Assembly (NCBI RefSeq): GCF_014204975.1
Contig: NZ_JACHMM010000001.1
Coordinates: 5,432,037 to 5,456,036 of the forward strand
Origin: Jiangella mangrovi
GTDB taxonomy: Bacteria > Actinomycetota > Actinomycetes > Jiangellales > Jiangellaceae
Reading direction: 5' to 3'
Length of the DNA: 24,000 nucleotides
In this document: in pieces, positions 1 to 24,000 of the stretch
How positions within the stretch are numbered: the stretch's first letter is position 1
Layout: each line of letters begins with the position of its first letter
The notes under the pieces: model-generated
Told to the model about the DNA's origin: nothing
Database searches by the model: none
The model's input: the letters and a program-made list of their open reading frames with translations, nothing else
Translations under genes and position numbers: made by a program

Positions 1-689
1 ACCCCGTCGGCACCGAGCGCATCGCCCGCGTCGGCTACGACTACGTCGGCATCGACGCCCAGCACGGCCTCATCGACTACAAGGGCTGGCTGGCCGCACT
101 GCTCGCCATCGAGGCCGGCGGACGCAGCGCGGGCCTGGTGCGGGTGCCGGCCAACGACCTCACCTCTATCGGCCAAGCGCTCGACGCGGGCGCTCACGGC
201 GTCATCGTCCCGCTGGTCGACACCGCCGACCAGGCGGCCGCGGCGGTGCGCGCCTGCCGCTACCCACCCGAGGGCGGGCGCAGCTACGGCCCCATGCGAG
301 CGGGCCTGCGCATCGGCCCGGCGCCGGCCGAGGCCAACGCGCACGTGCTGTGCGCCGTCATGATCGAGACGCTGACCGCGCTCGACAACGTCGAGGCCAT
401 CGCGGCGACGCCCGGGCTCGACGGCATCTATGTCGGGCCGTCCGACCTCACGCTGGCGCTCGGCGGCGCGTCGTCCACCGACCCCGCGTTCGCCGAGGCA
501 CTCGACGAGGCGTGCGGCCGGGTCTGCGCGGCGGCCGCCCAGCGGGGCATCGCGGCCGGCATCCACTGTCCCGACGGCGCGACGGCGAGCCGGCGGCTGG
601 CGCAGGGGTTCACGTTCGCCACGGTCAGCTCCGACCTCGTCCACCTCGAGCAGGCGGCCGCGGCGCACCTGGCGGCGGCCCGGGACTGA
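1..689 (+). CDS. HpcH/HpaI-family aldolase (2,4-dihydroxyhept-2-ene-1,7-dioate aldolase-like); 5' end lies outside the window
   Basis: Frame 3 is open from base 3 (PVGTERIARVGYDYVGIDAQHGLIDYKGW...) and is continuous with the listed ORF, ending at TGA 687-689. The RVPANDLTSIGQALDAGAHGVIVPLVDTADQAAAAVRACRYPPEGGRSYGP and IETLTALDNVEAIAATPGLDGIYVGPSDL blocks are typical of the HpcH/HpaI TIM-barrel aldolase family. GC3 is high. Confidence 0.8.
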   Translation, partial: PVGTERIARVGYDYVGIDAQHGLIDYKGWLAALLAIEAGGRSAGLVRVPANDLTSIGQALDAGAHGVIVPLVDTADQAAAAVRACRYPPEGGRSYGPMRAGLRIGPAPAEANAHVLCAVMIETLTALDNVEAIAATPGLDGIYVGPSDLTLALGGASSTDPAFAEALDEACGRVCAAAAQRGIAAGIHCPDGATASRRLAQGFTFATVSSDLVHLEQAAAAHLAAARD

Positions 690-693
690 CGCC

Positions 694-2796
694 GTGGAGT
701 CGATCGACGAGGCCCTGGTCACCGGGCGACGCGGCCTGCGCACCCGCCCGGGCACGCTGCTGCTCGGCCCCACGGGCGCCCGGCTCTGGGCCGACTACCT
801 CGAGCAACGGCCGGGCTTCGCCGGTGCCATCGACCTCGTGCACAAGCTCAACATCCCGCTGCTGTTCACCGTCACCGGCGTCGACCTGCCCGAGCCGTGG
901 GAGGCCCGCTGGCGGCCGAGCCGGCTGACGGTGTCCGCGGCGGGCCGGCCGGGTTCCGGGGTCGAGTTCACCGAGGACAAGTTCGTCACCTGGGACGACT
1001 GCGCGGTGTCGCGGCAGGTGTGGAGCAACGACGGTCCCGCGCCGGTGACGCTGCGGCTCGAGGTCGACCGGTCCTGGGTCGGCGGCGACGGGTTCGGCTC
1101 GCGGCCGGTCGAGCGGCACGGGTTCACCGTGCTCGCCGTCGTCCGGCCGTCCGACCCAGCGCTCTGGGACGGGCTCGTCCTCCGCCCCGGCGAACGGGCC
1201 GAGTTCGTCGTCGCGGCGGCGCTCGGTCTGGCCGGCACCGAGACCCGACCCGACCTCGAACGTCGCCTCGATACCGCCCTGTCCGCGGAACCTCCGTACG
1301 CCGTCGTCGACCGGCAGCAGCGCGAGTACCAGCGCTGGTTCGACGAGGTGCCGTCCTTCAGCTGCAGCGACCCGGTGCTGACCCGCACCTGGGCGTACCG
1401 GTGGTTCCTGCTGCGGCACAACCTCGCCGTGCCCGGGGTCGGCGGGCTGCGCGACCCGCTGTTCTACGAGGGCCGCGCGCACAAGATGAGCAAGACGCCG
1501 TGGGATCCCGCCGGCTGGGAGTTCAGCAAGCTCATCCCGCTGTCCAGTCCCATGCACCTGCTCGAGGCCCGCTGGCATCCCGACCCGTCGTGGGGCGCCG
1601 GGCTCTGGCGCACGCTGCGGGCCGCCCAGGGCGACGACGGGCTGTTCCGCAGTCGCACGGTCGGCCAGGAGTTCCACGCCTACGCCAACTTCCTCGGCTG
1701 GGCGAGCTACCAGTACGCCCTGGTGCACCGCGACGCCGACGGCGCGGCGGCCATGCTGGCCTCGCTGGCGGCCCAGGTGCGCGGCGAGCGCGCGAAGCTC
1801 GCCACCGGCAACGACGAGCTCCCCATCGAGACCGAGCACATCCTCACCGGCAAGGAGTACCAGCCCAGCTACTGGTCCTTCCACGACTACCCCGCCGACC
1901 CGCGCGACCGGTCCGGCTACACCCCGCTGAAGCGGGTCGACCGCGCCGTCTACCACTACCGCAACGCCCGCGGTGTCGCCGGCCTCGCCCGGCTGCTGGG
2001 CGACGCCGCCGGCGACGGAGCCGGCCTCGCCGCCGAGTTCGACGCACTGGCCGACGCCGTGGCCGCGCAGGTGCTGACCAAGCAGTGGGACCCCGGCACC
2101 GGGTTCTTCCACGACCTGCACCACGCCACCGACCAGCGGTCCCCGGTCCACAACGTCGTCGGCTTCTACCCGTACTGGGCCGGCCTCACGGGCGAGGAGC
2201 ACCTGCCCGGCCTCGACGCGGCGCTTCGGCTGTTCGACACCGGCGCACCGCTGCCGTCCACCGCCCCCGACTGCCCCGTCTACAGCCCCACCGGCCACTG
2301 GCGCGGCGTGTACGTCAAGGGCCGCAACGGCTGCTCGTGGAACGGCCCGACGTGGCCCTACACCAACAGCGTGGTCATCGACGGCGTCGGCGCCACCAGC
2401 CGGCGGTTCGGCCACCGCTACGACGCCGAGTTCGGCCGGCTGCTGCGCTCGTACGCCCTGCTGCACTTCCAGCAGCGCGACGGCCGCACCCCGTACCTCG
2501 TCGAGCACTACGACAGCGAGACCGGCGAGCCCATCAGCGACGAGGCCGACTACCTGCACTCCTACCTCATCGACCTCGTCGTCCGGTACGTCGCCGGCAT
2601 CGAGGCCGAGGCCGACTCCGTCGTCGTCGACCCACTCGACGTCGGGCTCGACTGGTTCGCGCTCACCGGGGTGCGGGTCGCCGGGCACACCGTCGACGTC
2701 GCCTACGACCACGAGCGCGGGCTGCGGGTGTCGGTCGACGGCGCCCCGGCCACCGCCGCGCCGGGGCTCAGCCCACTGACCGTGCCGCTGGCGTGA
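694..2796 (+). CDS. Glycoside hydrolase, (alpha/alpha)6-barrel type (GH63 / MGH1 / trehalase-like)
   Basis: The listed ORF 430..2796 overlaps the aldolase. The first start that does not overlap is GTG 694-696, in frame and 4 nt after the aldolase stop. It gives about 700 aa. The C-terminal half carries motifs in the style of six-hairpin glycosidases (GCSWNGPTWPYTNSVVIDG, PYLVEHYDSETGEPISDE). The family assignment is from motif memory only. Confidence 0.7.
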   Translation: MESIDEALVTGRRGLRTRPGTLLLGPTGARLWADYLEQRPGFAGAIDLVHKLNIPLLFTVTGVDLPEPWEARWRPSRLTVSAAGRPGSGVEFTEDKFVTWDDCAVSRQVWSNDGPAPVTLRLEVDRSWVGGDGFGSRPVERHGFTVLAVVRPSDPALWDGLVLRPGERAEFVVAAALGLAGTETRPDLERRLDTALSAEPPYAVVDRQQREYQRWFDEVPSFSCSDPVLTRTWAYRWFLLRHNLAVPGVGGLRDPLFYEGRAHKMSKTPWDPAGWEFSKLIPLSSPMHLLEARWHPDPSWGAGLWRTLRAAQGDDGLFRSRTVGQEFHAYANFLGWASYQYALVHRDADGAAAMLASLAAQVRGERAKLATGNDELPIETEHILTGKEYQPSYWSFHDYPADPRDRSGYTPLKRVDRAVYHYRNARGVAGLARLLGDAAGDGAGLAAEFDALADAVAAQVLTKQWDPGTGFFHDLHHATDQRSPVHNVVGFYPYWAGLTGEEHLPGLDAALRLFDTGAPLPSTAPDCPVYSPTGHWRGVYVKGRNGCSWNGPTWPYTNSVVIDGVGATSRRFGHRYDAEFGRLLRSYALLHFQQRDGRTPYLVEHYDSETGEPISDEADYLHSYLIDLVVRYVAGIEAEADSVVVDPLDVGLDWFALTGVRVAGHTVDVAYDHERGLRVSVDGAPATAAPGLSPLTVPLA

Positions 2797-3973
2797 TCCG
2801 CGGGCCGATGAACTCCGCCGCCCGCTCCAGCGCCTCGGCCGCCTCGGGCAGGAACGACCAGAACAGATGGAACACGTGCGTCGACACCGGGAACAGCTCG
2901 AGCCGCGCGTCGACGCCGGCCGCCGTCGCGCGGTCGACCAGGGCCCGGCACTCAGGCAGGCCGGGCTCGCCGGTCGCCACCTGGACGAGCAGCGGCGGCA
3001 GTCCGGCGAGGTCGGCGTAGAGCGGGTTGACCAGCGGATCGTCGGCCGGGTGACCGTCCAGATAGAGGCCGGCGTAGCGCTCGGTGAGCTCGACGATCCC
3101 GTTGGGCTGCGGCTCCGTGTGCTCGCGGACCACCCGGCAGGTGAGGTCGACGCCAGGACTGAGCAGCACCACCCGGCCGGGCAGCGCCGCTCCGTCGGCC
3201 CGCAGCCGCAGCAGTGCCGACATCGCCAGCCCGCCGCCCGTCGAGTCGCCGCACAGCGTCACCGCCGCCGGGTCGCCATGCCGTTCGGCCAGCCATCGGA
3301 ACGCCGCCACGACGTCGTCGACGGCGGCCGGGAACGGGTGCTCGGGCGCCAGCCGGTAGTCGGGCACCAGCACGGTCGCGTCGGCCGCGGCGGCCAGCGC
3401 GCCCGCGAGCGGCCGGTACCCGTACGCCGAGCCCACCACGTAGCCGCCGCCGTGCACGTGCAGGATCGACGGCACCTCGCCGACGTCGCGGCCGAACGCC
3501 AGTGAGGGCACTCCCCCGGCCGTGACCGGGCGCATCTCGATGCCGGCCGGCGTCGGGAACTGGGCGCTGAGCTGCTCGTTGGCCGCCCGGAACGCGTCGA
3601 GGTCGGCGACCGCCTCGGCCACCGGGCGCAGCAGCCGCCGGACCTGCTCGTCGGTCTCGCCGCCGACCGACCGCGTGACCTGCACGGCGTCGTCGAGATC
3701 GGCGAGCATGCTCTTGGCGCGGTAGAGCAGCGCCTCGCCGGCCAGCGTGAGCTCGACCCGCTGGGTCGTGCGCCGGAGCAGGTCGACGCGGAGCAGCTTC
3801 TCGAGCGAGCTGATCTGCCGGCTCAGCGCCGGCTGCGACAGGTACAGCCGCTCCGCCGCCCGGCTGAAGTTCAGCTCCTGGGCGACGGCGACGAACGCGC
3901 GCAGGTGCCGCAGCTCGATCGCCTCAGGGGCGCGCGGCAGCTCGATCAGCCGGCCGCGGGGCTCGTTCTCCAT
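2768..3973 (-). CDS. Fusion protein: LysR-type HTH DNA-binding domain plus an alpha/beta-hydrolase fold-3 (HSL/esterase-family) domain
   Basis: 401 aa with ATG at 3973. The N-terminus (LRHLRAFVAVAQELNFSRAAERLYLSQPALSRQISSLEKLLRVDLLRRTTQRVELTLAGEAL) is a canonical LysR HTH plus linker helix. From about residue 150 the protein is an HSL-family hydrolase: oxyanion HVHGGGYVVGS, DYRLAPEHPFPAAVDD, nucleophile elbow GDSTGGGLA and a C-terminal His in THVFH. Its 3' end overlaps the convergent glycosidase gene by 29 nt (2768-2796). Confidence 0.85.
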   Translation of the reverse strand: MENEPRGRLIELPRAPEAIELRHLRAFVAVAQELNFSRAAERLYLSQPALSRQISSLEKLLRVDLLRRTTQRVELTLAGEALLYRAKSMLADLDDAVQVTRSVGGETDEQVRRLLRPVAEAVADLDAFRAANEQLSAQFPTPAGIEMRPVTAGGVPSLAFGRDVGEVPSILHVHGGGYVVGSAYGYRPLAGALAAAADATVLVPDYRLAPEHPFPAAVDDVVAAFRWLAERHGDPAAVTLCGDSTGGGLAMSALLRLRADGAALPGRVVLLSPGVDLTCRVVREHTEPQPNGIVELTERYAGLYLDGHPADDPLVNPLYADLAGLPPLLVQVATGEPGLPECRALVDRATAAGVDARLELFPVSTHVFHLFWSFLPEAAEALERAAEFIGPRITPAARSVG

Positions 3974-4018
3974 GTCCCGAGTATGGCCCAGATCCGGCCC
4001 GCCGGCTCATGCCGACGG

Positions 4019-4035
4019 TGCATGACCTCTATGCA
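4019..4035. promoter_or_regulatory. Imperfect palindrome TGCAT-N7-ATGCA in the divergent intergenic region; candidate operator for the LysR-type fusion regulator
   Basis: tgcat(4019-4023) gacctct atgca(4031-4035), read directly. It lies between the divergent starts at 3973 (-) and 4082 (+). The spacing is not the textbook T-N11-A, so the call is weak. Confidence 0.3.
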
Positions 4036-4081
4036 TGAACGGTCTTTCCCTGCAGGTCAGAGCCGGTGCCAGGGTGTCGGC

Positions 4082-4609
4082 ATGAGCACGTTCCACACTC
4101 TGACGTCGGTCTCCGCGGGCCGGGCGACGCTCGTGCTGCGCGGCCCCGACGGGCCGGTGCACGGCATCATCCTCTGGCCGCGGCCGCCCGTCCTCGACCC
4201 GGCCGACGCGCCGGAGCGCCCGCACCCCGTCGCCGTCGTCGTCTCGCCGCGGTCCGGCGCGCCGGTGCCGGCGGACGCCCTGGCGCGCTCGTTCGCCGCC
4301 GGCGGCTCGCTCGTGCTCTCGCTGACGGTGCCGGGTGACGCGGACGACGCGGCCGCGGCCGGCGCCGTCCGCACCGCGGTCGAGTGGATCGCCGAGCACG
4401 CCCACGAGCTGGACGGCGACCCGCGCCGGCTGACGCTCGTCGGTCAGGCCGGCGTCACCGGGCTGGTCGCCGACGTCGCCGCCACGGCCGACGAGAACGG
4501 CGGGCCCACCATCGGCCAGCTCCTGCTGCTGCGCGCGGGCCCGGACCCGCCACGGCCCGCGCCCGTCACCTACCTCGTACCCCGATCCGAACGGAGAGAG
4601 TCATCATGA
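4082..4609 (+). CDS. Truncated, catalytically degenerate alpha/beta-hydrolase fold-3 paralog (nucleophile elbow GDSAGG replaced by GQAGVTG)
   Basis: In-frame ATG at 4082 (MSTFHTLTSV...) within the listed ORF 3905..4609. GC3 is high throughout. AVEWIAEHAHELDGDPRRLTLVGQAGVTGLVADVAATADENGGPTIGQLLL aligns by eye to the HSL-family region around the catalytic Ser, but Ser is replaced by Ala. The protein ends before the Asp/His region. Its stop overlaps the MFS start (ATGA at 4606-4609). Confidence 0.6.
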   Translation: MSTFHTLTSVSAGRATLVLRGPDGPVHGIILWPRPPVLDPADAPERPHPVAVVVSPRSGAPVPADALARSFAAGGSLVLSLTVPGDADDAAAAGAVRTAVEWIAEHAHELDGDPRRLTLVGQAGVTGLVADVAATADENGGPTIGQLLLLRAGPDPPRPAPVTYLVPRSERRESS

Positions 4610-6144
4610 GCACCGACCTCGACCCTGTGACCCCGGCGGCACCGACTCAGACACCGACCGAGGCGCCGCCGAAGGCCGGCCGTCGCGCGTGGCTCGGGCT
4701 GGCCGTTCTCGCGATGCCGACGCTGCTGCTGTCGCTGGACATCAGCGTGCTGTACCTCGCGCTCCCGGCGCTCAGCGCCGACCTCGGCGTCACGTCGACG
4801 CAGCAGTTGTGGATCAGCGACATCTACTCGTTCATGATCGCCGGATTCCTGGTGGTCATGGGCTCGCTCGGCGACCGGGTCGGACGGCGCAAGCTGCTGC
4901 TGGCCGGCGGCGCGGCGTTCGCGGCCTGCTCGGCGCTGGCGGCGTACGCGTCCAGCCCGGAGATGCTGATCGTCAGCCGGGCGCTGCTGGGCATCGCGGG
5001 CGCCACGCTGATGCCGTCGACCATGGCCCTGATCCGGACGCTGTTCCCCGACCCGGCGCAGATGGCGGTCGCGCTGAGCATCTGGTTCTCGTGCTTCATG
5101 GGCGGCATGACCATCGGGCCGCTGGTCGGCGGCGTGCTGCTGGAGCACTTCTGGTGGGGCTCGGCGTTCCTGCTGGGCGTGCCGGTCATGGTCCTGCTGC
5201 TGGTCCTCGGGCCGGTGCTGCTGCCGGAGCACCGCGAGGACACCGCGCCGGGCCGGTTGGACCTGGCGAGCGCGGGGCTCTGCGTCGCGGCGATCCTGCC
5301 GGTCATCTACGGCCTCAAGGAGATCGCGCGCGACGGCGTCAGCATCGGCGCCGTCGTGGCGATGGCCGCGGGGCTGGCGCTGGGGGTCGCCTTCGTCCGG
5401 CGTCAGCGGCGCCTCGCCGACCCGCTGCTCGACCTGCGGCTGTTCGCGAACCGCAGATTCACGGTGTCGCTGACGGCGTTCCTGCTCACCGGCGTCGTCA
5501 TGGCCGGCGTCTCCTTCGCCGCCGCGCAGTACATGCAGCTCGTGCTCGGGTTGTCGCCGCTGGAGGCCGGGCTCTGGCTGATCCCGTCGAACGTGGCCAT
5601 GGTGGCGGCGACGCTGATCGCGCCGCGGCTGCTGCAGCGGCACCAGGCGGCCGACCTGCTCGCCGGCGGGCTGGCCGTGTCCGGCGCCGGCCTGCTGCTG
5701 CTCACACTGGCCGGCACGGACTCACTGGGCCTGCAGGTCACGGCGATGACGGTGGCGGCGGCCGGCATCGGTGTGCCGATGGCGGTCGTGACGAACCTGA
5801 TCCTCGCCGCGGCGCCGCCGGAGCGGGCCGGGTCGGCGGCCTCGCTGTCGGAGACCGCCGGCGAGTTCGGCATCGCCCTGGGCATCGCCTCGCTCGGGAG
5901 CGTCACGATCGCCGTCTACAGCGGACGCGTCGGCGAGCTGCTCCCGGCCGGGACGCCGTCGTCGCTGACGGCGGCCGCGCAGGAGAGCCTGGCGGCGGTG
6001 ACGTCGGCCGACGGCGCGGGCGCAGCGGTCCTCGAGGCCGCGAGGACCGCGTTCACCAGCGGGTTCAACGTCGTCGGCGGCATCGGCGGCGCGGTGCTGC
6101 TGCTGGTCGCCGTCGTCGCCCGGCTGGCCCTGCGCGAGAAGTGA
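4606..6144 (+). CDS. MFS transporter, DHA2 (14-TMS drug:H+ antiporter, EmrB/QacA-like) family
   Basis: ATG 4606 is preceded by ggagagag (4593-4600). The protein is 512 aa, with MFS motif A (GSLGDRVGRRKLLLAG) and many hydrophobic segments. The length fits 14-TMS DHA2 pumps. The upstream part of the listed ORF (from 4384) is Arg/Pro-rich junk that overlaps the previous gene. Confidence 0.85.
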   Translation: MSTDLDPVTPAAPTQTPTEAPPKAGRRAWLGLAVLAMPTLLLSLDISVLYLALPALSADLGVTSTQQLWISDIYSFMIAGFLVVMGSLGDRVGRRKLLLAGGAAFAACSALAAYASSPEMLIVSRALLGIAGATLMPSTMALIRTLFPDPAQMAVALSIWFSCFMGGMTIGPLVGGVLLEHFWWGSAFLLGVPVMVLLLVLGPVLLPEHREDTAPGRLDLASAGLCVAAILPVIYGLKEIARDGVSIGAVVAMAAGLALGVAFVRRQRRLADPLLDLRLFANRRFTVSLTAFLLTGVVMAGVSFAAAQYMQLVLGLSPLEAGLWLIPSNVAMVAATLIAPRLLQRHQAADLLAGGLAVSGAGLLLLTLAGTDSLGLQVTAMTVAAAGIGVPMAVVTNLILAAAPPERAGSAASLSETAGEFGIALGIASLGSVTIAVYSGRVGELLPAGTPSSLTAAAQESLAAVTSADGAGAAVLEAARTAFTSGFNVVGGIGGAVLLLVAVVARLALREK

Positions 6145-6192
6145 GCCGACGCCGTCGTCGATCCGATCGGTCCCGTCGTCGGTCCCGGGGTG

Positions 6193-7152
6193 TCAGGCTC
6201 CGGGGCCGACGACGACGTTCGCCAGCGGCTCGCCGTTCGCCAGCCGGGTGAGCTGCGCCTGCACCAGCCGACGGGCGCGCGGGTGGAACGCCGACGACAG
6301 GCCGCCGACGTGCGGCGAGATCAGGGCGCCGGGTAGCGTCCAGAGCGGGTGGCCGGGCGGGAGCGGCTCGGGATCGGTGACGTCCATGGCGGCGCGGATG
6401 CGACCCGCCGACACCTCGGTGACCAGCGCGTCGGTGTCGACGATGGGTCCGCGCGCGACGTTGACCAGCACGGCGCCGTCGCGCATCTTCGCCAGGAAGT
6501 CCGCGTCGACCATGCCGCGGGTCTCGTCCGTCAGCGGCAGGATGAGGATGACGACGTCGGCCCGGCCGAGCAGCTCCTGCAGCGAGTCGAACCCGGCGAC
6601 GCCCTCGCGTGCGGTGCGGGCGACCTTGAGGACGTCGCACTCGAAGGCCTGCAGCCGGGTCTCGATGGCCCGGCCGATGGCGCCGTAGCCGACGATGAGC
6701 ACCGTCCGGTCGGCGAGGGAGTCGTACCAGCCCTGCAGCCACTCGCCGGTCGGCGCGGCCCGGACGAACGCCGGGATGCCGCGCAGCGAGGCCAGCGTCA
6801 GCGTGACCGCGAGCTCGGCCGTGCTGGCGTCGTGCACGCCGCGCGCGTTGCAGAGCGTGAGGCCGTCGCGCAGGTGCGGCAGGACGTGCTCGTAGCCGGC
6901 GGTCAGCGTCTGGACGGCGCGCAGCTTCGGCATCTGCTCGATCAGCTCCGTCGCCGGAGCGGAGAAGCCGTACGGGATGACGTAGTACTCGACGCGGTCC
7001 AGCACGTCCTGCGCCGGGATGTCCGACGTGTCGTTGCTGGTCAGCATGTCCGGTCCGGTGCGCACCGTCGGCTCGCCGGCCCAGACGTGCACGTCGAGTC
7101 CGGCCGGCACCACCAGCGAGTCCGCCGCGAACGGGATGAGGACGTCCACCAT
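6193..7152 (-). CDS. D-isomer-specific 2-hydroxyacid dehydrogenase family, NAD-binding
   Basis: 319 aa with ATG at 7152. Rossmann motif VGYGAIGRAIETRL, a catalytic-region ARGPIVDTDAL, and ISPHVGG containing the family His. Confidence 0.85.
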   Translation of the reverse strand: MVDVLIPFAADSLVVPAGLDVHVWAGEPTVRTGPDMLTSNDTSDIPAQDVLDRVEYYVIPYGFSAPATELIEQMPKLRAVQTLTAGYEHVLPHLRDGLTLCNARGVHDASTAELAVTLTLASLRGIPAFVRAAPTGEWLQGWYDSLADRTVLIVGYGAIGRAIETRLQAFECDVLKVARTAREGVAGFDSLQELLGRADVVILILPLTDETRGMVDADFLAKMRDGAVLVNVARGPIVDTDALVTEVSAGRIRAAMDVTDPEPLPPGHPLWTLPGALISPHVGGLSSAFHPRARRLVQAQLTRLANGEPLANVVVGPGA

Positions 7153-7193
7153 GGTCCTCGAACCTACCCCTCCGTGCGTGACACGATGGCCGG

Positions 7194-8393
7194 GTGTCCA
7201 TCCGGCGGATGATCATCCTCGTCGCGGCGCTGGCCGTGGTGGGTGGATCGTGCTCGTCCTCCTCGTCGTCTGACGGAGGATCGCCGACGGGGTCCGCTTC
7301 CGCGCCGTCGTCGCCCGGGGCGCCGACGGGGTCGCCGTCGACGCCGTCGTTGCGGCCGGGGACCCCGCCCGCGCCGTCCTCCCCCGTCGCGCAGCCCGGG
7401 CCGGTGACGCCGTCGGCGGTGGAAGAGATCGTGACCGGGCTGGCCGCGCCGTGGAGCATCGCGTTCGTGCCCGGTGAGGACGGGCAGGCGCTGGTGACGC
7501 AGCGCGACGAGGGCACGATCGTGCTGGTCGACGCGGCCGGAACCGTGACCCCGGTCGGCGCGGTGCCGGGCGTCGACGGGACCGGCGAGGGCGGGCTACT
7601 GGGGCTGGCGTTCGACCCCGCGTCGCCGTCGGACCTCTACGTCTACGCGACCATGGGGTCGCAGAACGTGGTGCAGAGGACGACGTACTCGTCCGGTGGC
7701 GTTCTCGGTGAGTTCTCGGTGGTCCTGGATGGGATCCCGGCCGGGACCCGGCACGACGGCGGCCGGCTCGCGTTCGGGCCCGACGGCATGCTGTACGTCT
7801 CGACCGGCGAGAGCGGGAACCCCGACGACGCGCAGGACTTGGGAAATCTCGGCGGGAAGATCCTGCGGATCGAGCCTTCGGGGGACGTGCCCGCCGACAA
7901 CCCATTCGACGGGTCGCCTGTCTGGACCTACGGTCACCGCAACGTCGAGGGCCTCGCCTTCGACGACGACGGGCGGCTGTGGGCGTCGGAGTTCGGTGAC
8001 CGCTCGGCCGACGAGGTCAACCTCATCGAGGCCGGTCAGAACTACGGGTGGCCGTTCGTCGAGGGCATCGGCGGCGCACCCGACTACACCGACCCCGTCG
8101 TCGAATGGCGCCCCACCTCCGAGGCGTCGCCGAGCGGGCTCGCGTACGTGCGCGACACGCTGTTCGTGGCAGCGTTGCGTGGGGAGCGGCTGTGGCAGGT
8201 GCCGCTGTCGTCCGACGGCTCGGGTTCGGTGTCGGCGGGTTCGCCGGCCGAATTCGTCACCGACTACGGGCGGTTGCGTGACGCCGTCGTCGCCCCGGAC
8301 GGGACGCTGTGGGTGCTGACGAACAACACCGACGGCCGCGGCGACGCCCGCGAGGGCGACGACCGGGTCCTGCGGCTGACGCTGGCGCCCTAG
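7194..8393 (+). CDS. PQQ-dependent sugar (glucose/sorbosone) dehydrogenase, secreted or lipoprotein
   Basis: 399 aa. The start is GTG 7194, or alternatively ATG 7209. The N-terminal signal (IILVAALAVVGGSC) is followed by a Ser/Pro-rich linker. GHRNVEGLAFDDDGRLWASEFG and NYGWPFVEG are typical of the soluble quinoprotein GSDH beta-propeller family. Confidence 0.8.
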   Translation: MSIRRMIILVAALAVVGGSCSSSSSSDGGSPTGSASAPSSPGAPTGSPSTPSLRPGTPPAPSSPVAQPGPVTPSAVEEIVTGLAAPWSIAFVPGEDGQALVTQRDEGTIVLVDAAGTVTPVGAVPGVDGTGEGGLLGLAFDPASPSDLYVYATMGSQNVVQRTTYSSGGVLGEFSVVLDGIPAGTRHDGGRLAFGPDGMLYVSTGESGNPDDAQDLGNLGGKILRIEPSGDVPADNPFDGSPVWTYGHRNVEGLAFDDDGRLWASEFGDRSADEVNLIEAGQNYGWPFVEGIGGAPDYTDPVVEWRPTSEASPSGLAYVRDTLFVAALRGERLWQVPLSSDGSGSVSAGSPAEFVTDYGRLRDAVVAPDGTLWVLTNNTDGRGDAREGDDRVLRLTLAP

Positions 8394-8519
8394 GCTCTTT
8401 CCCCTGGTGAGCGGACGTTTGGGACGTTCGTGGTCAGGGTGGTCCCGGGGGTGGGAATCAGGGAACGATCGTCGTCGAGTCGGAGCCGCCGGAGATCGAT
8501 ACGGTTCTAGCGTGGAGGC

Positions 8520-9326
8520 ATGGCCAACGAGACTCGTCCTGTGGCGCCGTCCGCTCCGCCGGCCGGCCGGCGGTTGCCGGTGCGGCGAGGATTGTCGTTC
8601 GCCGCGATCGGCGCCATGGCGTTCGCAGGCCTGACCGCGCTGTCGTGGATCACCCACTCCCGCGAGTCGGTCACGATCGACGACCCCGTCGACCGCGTCG
8701 AGATCGACGTCTCGTCGGGCCGGGTCGAGATCGTCGGCTCACCGTCGGACGAGACCAGACTGGACTTCTCGGTGAAGTCGGGCTGGAGCCGCGACGGCGG
8801 CATCGACCATGCGATCGTGGGGCGAACGCTGCAGGTGACGGGCGGGTGCGACTCCGGGATGATCCTCGGCATCTGGTGCGAGTCCGACGTGACGATCACC
8901 GTCCCAGCATCGGCTGTGGTGACGGCGGACGCGTCGGCGGGCACGCTGGTGGTGTCGGGCCTGGCCGGCTCGACGGTGTTGGAGTCCGATGCGGGGTCGA
9001 TCACGGTGACCGACCAGCGGGGTTCTCTGACGGCGCACTCCGATGCGGGCTCGGTGACGGTGTCAGGCTTGGACGCGGAGGTCGCGAAGGTGACGTCGAG
9101 CGCGGGTGAGGTCTCGGTGTCCGCTGTGTCCGCGCCCATGTCTCTGGACGCCGAGTCGAGCGCGGGTTCCGTCTGGGTGTCGGTGCCCGATGATGTGGCG
9201 TACGACGTCGAGACCGACTCGGCCGTGGGCCGCGAAACCGTCTCGGTCGACTCGGTCAACGGGGCGCGGCACGAGATCCGTGCCTTCTCGAGCGCGGGCT
9301 CAGTGTCGGTGGTGTCCGCGCGCTGA
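8520..9326 (+). CDS. Membrane-anchored DUF4097-like beta-strand repeat protein (putative adhesin-fold)
   Basis: 268 aa. ATG 8520 is the first start after the in-frame TAG at 8508. There is one N-terminal TM segment (LSFAAIGAMAFAGLTALSWI). The C-terminal half has reiterated [SD][AS]GS[IV][TW]V strands (SDAGSITVT, SDAGSVTVSG, SSAGEVSVS, SSAGSVWVSV, SSAGSVSVVS). The mirror ORF on the minus strand is an artefact of the repeats. Confidence 0.7.
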   Translation: MANETRPVAPSAPPAGRRLPVRRGLSFAAIGAMAFAGLTALSWITHSRESVTIDDPVDRVEIDVSSGRVEIVGSPSDETRLDFSVKSGWSRDGGIDHAIVGRTLQVTGGCDSGMILGIWCESDVTITVPASAVVTADASAGTLVVSGLAGSTVLESDAGSITVTDQRGSLTAHSDAGSVTVSGLDAEVAKVTSSAGEVSVSAVSAPMSLDAESSAGSVWVSVPDDVAYDVETDSAVGRETVSVDSVNGARHEIRAFSSAGSVSVVSAR

Positions 9327-9373
9327 TGGGTGAGCGTTTGCTGGTGCCCTGGCGCCAGTAGACGCTCACCCAT
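9326..9373. repeat. Nested palindromic element, copy 1 (also a likely bidirectional terminator)
   Basis: The outer stem is a perfect 12 bp, 9326-9337 atgggtgagcgt with 9362-9373 acgctcacccat. There is a 3x3 internal loop. The inner 7-bp stem pairs 9341-9347 with 9352-9358 (one G-U) around a 4-nt loop. It starts on the last base of the DUF4097 stop codon. Confidence 0.6.
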
Positions 9374-9390
9374 GTCGCCATGCGCCCCGG

Positions 9391-9438
9391 ATGGTTGAGG
9401 GATCCGTGTCGCCTGGGCGACACTTTTCCCTCAACCAT
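9391..9438. repeat. Nested palindromic element, copy 2 (related to copy 1)
   Basis: The outer stem is a perfect 11 bp, 9391-9401 atggttgaggg with 9428-9438 ccctcaaccat. There is a 4x4 internal loop. The inner 7-bp stem pairs 9406-9412 with 9417-9423 around a 4-nt loop. It has the same ATGGnTGAG...CTCAnCCAT ends and the same architecture as copy 1. It lies 10 nt from the stop of the convergent gene at 9448. Confidence 0.6.
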
Positions 9439-9447
9439 TCCTGCGCG

Positions 9448-10410
9448 TCAGCTCGTTTCGATGACCTGACGCTCCCCGATGCGCACGGTCGCGGTGGTGG
9501 CGGGGTCCGGTGGGTCGAGCGTTCCTTCGGCCCCGGTGGACGCGGTCCACGTGGCGGCCCAGTTCGCGGTCGCGGTGACGGTGTAGGCGCTGCTGGTCTG
9601 CGTGTAGGCGTGGCCGCAGCTCGGTGATGGACGGACGCCGAGGCTCGGCTCGTAGGGTGTGCCGGGTTCTTCGCACGTGACGGTAGTGCCGTCGCCCATG
9701 TCCCACGCGACGTGGTCGACCTCGGCCGTGACGGTGACCGTGACGCCGCCGACCGTAGCTGATTCCTCTCGTGGTCCCCAGGTCGTCGGGCCGGCGTTCG
9801 TCACCCACATCCACACGGGCGCGCCCACGAGTCCGATGCTCTGTGGATCGGTCTCGAGCGGGCGCGGCGCGAGCCCCACCTCGAGCGGCTCGAAACTCAT
9901 GCCATCGAGGATCTGCTGAGCAACCTCCTCCGGATCGACCACGATCACCGGTGTTTCGCCCGGCGCCTCGGCGAGCCACATGTATCCGTGGTCGCCCCAG
10001 TGGATGCCTCCTGCTACACCCGCCAGCTTGCGCCACTCAAACATCCAGCCCTCTGCCGGATCACCGGTCCAGTAGCCGAGGTGGCTCAACGTCCCATCCG
10101 GCGGCCGGTGAAGCTCGTTCTCGGCGGGCGACAACCGCTTCAGATATCGATCGAGTGCATCGCTAAATTCGTAGCCCGCGATTGTGCAAGGTGCTGGAAC
10201 CACCTGCGGATCGTCCTGACTGCAATGAGTCAGATACGCATCGTCGTCGGTGTCCTCATCGGTGGGAGGTTCCTCGTAAACACAACCTGAACCATTGAAG
10301 TAGGTGCCCGGAGGGCATCCGTTCGCCCTCGGCGCGTCCGACGATTCGGAGGGCTCGGCTGGCGCGGCCAGCGCCATCCCCAACGCGAGAGCCCACGCTG
10401 CTGCTAGCAA
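9448..10410 (-). CDS. Secreted hypothetical protein with a C-terminal PKD-like (WDMGDG...CGHAY) domain
   Basis: The ORF runs 9448..10506. ATG 10506 would overlap the upstream gene by 103 nt, so I favour in-frame TTG 10410, which gives a 7-nt overlap; the start remains uncertain. The hydrophobic leader is LLAAAWALALGMALAAPA. The N-terminal region is Cys-rich. The C-terminus (VAWDMGDGTTVTCEEPGTPY...CGHAYTQTSSAYTVTATANW) resembles the PKD-domain signature. Confidence 0.6.
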   Translation of the reverse strand: MLAAAWALALGMALAAPAEPSESSDAPRANGCPPGTYFNGSGCVYEEPPTDEDTDDDAYLTHCSQDDPQVVPAPCTIAGYEFSDALDRYLKRLSPAENELHRPPDGTLSHLGYWTGDPAEGWMFEWRKLAGVAGGIHWGDHGYMWLAEAPGETPVIVVDPEEVAQQILDGMSFEPLEVGLAPRPLETDPQSIGLVGAPVWMWVTNAGPTTWGPREESATVGGVTVTVTAEVDHVAWDMGDGTTVTCEEPGTPYEPSLGVRPSPSCGHAYTQTSSAYTVTATANWAATWTASTGAEGTLDPPDPATTATVRIGERQVIETS

Positions 10411-11042
10411 GGCTCGTTCCGCGTCAACTCGATCGATTGCACCCTCCAGCCTGCACGTTGCGTGCCACCGGTCTCCGACTCGTGATGGAGCCAAGTCATC
10501 GCCCATTGCTGGTAGAGGTCTGGCTCGAATGTGAGGTCGGCCTCCCCGCCGTCATACGTCACGAATTTGAGCGCCGTCAAATCAAGGCACGCCGAAGAGG
10601 TCGCGCTGGCAGGGCTAGTGCCGTCCGCGTCCGATGAGAGATCGCCCACCGCATGAGTTCGAATCGCAGTCGCGGCCCGTTGCTCCATCGCGGAGTTCCG
10701 CCACGCGGCCACCCAATTGGTCAGCTCTAGATTCGCTTGCCCTTCGACAGGCCAGGTGCCCACCAAGTCCGCGTTCCAGGTGCTCTCCGCAGCGTCTCGG
10801 TAGTCGCTGGCGTTGATCTTGAAGGCGTCCCAGGAAGCGACCAGGTCTTCGAAGGTCGCCTTGATCTCGGCCTCGGCCTCTTCCTCCGGCGTGAGGGCCG
10901 GTGGCGCGGTGACCGCAGGCTCCGTCGTCGCCGGCGAAGGAGGCGGCTCGGGGTCCGAGTCCCCACCGCAGGCAGCCAGGGCAGCCACGGCGACCACACC
11001 GAGCACCGCCACCATCGCCGTCGCGCGACGCCTTGCGAACAT
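10404..11042 (-). CDS. Lipoprotein, function unknown
   Basis: Internal ATG 11042 is preceded by gggagg (reverse complement of 11049-11054). It gives MFARRRATAMVAVLGVVAVAALAACGGDSD, a classic lipoprotein signal with lipobox LAAC, followed by a Pro/Glu-rich linker. The longer listed ORF (to 11156) adds an implausible N-terminus. Confidence 0.7.
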   Translation of the reverse strand: MFARRRATAMVAVLGVVAVAALAACGGDSDPEPPPSPATTEPAVTAPPALTPEEEAEAEIKATFEDLVASWDAFKINASDYRDAAESTWNADLVGTWPVEGQANLELTNWVAAWRNSAMEQRAATAIRTHAVGDLSSDADGTSPASATSSACLDLTALKFVTYDGGEADLTFEPDLYQQWAMTWLHHESETGGTQRAGWRVQSIELTRNEPC

Positions 11043-11173
11043 CCCGAGAACCTCCCACACCCTGAACCGAGCCGATGATCTTACGCACTCACCGCAACCC
11101 CTCCTGTCATCTATAGGTGCTTTCCCGACCCCAAACGTGACAGCCACCGCTGGCAAGACCGTATGACGATGGA

Positions 11174-11179
11174 TAAGAT
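11174..11179 (+). promoter_or_regulatory. Possible -10 hexamer (TAAGAT) for a leaderless transcript of the toxin-antitoxin operon
   Basis: taagat at 11174-11179 ends 7 nt before the A of ATG 11186. No Shine-Dalgarno is visible between them (gctggt). The -35 is poor (tggcaa, 17-nt spacer). Confidence 0.3.
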
Positions 11180-11185
11180 GCTGGT

Positions 11186-11431
11186 ATGGCCAAGGAGAAG
11201 ATGACCGTCACCCTCGATCCGTCGACCCTGGCCGACATCGACGCGGACGCGCGGCAGGCGGGGTTGAACCGCTCGGAGTTCGTCGAGCGGGCGCTGCGGC
11301 GCGAGCACTACCGCCGCCTCCTCGCACAGGCAGGTCGCCCCCCGCACAGCCCAAGCAGCCAGAACGACCAGAGCCACCAGAGCGACCAGCAGCTGCGTGA
11401 CCTCCTCGCCTGGCAGCGCAACCCGTCGTGA
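11186..11431 (+). CDS. Ribbon-helix-helix (CopG/MetJ-type) antitoxin
   Basis: 81 aa. MTVTLDPSTLADIDADARQAGLNRSEFVERALRRE is a typical RHH beta-strand plus two helices. Its stop overlaps the next start (GTGA at 11428-11431). Confidence 0.7.
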   Translation: MAKEKMTVTLDPSTLADIDADARQAGLNRSEFVERALRREHYRRLLAQAGRPPHSPSSQNDQSHQSDQQLRDLLAWQRNPS

Positions 11432-11712
11432 ATCCGGGTGAGATCTGGCGGCTCGAGGACGGGTCGCTACGGATCGTGCTGAGCAACGCGATCTACAACA
11501 CCAGCCAACTGAACCAGGTGATCACCGCGGTCGTCGGCCCGCCGCCGGAGCAGTTCGAGCCGTTCGCCGTCGCCACCGATGCGGGCACGATCTTCGCCGA
11601 CCGCGTCGCCATGCATCCGCGGCACTGGCTCACCCAGCACGTTGCCACCATCAGCGTCCGCCAGCTCGCCGACACCCGCCGGCACCTCACCTTCCTCCTG
11701 CACGACGACTGA
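11428..11712 (+). CDS. MazF/PemK-like toxin (putative endoribonuclease) of a type II TA pair
   Basis: 94 aa with GTG 11428. The N-terminal PGEIWRL...LRIVLSN pattern resembles the GD(I/V)W...VV(S/T) opening of PemK/MazF-fold toxins. The gene is small and translationally coupled to an RHH gene. Fold assignment is tentative. Confidence 0.5.
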   Translation: MNPGEIWRLEDGSLRIVLSNAIYNTSQLNQVITAVVGPPPEQFEPFAVATDAGTIFADRVAMHPRHWLTQHVATISVRQLADTRRHLTFLLHDD

Positions 11713-11901
11713 CGACGCCTGACGGCAACCGGCGACTCATCGACGATGGCGCCAGCCTCCGGTTCGCGCCGATAAATCCGTTGCGCCCTTCGCGCAAGCC
11801 GAGCAGCATTGTCGTCATGCAGCGCATCGTGAATCCCACGCGGAAACCAGGCCGTCAACGCCTGGCGATGCGGCTGCCCCTGAGCAGCAGGGCGATGCGT
11901 A

Positions 11902-11998
11902 GGCGAGGGCTACTTCGGATTCGTATGTTCTGGGTTCGAATCCCAGCGGTCTGCGGACCGTAGCTCAATCCGGAAGAGCGACGAACTGTTCCTTCGCC
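11902..11998 (+). ncRNA. yrlA: YrlA-type bacterial Y RNA: circularly permuted tRNA-like module. True 5'/3' transcript ends are not determined.
   Basis: Read directly from the sequence:
- anticodon-like stem ttcgt 11920-11924 pairs with acgaa 11981-11985
- variable region atgtt 11925-11929
- T-arm ctggg 11930-11934 / ttcgaat 11935-11941 / cccag 11942-11946
- acceptor-like hairpin cggtc 11947-11951 / tgcg / gaccg 11956-11960
- ta 11961-11962, equivalent to U8-A9
- D-arm gctc 11963-11966 / aatccggaa / gagc 11976-11979
- g 11980, equivalent to position 26
- closing helix ggcgagg 11902-11908 with cc(t)tcgcc 11991-11998
It lies 160 nt upstream of the TROVE/Ro60 gene on the same strand. Confidence 0.75.
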
Positions 11999-12011
11999 GC
12001 CTCTTGTTCTC

Positions 12012-12080
12012 GCCCTGGTCCCATCTCGCCGATGCGAAGAGCCGGGTTACTTCTTTCGGGTAGAAGCGGCCGACCAGGCC
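12012..12080 (+). ncRNA. Stem-loop with a CCUGGUC/GACCAGG helix: possible Ro-binding stem or a second Y-RNA-like module
   Basis: cctggtc 12014-12020 pairs with gaccagg 12072-12078. Inside it, gccg 12041-12044 pairs with cggc 12067-12070, and cttct 12050-12054 pairs with agaag 12062-12066 around the loop ttcgggt. A 20-nt unpaired 5' segment is left over (12021-12040). The CUGGUCC string resembles the conserved 5' strand of metazoan Y RNA stems. The fold was made by hand and is not unique. Confidence 0.35.
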
Positions 12081-12157
12081 AGCGACTTGGCTCACTCGAG
12101 TTCTCGGCAGCGTCATGACCGACGATCAGCGACCCCGCCCGGAAGGAGGGCATCCCC

Positions 12158-13735
12158 ATGAGCAAGTTCGACCGCGCCAGCAAGGCCGCCGCCATGCTGA
12201 CGAGCCCGGTCCGGGCGCTCCGCAACGCCCGCAGCCGCACCGTCACCCACGAAGGCGCGCCCGCCCTCGTCCGCGACACGAAGGGTGAGCTGTTCCTCCT
12301 GGCCGTCACCAACCTGGCCGGCGAGGACACCTTCTATGAGGACGGCGACACCCGCGACGAGCGGTTCCGCACGCTCGTCCACGCGGCCACCGCCGAGGAC
12401 CCCGAGTGGGTCGCGCGCCTCGTTTCCTGGCTTCGGACCACCGCGAACCTGCGTTCGGCGCCGGTTGTCGCGGCGGTGGAGTACGTGCGCGCCGGCGGGC
12501 CGCACGGACGCCGGGTGGTCGACGGCGCGTTGCTGCGGGCGGACGAGCCGGCCGAGGTGCTCGCCTACTACACGTCGCGGTACGGACGCGCGTTGCCGCA
12601 GCCGATCAAGCGGGGCGTCGCCGACGCCGCGCGCCGGCTGTACACCGAGCGGGCGGCGCTGAAGTACGACGGCGTCTCGCGCGCCTGGCGTATGGCCGAC
12701 GTCCTCGAGCTGTGCCACGTGCGGCCACGCGACGACGCGCAGTCGGCGTTGTTCCGCTGGCTGCTCGACCGCCGGCACGGCCGCGCCGACACCGTCGTTC
12801 CGGCAGACCGGTTGCCCGTCGTCCACGCGAACACGCAGCTCAACGCCGTCCCCCAGAACGAGCGCAGGCAGCACCTCCGCACCACGGCGCTCGCCGACGC
12901 CGGACTCACCTGGGAGGCGCTCGCGGGCTGGCTCGGCGGGCCGATGGACCGGACGGCGTGGGAGGCGGTCATCCCGTCCATGGGCTACATGGCGCTGCTG
13001 CGCAACCTGCGCAACTTCGACGAGGCCGGGGTGAGCGACGCCGTCGCCGAGACGGTCGCCGCCAGGTTGGCCGACCCGGAGCAGGTGCGCCGCTCGCGGC
13101 AGTTCCCGTTCCGGTTCGTCGCCGCGTACCGCAACGCACCGTCGTTGCGGTGGGCGTACGCGCTGGACAAGGCGATCGGGACGGCGACGGCGAACGTGCC
13201 GGCCTTCGCGGGGCGCACGCTCGTGCTCGTCGACACGTCGGCGTCGATGACGCAGCGGGCGTTCTCGCAGCGGTCGTCGATGTCGCCGGTCGAGGCCGCC
13301 GCGGTGTTCGGGGTCGCGCTGGCCAAGCGGGGCAACGCCGTCGACCTGTACGGGTTCGCCGACGGCGTGTTCGCGCACTGGATCGCGCGCAGGACATCGC
13401 TGCTGACGGAGGCGGACCGGCTGGTCGGGCGGGTCGGCGAGGCCGGTCACGGCACGCGCATCGCCGAGGCGGTGCGCGCGACCTACCGCCGGCACGACCG
13501 CGTGGTGATCGTGACCGACATGCAGACCTTCCCGGACGGCGCCGGGCGCGGTGGCGACCCGGTCGCCGCCGTACCGGCAAAGGTCCCGGTCTACGGGTTC
13601 AACCTCGGCGGGTATCGCCCGACGGTGGTGGCCGCCGGCCGGGCGAACCGGCACGAGTTCGGCGGTCTCAACGACGCCACGTTCACCCTGCTCAGCCTGC
13701 TCGAGAACGGCCGCTCCGCCGGCTGGCCGTTCTAG
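12158..13735 (+). CDS. rsr: Ro60 ortholog: TROVE-domain plus von Willebrand A (vWA) domain protein (Rsr)
   Basis: 525 aa. ATG 12158 follows ggaaggaggg (12141-12150). The N-terminal roughly 350 aa is TROVE-like (LAVTNLAGEDTFYEDGDTRDERF..., WVARLVSWLRTTANLRSAPVVAAVEY, MGYMALLRNLRNFDEAGV). The C-terminal vWA has an intact MIDAS DxSxS (VDTSAS, codons 13232-13246). Confidence 0.9.
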   Translation: MSKFDRASKAAAMLTSPVRALRNARSRTVTHEGAPALVRDTKGELFLLAVTNLAGEDTFYEDGDTRDERFRTLVHAATAEDPEWVARLVSWLRTTANLRSAPVVAAVEYVRAGGPHGRRVVDGALLRADEPAEVLAYYTSRYGRALPQPIKRGVADAARRLYTERAALKYDGVSRAWRMADVLELCHVRPRDDAQSALFRWLLDRRHGRADTVVPADRLPVVHANTQLNAVPQNERRQHLRTTALADAGLTWEALAGWLGGPMDRTAWEAVIPSMGYMALLRNLRNFDEAGVSDAVAETVAARLADPEQVRRSRQFPFRFVAAYRNAPSLRWAYALDKAIGTATANVPAFAGRTLVLVDTSASMTQRAFSQRSSMSPVEAAAVFGVALAKRGNAVDLYGFADGVFAHWIARRTSLLTEADRLVGRVGEAGHGTRIAEAVRATYRRHDRVVIVTDMQTFPDGAGRGGDPVAAVPAKVPVYGFNLGGYRPTVVAAGRANRHEFGGLNDATFTLLSLLENGRSAGWPF

Positions 13736-13743
13736 GACACGAC

Positions 13744-13780
13744 GAGGGGCGTCGCCGCGAAACCCGCGGTGGCGCCCCTC
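13744..13780 (+). terminator. Strong GC-rich hairpin after rsr (I-shaped terminator, no U-tract)
   Basis: A 16-bp stem, 13744-13759 with 13765-13780 (14 Watson-Crick pairs and 2 G-U), closes a 5-nt loop aaacc. It begins 9 nt after the rsr stop. Only tt follows it. Confidence 0.55.
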
Positions 13781-13808
13781 TTGACGCCGTACGGCTAACG
13801 GTTATAGT
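13781..13808 (+). promoter_or_regulatory. Near-consensus sigma-A-type promoter for the padR-ABC operon (TTGACG, 16 nt, TATAGT)
   Basis: ttgacg at 13781-13786 and tatagt at 13803-13808, separated by a 16-nt spacer, 29 nt upstream of ATG 13837. Confidence 0.45.
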
Positions 13809-13825
13809 CGGACCTAACGGTTATA
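13795..13825. promoter_or_regulatory. Two exact copies of CTAACGGTTATA, each containing the odd palindrome TAACGGTTA; candidate PadR operator
   Basis: The copies are at 13795-13806 and 13814-13825, 19 bp apart. The first overlaps the putative -10. The second lies between the -10 and the RBS gggagg (13827-13832). Confidence 0.45.
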
Positions 13826-13836
13826 CGGGAGGTCCG

Positions 13837-14373
13837 ATGCAGCAGGAAGTGGTCCTGGCACTGCTGGCCAAGGAGCCGTCGCACGGTTACCAGCTGCGCG
13901 CCCGGCTGCGGCAGGCGCTCGGCCCGGTCGGCGAGGCGATGAACGCGGGCCAGGTCTACGTCGTCCTGACCCGGCTCGAGAAGGCCGGCCTCGTCACCAC
14001 CGAGACCCCGTCGCCGTCGACCACCAAGAGAGAGCCCGCAGACCGCAAGACCTACGCCCTCACCCCGCAGGGCCAGCAGCGCGTCGCCGAGTGGCTGACC
14101 GAAGTGAGTTGGCCCAAGCCCGACCTCGCCGAGTTCCACCTCAAGCTGGTCGCCGCTGCGGCCGCGGGGCTCGCCGACCCGCTCGGCATCGTCGACACCC
14201 AGCGGCGCGAGCTGCTGCGCCGGCTGCGCGAGGCGCAGCGGGCGGCCATGGCCGAGCCCGACGGCTCCGACGCCGGCCTGCTCCTGGAGGGCATCGTCCT
14301 CCGGCTCCAGGCGGATCTGCGCTGGCTCGAGGCCTGCGAACGCAGCTGGACCACACGAAGGAGCACATCGTGA
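13837..14373 (+). CDS. PadR-family transcriptional regulator
   Basis: 178 aa, with ATG 13837 after gggagg. The winged-HTH signature is VVLALLAKEPSHGYQLRARL...GQVYVVLTRLEKAGLV. The upstream part of the listed ORF 12406..14373 is an out-of-frame shadow of rsr. Confidence 0.85.
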   Translation: MQQEVVLALLAKEPSHGYQLRARLRQALGPVGEAMNAGQVYVVLTRLEKAGLVTTETPSPSTTKREPADRKTYALTPQGQQRVAEWLTEVSWPKPDLAEFHLKLVAAAAAGLADPLGIVDTQRRELLRRLREAQRAAMAEPDGSDAGLLLEGIVLRLQADLRWLEACERSWTTRRSTS

Positions 14374-15110
14374 CCACCACCGGCCTCGCCCTCGCCACAC
14401 GGGGGCTGACGAAGACCTACGGCGACGGCGAAGGCCTCGTCCGCGCCGTCGACGCCGTCGACCTCGAGGTCGCGCGGGGCGAGACGGTCGCCGTCATGGG
14501 ACCCAGCGGCTGCGGCAAGTCGACCCTGCTGCACCTGGTCGGCGGGCTCGACCGGCCGAGCGGGGGCGAGATCGACCTGGCCGGCCGACGCATCGACCGG
14601 CTGAACGAGCGGGCGCTGGCCCGCCTCCGCCGCACCGACGTCGGCTTCGTCTTCCAGGCCTTCCACCTCATGGACGAGCTCACCGTCGTCGAGAACGTCG
14701 AGCTCCCCGCCCTGCTCGCCGGGCACTCCCCCCGTCGGGCCAGGGCGCGCGCCATCGCGCTGCTGGACCGCGTCGGCATCGGCGACAAGGCCGGCAGGCT
14801 GCCCGCCGCGCTCTCGGGTGGCCAGCGCCAGCGCGTCGCCGTCGCCCGCGCGCTCAGCAACGAGCCGGTCCTCGTCCTCGCCGACGAGCCCACCGGCAAC
14901 CTCGACAGCGCCGCCACTCTCGACGTGCTGCGGCTGTTCGAGGAGCTGCACGAGTCCGGCCAGACGCTGGTCATCGTCACGCACGACGAGCGCATCGCCG
15001 CGACGGCGGACCGGCTCATCACCATGCGCGACGGCGCCTTCGTCGACGAGACCCGCCTGACCGGCGGGACGACCGGGCGCCTCGGCGCGCTCGCCGGGTT
15101 CGAGGGCTGA
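14370..15110 (+). CDS. ABC transporter ATP-binding protein (MacB/LolD/FtsE-like)
   Basis: GTG 14370 overlaps the padR stop (GTGA) and is preceded by gaaggag. Walker A is GPSGCGKST, the signature is LSGGQRQRVAVARAL and Walker B is VLVLADEPTGNLD. Confidence 0.9.
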   Translation: MTTTGLALATRGLTKTYGDGEGLVRAVDAVDLEVARGETVAVMGPSGCGKSTLLHLVGGLDRPSGGEIDLAGRRIDRLNERALARLRRTDVGFVFQAFHLMDELTVVENVELPALLAGHSPRRARARAIALLDRVGIGDKAGRLPAALSGGQRQRVAVARALSNEPVLVLADEPTGNLDSAATLDVLRLFEELHESGQTLVIVTHDERIAATADRLITMRDGAFVDETRLTGGTTGRLGALAGFEG

Positions 15111-15115
15111 CGGCG

Positions 15116-17023
15116 ATGGGCCGGCTCCTGCTGGTGGCCCGGTTGGCCGCCCGTGATCTACGACGGCGTCCGGCTGAGGCCGCGCTGCTCCTGCTCGCCA
15201 TCGTCGCCGCGACGACGACGCTGACGCTCGGCCTGGTGATGCACGGCATCGCCGGCGACCCCTACCAGCGCACCCGCGAGGCGACGGCCGGGCCCGACAT
15301 CGTCGCCAGCATGATGCAGAACCCGTTCACCGGCGAGGGTGCCGACCCCGCCCAGCTCGAGGAGCTCACCGCCGCCGACGGTGTCACGGCCAGCAGCGGC
15401 CCGTTCCGGGTCGCGGCGACCAGCATCGAGGTCGACGGCCGCACGGCCGACGTGCAGGCCGTCGGGCGGCCGGTCGAGCCTGTCGCCGTCGACCAGCCGG
15501 CCGTCGTCGACGGCGAGTGGCTCGGCACGGACGGCGATGACGGCGTGGTCGTCGAGGCCGCCTTCGCGGAGGAACTCGGCATCGAGGCCGGCGACACCGT
15601 CACGCTGGGCGGCGAGTCCGTCGAGGTCGCAGGCATCGCCGTCACCGCCGCGATGACGCCGTACCCGTGGGCGAGCTGCCTCGTCCCGTGCGCTCCCGGC
15701 CCCTCCGGCGACGAGGGCGAGCAGGCCGCAGTCGAGCCCGGCGGCGATCCCGAGGCCGCGGGCGCGGGCGTCACCGGCCCGCCGGCGTGGGAGAACACCG
15801 TCACCGACCCCGGTCTGATCTGGGTTCCCGAGGCCGACGTCGCCGCCCTCGCCGCCGAGCCCGACGCCGTCTCCCACGTCGTGTACCTCCAACTGGCCGA
15901 CCCGGACAGCGCCCAGGCGTTCGCCGATGCCCGCATGCCCGACGGCCCGAGCATCGAGGACGTGCCCTGGCTGGAGCCGTGGCAGCACATCGTCGAGCAG
16001 GTCACGCACATCGAGCGCAACGCGCAGCGGGTCCTGCTCACCGGCGGCTGGCTGCTCGGCGTTCTGGCCGTGGCCGGCATTGCCGTCCTGGTCGGCGGGC
16101 GCATGGCGGACCAGACGCGGCGGGTCGGACTGCTGAAGGCGGTCGGCGGCACGCCCGGGCTGGTCGCCGCCGTCCTGCTCGCCGAGTACCTCCTCGTCGC
16201 CCTCGTCGCGGCCGCGACCGGGCTGGTCGCCGGGCGTCTGGTGGCGCCGGCGATCACCGACCGGACACTGGGCCTCATCGGCGGCGCGGGCACCCCATCG
16301 CTCACCGTCGGCACCATCGCGACGGTGACGGCGATCGCGCTGGGTGTCGCCGTGCTCGCGACCTTCATCCCCGCGATCCGCGCGGCCCGCACCAGCACCG
16401 TCGCCGCCCTGAACGAGTCCGCCCGGCCGCCCCGCCGGGTCGGCTGGCTGGTCGCGCTCTCGGCCCGGCTGCCGGTGGTGCTGCTCATCGCGCTGCGGGT
16501 GGCCGGACGGCGACCGCGGCGGTTCGTGCTCAGCATCGCGAGCATCACCGTCACCGTCAGCGGCATCGTCGCGGCGATGGGAGCGAACGCGCAGCTCAGG
16601 TCCAACCTGGCCCAGGACCCCGACGCCCGTATGGAGCGGCTGGGCGACGTGCTGCTGGTCATCACCATCACGCTGATCGCGATGGCCGCCGTCAACGCCA
16701 TCGTCGCGACCTGGGCGACCGTCCTCGACTCACGGCACGCATCCGCGGTCACCCGGGCGCTCGGTGCCACGCCGGCGCAGCTCAGCGCGGGCCTGTCGCT
16801 CGCGCAGGTGCTGCCGGCATTCGTGGGCGCCCTGCTGGGCGTCGGCGGCGGGCTGGCCCTCTACGCGGCGGTCGATCCCGACGAGGTCCCCATGCCGCCG
16901 ATCTGGTGGCTGGTCGCGCTGGTCCCCGGCCTCGTGATCGTGGTCGCGATACTGACGCTGGTTCCGGCGCGCCTCGCCGCCCGCCGTCCGGTCGCCCCGA
17001 TCCTGCAGGCGGAGACCGCCTGA
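15116..17023 (+). CDS. FtsX-family ABC transporter permease (MacB-type, two FtsX modules)
   Basis: 635 aa, starting 6 nt after the ATPase stop. It has the N-terminal ARDLRRRPAEAALLLLAIV TM segment typical of FtsX/MacB permeases, a large extracytoplasmic segment, and then clustered TM helices twice. Confidence 0.85.
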   Translation: MGRLLLVARLAARDLRRRPAEAALLLLAIVAATTTLTLGLVMHGIAGDPYQRTREATAGPDIVASMMQNPFTGEGADPAQLEELTAADGVTASSGPFRVAATSIEVDGRTADVQAVGRPVEPVAVDQPAVVDGEWLGTDGDDGVVVEAAFAEELGIEAGDTVTLGGESVEVAGIAVTAAMTPYPWASCLVPCAPGPSGDEGEQAAVEPGGDPEAAGAGVTGPPAWENTVTDPGLIWVPEADVAALAAEPDAVSHVVYLQLADPDSAQAFADARMPDGPSIEDVPWLEPWQHIVEQVTHIERNAQRVLLTGGWLLGVLAVAGIAVLVGGRMADQTRRVGLLKAVGGTPGLVAAVLLAEYLLVALVAAATGLVAGRLVAPAITDRTLGLIGGAGTPSLTVGTIATVTAIALGVAVLATFIPAIRAARTSTVAALNESARPPRRVGWLVALSARLPVVLLIALRVAGRRPRRFVLSIASITVTVSGIVAAMGANAQLRSNLAQDPDARMERLGDVLLVITITLIAMAAVNAIVATWATVLDSRHASAVTRALGATPAQLSAGLSLAQVLPAFVGALLGVGGGLALYAAVDPDEVPMPPIWWLVALVPGLVIVVAILTLVPARLAARRPVAPILQAETA

Positions 17024-17030
17024 CGCGGTG

Positions 17031-17054
17031 GGCCCGGTCGGGTCTGGCCGGGCC
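17031..17054. terminator. GC hairpin between convergent genes
   Basis: ggcccgg 17031-17037 pairs with ccgggcc 17048-17054 around a 10-nt loop. It starts 8 nt after the permease stop. There is no U-tract. Confidence 0.3.
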
Positions 17055-17127
17055 TGCCGCTCCTGATGCGCGTCGTGGGCGAGTTGCTGCTGCCAGAGCG
17101 GTAGTGACCCGCCCTCGACACGCGACC

Positions 17128-17514
17128 TCAGCCGACGACGTCGCCGAGCACCGCCCGCGCGGCGTCCCGATTGTCGACGCACAGCACACCGACGAACTGG
17201 GCGTCCGAGACGCGCACCGGCAGGAACACCTCGACATTCACCCCGGCCTCGGCGAGCTTGCGGAACGTGGCCGCCCCCGCTCCGGGAGCGTTCTTCAGGC
17301 GGACGGTCAGCGCGTCCCGCTCCTGGGCATCAAACCCGGCGTCCTGCAGCGCGGTCCGTGCCGCCGACTCGTCATCGGCGATGAACGCGACCGTGCCGGT
17401 CTCGCCGTGCGCGAGTCCGCAGATCACGAGATTGATGCCGCGCGCCGCAATGACCTCGCACAACTCGGCGAGCCGCCCCGGCTGGTTCTCGAACTCGACG
17501 GTGAAGGCGCCCAT
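17128..17514 (-). CDS. ACT-domain protein (two tandem ACT-like repeats)
   Basis: I prefer ATG 17514 (MGAFTVEFENQPGRLAELCEVIAARGINL...), which has AGGAGG 8 nt upstream (reverse complement of 17524-17529). The listed ORF starts at GTG 17523. The beta-alpha-beta-beta-alpha-beta ACT pattern occurs twice. Confidence 0.75.
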   Translation of the reverse strand: MGAFTVEFENQPGRLAELCEVIAARGINLVICGLAHGETGTVAFIADDESAARTALQDAGFDAQERDALTVRLKNAPGAGAATFRKLAEAGVNVEVFLPVRVSDAQFVGVLCVDNRDAARAVLGDVVG

Positions 17515-17845
17515 GGCGCTCACCTCCTAGGAACAGGAGTCCTCGCTGCTCAACCTACTCCCGTAAGCCGCGCCTGACCCGACCGAGCCGCTGACCCATG
17601 CGACGACGGCTCCCATGTGGGGAGAGCGAGATCTACCTGCGGGGTGTCGGCGCACGCGCTGATGACGGCATGCCGGATGGCCCTTTGGTGGGGCGCACTC
17701 TGCGTCACTCGCGGCGAAATGACGCATCTGCAGGGGCGCGACGCGACGCGAAGCAGGTTAATCCGACCCGTCACCGATGATGCGGCCCTGCCCTGCCCCG
17801 GCGCTAGTGTCACCCCATGACACGAGGCGACGGGAGGCCGGCGAC

Positions 17846-18529
17846 GTGACCCCAGATCAATGGACCCCAGATCACGTTCGTCGGCAGGTCATGCGGCAGG
17901 CTCGATACGCACTGAACGTCTCAGTGCTCGACGAGAATCGGGTCCCACCCGAGGGCCCGTTCGATGTTGCTCTGACAAACGGACTCCTCGCCATCGTCGC
18001 GGCGATCGATCCCGCGGCCGTGATCGACAAGAGGGGCTTCACCCTTCCGGCTAGCGTCCTGCTGCCCAAGGCCGTCGCGCTCGGCCTCAGCGTCAACCAG
18101 GCGACGTTAGCGGAGGGGCTCGATCTGACCCAGCCGCTGCGACATGGCCGAGCCGATGACGAGTGGATTCAACTCGGATCGAAGCACCTCACAGCTCTGC
18201 GTGAACTTGACGAGTTCGACGGCCTCGAAGTGCTTCACCACGTTGGAGCCCACCGAACGGTGGACGACATGATGGTGACGCTGTTCTACGAGAAGGCACG
18301 GGCTTACGCGGAACGGGACGTTCGCCGAGTCAAGGATCTGCTCGATGTGATGGACCCGGAGGAGTGCAACGAGTGTTTCCGGCGCACCTTCGTTCCGCTC
18401 GGCTACGACAACAGCGGCGGCACGATGACAGTCGGGCTGTGCATCGCCTGCGGGCACCAGCGCGACGAAGACACTGCGTGGGGCATGTACATGGCAGAGC
18501 AGTGGGAGTTGAGATGGCAGCACGAGTGA
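17846..18529 (+). CDS. Hypothetical protein with a C-terminal CxxC...CxxC zinc ribbon
   Basis: GTG 17846 is in frame and follows gggagg (17832-17837) by 8 nt, giving 227 aa. I recognise no family. The C-terminus has CNEC, then 23 residues, then CIAC. G+C is lower than in the flanks. Confidence 0.65.
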   Translation: MTPDQWTPDHVRRQVMRQARYALNVSVLDENRVPPEGPFDVALTNGLLAIVAAIDPAAVIDKRGFTLPASVLLPKAVALGLSVNQATLAEGLDLTQPLRHGRADDEWIQLGSKHLTALRELDEFDGLEVLHHVGAHRTVDDMMVTLFYEKARAYAERDVRRVKDLLDVMDPEECNECFRRTFVPLGYDNSGGTMTVGLCIACGHQRDEDTAWGMYMAEQWELRWQHE

Positions 18530-18757
18530 CCTCGAGCTGCAGTGCAGACAACCTTCACCACGCCTGGGAAGAGTCCACCGCCAAGGCGGCGAAATGACAC
18601 GGGCGGACATGGTGGTTCAGCGAACGCGGACGCAAGCGGCGGGGTGAATTGAATCTGGCTTCACCCAAGAGGCAGTGCATTCGTGCCGTGAATCGGTTCG
18701 CCGGTGTTGTGTCGTGGGTGTCTGCCACCCTGGGTTCCCATTGAAAGGGGTCGACGC

Positions 18758-18970
18758 ATGCCTAGATACTGCGTGAACAGGAACGCCCAGCCGAATGGCG
18801 ACCACGAGGTCCACGACGTCTCGGCCAACAAATGGTGCCTGCCTACATCCGCCAACCGGGTGGACCTCGGGCACCACGAGACCTGCTCCCCTGCCGTGCA
18901 GGCCGCCAAGATCCACTTCAGCCAGGTGAACAGCTGTCGTTGGTGCGCCCCGGCCTGCCACACGAGCTAG
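18758..18970 (+). CDS. 70-aa Cys/His-rich small protein (MPRYCVNRNAQPNGDHEVH...CRWCAPACHTS), function unknown
   Basis: ATG 18758 follows gaaagggg (18743-18750) by 7 nt. It has six Cys (5, 27, 43, 60, 63, 67) and six His (16, 19, 39, 40, 53, 68). I believe I have seen the N-terminal YxVNxNAQxNGDHEVH and C-terminal CxxCxxxCHT pattern in small hypothetical proteins from unrelated bacteria, but I cannot name a family. Confidence 0.65.
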   Translation: MPRYCVNRNAQPNGDHEVHDVSANKWCLPTSANRVDLGHHETCSPAVQAAKIHFSQVNSCRWCAPACHTS

Positions 18971-19437
18971 AGCGTGTCTGATAAATGTCGGGTCCAGGAG
19001 ATGACGGCGTTGAGGACGACGGCGGCGCGGTAGACGATGGCGAGCTTGTCGAACCGGGTAGCCAGTCCTCGCCACTGTTTGAGCTGGTTGAAGGAGCGTT
19101 CGACGACGTTGCGGCCTCGGTAGTCGTCCGGGTCGAACGCCGGTGGGCGTCCGCCGCGTGAGCCGCGTCGTTTGCGGTGCCCGGCCTGGTCGGCGGGTTC
19201 GGGGATCACGGCCTTGATGCCGCGGGCGCGCAGGTGGGCGCGGATCGCGCGAGACGAGTACGCCTTGTCCCCGCGCAGCGCGTCGGGCCGGGTCCTGGGC
19301 CGCCCGGCCGGGCGCGCCACTTGCAGGTGCCCCAGCAGCGGCAGCAATGCCGGCGAGTCGCCGGCCTGGCCGGCGCTGAGCGCGATCACCAACGGCAGTC
19401 CGTGCCCGTCGACGAGCTGGTGGACCTTGGTCGACAT
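18967..19437 (-). CDS. IS5-family transposase, DDE catalytic part (orfB), +1 frame relative to orfA
   Basis: This frame is open upstream of the listed ATG and reads ...EPPDHGLGRSRGGMSTKVHQLVDGHGLPL..., the family-typical GRSRGG(L)TTK(V/I)H. It contains GDKAYSS and NVVERSFNQLKQWRGLATRFDK (DDE region). Its TAG stop is the complement of the junction CTAG. Confidence 0.85.
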   Translation of the reverse strand: MSTKVHQLVDGHGLPLVIALSAGQAGDSPALLPLLGHLQVARPAGRPRTRPDALRGDKAYSSRAIRAHLRARGIKAVIPEPADQAGHRKRRGSRGGRPPAFDPDDYRGRNVVERSFNQLKQWRGLATRFDKLAIVYRAAVVLNAVISWTRHLSDTL

Positions 19438-19909
19438 CCCGCCGCGGGAGCGGCCCAGACCGTGGTCAGGCGGCTCGCTGGTCGAGAACGTGTAACTCGA
19501 CCCAGCCCCCCGCGAGGCGTTTCATGTTCGTGGCGTGTTGATGAGCCCGAGCGATCGTGGAATCCACCGACACCGACCAGCCCAGCTGCCCAGCCTGGTC
19601 CGCTGCCGCGGTCAACCGGGCCAGCACCGCGTCCCAGGTGCCGTCGCCGGCCAGGCGCCGATGCCATGTCCACACCGTCTGCCACGGCCCAAACACGCCC
19701 GGCAGGTCCCGCCAGGCGATCCCACACCGATACCGGTACACGATCGCCTCCACCATCGCCCGCGCGTCGGAGAACGGGCGCCCCCGCCGACCCGTACGAG
19801 CCGGAAGAAGATCAGCGATCAACGCCCACTGCGCATCAGAGAGCAACTGAAACCGAGACACGACCCCGAGCATCCCCGACACGATCCCGGAACTTTGTCA
19901 GACACGCTC
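18970..19909 (-). mobile_element. IS5-family insertion sequence (IS427-like subgroup), about 0.94 kb, inserted in a CTAG
   Basis: The terminal inverted repeats are left gagcgtgtctgataaatgtc and right (reverse complement) gagcgtgtctgacaaagttc. The first 12 of 12 bases match, and 16 of 20 overall. CTAG is present at both junctions (18967-18970 and 19909-19912). The duplication is therefore TA or CTAG, and the ends are ambiguous by 1 nt. It carries two overlapping transposase ORFs. Confidence 0.9.
19466..19882 (-). CDS. IS5-family transposase, N-terminal part (orfA)
   Basis: 138 aa. FQLLSDAQWALIADLLP...RGRPFSDARAMVEAIVYRYRCGIAWRDLP...WQTVWTWHRRLAGDGTWD is the conserved N-terminal domain of IS5/IS427-type transposases. 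Confidence 0.85.
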   Translation of the reverse strand: MSGMLGVVSRFQLLSDAQWALIADLLPARTGRRGRPFSDARAMVEAIVYRYRCGIAWRDLPGVFGPWQTVWTWHRRLAGDGTWDAVLARLTAAADQAGQLGWSVSVDSTIARAHQHATNMKRLAGGWVELHVLDQRAA

Positions 19910-20111
19910 TAGCTGTCGCGGCTCTTGGTGGACAGAGTCGCCACGGGCTCGAGTCCGCATCCGAGCCAGCCGTGTACGCGGCGGTAAGACACAAGTCGGA
20001 TCAAGGGGGTCACCTGAACGTGCAACAGACCCCTGCCCGTCCGTGCCCGAACGCGCTATGGGCGAGCGCGCCGTCCTCGAAGGTCCCCGACTGAGTCGTG
20101 CGCCGCCTAGC

Positions 20112-21854
20112 ATGAGCGCACATAGCCAGGTCTTGGAGGTTGGGTTGAAAGCCGCAGGCGTGGACTACTCGAAGTTGGGTCCGCTGAGGGAAGCCCTCAC
20201 TGAAGCCGCCCGGACGGACGAGTCGAACGCAGAGCGTGCCGTTGAGCGGTTCGTTGAACTTCGACCCGGACACGCGGACACGCTGAAAGCCCGCCAGCAC
20301 CACCTGATCTCCGGGCGACGTGGAACCGGAAAGTCCACGCTCCTCCACGTTGTACGTGTTCATCTCCGTGAGTCGGGCGCGCAGGTCGCAGTGATCGACA
20401 TGGAGAAGTTCAAGAACCGACCGTTCCCGGATGTCCTGATCGAGATCCTCATCAAACTCCTGGACGAAATCCGACCTAGCGTGCACCTCGGCAGGTCTCT
20501 CATGGGTGACCTTCGACTTCGCCGCCAGTTCAAGGCGACTCGTCGTGAACTCAGCCAGATGCTCAACGACCCGCAGGCATGGAACAAGCAGATGACTCGC
20601 TCGAGACAGCGGAGCAAGTCGTCGAACGTCTCCGGCAAGGGCAGTTTCCGCGCAAGCCACCACGGGGCCGGCGCAGAGGCCGGTGGCGAGGCCGCCCGTA
20701 CAACACGTGCTGCGGATTCGATGACAGAAACCGCTGCTTTTGAAGAGGCGAAGATCGAGCGCCTACAACAGCTGGCAAGTCGACTGTCCGACGAGCTCAC
20801 AACCCTGGTGCGACAATCTGCTGGCGACCGGGCTGCGGTATTCATCGATGACTTCTACTACGTCAGGCTCGCGGACCAGCCCGAGGTTCTCGACTACCTC
20901 AAGACCGTCGCGAAGGGCACCGGGATCTGGCTCAAGGTCGGCGGCGTGGGCGAGCGCATGCGACCGTTCAGAGACGGGGACCCAGCGATCGGCATGCAGC
21001 CCAATCAAGACATCCACCCCCTACCGATCGATGTCACCCTTGACGACTTCGGAACAGCTCAGCGCTTCCTCGAGCGGATGCTCGACGGGGTGATCCAGCC
21101 ACTTGGCTTGACTACCGCTCAACTCTTCACCGAGACGGCCCGCAGCCGAATGGTGCTTGCTTGCGGCGGTGCAGTAGCTCGCGACTACATCACCCTCACT
21201 GGGAGCGCACTTGATGCCGCTGTCGAGCGGTTGAACAAGAAGCAAGCTCCATCACTGTCGACCTTGGTCAACATCCAGGCCGAGGACGTCAATTCCGCCG
21301 CAAGTCGGCGCATGAACAAGAAGGAAGACGAGGAACTGAACCTCGATGCGGGTGACGACGCTTCGCGGCTGCGGGAGCGGTGGCGCGACATCTGCGACTT
21401 CGTACGCGAACAAGGCGATACTGCCTTCGTCCTCATCCGCCAGAAGGATCTTGATGAAGGCTCATGGGGCAGCGAGATTCGCCAGCTTGAGAACTTGCGA
21501 CTGCTCCATCGGATCCGCGAAACCGTGCCGAACACACCGAACTGGCGCGGAGTCAAATGTGTCGTCTACATGGTCGATCTTGGCCAACTCACGGTCAAGC
21601 GGCTGCAAAAGGGTATCCCCGCGTTCTGGGAGCGGACGAGCGACTTCGACCGGTTGCGACGGGCCGAGTGGGTATACGGACCCGAGTGGAGAACCAAGCT
21701 CCAGGTCGCGCCCAAACCGACGCGGACGATCGCGGGCACGTCGGCGTCGGAGTCGGAGTTGGAGTCGGAGGAGCCGGCCATTCCCATGCTCTTCGACGAC
21801 CCAGCGGAGCTTGACGAGCTCGAAGGCGGTGCTGGTGGGGCGACTGGGACTTGA
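20112..21854 (+). CDS. P-loop NTPase with widely separated Walker A and B motifs, an AAA+-like lid, a probable winged helix and an acidic tail; family unknown
   Basis: The ORF is 20043..21854. I favour ATG 20112, where G+C drops, but the starts at 20043 and 20058 cannot be excluded, and no clear SD is present for any of them. Walker A is GRRGTGKST (20313-20339). Walker B is AAVFIDD (20832-20852). ACGGAVARDYITLTGSALDAAVE resembles an ORC/Cdc6-type lid. The C-terminus is SESELESEEPAIPMLFDDPAELDELEGG. Confidence 0.7.
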   Translation: MSAHSQVLEVGLKAAGVDYSKLGPLREALTEAARTDESNAERAVERFVELRPGHADTLKARQHHLISGRRGTGKSTLLHVVRVHLRESGAQVAVIDMEKFKNRPFPDVLIEILIKLLDEIRPSVHLGRSLMGDLRLRRQFKATRRELSQMLNDPQAWNKQMTRSRQRSKSSNVSGKGSFRASHHGAGAEAGGEAARTTRAADSMTETAAFEEAKIERLQQLASRLSDELTTLVRQSAGDRAAVFIDDFYYVRLADQPEVLDYLKTVAKGTGIWLKVGGVGERMRPFRDGDPAIGMQPNQDIHPLPIDVTLDDFGTAQRFLERMLDGVIQPLGLTTAQLFTETARSRMVLACGGAVARDYITLTGSALDAAVERLNKKQAPSLSTLVNIQAEDVNSAASRRMNKKEDEELNLDAGDDASRLRERWRDICDFVREQGDTAFVLIRQKDLDEGSWGSEIRQLENLRLLHRIRETVPNTPNWRGVKCVVYMVDLGQLTVKRLQKGIPAFWERTSDFDRLRRAEWVYGPEWRTKLQVAPKPTRTIAGTSASESELESEEPAIPMLFDDPAELDELEGGAGGATGT

Positions 21855-22076
21855 AGCCAGGCGTGGGGCACATGAGTCTTTGGGAAACGGACGGTGGAAG
21901 GGACGATCGCACACTCGCATCGCAGAGATCCGACCTGCCGAACTCCGCTCGCCGAGGCGCGACTCGACGGACGTCTCGGCTGCGGGATCGACGTAGCCCA
22001 TTATGGGCGGAAAGACGTCGTGGAGTGCCTACATTCCCCTTGAGCTGCGATGATCCCGAGCCGCAGCCCAGCTCGG

Positions 22077-22925
22077 TCAGCCGATGGAGCGGAGCTGCGG
22101 GAGCAGCTCGGCCGCCGCCGTCGCCTGCGCCTCGGCGGAGCCGGGGCGGGTGATGAGGATGATGTCGTCGGCGCCCACGGCGGCGAATGCCTCCACCCGC
22201 GAAAGCACGTCGGCCACATCGTCGCTCAACCGGAGCTGCATGGTGCGCCGGATGGCCGCGGGATCCCGCCCCACCGAAGCACAGTGAGCATCCAAGACAC
22301 CCGACAACTCCGCGAACTCCGAAGGCTCGACGCCGGTCGAGTTCCAGGCGTCGGCGTAGAGGGCGGTGATGCGGAGGGTTCGCTTGCGGCCGCTGCCGCC
22401 GATCCAGATGGGCGGGTAGGGCGACTGCACCGGCTTCGGCTCCGCAACCGCGTCGGTCACCTGATAGTGCGTACCCGCGAAAGTCGTCCGCGGCGACGTC
22501 CACAGCGACCGGATGATCTGGCAGGCCTCCTCGAGCCGGTCGAGCCGCTCCCCCGCCGTCCCGAACTGAAGGCCGAACATCGTGTGCTCGTACTCGGCCC
22601 ATGCTGCGCCGATGCCGAACTCGAGCCGGCCGGTGGACAGGTGATCAACCGTAGTGGCGATCTTGGCGAGCACGCCAGGGTGACGGTACGTGTTGCCCGT
22701 CACCATGCAGCCGATGCGCACCCGGGTGGTCGACTCGGCCATGGCGGCAAGCAGGGCCCACGCGTCGAAGATGTCACCGTCGGGGTCGCCGCCGATGGTG
22801 GCGAAGTGGTCCATGTTCCACACGTGGTCGAAGCCCGCCTCGTCGGCGATGCGCCAGACGGCGCGGTACTCGTCGATGGGGGCCTGCTGGCTCAGCTTCA
22901 GTCCGTAGCGCACGCCGTCAGTCAA
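22077..22925 (-). CDS. LLM-class (luciferase-like) F420-dependent oxidoreductase
   Basis: 282 aa. The start is TTG 22925, or alternatively GTG 22913 (MRYGLKLSQ...). FDHVWNMDHF, RVRIGCMVTGNTYRHPGVLAKIATTVDHLSTGRLEFGIGAAW is the typical LLM TIM-barrel signature. Confidence 0.8.
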   Translation of the reverse strand: MTDGVRYGLKLSQQAPIDEYRAVWRIADEAGFDHVWNMDHFATIGGDPDGDIFDAWALLAAMAESTTRVRIGCMVTGNTYRHPGVLAKIATTVDHLSTGRLEFGIGAAWAEYEHTMFGLQFGTAGERLDRLEEACQIIRSLWTSPRTTFAGTHYQVTDAVAEPKPVQSPYPPIWIGGSGRKRTLRITALYADAWNSTGVEPSEFAELSGVLDAHCASVGRDPAAIRRTMQLRLSDDVADVLSRVEAFAAVGADDIILITRPGSAEAQATAAAELLPQLRSIG

Positions 22926-22990
22926 CCACGCCCCTGACGGGACGGAGAGCGACGCCGAGCCGGGCCGGCGGCATCACCTCTCGGTTCCTG

Positions 22991-23051
22991 GTTGATCATG
23001 GAGAAGGTCGGCTTCCGGGCGACGTGGAAACCGACCTTCTCCATGATCAAC
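22991..23051. repeat. Perfect 21-bp inverted repeat hairpin in the intergenic region
   Basis: gttgatcatggagaaggtcgg 22991-23011 pairs perfectly with ccgaccttctccatgatcaac 23031-23051. After a 1x1 mismatch there are 4 more base pairs (23013-23016 with 23026-23029) and a 9-nt loop. The arms are 11/21 G+C, well below the local background. Confidence 0.7.
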
Positions 23052-23107
23052 AACGGGCCCGCAATCCAGCGGAAACCCCTACCGAGCCCACCGACAGTCA
23101 CGGGCGG

Positions 23108-24000
23108 TCAGGCGGCGGCGGGCACCCGGGCCAGGAAGTCCTTGATCTCCACCGCGGCGTCGCGGCCGGCCCGGTTGGCGCCGACGGTGCTGGCGGAGGG
23201 GCCGTAGCCGACGAGATGGATCCGTGGGTCGCGAGCCACGCGGGTGCCGTCCATCCGCACCCCGCCGCCCGGCTCGCGCAGCCGGAGCGGGGCGAGGTGA
23301 CCCAGGGCGGCCCGGAAGCCGGTCGCCCAGATGATCACATCGGCCGGCACCACGGTCCCGTCCGCGAATTCCACCCCGTCCGGCACCACCCGGGTGAACA
23401 TCGGCTGCCGCTCGAGCACGCCCTTCGCCAGGGCCTCCCGCACGACGTCGGTGTAGCCGAGGCCGGTGACGGCGACGACGCTGAGGGGCGGCAGGCCGGC
23501 CCGGACCCGGGCCTCGACGTCGGCGATGATCGAGCGGCCGACCTCGGGGCCGAACTCCCCCGAGCGGAACTCCGGCGGCCGCCTGGTCACCCACGTGACC
23601 GAGGCCGCCACGTCGCCGATCTCGGACAGGACGTGCGCGGCCGAGTGCCCGCCGCCCACCACCACGACGCGAAGGCCCGCGAAGGACGATGGGCCGCGGT
23701 AGTCGGACGAGTGGAGTTGGCGGCCGCGGAACGACGCGGCGCCGGGGTAGTACGGCCAGTGCGGACGGGTCCAGGTGCCGGTCGCGTTCGCGACCACCCG
23801 CGCGGTCCAGGTCGCGCCGTTCGACGCTGCCACCCGCAGCCGCCCGTCGTCCAGCGGCGACACGGACGTCACCCGCACGGGCCGCAGCACCGGCAGCGAG
23901 AACCGGCGCTCGTAGTCGGCGTAGTACCGCCCGACCACCTCCGACGCGGGCAGCCCGGTCTCGCCGTCCACAGCTATCCGATGCGCGCCCGGCAGGTCGA
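23108..24000 (-). CDS. Flavin-containing monooxygenase-like NAD(P)/FAD-dependent oxidoreductase; 5' end lies outside the window
   Basis: The frame stays open beyond the listed GTG at 23971 to the window edge (...DLPGAHRIAVDGETG...). The FMO-type motifs are ATGTWTRPHWPYYPGAASFRGRQLHSSDY (FxGxxxHxxxY), a second dinucleotide site VVVGGGHSAAH, and IWATGF. Confidence 0.75.
   Translation of the reverse strand, partial: DLPGAHRIAVDGETGLPASEVVGRYYADYERRFSLPVLRPVRVTSVSPLDDGRLRVAASNGATWTARVVANATGTWTRPHWPYYPGAASFRGRQLHSSDYRGPSSFAGLRVVVVGGGHSAAHVLSEIGDVAASVTWVTRRPPEFRSGEFGPEVGRSIIADVEARVRAGLPPLSVVAVTGLGYTDVVREALAKGVLERQPMFTRVVPDGVEFADGTVVPADVIIWATGFRAALGHLAPLRLREPGGGVRMDGTRVARDPRIHLVGYGPSASTVGANRAGRDAAVEIKDFLARVPAAA

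Follow-up and report, generated by a model that had tools for sequence, protein, structure and literature searches.

With what does a LysR-type transcriptional regulator (LTTR) sense its signal when an esterase stands where the effector domain is expected? LTTRs are recognised by an HTH_1 winged helix-turn-helix, a long linker helix that dimerises the DNA-binding domains and a C-terminal LysR_substrate effector domain, built from two Rossmann-like subdomains with the periplasmic-binding-protein type 2 fold. They form homotetramers (or octamers) via effector-domain contacts, and by the textbook definition ligands are sensed by the periplasmic-binding-protein-like domain only. Within the 24,000-nucleotide stretch of Jiangella mangrovi DNA analysed here (the window), the original prediction pointed to a 401-aa reading frame in which a LysR HTH and linker continue into an alpha/beta-hydrolase of the hormone-sensitive lipase (HSL) type. 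This gene lies at 2768–3973 on the minus strand, with an ATG start and its stop codon inside these coordinates, and its product, 100% identical to a Jiangella mangrovi database protein, joins a LysR DNA-binding domain to an HSL esterase.

Pfam searches and alignments to BenM and EstD11 agree with this architecture. Both domains looked for were found, HTH_1 at residues 21–80 (E 4e-22, 78.4 bits against a cutoff of 26.6) and Abhydrolase_3 at residues 170–369 (E 1.1e-50), and Pfam gave no LysR_substrate match in the 401-aa protein even at E<=1. The winged HTH and linker helix occupy residues 19–104 (3662–3919, minus strand), which align with residues 1–86 of the BenM DNA-binding domain (E 1.3e-15); by sequence, the closest LTTR heads are those of BenM, CatM and CbnR. 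BenM residue 1 pairs with residue 19. Ahead of LTTR helix 1 stands an N-terminal extension (LPRAPEAIE, residues 12–20; 3914–3940, minus strand), which is conserved in more than 40 loci as [LF]P.AP[DE][AG][IV]E, with P13, A15, A18 and E20 invariant in the family alignment. Residues 77–104 align with the BenM linker helix and are helical in the AlphaFold model, where they form part of one long predicted helix (residues 77–120; 3614–3745, minus strand) leading from the LTTR linker into cap subdomain 1 of the esterase. On this alignment and model we assign the linker as a predicted dimerising helix of LTTR type; in the AlphaFold monomer the HTH part is of moderate confidence only (pLDDT about 50–73).

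A fusion of this kind could stem from an indel introduced into the window genome during sequencing or assembly, and separate genes in relatives would have indicated exactly that. Every relative examined is fused, and since the same fusion is kept in all of them we regard it as genuine. The two-domain architecture, at a similar length (about 390–430 aa), is shared by all of the best 120 database matches, and, in addition to the window, 43 fetched loci from independent assemblies encode the full-length fusion; 40 of the 43 come from a scan with one genome per species. A rule without exception in the best 120 matches and 43 loci is far beyond chance. The same frame and length across these matches and loci rule out an indel, a possibility to which we give almost no weight; the junction between the domains is a conserved helix, in the family alignment as in the AlphaFold model, and we found no evidence in favour of an artefact. 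The loci span three classes of Actinomycetota (Actinomycetes, Thermoleophilia and Acidimicrobiia), and the esterase domains of the 44 fused sequences (the 43 fetched loci plus the window protein) are monophyletic in a neighbour-joining tree. From these sequence comparisons, the fused proteins are a real, widely conserved family of actinobacterial regulators. A literature search found nothing on a LysR–esterase fusion. JGI records label such proteins 'epsilon-lactone hydrolase', and these labels are automatic.

The second half of the protein is an HSL-family (family IV) esterase domain, residues 113–392 (2798–3637, minus strand). In phmmer, residues 113–389 match EstD11 (7at3, E 8e-59), and in Foldseek the structure model matches EstD11 (7at0) at E 4e-27 and 41% identity, with target-normalised TM-scores to HSL structures of 0.84–0.86 (0.84 over 289 columns). 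The EstD11 alignment begins at EstD11 residue 14, within cap subdomain 1, which comprises EstD11 residues 2–43 (PMC7905190) and corresponds to about residues 102–143 of the fusion protein; by this alignment and the Foldseek match, the N-terminal helical cap and the beta6/beta7 insertion over the active site are both present. NCBIfam places residues 118–392 in the GESAG-motif HSL subfamily with 199 bits, under its cutoff of 430, so that no equivalog-level function can be transferred.

Is this esterase still an enzyme? The motifs quoted in the original prediction were located: HGGG at residues 174–177, DYRLAPEHPFP at 205–215, GDSTG at 242–246 and GEPGLPE from residue 335. The HGGG oxyanion-hole motif (3443–3454, minus strand) has its H, G and G invariant in the family alignment, kept in 43/44 fused sequences, as is H174 itself. 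The GDSTG nucleophile elbow (3236–3250, minus strand), a GxSxG motif like the GDSAG and GTSAG of HSL esterases, carries Ser244, a serine found in all 44 fused sequences, and His366 (2876–2878, minus strand), kept in 43 of 44, aligns with EstD11 His268. The suspicion that GEPGLPE leaves the triad incomplete did not hold: Glu336 (2966–2968, minus strand) aligns with EstD11 Glu238 as the catalytic acid. The triad of EstD11, the closest solved enzyme, is Ser144-Glu238-His268, and its nearest relatives of known structure normally use Glu here too (PMC7905190). The acid position is Asp in 42 of the 44 fused sequences and Glu in the other two, one of them the window protein. By its sequence, the esterase domain looks complete and catalytically intact. 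Strict conservation of a triad, it should be noted, fits an esterase that is primarily an enzyme, not a sensor, equally well.

The pocket itself has a signature of its own. A183, G185, A192, W372, S373 and F374 are invariant only within the fused clade when compared with stand-alone esterases, and the last three belong to a conserved FWSFLPEA stretch (residues 371–378; 2840–2863, minus strand). These clade-specific residues map beside EstD11 His86 and Phe273, both among its substrate contacts (PMC7905190), with W372, S373 and F374 adjoining the Phe273 equivalent. Such remodelling, together with a Glu at a position that is mostly Asp in the fused family, would suit a non-catalytic receptor, the analogy with GID1 drawn in the original prediction, in which the pocket would serve for ligand binding alone, hydrolysis having been lost or playing no part. 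Dead receptors, however, typically lose one triad residue, whereas Ser, His, HGG and an acidic residue are each kept in 43–44 of the 44 fused sequences, and Glu is the normal acid not only in the nearest solved enzymes but also in 37/40 stand-alone relatives. As the triad is not incomplete, we consider a GID1-like dead receptor unlikely; D14/KAI2-type active receptors or trigger enzymes fit the sequence better as a comparison.

Divergently from the fusion gene runs a partner gene of 175 aa (4082–4609, plus strand). The degenerate hydrolase proposed at this place was confirmed: the product keeps beta1–beta6, has neither HGGG nor the His, and has its Ser replaced in GQAGV. Abhydrolase_3 is found in 27/28 partner members, the match of the window member being weak, and hhalign aligns the partner to residues 144–286 of the fusion protein with a probability of 95%. 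In Foldseek its structure model (pLDDT 77.6) covers about half the length of the HSL esterases that it matches. A partner homologue is directly divergent in 31/42 loci and absent from 11/42, and a reciprocal test of the partner–fusion association gave 4/4; inside Jiangella the gene is weakly constrained (dN/dS 0.44–0.84). On these comparisons the partner is a truncated, catalytically dead HSL core and a conserved companion of the fused family. Further downstream, the predicted DHA2 efflux pump is present as well, a QepA/LfrA-like MFS protein (4606–6144, plus strand) whose ATG overlaps the TGA of the partner (ATGA). The cargo differs by locus, being an MFS efflux pump, an ECF sigma factor or a RibD_C reductase; what the original prediction overlooked is that the degenerate hydrolase is the conserved partner of the family and the pump one of several interchangeable cargoes. 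Judging by these types of cargo, the module may respond to an ester or lactone that is toxic or acts as a signal.

The layout is the divergent one anticipated for an LTTR, with an operator between the genes. Site B, CTCATGC-cgacggt-GCATGAC (4006–4026), is a putative recognition site, an LTTR-type dyad with the family consensus GTCATGC-N7-GCATGAC and a T-N11-A core; its centre lies about –66 from the partner start and –43 from the fusion start. Site A, TCTATGC-atgaacg-GTCTTTC (4028–4048), is a putative activation site made of one consensus half-site and a highly conserved CTTTCCC block, centred at –44 from the partner start and overlapping the –35 position of the partner promoter. ATGC-N7-GCAT is the top dyad of the family (13 loci versus a maximum of 9 in shuffles), and the window has no second above-chance copy besides 4006–4026. 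The two sites, spaced 22 bp apart, align at the same position in about 39/42 loci, and the dyad centre is 65–66 nt from the partner start in 19 of 28. LTTR operators typically have a T-N11-A dyad in a divergent promoter, with a recognition site near –65 and an activation site near –35, and by their sequence and their centres at –66 and –44 we read sites B and A as a conserved promoter–operator module of LTTR type with putative binding sites. The palindrome first noticed at 4019–4035 does exist, as TGCAT-N7-ATGCA, though not as the operator: it is the junction of two boxes, consists of adjacent half-sites of 4006–4026 and 4028–4048 and is probably not itself a recognition unit. The CTTTCCC/GGGAAAG block in site A is conserved more strongly than is usual for an activation site, which tends to be degenerate, and it may therefore be bound by another factor.

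Each of the two genes has a –10-like hexamer 6–7 nt ahead of its start codon. On the fusion side this is CATACT (3980–3985, minus strand), 6 nt ahead of the ATG; across the family such a hexamer lies 6–7 nt before the first in-frame start codon of the fusion gene in 34/37 loci and 19–20 nt past the dyad in 29 of 37. On the other side an extended –10-like element, TGC plus CAGGGT (4067–4075, plus strand; TGCGAnnnT in the family), stands 6 nt ahead of the partner ATG, and TGCGAnnnT keeps a fixed distance in loci whose dyad centre is 66 nt from the start. A –10-like hexamer only 6 nt before an ATG implies a leaderless mRNA and, judging by conservation, both the fusion and the partner gene look leaderless. 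A scan for promoters of the E. coli type detected nothing.

How would such a module be used? We consider it fairly probable that the fusion protein is a one-component regulator in which a competent HSL esterase replaces the effector domain and which operates as follows. A dimer bound to site B, which overlies the –35 region of the fusion gene's leaderless promoter, would repress that gene; a second dimer at site A would control the divergent leaderless promoter, which would drive the pseudo-esterase gene and the variable cargo, here the DHA2 efflux pump. A specific ester or lactone, bound or turned over in the esterase pocket, would move the substrate-gating cap; through the linker helix, into which the cap runs without a break, this movement would be passed on to the DNA-binding domains, whose new placement would switch the promoter. 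An enzyme-sensing one-component regulator is the most likely explanation, and sensing is probably done by the enzyme active site, given an esterase that looks intact, an operator of its own that is conserved and a dead-esterase partner.

The same operator bears on a different reading, in which the protein would be an enzyme that regulates itself, a narrow-sense trigger enzyme like PutA and BirA: here hydrolysis is metabolic or detoxifying, the LysR head serves autoregulation only and the divergent genes are incidental. The strictly conserved catalytic apparatus, the overlap of the dyad with the –35 region of the fusion gene itself and the variability of the cargo genes all agree with it. Against it, the operator geometry is fixed to the divergent start (–66, –44) in most loci and persists whether the divergent gene encodes RibD_C, a sigma factor or an MFS pump; a geometry that survives such swaps indicates that the divergent promoter is controlled too, and we regard pure autoregulation as rather improbable, if still a serious competitor. 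It could also be that the esterase merely replaces the dimer interface of the effector domain, as an oligomerisation scaffold of a constitutive regulator with no ligand input. LTTR tetramers require a second interface, two operator sites 22 bp apart are present and many HSL esterases are dimers; invariant catalytic and pocket residues across a phylum-wide clade would then be left unexplained, and we think very little of this option.

A bolder version of the enzyme-sensing regulator, which we put forward tentatively as a possibility, makes catalysis itself the switch. As Ser244 is acylated by a specific ester or lactone, or hydrolyses it, cap subdomain 1 would shift; because cap and LTTR linker are one continuous helix, this would make the DNA-binding dimers slide from one to the other of the sites at –66 and –44. 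The pseudo-esterase might pair with the esterase domain of the regulator as a co-regulator, anti-regulator or feedback element, and the two-gene cassette would be a portable sensor to which different lineages have coupled an efflux pump, an ECF sigma factor or a reductase. Such a regulator would be to bacteria what the hydrolysis-dependent D14/KAI2 receptors are to plants, but with a direct connection to DNA.

According to a 2024 review, all LTTRs sense ligands via one fold, the periplasmic-binding-protein-like effector domain (PMC11495319). Our analysis suggests that a LysR head and the classical two-site operator logic can work under the control of a wholly different and apparently catalytically active domain. 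If the esterase is the sensor, the family would offer an experimentally tractable prokaryotic alpha/beta-hydrolase receptor coupled directly to transcription; its catalytic serine and partner protein are defined, as are the operator and the two promoters, so that mutants and reporters can be designed at once. The fusion regulator is a possible new chassis for ester or lactone biosensors, its conserved dead-esterase partner a possible pairing of pseudoenzyme and regulator, and its variable cargo illustrates the re-use of a sensing cassette among lineages.

Compared with classical LTTRs, the fused family shares the HTH_1 winged helix and linker helix, the divergent gene layout, a dyad over the regulator's own promoter and a high-symmetry site near –65 with a less symmetric one near –44 that overlaps the –35. 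Its ATGC-N7-GCAT resembles the BenM site, ATAC-N7-GTAT (PMC11495319), in having N7-spaced 4-bp cores within a T-N11-A dyad. Unlike LTTRs, it has a complete esterase in place of the LysR_substrate domain, a conserved extra N-terminal extension of about 18 residues, a linker helix that in the model enters the next domain without a hinge, and two promoters that appear leaderless. With the HSL esterases EstD11 (41% identity over cap and core), E40, Est8 and EstE5/EstE7 it has in common the fold, HGGG, GDSxG, Glu and His; these are stand-alone Ser-Glu-His enzymes of about 300 aa that lack a DNA-binding domain, and the fused clade is further set apart by pocket residues invariant in it alone and by an acid that is mostly Asp. 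As in the trigger enzymes PutA, BirA and NadR, a DNA-binding domain and what appears to be a competent enzyme share one polypeptide, and an operator over the own promoter is common to both; the DNA-binding folds and enzyme chemistries are different, and our literature searches found no example of an esterase-based trigger enzyme with a DNA-binding domain. The plant hormone receptors GID1 and D14/KAI2 and the bacterial RsbQ perceive small molecules with an alpha/beta-hydrolase pocket, as is proposed for the fusion. GID1, a descendant of the HSL family, no longer has the catalytic His that the fusion protein retains (His366, 43/44) together with Ser and the acid; D14 and KAI2 retain an active triad and, like RsbQ, belong to another alpha/beta-hydrolase subfamily. 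Each of these receptors acts via partner proteins, and none is joined to a DNA-binding domain.

The 401-aa ORF on the minus strand (window 2768..3973; window GC ~74%) encodes a protein in which Pfam recognizes HTH_1 at residues 21-80 (E 4e-22) and Abhydrolase_3 at residues 170-369 (E 1.1e-50), with no LysR_substrate domain even at E<=1. This bears out the original prediction of a LysR-type HTH joined to a hydrolase of the HSL type in place of the LysR effector domain, and the motifs it quoted are found in the protein at the places it gave. Among NCBIfam models, residues 19-120 are nearest to the N-termini of many LTTR models and residues 118-392 to the GESAG-motif HSL subfamily, with a score under that model's cutoff. 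Databases name such proteins either 'LysR family transcriptional regulator' or 'alpha/beta hydrolase fold domain-containing protein', and the 'epsilon-lactone hydrolase' labels in JGI records are automatic. At its 3' end the gene overlaps a convergent ORF for an MGH1-like glycoside hydrolase (430-2796, plus strand) by 29 nt; in J. asiatica the two genes are 25 nt apart and do not overlap.

The fusion is not an artefact, since the same architecture is present in all 120 best matches and in 43 fetched loci. The 120 matches, from a search of 5.8 billion clustered proteins, all carry both PF00126 and PF07859, are 386-448 aa long and are 55-100% identical to the query over 93-100% of its length. 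The loci come from a scan of one genome per species, in which 40 loci encode the full-length fusion, and from contig look-ups that added four more, one of them duplicating a scan locus. Had the fusion been created locally, relatives would be expected to carry the two genes separately here; instead they keep the fused gene. Genera with the fusion include Jiangella, Nocardioides, Nonomuraea, Nocardia, Kribbella, Pseudonocardia, Thermoactinospora and Solirubrobacter, and it occurs in many MAGs of Solirubrobacterales, Thermoleophilaceae and Acidimicrobiia; outside Actinomycetota every match in the one-genome-per-species scan covered the esterase part only. In a neighbour-joining tree of esterase domains 44 fused sequences form one clade with all 40 stand-alone sequences outside it, a topology consistent with a single ancient fusion event. 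When the 170 N-terminal residues specific to the fusion were used in an exhaustive HMMER search, 42 representatives (50%-identity clusters) were obtained at E<=1e-30; the family is coherent and of modest size. The same search returned proteins of 610-660 aa (P0165, P0173, P0178 and others) with two LysR-HTH matches each, at approximately residues 1-85 and 320-420, which, judged by these matches, look like tandem 'double LTTR' polypeptides.

The nearest solved structures to the esterase half are the HSL-family enzymes EstD11, Est8, E40, EstE5 and EstE7. The match to EstD11 spans residues 113-389 (phmmer E 8e-59; Foldseek E 4e-27, 41% identity, target-normalised TM-score 0.84). EstD11 has the triad Ser144-Glu238-His268 and the oxyanion motif HGGG (PMC7905190). 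Ser244 is kept in 44/44 fused sequences, His174 and His366 in 43/44 each. The acid at position 336 had been suspected of being lost, its usual place reading GEPGLPE; the TGE of our protein is, however, aligned opposite the TAE of EstD11, which itself uses Glu (PMC7905190), and the position is acidic throughout the fused sequences, with Asp in 42/44 and Glu in the remaining two, from J. mangrovi and J. ureilytica. Stand-alone relatives have Glu in 37/40. The triad thus looks complete and the esterase half, to judge from its sequence, catalytically competent. A receptor of the GID1 type, in which the hydrolase fold binds its ligand but is catalytically dead, had been raised as a precedent; it is unlikely here because the triad residues are retained in the fused sequences.

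At nine positions of the esterase domain the fused clade has a residue that reaches 90% conservation or more within the clade but is rare in stand-alone relatives; six of these are A183, G185, A192, W372, S373 and F374. In the EstD11 alignment A183 and G185 adjoin the equivalent of His86, and W372 to F374 that of Phe273, both of which contact substrate in EstD11 (PMC7905190). From this placement we infer a specific ligand or substrate that would be conserved across the fusion family.

On the DNA-binding side, residues 19-104 align best to the DNA-binding domain and linker helix of BenM, a classical LTTR (BenM 1-86, E 1.3e-15). The AlphaFold model (mean pLDDT 81.6; ~50-73 in the HTH region, ~85-98 in the esterase) places a winged HTH first, then an unbroken helix at residues 77-120 and then the esterase. 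Cap subdomain 1 of EstD11, which is mobile, comprises residues 2-43 (PMC7905190) and maps to ~102-143 of the fusion protein, so that the LTTR linker helix leads directly into the element gating the pocket. In the model the continuous helix therefore offers a plausible mechanical path by which the active site could act on the DNA-binding domains. LTTR helix 1 is preceded by a conserved extension, [LF]P.AP[DE][AG][IV]E (residues 12-20; window 3914-3940, minus strand), in which P13, A15, A18 and E20 are invariant and to which the model gives no ordered structure; BenM and other canonical LTTRs begin at the equivalent of residue 19.

Since the HTH is almost invariant across the family, we looked for a common operator upstream of 42 fused loci. 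The top dyad, ATGC-N7-GCAT, is exact in 13 loci, while the best dyad in any shuffle reached no more than 9. A module anchored on it aligns in ~39/42 loci and reads, in the sense of the fusion gene, AAGGGAAAGgCCGAtcg.GCAtgaC, one base, GT..TGC-N7-GCAT.AC; the full dyad is GTCATGC-N7-GCATGAC, a T-N11-A box. About 19-20 nt past the dyad comes a hexamer resembling a -10 element (CATACT in 16 loci, GATAAT in 6, GATGAT in 4), and in 34/37 loci it is 6-7 nt from there to the first in-frame start codon, ATG or GTG. The N7-spaced four-base cores are shared with the BenM box, ATAC-N7-GTAT (PMC11495319).

In the window this register yields two putative 21-bp operator boxes, site B at 4006-4026 (one mismatch to the consensus) and site A at 4028-4048. 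The -10-like hexamer of the fusion gene lies at 3980-3985 on the minus strand and its ATG ends at 3973. Site B is the sole above-chance operator copy in the 24 kb; candidates at 5091 and 6865 are two-mismatch matches within chance expectation and were discarded. The palindrome TGCAT-N7-ATGCA at 4019-4035, previously noted between the divergent genes, is real but does not hold as an operator: it is the everted junction of a B half-site and an A half-site, its GCAT-N7-ATGC register recurs in only 4/42 loci, and its half-sites are spaced too closely to suit an LTTR dimer.

On the strand of the divergent gene, the dyad centre lies 65-66 nt upstream of that gene's start codon in 19/28 loci. A conserved element, TGCGAnnnT (here TGCCAGGGT, 4067-4075), stops 6 nt short of its ATG, and CTTTCCC is invariant at -37 to -32. 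Both genes thus appear, from these spacings, to be leaderless. Relative to the predicted divergent promoter site B is at ~-66 and site A at ~-44, the same arrangement as that of benA-type LTTR promoters with their recognition and activation sites. In addition, the -35 region of the fusion gene's own predicted promoter falls within site B, an overlap that would allow autorepression. The AAGGGAAAGGCCGA block within 4028-4048 (CTTTCCC on the partner strand, at its -35 position) is conserved more strongly than the LTTR dyad. A half-site for activation, being degenerate, would not be expected to be so well conserved, and a further factor or a special promoter element may act there. A scan of 2600-4700 for E. 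coli-type promoters and terminators gave no matches, such models being uninformative for a 74%-GC actinobacterium, and an intergenic RNA element is not supported, as Rfam gave no match in the whole window at the gathering threshold.

Our first clustering of neighbours (GC3 filter, E 1e-8 threshold) overlooked a small gene and left a gap between the fusion gene and the clustered divergent neighbours; tblastn and an iterative HMM recovered it. With the 175-aa ORF at 4082-4609 (plus strand) as query, tblastn found homologues that are immediate divergent neighbours of the fusion gene and lie equally far from it, and the iterative HMM places one in 31/42 loci. A word-indexed search with the 175-aa protein alone gave four relatives and a profile search ~47 short homologues. 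Reciprocally, 4/4 small homologues found independently are directly divergent from a 408-aa protein with HTH_1 and Abhydrolase_3, and in two of these four loci a RibD_C gene overlaps the small gene's stop codon.

Abhydrolase_3 is matched in 27/28 members of this partner family, whose profile aligns to fusion residues 144-286 with 95% probability. HGGG and the catalytic His are absent, the GxSxG serine is replaced (GAGTG, GEGAG, GQAGV), and most copies end after approximately beta6. The partner model (pLDDT 77.6) comprises strands beta1 to beta6, three helices and a tail without order; in Foldseek it is matched best by HSL esterases, across roughly half of their length. With HSL homology, lost catalytic motifs and a half-length fold, the partner is a truncated pseudo-esterase. 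A role as anti-sigma factor was considered, as the gene precedes an ECF sigma gene in 7 loci, and rejected: elsewhere it precedes MFS or RibD_C genes, and adjacency is the sole evidence. Within Jiangella dN/dS is 0.44-0.84 for the partner gene versus 0.28-0.39 for the fusion gene, values that are ambiguous at high GC3, a bias that probably depresses dS. The partner thus evolves fast and its importance in the J. mangrovi genome is uncertain, though the ORF persists across classes. In Thermoactinospora rubra a 248-aa protein with Abhydrolase_3 and DUF1330 (fetched locus L002:5585-6331), downstream of a RibD_C gene that faces the fusion gene, appears to be a partner variant fused to another domain.

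Neighbour clustering, verified with Pfam, gave three recurring families on the divergent side: ECF sigma factors, RibD_C reductases and MFS transporters. The small gene is followed by an MFS gene in 8 loci, an ECF sigma gene in 7, a RibD_C gene in 3 and some other gene in 11; in loci that lack it, the same operator module directly faces a RibD_C, sigma factor or MFS gene. The cargo in the window is a QepA/LfrA-like DHA2 pump (4606-6144, plus strand) whose ATG overlaps the partner's TGA. Genes of detoxification type often surround fused loci, among them MBL-fold hydrolase, methyltransferase, glyoxalase/bleomycin-resistance-like proteins and TetR regulators with MFS pumps (L004:8265-9893; L085 and L088:4500-4887; TetR genes in L085, L086 and L088), which may point to a xenobiotic context.

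Further along the window, a TROVE-domain (Ro60/Rsr-like) protein of 525 aa (12158-13735, plus strand; Pfam E 3.9e-16) is directly preceded by a YrlA (Y RNA-like, RF02553) match at 11900-12006 (plus strand; 50.3 bits versus a gathering score of 69, E 1.5e-9, full model coverage 1-114), and together they probably form an Rsr/Y-RNA locus. GC falls to 0.62-0.66 at 10000-12000 and 18000-22000, versus about 0.74 elsewhere; the larger low-GC ORFs (e.g. 9448-10506, 10404-11156, 17777-18529, 19177-20094, 21595-22602) have no Pfam match, and these segments may be horizontally acquired.

Taken in silico, the architecture, conservation, intact catalytic machinery, family-specific pocket, operator geometry, and partner and cargo genes describe what is probably a one-component regulator with LysR DNA-binding logic and an esterase replacing the effector domain. 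That the protein is a functional DNA-binding regulator of the divergent module we hold with considerable confidence; for the esterase pocket as the signal input we have a slight preference, the main rival being a self-regulating enzyme without a signalling role. Dimers would bind site B, repressing their own gene, and site A, controlling the divergent leaderless promoter. An ester or lactone that occupies the pocket or is turned over there would move the cap, and the continuous helix would pass this movement on to the DNA-binding domains; the output would be a stress or detoxification response via efflux pump, sigma factor or reductase.

Enzyme-fused one-component regulators are an established concept. 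We did not find the LysR HTH-esterase architecture in the literature searched, whose journal coverage is incomplete, nor in a targeted reading of the 2024 review 'Fundamentals and Exceptions of the LysR-type Transcriptional Regulators'. The module is real, phylum-wide and well defined, and would be unexpected to a specialist in LTTRs or in alpha/beta-hydrolases. By the sequence tests of the HSL family the protein belongs to that family; one defining feature of LTTRs, the LysR_substrate domain, is missing, however, and it should therefore be labelled an LTTR-DBD fusion, not a canonical LTTR. At its DNA end it would work as LTTRs do, while its sensing end can be likened to trigger enzymes of the PutA, BirA and NadR type and to active alpha/beta-hydrolase receptors of the D14/KAI2 type.

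What the first reader, a model, noticed from the sequence alone, without database searches (positions are those of the whole stretch)
11902..11998. Circularly permuted tRNA mimic (YrlA-type Y RNA) hidden in the gap upstream of the Ro60 gene
The plus strand can be laid onto the tRNA cloverleaf position by position, but in permuted order:
- 3' anticodon-stem strand (ttcgt, 11920-24)
- 5-nt variable loop
- canonical T-arm with T-loop TTCGAAT (11930-46)
- acceptor stem closed into a 5-bp hairpin by a UNCG-type tetraloop UGCG (11947-60)
- U8-A9 (ta)
- D-arm GCUC/AAUCCGGAA/GAGC, with the GG that normally docks on the T-loop (11963-79)
- G26
- 5' anticodon-stem strand (acgaa, 11981-85)

A further helix, 11902-08 with 11991-98, with one bulged U, closes the domain.

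This is the architecture reported for bacterial YrlA RNAs. Those RNAs bind the Ro60 ortholog Rsr and tether it to exoribonucleases, and their genes lie next to rsr. Here rsr starts 160 nt downstream on the same strand, with no intervening terminator that I can see.

tRNA scanners will reject this sequence or call a pseudo-tRNA, and protein annotators will leave the gap empty. Actinobacterial examples are sparsely characterised.
Basis: partly seen in the sequence, partly recalled or inferred. Interest (0 to 1): 0.8.

Follow-up and report, generated by a model that had tools for sequence, protein, structure and literature searches.

The report
YrlA Y RNA beside Ro60 gene
The gap upstream of this actinobacterial Ro60 (rsr) gene encodes a tRNA-mimicking YrlA-type Y RNA, followed by a second, shorter Y RNA; this is a well-supported new example of an RNA class described in 2014, not a new kind of element.

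Summary
Rfam's YrlA model matches 11900-12006 full length (50.3 bits, E 2e-10), but below its gathering score of 69, so standard annotation stays silent.

A covariance model built only from YrlAs of other genera hits 11891-12014 at 99.8 bits (E 3e-22). On 40 homologues, 96% of cells pair and 25 of 33 pairs show changes on both sides. The tRNA Levitt pair 15:48 covaries without exception: G:C 22 times, A:U 15 times.

- The RNA is longer, about 11888-12017.
- The likely Rsr-binding bulged helix (GGCGA-U-G / C-UCGCC) lies outside the reported coordinates.
- A second Y RNA of YrlB type sits at 12028-12108, between YrlA and rsr.
- A conserved, structured leader and a putative promoter lie upstream.

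The YrlA, YrlB, rsr order matches Mycobacterium smegmatis, where both RNAs were shown to bind Rsr (Chen et al. 2014). So actinobacterial examples are already characterised.

Verdict: a new member of a known kind, of modest interest.

The parts
11781..11809 (+). Putative promoter: -35 TTGCGC (11781-86), 17-nt spacer, -10 CAGCAT (11804-09). Inferred only.
   Evidence: In 5 Jiangella-like loci the -35 region is 70% invariant and the -10 to start-site region 93% invariant, while the spacer between them is only 18% invariant. The consensus promoter scan did not call it.
11819..11877 (+). Conserved structured leader. A long helix (GCAGC-GCAUCG 11819-29 with CGAUGC-G-GCUGC 11866-77) closes two hairpins (11834-44 and 11847-65). 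It contains a third copy of GGCGAUGCG at 11864-72. Function unknown.
   Evidence: 68% invariant in 5 loci, with no indels. The same fold is predicted for the window and L001. There is one compensatory A-U to G-C change in hairpin 11849/11863. Two G-to-A changes weaken the long helix in L040 and L041 unless the register shifts.
11888..12017 (+). YrlA-type Y RNA, full predicted extent (ends not mapped).
   Evidence: Model R1 hit 11891-12014, 99.8 bits, E 3.2e-22. Rfam YrlA hit 11900-12006, 50.3 bits, E 2.2e-10. The basal helix extends to C11888-G12017 and is invariant in 5 Jiangella-like loci.
11888..11897 (+). P1 5' strand, with the motif GGCGAUG (11891-97) and bulged U11896. Presumed Rsr-binding site; a one-base variant of the published GNCGAAN0-1G motif.
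   Evidence: P1 is 98.8% paired in 40 homologues. Three of its pairs show changes on both sides, and the G-C pair after the bulge (G11897-C12009) is invariant. The motif is described in PMC4201824.
12009..12017 (+). P1 3' strand (C-UCGCCCUG), within the conserved GUUCUCG 3' motif.
11902..11909 (+). P2 5' strand (GGCGAGGG). It pairs with 11991-11998 (CCUUCGCC) and includes the conserved G11907·U11993 wobble.
   Evidence: 94.7% paired in 40 sequences, with 7 of 8 pairs showing changes on both sides. 73% paired on the structure-blind MAFFT alignment.
11991..11998 (+). P2 3' strand.
11910..11919 (+). Conserved CUAC (the YUAY motif, 11910-13) followed by UUCGGA. This is the 5' side of the internal loop between P2 and the tRNA-like domain.
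   Evidence: The UAC/UCC-UU core of YUACUU is conserved in alignments A1 and A3. YUAY and its UA kink are described in PMC4201824 and 10.1101/312249.
11920..11924 (+). Anticodon-stem-like helix, 3'-strand equivalent (UUCGU). It pairs with 11981-85 (ACGAA).
   Evidence: All 5 pairs show changes on both sides and 90.8% of cells pair on the MAFFT alignment. Within Jiangella the window has UUCGU/ACGAA and J. alba has AUUGC/GCAAU.
11925..11929 (+). 5-nt variable loop AUGUU (G46 and U48 equivalents).
   Evidence: U48 pairs with A15 (A11968). The 15:48 pair is G:C 22 times and A:U 15 times, with 0 exceptions in 37 cores.
11930..11946 (+). T arm: CUGGG-UUCGAAU-CCCAG.
   Evidence: 100% paired, with 3 of 5 pairs showing changes on both sides in 40 sequences.
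11947..11960 (+). Acceptor-stem-like hairpin: 5 bp closed by a UGCG tetraloop, with no free CCA end.
   Evidence: 98% paired, with 4 of 5 pairs showing changes on both sides. The stem is 5 canonical pairs here and about 7 to 10 in other genera (that script also counted the G·U-like closing positions of the loop).
11961..11980 (+). U8-A9 equivalents (11961-62); D arm GCUC-AAUCCGGAA-GAGC (11963-79) with A14, A15, G18, G19 and A21 equivalents; G26 equivalent (11980).
   Evidence: The D stem is 100% paired. It is invariant within the window's subtype and covaries in other subtypes, which carry GACC/GGUC or GUCU/GGAC.
11981..11985 (+). Anticodon-stem-like helix, 5'-strand equivalent (ACGAA).
12028..12108 (+). 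Second Y RNA, YrlB-like: it has the Rsr-binding module but no tRNA-like domain.
- P1: 12028-32/12104-08, bulged U12033, G12034-C12103.
- P2: 12039-46/12086-93.
- UUACUUC at 12047-53.
- Hairpins at 12050-66 and 12068-80.
   Evidence: R1 hit 29 bits, E 3.5e-5, matching only the P1 and P2 modules. The MFE fold gives these helices in both the window and L001. The 5' module is 88% invariant and the inner part only 24% invariant in 5 loci. In 13 short Y RNAs, P1 forms 6 of 6 pairs in 12 of them, and P2 forms 7 or 8 of 8 pairs in all 13, with very different sequences.
12141..12150 (+). Shine-Dalgarno sequence GGAAGGAGGG for rsr.
   Evidence: Read from the sequence. Conserved in 5 loci.
12158..13735 (+). 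rsr, a Ro60 ortholog (TROVE plus vWA), 525 aa.
   Evidence: Pfam TROVE, 59.7 bits. PDB TROVE proteins 9kop and 9l5y at E 1e-35, and Xenopus Ro60 1yvp at E 3e-5. phrog_850 at E 1.5e-53, full length. 81% identical to Jiangella endophytica.

Best explanation
Window 11888-12017 (+) encodes a YrlA-type bacterial Y RNA. It is followed by a second, shorter Y RNA of YrlB type at 12028-12108, and then by rsr at 12158-13735.

Architecture (shown by sequence and covariation):
- A basal bulged helix, P1, carries the conserved motif GGCGA-U-G / C-UCGCC.
- Above it sits an 8-bp helix, P2, with a conserved G·U pair.
- An internal loop follows, carrying the conserved CUAC motif.
- Then comes a tRNA-like domain entered through an anticodon-stem-like helix: a 5-nt variable loop, T arm, a closed 5-bp acceptor-like hairpin, U8-A9, D arm and G26.
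- The nucleotides needed for the tRNA L-shape are all present: U8, A14, A15:U48, G18G19, A21, G46, the T-loop and G53-C61.

Mechanism (inferred from the family, not shown here):
- The RNAs are most likely transcribed with rsr from a promoter near 11781-11809, as one precursor: leader, YrlA, YrlB, rsr.
- They are then cut out of that precursor, as in M. smegmatis.
- P1 and its 5' strand bind the Rsr ring.
- The RNA then acts as a gate on Rsr and as a tether to a partner. That partner is PNPase in Deinococcus and Salmonella.
- The tRNA-like domain is the effector and stabilising module. Its own partner is unknown in any species.
- With only a 5-bp acceptor stem closed by a UGCG tetraloop, this YrlA is not expected to be cut by RNase P, unlike the 7-bp M. 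smegmatis RNA.
For: Model matches:
- Rfam YrlA matches full length at E 2.2e-10.
- Model R1, built without the window or its closest relative, gives 99.8 bits, E 3.2e-22 at 11891-12014. YrlB is the only other credible hit in the 24 kb, on either strand.

Covariation:
- On the structure-blind MAFFT alignment of 13 sequences, 91.1% of cells pair, against 39-53% with slid partners. The covariation score is 0.51 against 0.08-0.16, and 0 of 500 shuffles reach it.
- On 40 sequences, 96.2% of cells pair and 25 of 33 pairs show changes on both sides.
- The Levitt pair 15:48 covaries perfectly in 37 cores.
- There are compensatory changes even among five Jiangella-like loci.

Genomic context:
- All 70 model hits in 36 sources are on the rsr strand.
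- Their position relative to rsr varies. They lie more than 1.5 kb upstream, inside tRNA arrays, in L002, L003 and L005. They lie downstream of rsr in L034. This argues for trans-acting RNAs.
- Conservation is segmental: RNA modules are conserved and the linkers between them are not.
- The downstream ORF is Ro60/TROVE.

Published precedent:
- YrlA and YrlB lie upstream of rsr in M. smegmatis, co-precipitate with Rsr and are processed from one precursor (PMC4201824).
- The crystal structure of the Salmonella YrlA tRNA-like domain is solved (10.1101/312249).
Against: - The Rfam score of 50.3 bits is below the curated gathering score of 69, and nothing is reported at gathering level.
- The thermodynamic fold alone does not recover the cloverleaf and is not better than shuffles (z = -1.08).
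- The 5' motif is GGCGAUG, not the published GNCGAAN0-1G.
- No expression, end-mapping or Rsr-binding data exist for this organism.
- The promoter is inferred from conservation only, and the consensus scan found none.
- The 40-sequence alignment was fitted to the model's structure, which inflates pair counts. The MAFFT result is the unbiased figure.
Confidence: 0.9

Rival explanations
1. The structures are purely cis-acting parts of the rsr mRNA 5' UTR, for example an autoregulatory Rsr-binding leader. They are never released as stable small RNAs.
For: There is no terminator between the RNAs and rsr. A conserved leader and the Shine-Dalgarno sequence lie on the same putative transcript. The leader carries a third copy of the Rsr-motif sequence.
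Against: Homologous Y RNAs occupy variable positions relative to rsr. They are embedded in tRNA arrays more than 1.5 kb upstream in some loci and lie downstream of rsr in L034. In M. smegmatis the same arrangement yields processed, Rsr-bound small RNAs (PMC4201824). The two roles are not mutually exclusive.
Confidence: 0.06
2. It is a decayed or rearranged tRNA gene: either a pseudogene, or a permuted tRNA gene that is processed into a working tRNA.
For: It has canonical T and D arms and all the tertiary-contact nucleotides. The Rfam tRNA model gives a weak match, 16.6 bits at 11954-12023. Relatives sit inside tRNA arrays.
Against: ARAGORN finds no tRNA. The acceptor stem is 5 bp, closed by a tetraloop, with no CCA and no anticodon loop. 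The permuted order is conserved across many genera with compensatory changes, and is always flanked by the Y-RNA P1/P2 module. Decay would not preserve this.
Confidence: 0.02
3. It is a chance resemblance in GC-rich intergenic DNA.
For: The MFE is no better than shuffled sequences.
Against: The leave-out model gives E 3e-22. None of 500 shuffles reaches the observed covariation. The element is conserved in five Jiangella-like loci while the flanking linkers diverge.
Confidence: 0.005

Closest known systems
Mycobacterium smegmatis YrlA and YrlB (Chen et al. 2014, PMC4201824)
   Same: Both are actinobacterial. The gene order is the same: YrlA, then a shorter YrlB, then rsr, all on one strand with no terminator between them. 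YrlA has the 5' Rsr motif plus T, acceptor-like and D arms.
   Different: M. smegmatis YrlA has a 7-bp acceptor stem, is cut by RNase P and gains CCA. The window's stem is 5 bp with a UGCG tetraloop, so cleavage is not expected. M. smegmatis YrlB has a possible T arm, and the window's YrlB has none. I did not have the M. smegmatis sequence to align directly.
Salmonella Typhimurium YrlA (Rfam RF02553; tRNA-like domain crystal structure PDB 6CU1, per 10.1101/312249)
   Same: Both are modular: an Rsr-binding stem plus a circularly permuted tRNA-like domain entered through the anticodon-like stem. They share the closed acceptor stem, the A15:U48-type Levitt pair, the conserved UA of YUAY, and U8A9.
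   Different: Only 50.3 bits to the Rfam model, and the model's 7-bp middle helix is not matched. The Salmonella genes lie 3' of rsr in an RtcR-controlled rsr-yrlBA-rtcBA operon; no rtcB or rtcA was seen among the window ORFs I scanned. Chen et al. recognised only the 5' strand of the Rsr motif in Salmonella and M. smegmatis. Here both strands are conserved and pair.
Deinococcus radiodurans Yrn1 and metazoan Y RNAs
   Same: Both have a basal bulged helix bound by Ro60/Rsr. The window's P1 (GGCGA-U-G / C-UCGCC) has the same helix-bulge-helix layout as the metazoan GGUCCGA helix. This comparison rests on the description in PMC4201824.
   Different: Yrn1 has a different orientation of its T- and D-like elements and evolved separately according to Chen et al. 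Metazoan Y RNAs lack a tRNA-like domain.
Circularly permuted tRNA genes (the red alga Cyanidioschyzon merolae) and two-piece permuted tmRNAs. From my own knowledge, not checked here.
   Same: The tRNA elements occur in permuted linear order.
   Different: Those are processed into functional, CCA-ended molecules. YrlA keeps a closed acceptor loop and is attached to a Ro-binding stem.

Membership tests
YrlA (Y RNA-like A; Chen et al. 2014; Rfam RF02553) | Encoded within about 4 kb of a Ro60/TROVE gene, on the same strand | tested here: met
   The 3' end of YrlA at 12017 lies 141 nt upstream of the rsr ATG at 12158, on the same strand.
YrlA (Y RNA-like A; Chen et al. 2014; Rfam RF02553) | T arm, closed acceptor-like stem-loop and D arm, in that 5'-to-3' order | tested here: met
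   The three elements lie at 11930-46, 11947-60 and 11963-79. The helices are supported by covariation.
YrlA (Y RNA-like A; Chen et al. 2014; Rfam RF02553) | Nucleotides for tRNA tertiary contacts: the UA linker, A14, the Levitt pair 15:48, GG in the D loop, and a pyrimidine at the end of the variable loop | tested here: met
   All are present by sequence. The 15:48 pair covaries, G:C 22 times and A:U 15 times with 0 exceptions. The three-dimensional fold itself was not tested.
YrlA (Y RNA-like A; Chen et al. 2014; Rfam RF02553) | GNCGAAN0-1G motif near the 5' end (presumed Rsr site) | tested here: inconclusive
   The window has GGCGAUG at 11891-97, one base off. Streptomyces relatives have GGCGAAG or CGCGAAG. 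The window's form is conserved in its clade and sits in a covarying bulged helix.
YrlA (Y RNA-like A; Chen et al. 2014; Rfam RF02553) | Conserved YUAY upstream of the T arm | tested here: met
   CUAC at 11910-13. The central U is invariant and the following base is A in most (C in L020 and L031) across alignments A1 and A3.
YrlA (Y RNA-like A; Chen et al. 2014; Rfam RF02553) | Score at or above Rfam's gathering threshold (69 bits) | tested here: not met
   The score is 50.3 bits, E 2.2e-10, and there is no hit at gathering level. None of 17 related actinobacterial loci reaches the threshold either. This points to limited model sensitivity for this clade, not a defect of this sequence.
YrlA (Y RNA-like A; Chen et al. 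2014; Rfam RF02553) | Expressed as a discrete RNA bound by Rsr, and modified by TruB or DusA | not testable with these tools
   No transcriptome or biochemical data are available.
YrlB-type short Y RNA (element at 12028-12108) | A second Rsr-bound RNA sharing the 5' motif, encoded between YrlA and rsr. Defined operationally in M. smegmatis and Salmonella; no sequence family exists. | tested here: met
   It has the same P1/P2 module and the UUACUUC motif. R1 scores it 29 bits, E 3.5e-5. It is conserved in 5 Jiangella-like loci. P2 covaries among 13 short Y RNAs. Rsr binding was not tested.
tRNA (RF00005) | Canonical cloverleaf order with an open acceptor stem and an anticodon loop | tested here: not met
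   ARAGORN genes. The Rfam tRNA model scores 16.6 bits against a threshold of 29.

The most novel reading that the evidence does not exclude
Two speculative readings are not excluded by the evidence.

1. In Jiangella-type loci the whole 11781-13735 stretch could be one self-regulating 'Ro operon'. The conserved structured leader (11819-77) holds a third copy of the Rsr-motif sequence locked in a duplex. It could serve as a processing or autoregulatory site for a precursor that yields two Y RNAs and the rsr mRNA.

2. Across actinobacteria, Y RNAs may form a modular family. One invariant Rsr-binding cassette (P1/P2 plus YUACUUC) would be combined with interchangeable effector domains: a full tRNA mimic with or without an anticodon-arm look-alike, a T arm only, or plain hairpins. 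These could arise inside tRNA gene arrays by fusion of neighbouring tRNA genes.
Probability: 0.15. Interest if true: 0.5.

Novelty: new member of a known kind. Interest (0 to 1): 0.25.

Why it matters
The practical value is for annotation.
- The Rfam YrlA model, at its curated threshold, misses this RNA.
- It also misses every YrlA in the 17 related actinobacterial rsr loci I scanned. So Y RNAs of Jiangella, Streptomyces, Micromonospora, Frankia-like and related genomes are probably going unannotated.
- The alignments made here (40 YrlAs and 13 short Y RNAs) could reseed the family.

There are three small biological additions.
- It adds a minimal-acceptor (5-bp, tetraloop-capped) YrlA variant.
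- In this clade both strands of the presumed Rsr-binding helix are conserved and covary.
- It adds another example of the paired YrlA/YrlB layout seen in M. smegmatis.

It does not change the understanding of what Y RNAs are. The open question, what the tRNA-like domain binds, remains open.

Tried and rejected
- **Single-sequence folding.** The MFE structure does not give the cloverleaf, and z = -1.08. This is uninformative for a tRNA-like RNA in GC-rich sequence, so I relied on comparative data.
- **Rfam at gathering threshold and ARAGORN.** Both were negative.
- **Promoter and terminator consensus scan.** It found nothing. The promoter proposal rests only on conservation.
- **Rfam's own alignment.** It places the 5' motif on GGCGAGG (11902-08) and leaves the model's middle helix unpaired. 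The clade-specific model shows the motif-bearing helix is really 11891-97/12009-14.
- **Regex-based boundary finding.** With G·U pairs allowed, it truncated several elements. I replaced it with covariance-model boundaries.
- **Metagenome pattern scan.** It returned 3 contigs with multi-Y-RNA loci, but none was close to Jiangella, so it gave no help on the leader.
- **Exact look-up of the window's Rsr protein.** Not on record. The window's genome is not identified; its nearest relatives are Jiangella species at 81% and a metagenome contig at 90%.
- **blastn of YrlA plus YrlB against phage and plasmid collections.** No match.
- **Alignment A6.** MAFFT misaligns the P2 3' strand where indels occur, so I did not use its P2 counts. 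My first YrlB P2 coordinates were one base off and were corrected to 12039-46/12086-93.
- **Supplementary tables of Chen et al. 2014.** They are not held, so I could not check whether a Jiangella YrlA was already listed.
Full report
**1. The observation**

- TTCGT 11920-24 is complementary to ACGAA 11981-85.
- The variable loop is ATGTT, 11925-29.
- The T arm is CTGGG-TTCGAAT-CCCAG, 11930-46.
- The acceptor-like hairpin is CGGTC-TGCG-GACCG, 11947-60.
- TA follows at 11961-62.
- The D arm is GCTC-AATCCGGAA-GAGC, 11963-79.
- G follows at 11980.
- GGCGAGG(G) 11902-09 is complementary to CCTTCGCC 11991-98.

ARAGORN finds no tRNA in the window. No intrinsic-terminator-like site lies between this region and the next gene. 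The next ORF, 12158-13735 (+), is a Ro60/Rsr ortholog:
- Pfam TROVE plus weak vWA domains.
- PDB TROVE proteins at E 1e-35, and Xenopus Ro60 at E 3e-5.
- PHROG 850 'RNA-binding protein' at E 1.5e-53 over the full length.

**2. Is it more than chance?**

A scan of the whole window against Rfam at gathering thresholds returns nothing. A permissive scan of 11650-12200 returns YrlA (RF02553) at 11900-12006 (+). The match covers model positions 1-114 of 114, at 50.3 bits and E 2.2e-10, against a gathering score of 69. Every other family is at E > 1.

Single-sequence folding is uninformative. The MFE does not form the cloverleaf and z = -1.08.

**3. Comparative evidence**

The Rsr protein retrieved 35 loci from reference genomes. 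Most are from Actinomycetota (for example Jiangella, Streptomyces, Micromonospora, Frankia-like, Catenulispora and Glycomyces); two are Chloroflexota MAGs. The closest is Jiangella endophytica at 81% identity.

A structural parse found 37 tRNA-like cores with the same order: T arm, closed acceptor hairpin, a linker dinucleotide (UA in most), D arm. Almost all lie just upstream of rsr. In those 37 cores the tRNA Levitt pair (second D-loop base with last variable-loop base) is G:C 22 times and A:U 15 times, with no exception. The window has A11968:U11929.

| Measure | Observed | Control |
|---|---|---|
| Cells forming a standard pair | 91.1% | 39-53% with partners slid 1-3 columns |
| Covariation score | 0.51 | 0.08-0.16 with slid partners |
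| Shuffles reaching the observed score | 0 of 500 | |

Per helix on the same alignment:
- The anticodon-like stem has changes on both sides in 5 of 5 pairs.
- The acceptor hairpin has them in 4 of 5 pairs.
- The T stem has them in 2 of 5 pairs.
- The basal helix is 100% paired, with 2 covarying pairs.
- The D stem is invariant.

I then built a covariance model (R1) from 12 such RNAs of other genera, deliberately leaving out the window and its closest relative. Results:
- R1 hits the window at 11891-12014 (+) with 99.8 bits, E 3.2e-22, full length, and no non-canonical pair.
- The only other credible hit in the 24 kb, on either strand, is 12028-12108 (+), at 29 bits and E 3.5e-5.
- Across all 36 sources, R1 finds 70 hits, all on the rsr strand.
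- On the 40 best hits, 96.2% of cells pair and 25 of 33 pairs have changes on both sides. The covariation score is 0.611 against at most 0.142 with slid partners. This alignment is fitted to the model, so the MAFFT figures above are the unbiased ones.

Four more Jiangella-like loci were recovered: L039, L040, L001 (J. endophytica) and L041 (J. alba), with Rsr 81-90% identical to the window's. They show compensatory changes even at short evolutionary range:
- The anticodon-like stem is UUCGU/ACGAA in the window and AUUGC/GCAAU in J. alba.
- A T-stem U-A pair becomes C-G.

**4. What is really there: corrected anatomy**

The RNA is longer than reported.

- **P1, the basal helix.** C11888-A11895 pairs with U12010-G12017. 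U11896 then bulges, and G11897 pairs with C12009. Its 5' strand, GGCGAUG (11891-97), is a one-base variant of the GNCGAAN0-1G motif that Chen et al. proposed as the Rsr-binding site (PMC4201824). In this clade the 3' strand (GUUCUCG) is also conserved and the outer pairs covary.
It is an internal 8-bp helix, 11902-09/11991-98.
- **Between P2 and the tRNA-like domain.** Here lies the conserved CUAC (11910-13). This is the YUAY motif of the family, whose UA forms the kink in the Salmonella crystal structure (10.1101/312249).

The presumed Rsr-binding module, which is what makes this a Y RNA, therefore lies outside the reported coordinates.

The 141 nt between YrlA and rsr are not empty. 12028-12108 is a second Y RNA:
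- It has the same module: GCCGA-U-G / C-UCGGC as P1, GAGCCGGG/CUUGGCUC as P2, and UUACUUC.
- Two small hairpins replace the tRNA-like domain.
- In five Jiangella-like loci its 5' module is 88% invariant, its interior only 24%, and the flanking linkers 17-45%.
- Thirteen such short Y RNAs in other loci keep P1 and P2 paired with very different P2 sequences.

**5. Comparison with what is known**

Chen et al. 2014 (PMC4201824) reported:
- YrlA-like RNAs occur near rsr in 254 bacteria and 22 phages. These include the actinobacteria Gordonia, Streptosporangium and Mycobacterium smegmatis, and mycobacteriophage ET08.
- In M. smegmatis, YrlA and a second RNA, YrlB, lie upstream of rsr.
- Both co-immunoprecipitate with Rsr and are processed from one precursor.

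Wang et al. (10.1101/312249) solved the Salmonella YrlA tRNA-like domain. [quoted passage not shown]

The window therefore reproduces a published architecture and a published gene order. The differences are:
- The Rfam score is below threshold. The same holds for every YrlA in 17 related loci, none of which reaches the gathering score.
- The motif is GGCGAUG rather than GNCGAA(N)G.
- The acceptor stem is minimal (5 bp with a UGCG tetraloop). By the argument of Chen et al., that makes RNase P cleavage unlikely.
- The YrlB has no T arm.

**6. Mechanism**

*Shown here:* sequence, secondary-structure and tertiary-pair conservation; co-orientation with rsr; segmental conservation.

*Inferred from the family:*
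- The RNAs are transcribed with rsr and cut out of a precursor.
- P1 and its 5' strand bind the Rsr ring.
- The Y RNA gates Rsr and tethers it to a partner, which is PNPase in Deinococcus and Salmonella.
- The tRNA-like domain stabilises the RNA and contacts an unidentified factor.

One rival reading, a purely cis-acting leader, is disfavoured because homologues sit at variable positions. They lie inside tRNA arrays more than 1.5 kb upstream of rsr in L002, L003 and L005, and downstream of rsr in L034. A second rival, that this is a tRNA pseudogene or a chance resemblance, is excluded by the covariation data.

**7. Upstream region**

The five Jiangella-like loci share a conservation pattern typical of a promoter:
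- The TTGCGC region (11781-86) is largely conserved (the 11778-86 block is 70% invariant).
- The 17-nt spacer is only 18% invariant.
- CAGCAT (11804-09) and the following bases are 93% invariant.

Next comes a 59-nt leader (11819-77) that is 68% invariant and free of indels. It folds into a long helix closing two hairpins. There is one compensatory change, but also two changes that weaken the long helix unless the register shifts. The leader contains a third GGCGAUGCG, base-paired to an upstream GCAUCG. Its role is unexplained.

**8. Verdict**

This is a new member of a known kind. Its main value is for annotation, because Rfam's threshold misses this clade, together with a few small structural variations.

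Noticed in passing
window 12028-12108 (+): A second, shorter Y RNA (YrlB-like) lies between YrlA and rsr. It has the same P1/P2/UUACUUC module, and two small hairpins replace the tRNA-like domain.
   Followed up: yes
window 11819-11877 (+), with a putative promoter at 11781-11809: A conserved structured leader lies upstream of YrlA: a long helix closing two hairpins. It carries a third copy of GGCGAUGCG (11864-72), base-paired to GCAUCG at 11824-29. The promoter-like conservation pattern is conserved hexamers with a diverged spacer. Its function is unknown, and only five sequences and one compensatory pair support the fold.
   Followed up: partly
window 11186-11431 (+) and 11428-11712 (+): A ribbon-helix-helix (CopG/antitoxin-like) ORF overlaps by 4 nt (GTGA) a 94-aa ORF with no family hit. 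The layout resembles a toxin-antitoxin pair. Both lie directly upstream of the Y RNA-rsr cassette in all five Jiangella-like loci and in none of the other loci. ORF94 is 87-98% identical across them, more conserved than Rsr at 81-90%.
   Followed up: partly
L002 about 890-2800; L003 about 970-2820; L005 about 555-2800; L034 about 990-2870: Some actinobacterial rsr loci carry arrays of roughly 12 to 21 tRNA genes immediately upstream of rsr. In L002, L003 and L005 a YrlA gene sits inside the array, between tRNA genes. I found no paper in the held library linking tRNA arrays with rsr or YrlA.
   Followed up: partly
L026 2423-2948; L021 and L022 2365-2973; L027 and L028 2445-2951; L036-L038: Many rsr loci encode three or four Y RNAs in tandem. 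They share one Rsr-binding module but have different inner domains: a full tRNA mimic, a T arm only, or plain hairpins.
   Followed up: partly
for example L005 998-1014, L010 2826-2842, L006 2839-2855 (16 of 37 YrlA cores): A YrlA subtype has a local hairpin just 5' of the variable loop, with a 5-bp stem and a 7-nt loop. The loop reads pyrimidine-U-NNN-purine-N in 16 of 16 cases, the anticodon-loop signature. These RNAs look like whole tRNAs permuted at position 26/27. Chen et al. call this hairpin the 'V arm'. The window belongs to the other subtype, which has a distal stem and no hairpin.
   Followed up: partly
L021 and L022 2365-2507; L027 2808-2936, L028 2824-2951, L029 2788-2915: Some YrlA copies replace the near-invariant GCUC/GAGC D stem with GACC/GGUC or GUCU/GGAC, and UA with UC at positions 8-9. 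This suggests copies modelled on different tRNAs.
   Followed up: no
17 related loci: None of the actinobacterial YrlAs in these loci reaches Rfam RF02553's gathering score. Two of them are instead called weak 'tRNA' hits at threshold (L027 2805-2876 and L021 2376-2432).
   Followed up: yes
window 17000-22000; ORF 20043-21854 (+): This is a lower-GC stretch, 62-70% against about 74% elsewhere. It contains a 603-aa AAA/STAND-like ATPase with weak PADLOC hits (mad8 at E 6e-7 and PtuA at E 3.5e-4), and could be a defence or mobile island.
   Followed up: no
window 10000-12000: GC content drops to 65% around the RHH/ORF94/Y RNA region. ORFs 9448-10506 (-) and 10404-11156 (-) have no Pfam family; the second has weak lipoprotein-like NCBIfam hits.
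   Followed up: no

Follow-up and report, generated by a model that had tools for sequence, protein, structure and literature searches.

The stretch between the ACT and LLM oxidoreductase genes (17600..22040, no strand assigned; borders approximate) is very probably a small, horizontally acquired mosaic islet and not an operon or a multi-gene system. Three single-gene modules, each with its own upstream region, would have arrived here independently, along with one IS5-family element. The modules encode: a 227-aa zinc-ribbon protein; a 70-aa Cys/His-rich mini-protein; and a 580-aa ATPase. A sequence-only reading of the window (the whole 24,000-nt stretch of DNA analysed) had instead proposed one compact, novel multi-gene defence cassette, made up of an NTPase with two zinc-binding partners and merely split by an insertion sequence (IS). 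Judging from the genomic settings, a defence role for individual genes is plausible, and the defence-like flavour of the region would survive only as guilt by association, gene by gene.

An islet of foreign composition with an insertion sequence

The islet is flanked on the left by the ACT gene (17128-17523, minus strand) and on the right by the LLM/luciferase-like gene (22077-22925, minus strand). The sharp compositional drop claimed between these two genes is reproduced exactly, with G+C of 31/60 at 20401-20460 against 45/60 at 15121-15180. This low-GC stretch is foreign DNA. When the IS is left out, 17.6-22.0 kb has 63% GC as compared to 73% outside. For 17530-22070, the GC fraction is 0.645 with the IS and 0.631 without it, against 0.732 in the remaining window. 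At third codon positions, GC3 is 0.76 in the 227-aa gene and 0.73 in the ATPase gene, as compared to 0.90-0.97 in the ABC, FtsX, ACT, LLM, and FMO genes. These values bear out the proposal that the island is compositionally foreign; the proposed IS is present as well. In 1-kb windows, the only further stretch below 0.66 GC is located at 9.3-11.2 kb.

Neither a tRNA gene nor an integrase was found in the 24,000-nt window, and no clear att repeats were seen bounding the islet. Borders that lack an integrase, a tRNA and clear att repeats would be consistent with ordinary, vertically inherited Jiangella genes of atypical composition, and hence with no acquired islet. This origin is nevertheless extremely unlikely: GC3 lies 15-25 points below that of the neighbours; the 227-aa gene and the ATPase gene share 88% and 81% DNA identity with Nocardioides and Promicromonospora, respectively, in unrelated flanks; and the families are patchy across genera and are found in prophages and integrative elements.

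The insertion sequence within the acquired islet is a 940 bp IS5-family element of IS427-like layout (18970..19909, minus strand), with two ORFs and the terminal inverted repeats GAGCGTGTCTGA and TCAGACACGCTC. An inverted-repeat search located the end repeats at 18965-18992 and 19887-19914. Both orfA (19466-19882, minus strand; 105.9 bits) and orfB (18967-19437, minus strand; 118.8 bits) match NF033580, and the ORFs also match Pfam DUF4096 and DDE_Tnp_1. The element resembles IS427-type members of the IS5 family in its length, its terminal inverted repeats, its NF033580 match, its insertion into CTAG with TA duplication, and its two overlapping-frame ORFs, which supply a DUF4096 N-terminal part and a DDE C-terminal part. 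Nothing about the Jiangella copy is unusual.

The target TA belongs to a CTAG overlapping the stop codon of the mini-gene and is doubled, at 18968-69 and 19910-11. The IS lies where the sequence-only reading had placed it, and the predicted empty site is the one written there, CACACGAGCTAGCTGTCGCGG. As the mini-gene stop is TAG whether the site is occupied or empty, the element would have entered this CTAG later with no damage to any ORF. The further suggestion that removal of the IS restores a compact cassette stands for the empty site and falls for the cassette, since no other locus compared has the genes together.

No co-occurrence of the three genes in the loci compared

Each of the three plus-strand ORFs called in the region was found in its place. 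Their description as uncharacterised, with no tie to a named defence system, agrees with searches of PADLOC, Pfam, NCBIfam, and PHROGs, which gave no such assignment. A single cassette would be consistent with several features: the three genes have the same orientation, have low GC in common, and come close together once the IS is removed; and no gene can be assigned to a known pathway. Co-occurrence, which the sequence-only reading had itself named as a refutation test, argues against it. The ATPase contexts comprised 88 non-redundant loci, taken with flanks of at most 10 kb, and the tblastn runs took in 89, then 94 loci. With the 227-aa and 70-aa proteins as queries, these runs returned 0 hits in the ATPase-homolog loci (flank up to 10 kb). 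In the reverse test, no partner homolog was present in five fetched contexts of the 227-aa gene or four fetched contexts of the mini-gene. Besides the query, no gene is common to the six loci of the 227-aa gene (the five fetched and the window) or to the five mini-gene loci (the four fetched and the window), and none of the three genes has a conserved neighbour of any kind in the loci compared.

At the DNA level, homology with other genomes is restricted to one separate stretch per gene (17719-18601, 18758-18970, and 19977-22009) and breaks between the genes. Gaps of 228 bp and about 200 bp separate the three genes, each of which seems to have its own upstream region. The closest relative of the ATPase, on a metagenomic contig (L111), has 96% amino acid identity, with 93% DNA identity over exactly 19977..22009, and this copy lies between the end of an unrelated gene and an MNT/HepT pair. 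Taken in aggregate, the context comparisons make one cassette of three genes very unlikely. The common plus orientation of the genes is unexplained; by chance it would arise in 1 in 4 cases.

An ORC/Cdc6-type fold in the 580-aa ATPase

Module 3 (19977..22009, plus strand) is a span of DNA homology that extends from 135 bp upstream of the ATPase gene to 155 bp downstream of it. The CDS begins at an ATG (20112..21854, plus strand), and the gene shares 81% DNA identity with Promicromonospora over 20080-21861. The AF2 model (pLDDT 77) indicates that the 580-aa protein is an ORC/Cdc6-type AAA+ ATPase. Foldseek against the PDB gave as best matches archaeal Orc1/Cdc6 chains (1fnn, E 3.4e-6; 2qby; 2v1u) and eukaryotic ORC/Cdc6, with E values of 3e-6 to 1e-4. 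In the model, strand 2 is followed by a long insert of helices (residues ~121-235); then come the lid, a winged helix (~438-490), a linker that is disordered, and an acidic tail that is conserved. The Walker A motif GRRGTGKST (residues 68-76; 20313..20339, plus strand) is nearly invariant in a 23-sequence alignment, and D246 and D247 of the Walker B motif VFIDDFYY (residues 243-250; 20838..20861, plus strand) are invariant. The earlier call of a P-loop NTPase of roughly 580 aa with a probable winged helix and an acidic tail is thus upheld by both Walker motifs and by the presence of both features in the model.

The lid carries a sensor-2-like motif, ACGGAVARDY (residues 350-359; 21159..21188, plus strand), in which G352, G353, V355, R357, and D358 are invariant, and which we take to resemble the GDAR sensor-2 motif of Cdc6/Orc1. 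The protein is predicted to be catalytically competent. It probably binds DNA through the enlarged post-strand-2 helical insert and the winged helix, and probably oligomerises in an ATP-dependent manner. No effector domain is visible in it. Near the C-terminus, the short linear motif IPMLFDDPAELDEL (residues 557-570; 21780..21821, plus strand) follows a variable, low-complexity linker. About two thirds of 84 full-length homologs share an LF[DEN] core despite the lack of conservation in the linker, and local pLDDT at the motif rises to ~77. The conserved LFDDPxELD peptide would be a docking or autoregulatory handle.

The ATPase shares with Orc1/Cdc6: an AAA+ base and lid, with a winged helix C-terminal to them; Walker A and B; an insert that follows strand 2, in the place occupied by the initiator-specific motif; and a sensor-2 arginine, here in a GG-x-x-AR-D context. 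In contrast to those proteins, it is bacterial, monocistronic, and mobile-element cargo; its post-strand-2 insert has grown to ~115 residues of coiled helices and a disordered loop; and it has an extra C-terminal region, with the linker and the acidic LFDDPxELD tail. Sequence identity is only ~10-12%, at a TM-score of 0.3-0.47, and nothing points to a role at a chromosomal origin.

Bacterial ORC/Cdc6-type AAA+ proteins, some with a wHTH after the ATPase, are part of the anti-phage system BREX and its relatives (BrxC/PglY, BrxD, DUF499, DUF6079; PMC12839542). Like the BREX proteins of this clade, the 580-aa ATPase is without a nuclease domain of its own. BREX ATPases, however, work in loci of several genes, where their partners include PglZ and a methyltransferase, and BrxC has ~1200 aa. 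Neither the window nor any ATPase homolog locus examined contains a PglZ, PglX, or BrxB neighbour, and there is no BREX model among the PADLOC matches. The best PADLOC match is mad8 of MADS (PDLC04140), obtained for 18 of the 23 family members with E values down to 1e-8, but of the 314 model positions this match takes in only 23-208, the P-loop core. MADS systems are operons of 8 genes (bioRxiv 10.1101/2023.03.30.534895), and no other mad genes are present with the ATPase.

Most ATPase homologs have gaps of 100-500 bp on both sides, which indicates monocistronic genes. Their immediate neighbours are mostly unrelated or housekeeping genes: the most frequent is a tyrosine integrase, found in only 5/134 cases, and the rest are singletons. 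Defence or toxin-antitoxin genes are located near some homologs (a TIR_2 protein; MNT/HepT; DUF4145 on both sides; and RT_UG33, AbiEii, and PDC-S05). The association of these loci with defence is anecdotal. In one locus (L002), an integrase (6543-7931) is followed by the ATPase (8001-9656) and a tRNA-Gly (9777-9850, minus strand), and in two others (L090 and L091) 4 and 16 bp, respectively, separate the stop codon of the ATPase from the 3' end of a tRNA-Met. Close relatives would thus be the terminal cargo of tRNA-integrating elements, in the order integrase, ATPase, tRNA 3' end. As cargo of this kind, the ATPase is most likely a stand-alone conflict protein carried by the element, which would keep rival phages, plasmids, or elements from replicating or becoming established.

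Alternatively, the ATPase might belong to the core maintenance machinery of an integrative element, whether it initiates replication in the manner of ORC, serves in partition, or assists integration; the window would then hold a decayed element remnant and not a defence gene. Archaeal integrated elements often encode Orc1/Cdc6. Consistent with this proposal, the ATPase fold is that of replication initiators (Foldseek), and close homologs lie directly after an integrase and adjoin a tRNA attachment site. It is nonetheless unlikely, as the same elements already have their own Prim-Pol/AAA_25 replication protein, and most family members have no integrase next to them (129 of the 134 immediate neighbours). 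The window, the L111 contig, and one further locus (L001) also carry the ATPase gene without any element backbone, and no tRNA remnant was found downstream of the ATPase in the window.

The 227-aa zinc-ribbon protein and the 70-aa mini-protein

Module 1 (17719..18601, plus strand) contains the 227-aa gene with ~127 bp upstream and ~72 bp downstream, and its DNA is conserved in other genera. In blastn, identity is 88% with Nocardioides mesophilus (L092) across 17719-18601 and 85% with two other loci (L093 and L094) across 17790-18539; the neighbours of these homologs differ each time. A 13-nt perfect direct repeat, GCGGCGAAATGAC, has just two copies in the window, one at the left border of the module (17711..17723, plus strand) and one at the right (18586..18598, plus strand). 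It is degenerate in the N. mesophilus copy. A palindrome, GTGTCA-N5-TGACAC (17807..17823, no strand assigned), lies 22 bp upstream of the GTG start and is largely kept in N. mesophilus, where one arm position is changed. Its sequence might serve as an operator or form a 5' hairpin.

The CDS (17846..18529, plus strand) encodes an all-alpha domain followed by the C-terminal CxxC...CxxC zinc ribbon that had been claimed for it, with the cysteine pairs CNEC (residues 174-177) and CIAC (residues 199-202). The AF2 model has a pLDDT of 87 and a pTM of 0.83. Its fold has no match in PDB or BFVD, and the protein has no family match in PADLOC, Pfam, NCBIfam, or PHROGs. On the basis of this model, the protein represents an uncharacterised family with an all-alpha plus zinc-ribbon fold without earlier description. 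A family profile search gave 249 cluster representatives. The invariant residues are E36, D40, T44, N45, Q96, H100, D104, E106, H114, D122, C174/177/199/202, and R179, and the acidic and histidine cluster among them looks like a predicted metal-dependent active site. Homologs neighbour GmrSD and SLFN_AlbA_2 at one locus; a DNA methylase and McrBC at another; pP_pnuc_1, DUF4145, UvrD, and an integrase at a further locus; and Trypco1 and a trypsin-HEAT protein at one more. As the gene is always solitary and among restriction or conflict genes, a single-gene defence or counter-defence function appears most likely.

The mini-protein CDS (18758..18970, plus strand; ATG start) is the 70-aa Cys/His-rich ORF reported earlier. 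Its product has the same sequence as Jiangella mangrovi HD601_005096 (100% identity) and matches the phage family phrog_4298 over its full length (E 1.1e-15). Its conserved features are NGDHEVH, C43, C60, C63, C67, and H68, giving the same NGDHEVH...C...CxxC...CH pattern as the family, for which no Pfam entry and no solved structure were found. Relatives are encoded on at least 96 IMG/VR contigs and are present in Streptococcus Javan prophages and a Vibrio inovirus; in the one Klebsiella-type prophage examined, a relative occupies a slot between lysis and packaging genes. Unlike these, the gene here lies in the chromosome of an actinobacterium, with no recognisable prophage around it. The product is predicted to be a zinc-binding, moron-type phage protein.

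The mini-protein, the 227-aa protein, or both could instead serve mobile elements in counter-defence or regulation, for example as anti-restriction factors or as a repressor, and not host defence. This is an appreciable possibility, though an improbable one. Phages are by far the main carriers of the mini-protein, whose gene takes moron or early positions there, and the 227-aa gene has a conserved palindrome upstream and adjoins restriction genes, a position typical of anti-defence and regulatory genes too. Against this, neither protein was found to be similar to any known anti-defence family, and the many invariant polar residues of the 227-aa protein are more enzyme-like than expected of a simple binder or repressor.

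Composition and layout of the islet

Between the ACT-domain gene (17128-17523) and the luciferase-like (LLM) oxidoreductase gene (22077-22925), base composition drops exactly as the sequence-only reading had reported, to 31/60 G+C at 20401-20460 as compared to 45/60 at 15121-15180. The identities it gave to both flanking genes are confirmed. Across 17530-22070 the GC content is 0.645, or 0.631 without the insertion sequence (IS); it is 0.732 in the rest of the window. GC3 is 0.76 in the 227-aa zinc-ribbon gene and 0.73 in the ATPase gene, versus 0.90-0.97 in the surrounding ABC, FtsX, ACT, LLM and FMO genes. The compositional baseline for the islet is provided by an apparently native operon directly upstream of the ACT gene (13831-17023, GC3 0.94-0.97), which encodes a PadR-family regulator, an ABC ATPase and an FtsX-type permease.

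Three plus-strand open reading frames, each with a plausible ribosome-binding site, are found where they had been placed: the 227-aa gene (17846-18529), the 70-aa mini-gene (18758-18970) and the 580-aa ATPase gene (20112-21854). The IS (18970-19909, 940 bp) carries two minus-strand ORFs, ends in GAGCGTGTCTGA and TCAGACACGCTC with an inverted repeat of 28 nt (86%), and is flanked by a TA duplication within CTAG. The IS5-family model NF033580 matches orfB with 118.8 bits (cut-off 110) and orfA with 105.9 bits, and these ORFs also match Pfam DUF4096 and DDE_Tnp_1. With a DDE transposase, inverted repeats and a target-site duplication, this is an ordinary IS5-family element. Its removal reproduces the empty site proposed earlier, and the TAG stop codon of the mini-gene is kept with or without it.

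The hallmarks of a tRNA-integrated genomic island are lacking, as the window contains no integrase, tRNA or tRNA-fragment remnant. Downstream of the window ATPase, no remnant of a tRNA or of an att site was detected, and Rfam revealed no RNA in the islet at either gathering or permissive thresholds. We infer the islet borders, and a putative empty ACT-LLM junction, from composition and module homology only.

Co-occurrence of the three genes

The sequence-only reading joined the three genes into one defence-like cassette, and named their failure to co-occur elsewhere as the observation that would count against it. Examined from all three genes, this failure is what is seen. Homologs of the ATPase were collected from a protein database (108 clusters), GTDB genomes (6 loci), metagenomes (243 confirmed, 80 fetched) and IMG/VR (6 loci). 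When the 227-aa and 70-aa proteins were compared by tblastn to the ATPase-homolog loci, with flanks of up to 10 kb, there were zero matches. Across 88 non-redundant ATPase loci, five fetched contexts of the 227-aa gene and four of the mini-gene, the neighbouring 10 kb holds no partner match. The five come from Nocardioides mesophilus, Catellatospora citrea and Pimelobacter simplex, from a viral-flagged copy of the Pimelobacter element, and from a pair of related metagenome contigs that count as a single context. Together with the window, they have nothing in common but the 227-aa gene itself. Likewise, the mini-gene contexts (Isoptericola, Nocardioides, a Streptococcus prophage and a Vibrio inovirus) share only the mini-gene with one another and with the window.

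Nor does the ATPase have a recurrent partner of another kind when ORFs within 4 kb are clustered across loci, where the top clusters are tyrosine integrases (7 loci) and resolvases (6 loci). Among the 134 immediate neighbours at the 88 non-redundant loci, Pfam identifies Phage_integrase in 5 and everything else in 1 or 2; the PADLOC matches (RT_UG33, PDC-S05, PDC-S45, PDC-S23 and AbiEii) are all singletons. The gaps to neighbouring genes are typically 100-500 bp on both sides, indicating that the ATPase gene is monocistronic.

DNA matches of the window to other genomes fall in three separate blocks only: 17719-18601, 88% identical to N. mesophilus; 18758-18970, the mini-gene block, with matches in other genomes; and 19977-22009, 93% identical to the metagenomic contig L111. 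In L111, the ATPase protein is 96% identical; upstream of it is the 3' end of an unrelated gene and downstream an MNT/HepT pair, and the locus has no mini-gene and no LLM gene. Taken in aggregate, the absence of partner co-occurrence, the three separate DNA blocks and the different flanks in L111 do not support a cassette. Three single-gene modules that were acquired separately, together with an IS, make up this mosaic region. This places the region in a familiar category, the small accessory islet of mobile cargo genes, and as it stands it is an ordinary example. A false lead is removed, in that there is no new three-gene defence system at this locus; what is delimited is three uncharacterised, horizontally mobile single-gene families that recur in integrative elements, in the moron slots of prophages and near restriction genes.

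The ORC/Cdc6-like ATPase

The original description, a P-loop NTPase that probably has a winged helix and ends in an acidic tail, was right, and a structural model sharpens it to a predicted ORC/Cdc6-type AAA+ protein. Searches of Pfam, NCBIfam and PADLOC give only sub-threshold P-loop matches (AAA_16, the Sll1717 family, mad8 and PtuA), and sequence and profile searches of the PDB with all three islet proteins return nothing meaningful. The Pfam ORC-CDC6-like family PF24389 aligns to the window ATPase at model positions 5-54 of 571 with 20.7 bits, below its cut-off of 27, and to homologs with 25-30 bits over the first ~60 model positions only. As these matches cover only the Walker A region, they were dropped as evidence of membership.

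The AlphaFold2 model, built from a 23-sequence alignment, has a pLDDT of 77 and a pTM of 0.73. Its best Foldseek matches in the PDB are archaeal Cdc6/Orc1 (1fnn, E 3.4e-6; 2qby; 2v1u) and eukaryotic ORC/Cdc6 proteins, in full-length alignments, followed by clamp-loader, RuvB and HslU chains. HslU has an inserted domain between its Walker motifs, and the HslU matches are probably explained by the insert that follows strand 2 of the ATPase. The protein carries the motifs expected of an ORC/Cdc6-type ATPase: Walker A (residues 68-76, GRRGTGKST); Walker B (residues 243-250, VFIDDFYY), in which D246 and D247 are invariant; and, in the lid, the sensor-2-like motif ACGGAVARDY with an invariant arginine, R357. 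The model also predicts the corresponding structural features, namely helices inserted after strand 2 and a winged helix towards the C terminus (~438-490). Helices at 97-235 lie between the strands 91-96 and 241-246; the insert, of ~115 residues from strand 2 to Walker B, appears to contain a disordered low-complexity loop and occupies the position of the initiator-specific insert of ORC/Cdc6 proteins.

Beyond the lid come the winged helix and a conserved WVY-P-W segment; a linker of 30-50 residues that is not conserved then leads to a conserved peptide, which in the window reads IPMLFDDPAELDEL (21780-21821, residues 557-570). An LF[DEN] core is present in about two-thirds of 84 full-length homologs. 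Among homologs (loci L015-L024, L031, L039, L059 and L068) the peptide differs by clade, being LFDDPxELD in close relatives, of the QTDIFSLL type in a clade at 35-38% identity and SLWD in another. The beta-clamp-binding motif is QL[SD]LF. The tail variants TLSLF and QTDIF are similar to it, and LFDDPxELD and the QTDIFSLL type also resemble it, raising the hypothesis that the tail binds the beta clamp. However, the extended LFDDPxELD form, and the partial confidence of the monomer model, would fit a peptide that docks in cis or between subunits equally well.

As the sequence-only reading had held, none of the three proteins has the defining features of any named defence system. For the ATPase, PADLOC returns only the partial P-loop matches mad8 and PtuA. 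The mad8 model matches 18 of 23 members of the ATPase family, confined to the ATPase core, and in the window protein it spans positions 23-208 of 314 only. MADS (mad1-mad8) is an eight-gene operon (bioRxiv 10.1101/2023.03.30.534895), and the window contains no methyltransferase or other mad genes. The PtuA match is similarly partial (E 3.5e-4), and no HNH neighbour as in Septu (PtuA/PtuB) is present in the window; moreover, PtuA is an ABC-type ATPase, whereas the fold found here by Foldseek is AAA+. Regarding BREX, neither PglZ nor a methyltransferase nor any other core gene is in the window, nor does the family listing for the 134 immediate neighbours of ATPase homologs include a BREX core gene. 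Members of the ORC/Cdc6 clade are already known in bacterial immunity, namely BrxC, BrxD, DUF499 and DUF6079 (PMC12839542). In contrast to the window ATPase, these work in multi-gene loci, and their partners are absent beside it. A defence-island-like character of the locus is plausible, by association only.

In Mycobacterium crocinum (L002, 6543-9850), the genes run Prim-Pol/AAA_25, resolvase, tyrosine integrase, ATPase; tRNA-Gly(ccc), on the other strand, follows 120 bp downstream of the ATPase, and then comes dcd. In two metagenomic loci with close homologs, L090 (563-2320) and L091 (7382-9154), the ATPase stop codon is 4 and 16 bp, respectively, from the 3' end of a tRNA-Met, and integrases, resolvases and AAA_25 genes are nearby. 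These three layouts indicate that the close ATPase clade is cargo at the integrase- and att-proximal end of tRNA-integrating elements. Other neighbours include a TIR_2 protein, MNT/HepT and DUF4145 genes. Plasmids and sequenced phages rarely carry the family, with a single weak match in each collection; a single metagenome scan contains at least 243 relatives, on contigs that differ widely in composition. Separately, L091 contains a pair of inverted tRNA-Met genes plus part of a third.

The best inference is that the ATPase, whose family is monocistronic and without an effector domain, is a stand-alone conflict factor carried by such elements. The main rival is a function in element maintenance, which would sit naturally with a replication-initiator fold carried as integrase-proximal cargo; the tRNA-integrating elements that carry the ATPase already possess their own replication protein. 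A bolder proposal, that the ATPase is a new single-protein immunity or inter-element exclusion factor and that, independently, the 227-aa protein is a metal-dependent defence enzyme with a new fold that acts as a single gene, is unlikely on present evidence. If the ATPase does act in this way, the mechanism might involve: recognition of an invading replicon through the enlarged initiator-type insert and winged helix; ATP-dependent assembly on that replicon, with blocking or hijacking of its replication; and recruitment of a host replisome component, such as the beta clamp, by the C-terminal LF-acidic peptide. With its replication-initiator fold in an integrase-proximal position, no effector and a conserved tail peptide, the ATPase is the best candidate for follow-up, for which a cheap single-gene construct could be challenged with actinophages. 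It shares residual interest with the 227-aa protein, and both are cheap to test as single genes.

The zinc-ribbon protein, the mini-protein and other features of the window

The 227-aa protein has no match in Pfam, NCBIfam, PADLOC or PHROG, no sequence match in the PDB, and none in the plasmid and phage collections. Its family is modest in size (103 clusters at 90% identity, 249 representatives at 50%) and uniform in length, and all named members are actinobacterial; Pfam finds no fused known domain in longer or distant relatives. The AlphaFold2 model (pLDDT 87, pTM 0.83) predicts an all-alpha domain, a zinc ribbon and a terminal helix, for which Foldseek returns nothing significant (best E 1.5 in the PDB, 0.14 in BFVD). 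A rubrerythrin-like protein, with a helical bundle and Cys4 site, was considered and rejected, as nigerythrin is in the Foldseek list but with a TM of 0.15 and E >1. Residues E36, D40, T44, N45, Q96, H100, D104, E106, H114, D122, R179 and four cysteines are invariant, a pattern of conservation more suggestive of a catalytic or metal site than of a protein with a structural role only. The combination of a confident model and no detectable structural relative makes this a reasonable target for structural and functional work.

The 227-aa gene is always solitary, behind an upstream spacer of ~300-550 bp. Its neighbours fall into four sets. One holds GmrSD with an SLFN/AlbA_2 protein, another a DNA methylase and, at a greater distance, McrBC. 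The third has pP_pnuc_1 and DUF4145 along with a UvrD-like helicase and the integrase of a prophage, and the last a conflict system of Trypco1 and trypsin-HEAT. Conflict-associated genes within 8 kb in all four independent non-window contexts are suggestive, in what is a small sample. At both borders of the Nocardioides-matching block lies a perfect 13-nt direct repeat, GCGGCGAAATGAC (17711-17723 and 18586-18598), which has only these two copies in the window; both are recognisable, in degenerate form, in the Nocardioides module. The Pimelobacter copy of the gene is flanked by another, imperfect 19-nt repeat. The 13-nt repeat could mark the mode of movement of a single-gene module, or could be due to chance. 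The palindrome GTGTCA-CCCCA-TGACAC (17807-17823), 22 bp upstream of the gene start, is largely kept in the N. mesophilus copy, where one arm position differs, and may be an operator or a 5' hairpin.

The mini-protein, whose 100% identity to Jiangella mangrovi HD601_005096 assigns the window to that high-GC actinomycete, belongs to phrog_4298 (E 1.1e-15, residues 1-69 against model positions 1-69 of 70). PADLOC has no match for it, Pfam finds nothing in 19 family members and has no entry for the family, and PDB searches yield no solved structure. Conserved positions are NGDHEVH, C43, C60-x2-C63 and C67-H68. Relatives occur in Actinobacteria, Bosea, Luteolibacter and a Vibrio inovirus, and at least 96 IMG/VR contigs encode one. 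In Streptococcus Javan prophages the mini-gene is oppositely oriented in the early/lysogeny region; in one Klebsiella-type prophage it separates the lysis genes from the terminase gene, and an annotated phage relative of this prophage has other cargo in the same slot. The most fitting description is a zinc-binding protein of the phage moron type. In 15 of 38 distinct viral contexts from IMG/VR (among them L115, 6229-6468), a conserved ORF of ~79 aa follows the mini-gene on the same strand; these 15 appear to be enterobacterial prophages of ~50% GC. The ORF after the Nocardioides copy of the mini-gene is unrelated to it.

Elsewhere in the window, a plus-strand YrlA-type Y-RNA-like element (11900-12006) matches the full Rfam model RF02553 at 50.3 bits (E 2.8e-10), which falls short of its gathering score (69). 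A TROVE/Ro60-like (Rsr) gene with a vWA domain (12158-13735, plus strand) is ~150 bp downstream, and the two together have the look of a bacterial Ro-Y RNA module in Jiangella. GC is also lowered (0.62-0.67) in a second patch, 9300-11750, which includes two minus-strand ORFs without a Pfam match (9448-10506 and 10404-11156, GC3 ~0.75). Adjoining these is an RHH/CopG-type gene (11186-11431), which has a 4-bp overlap with a 94-aa ORF, also without a Pfam match (11428-11712); the two are a probable toxin-antitoxin pair.
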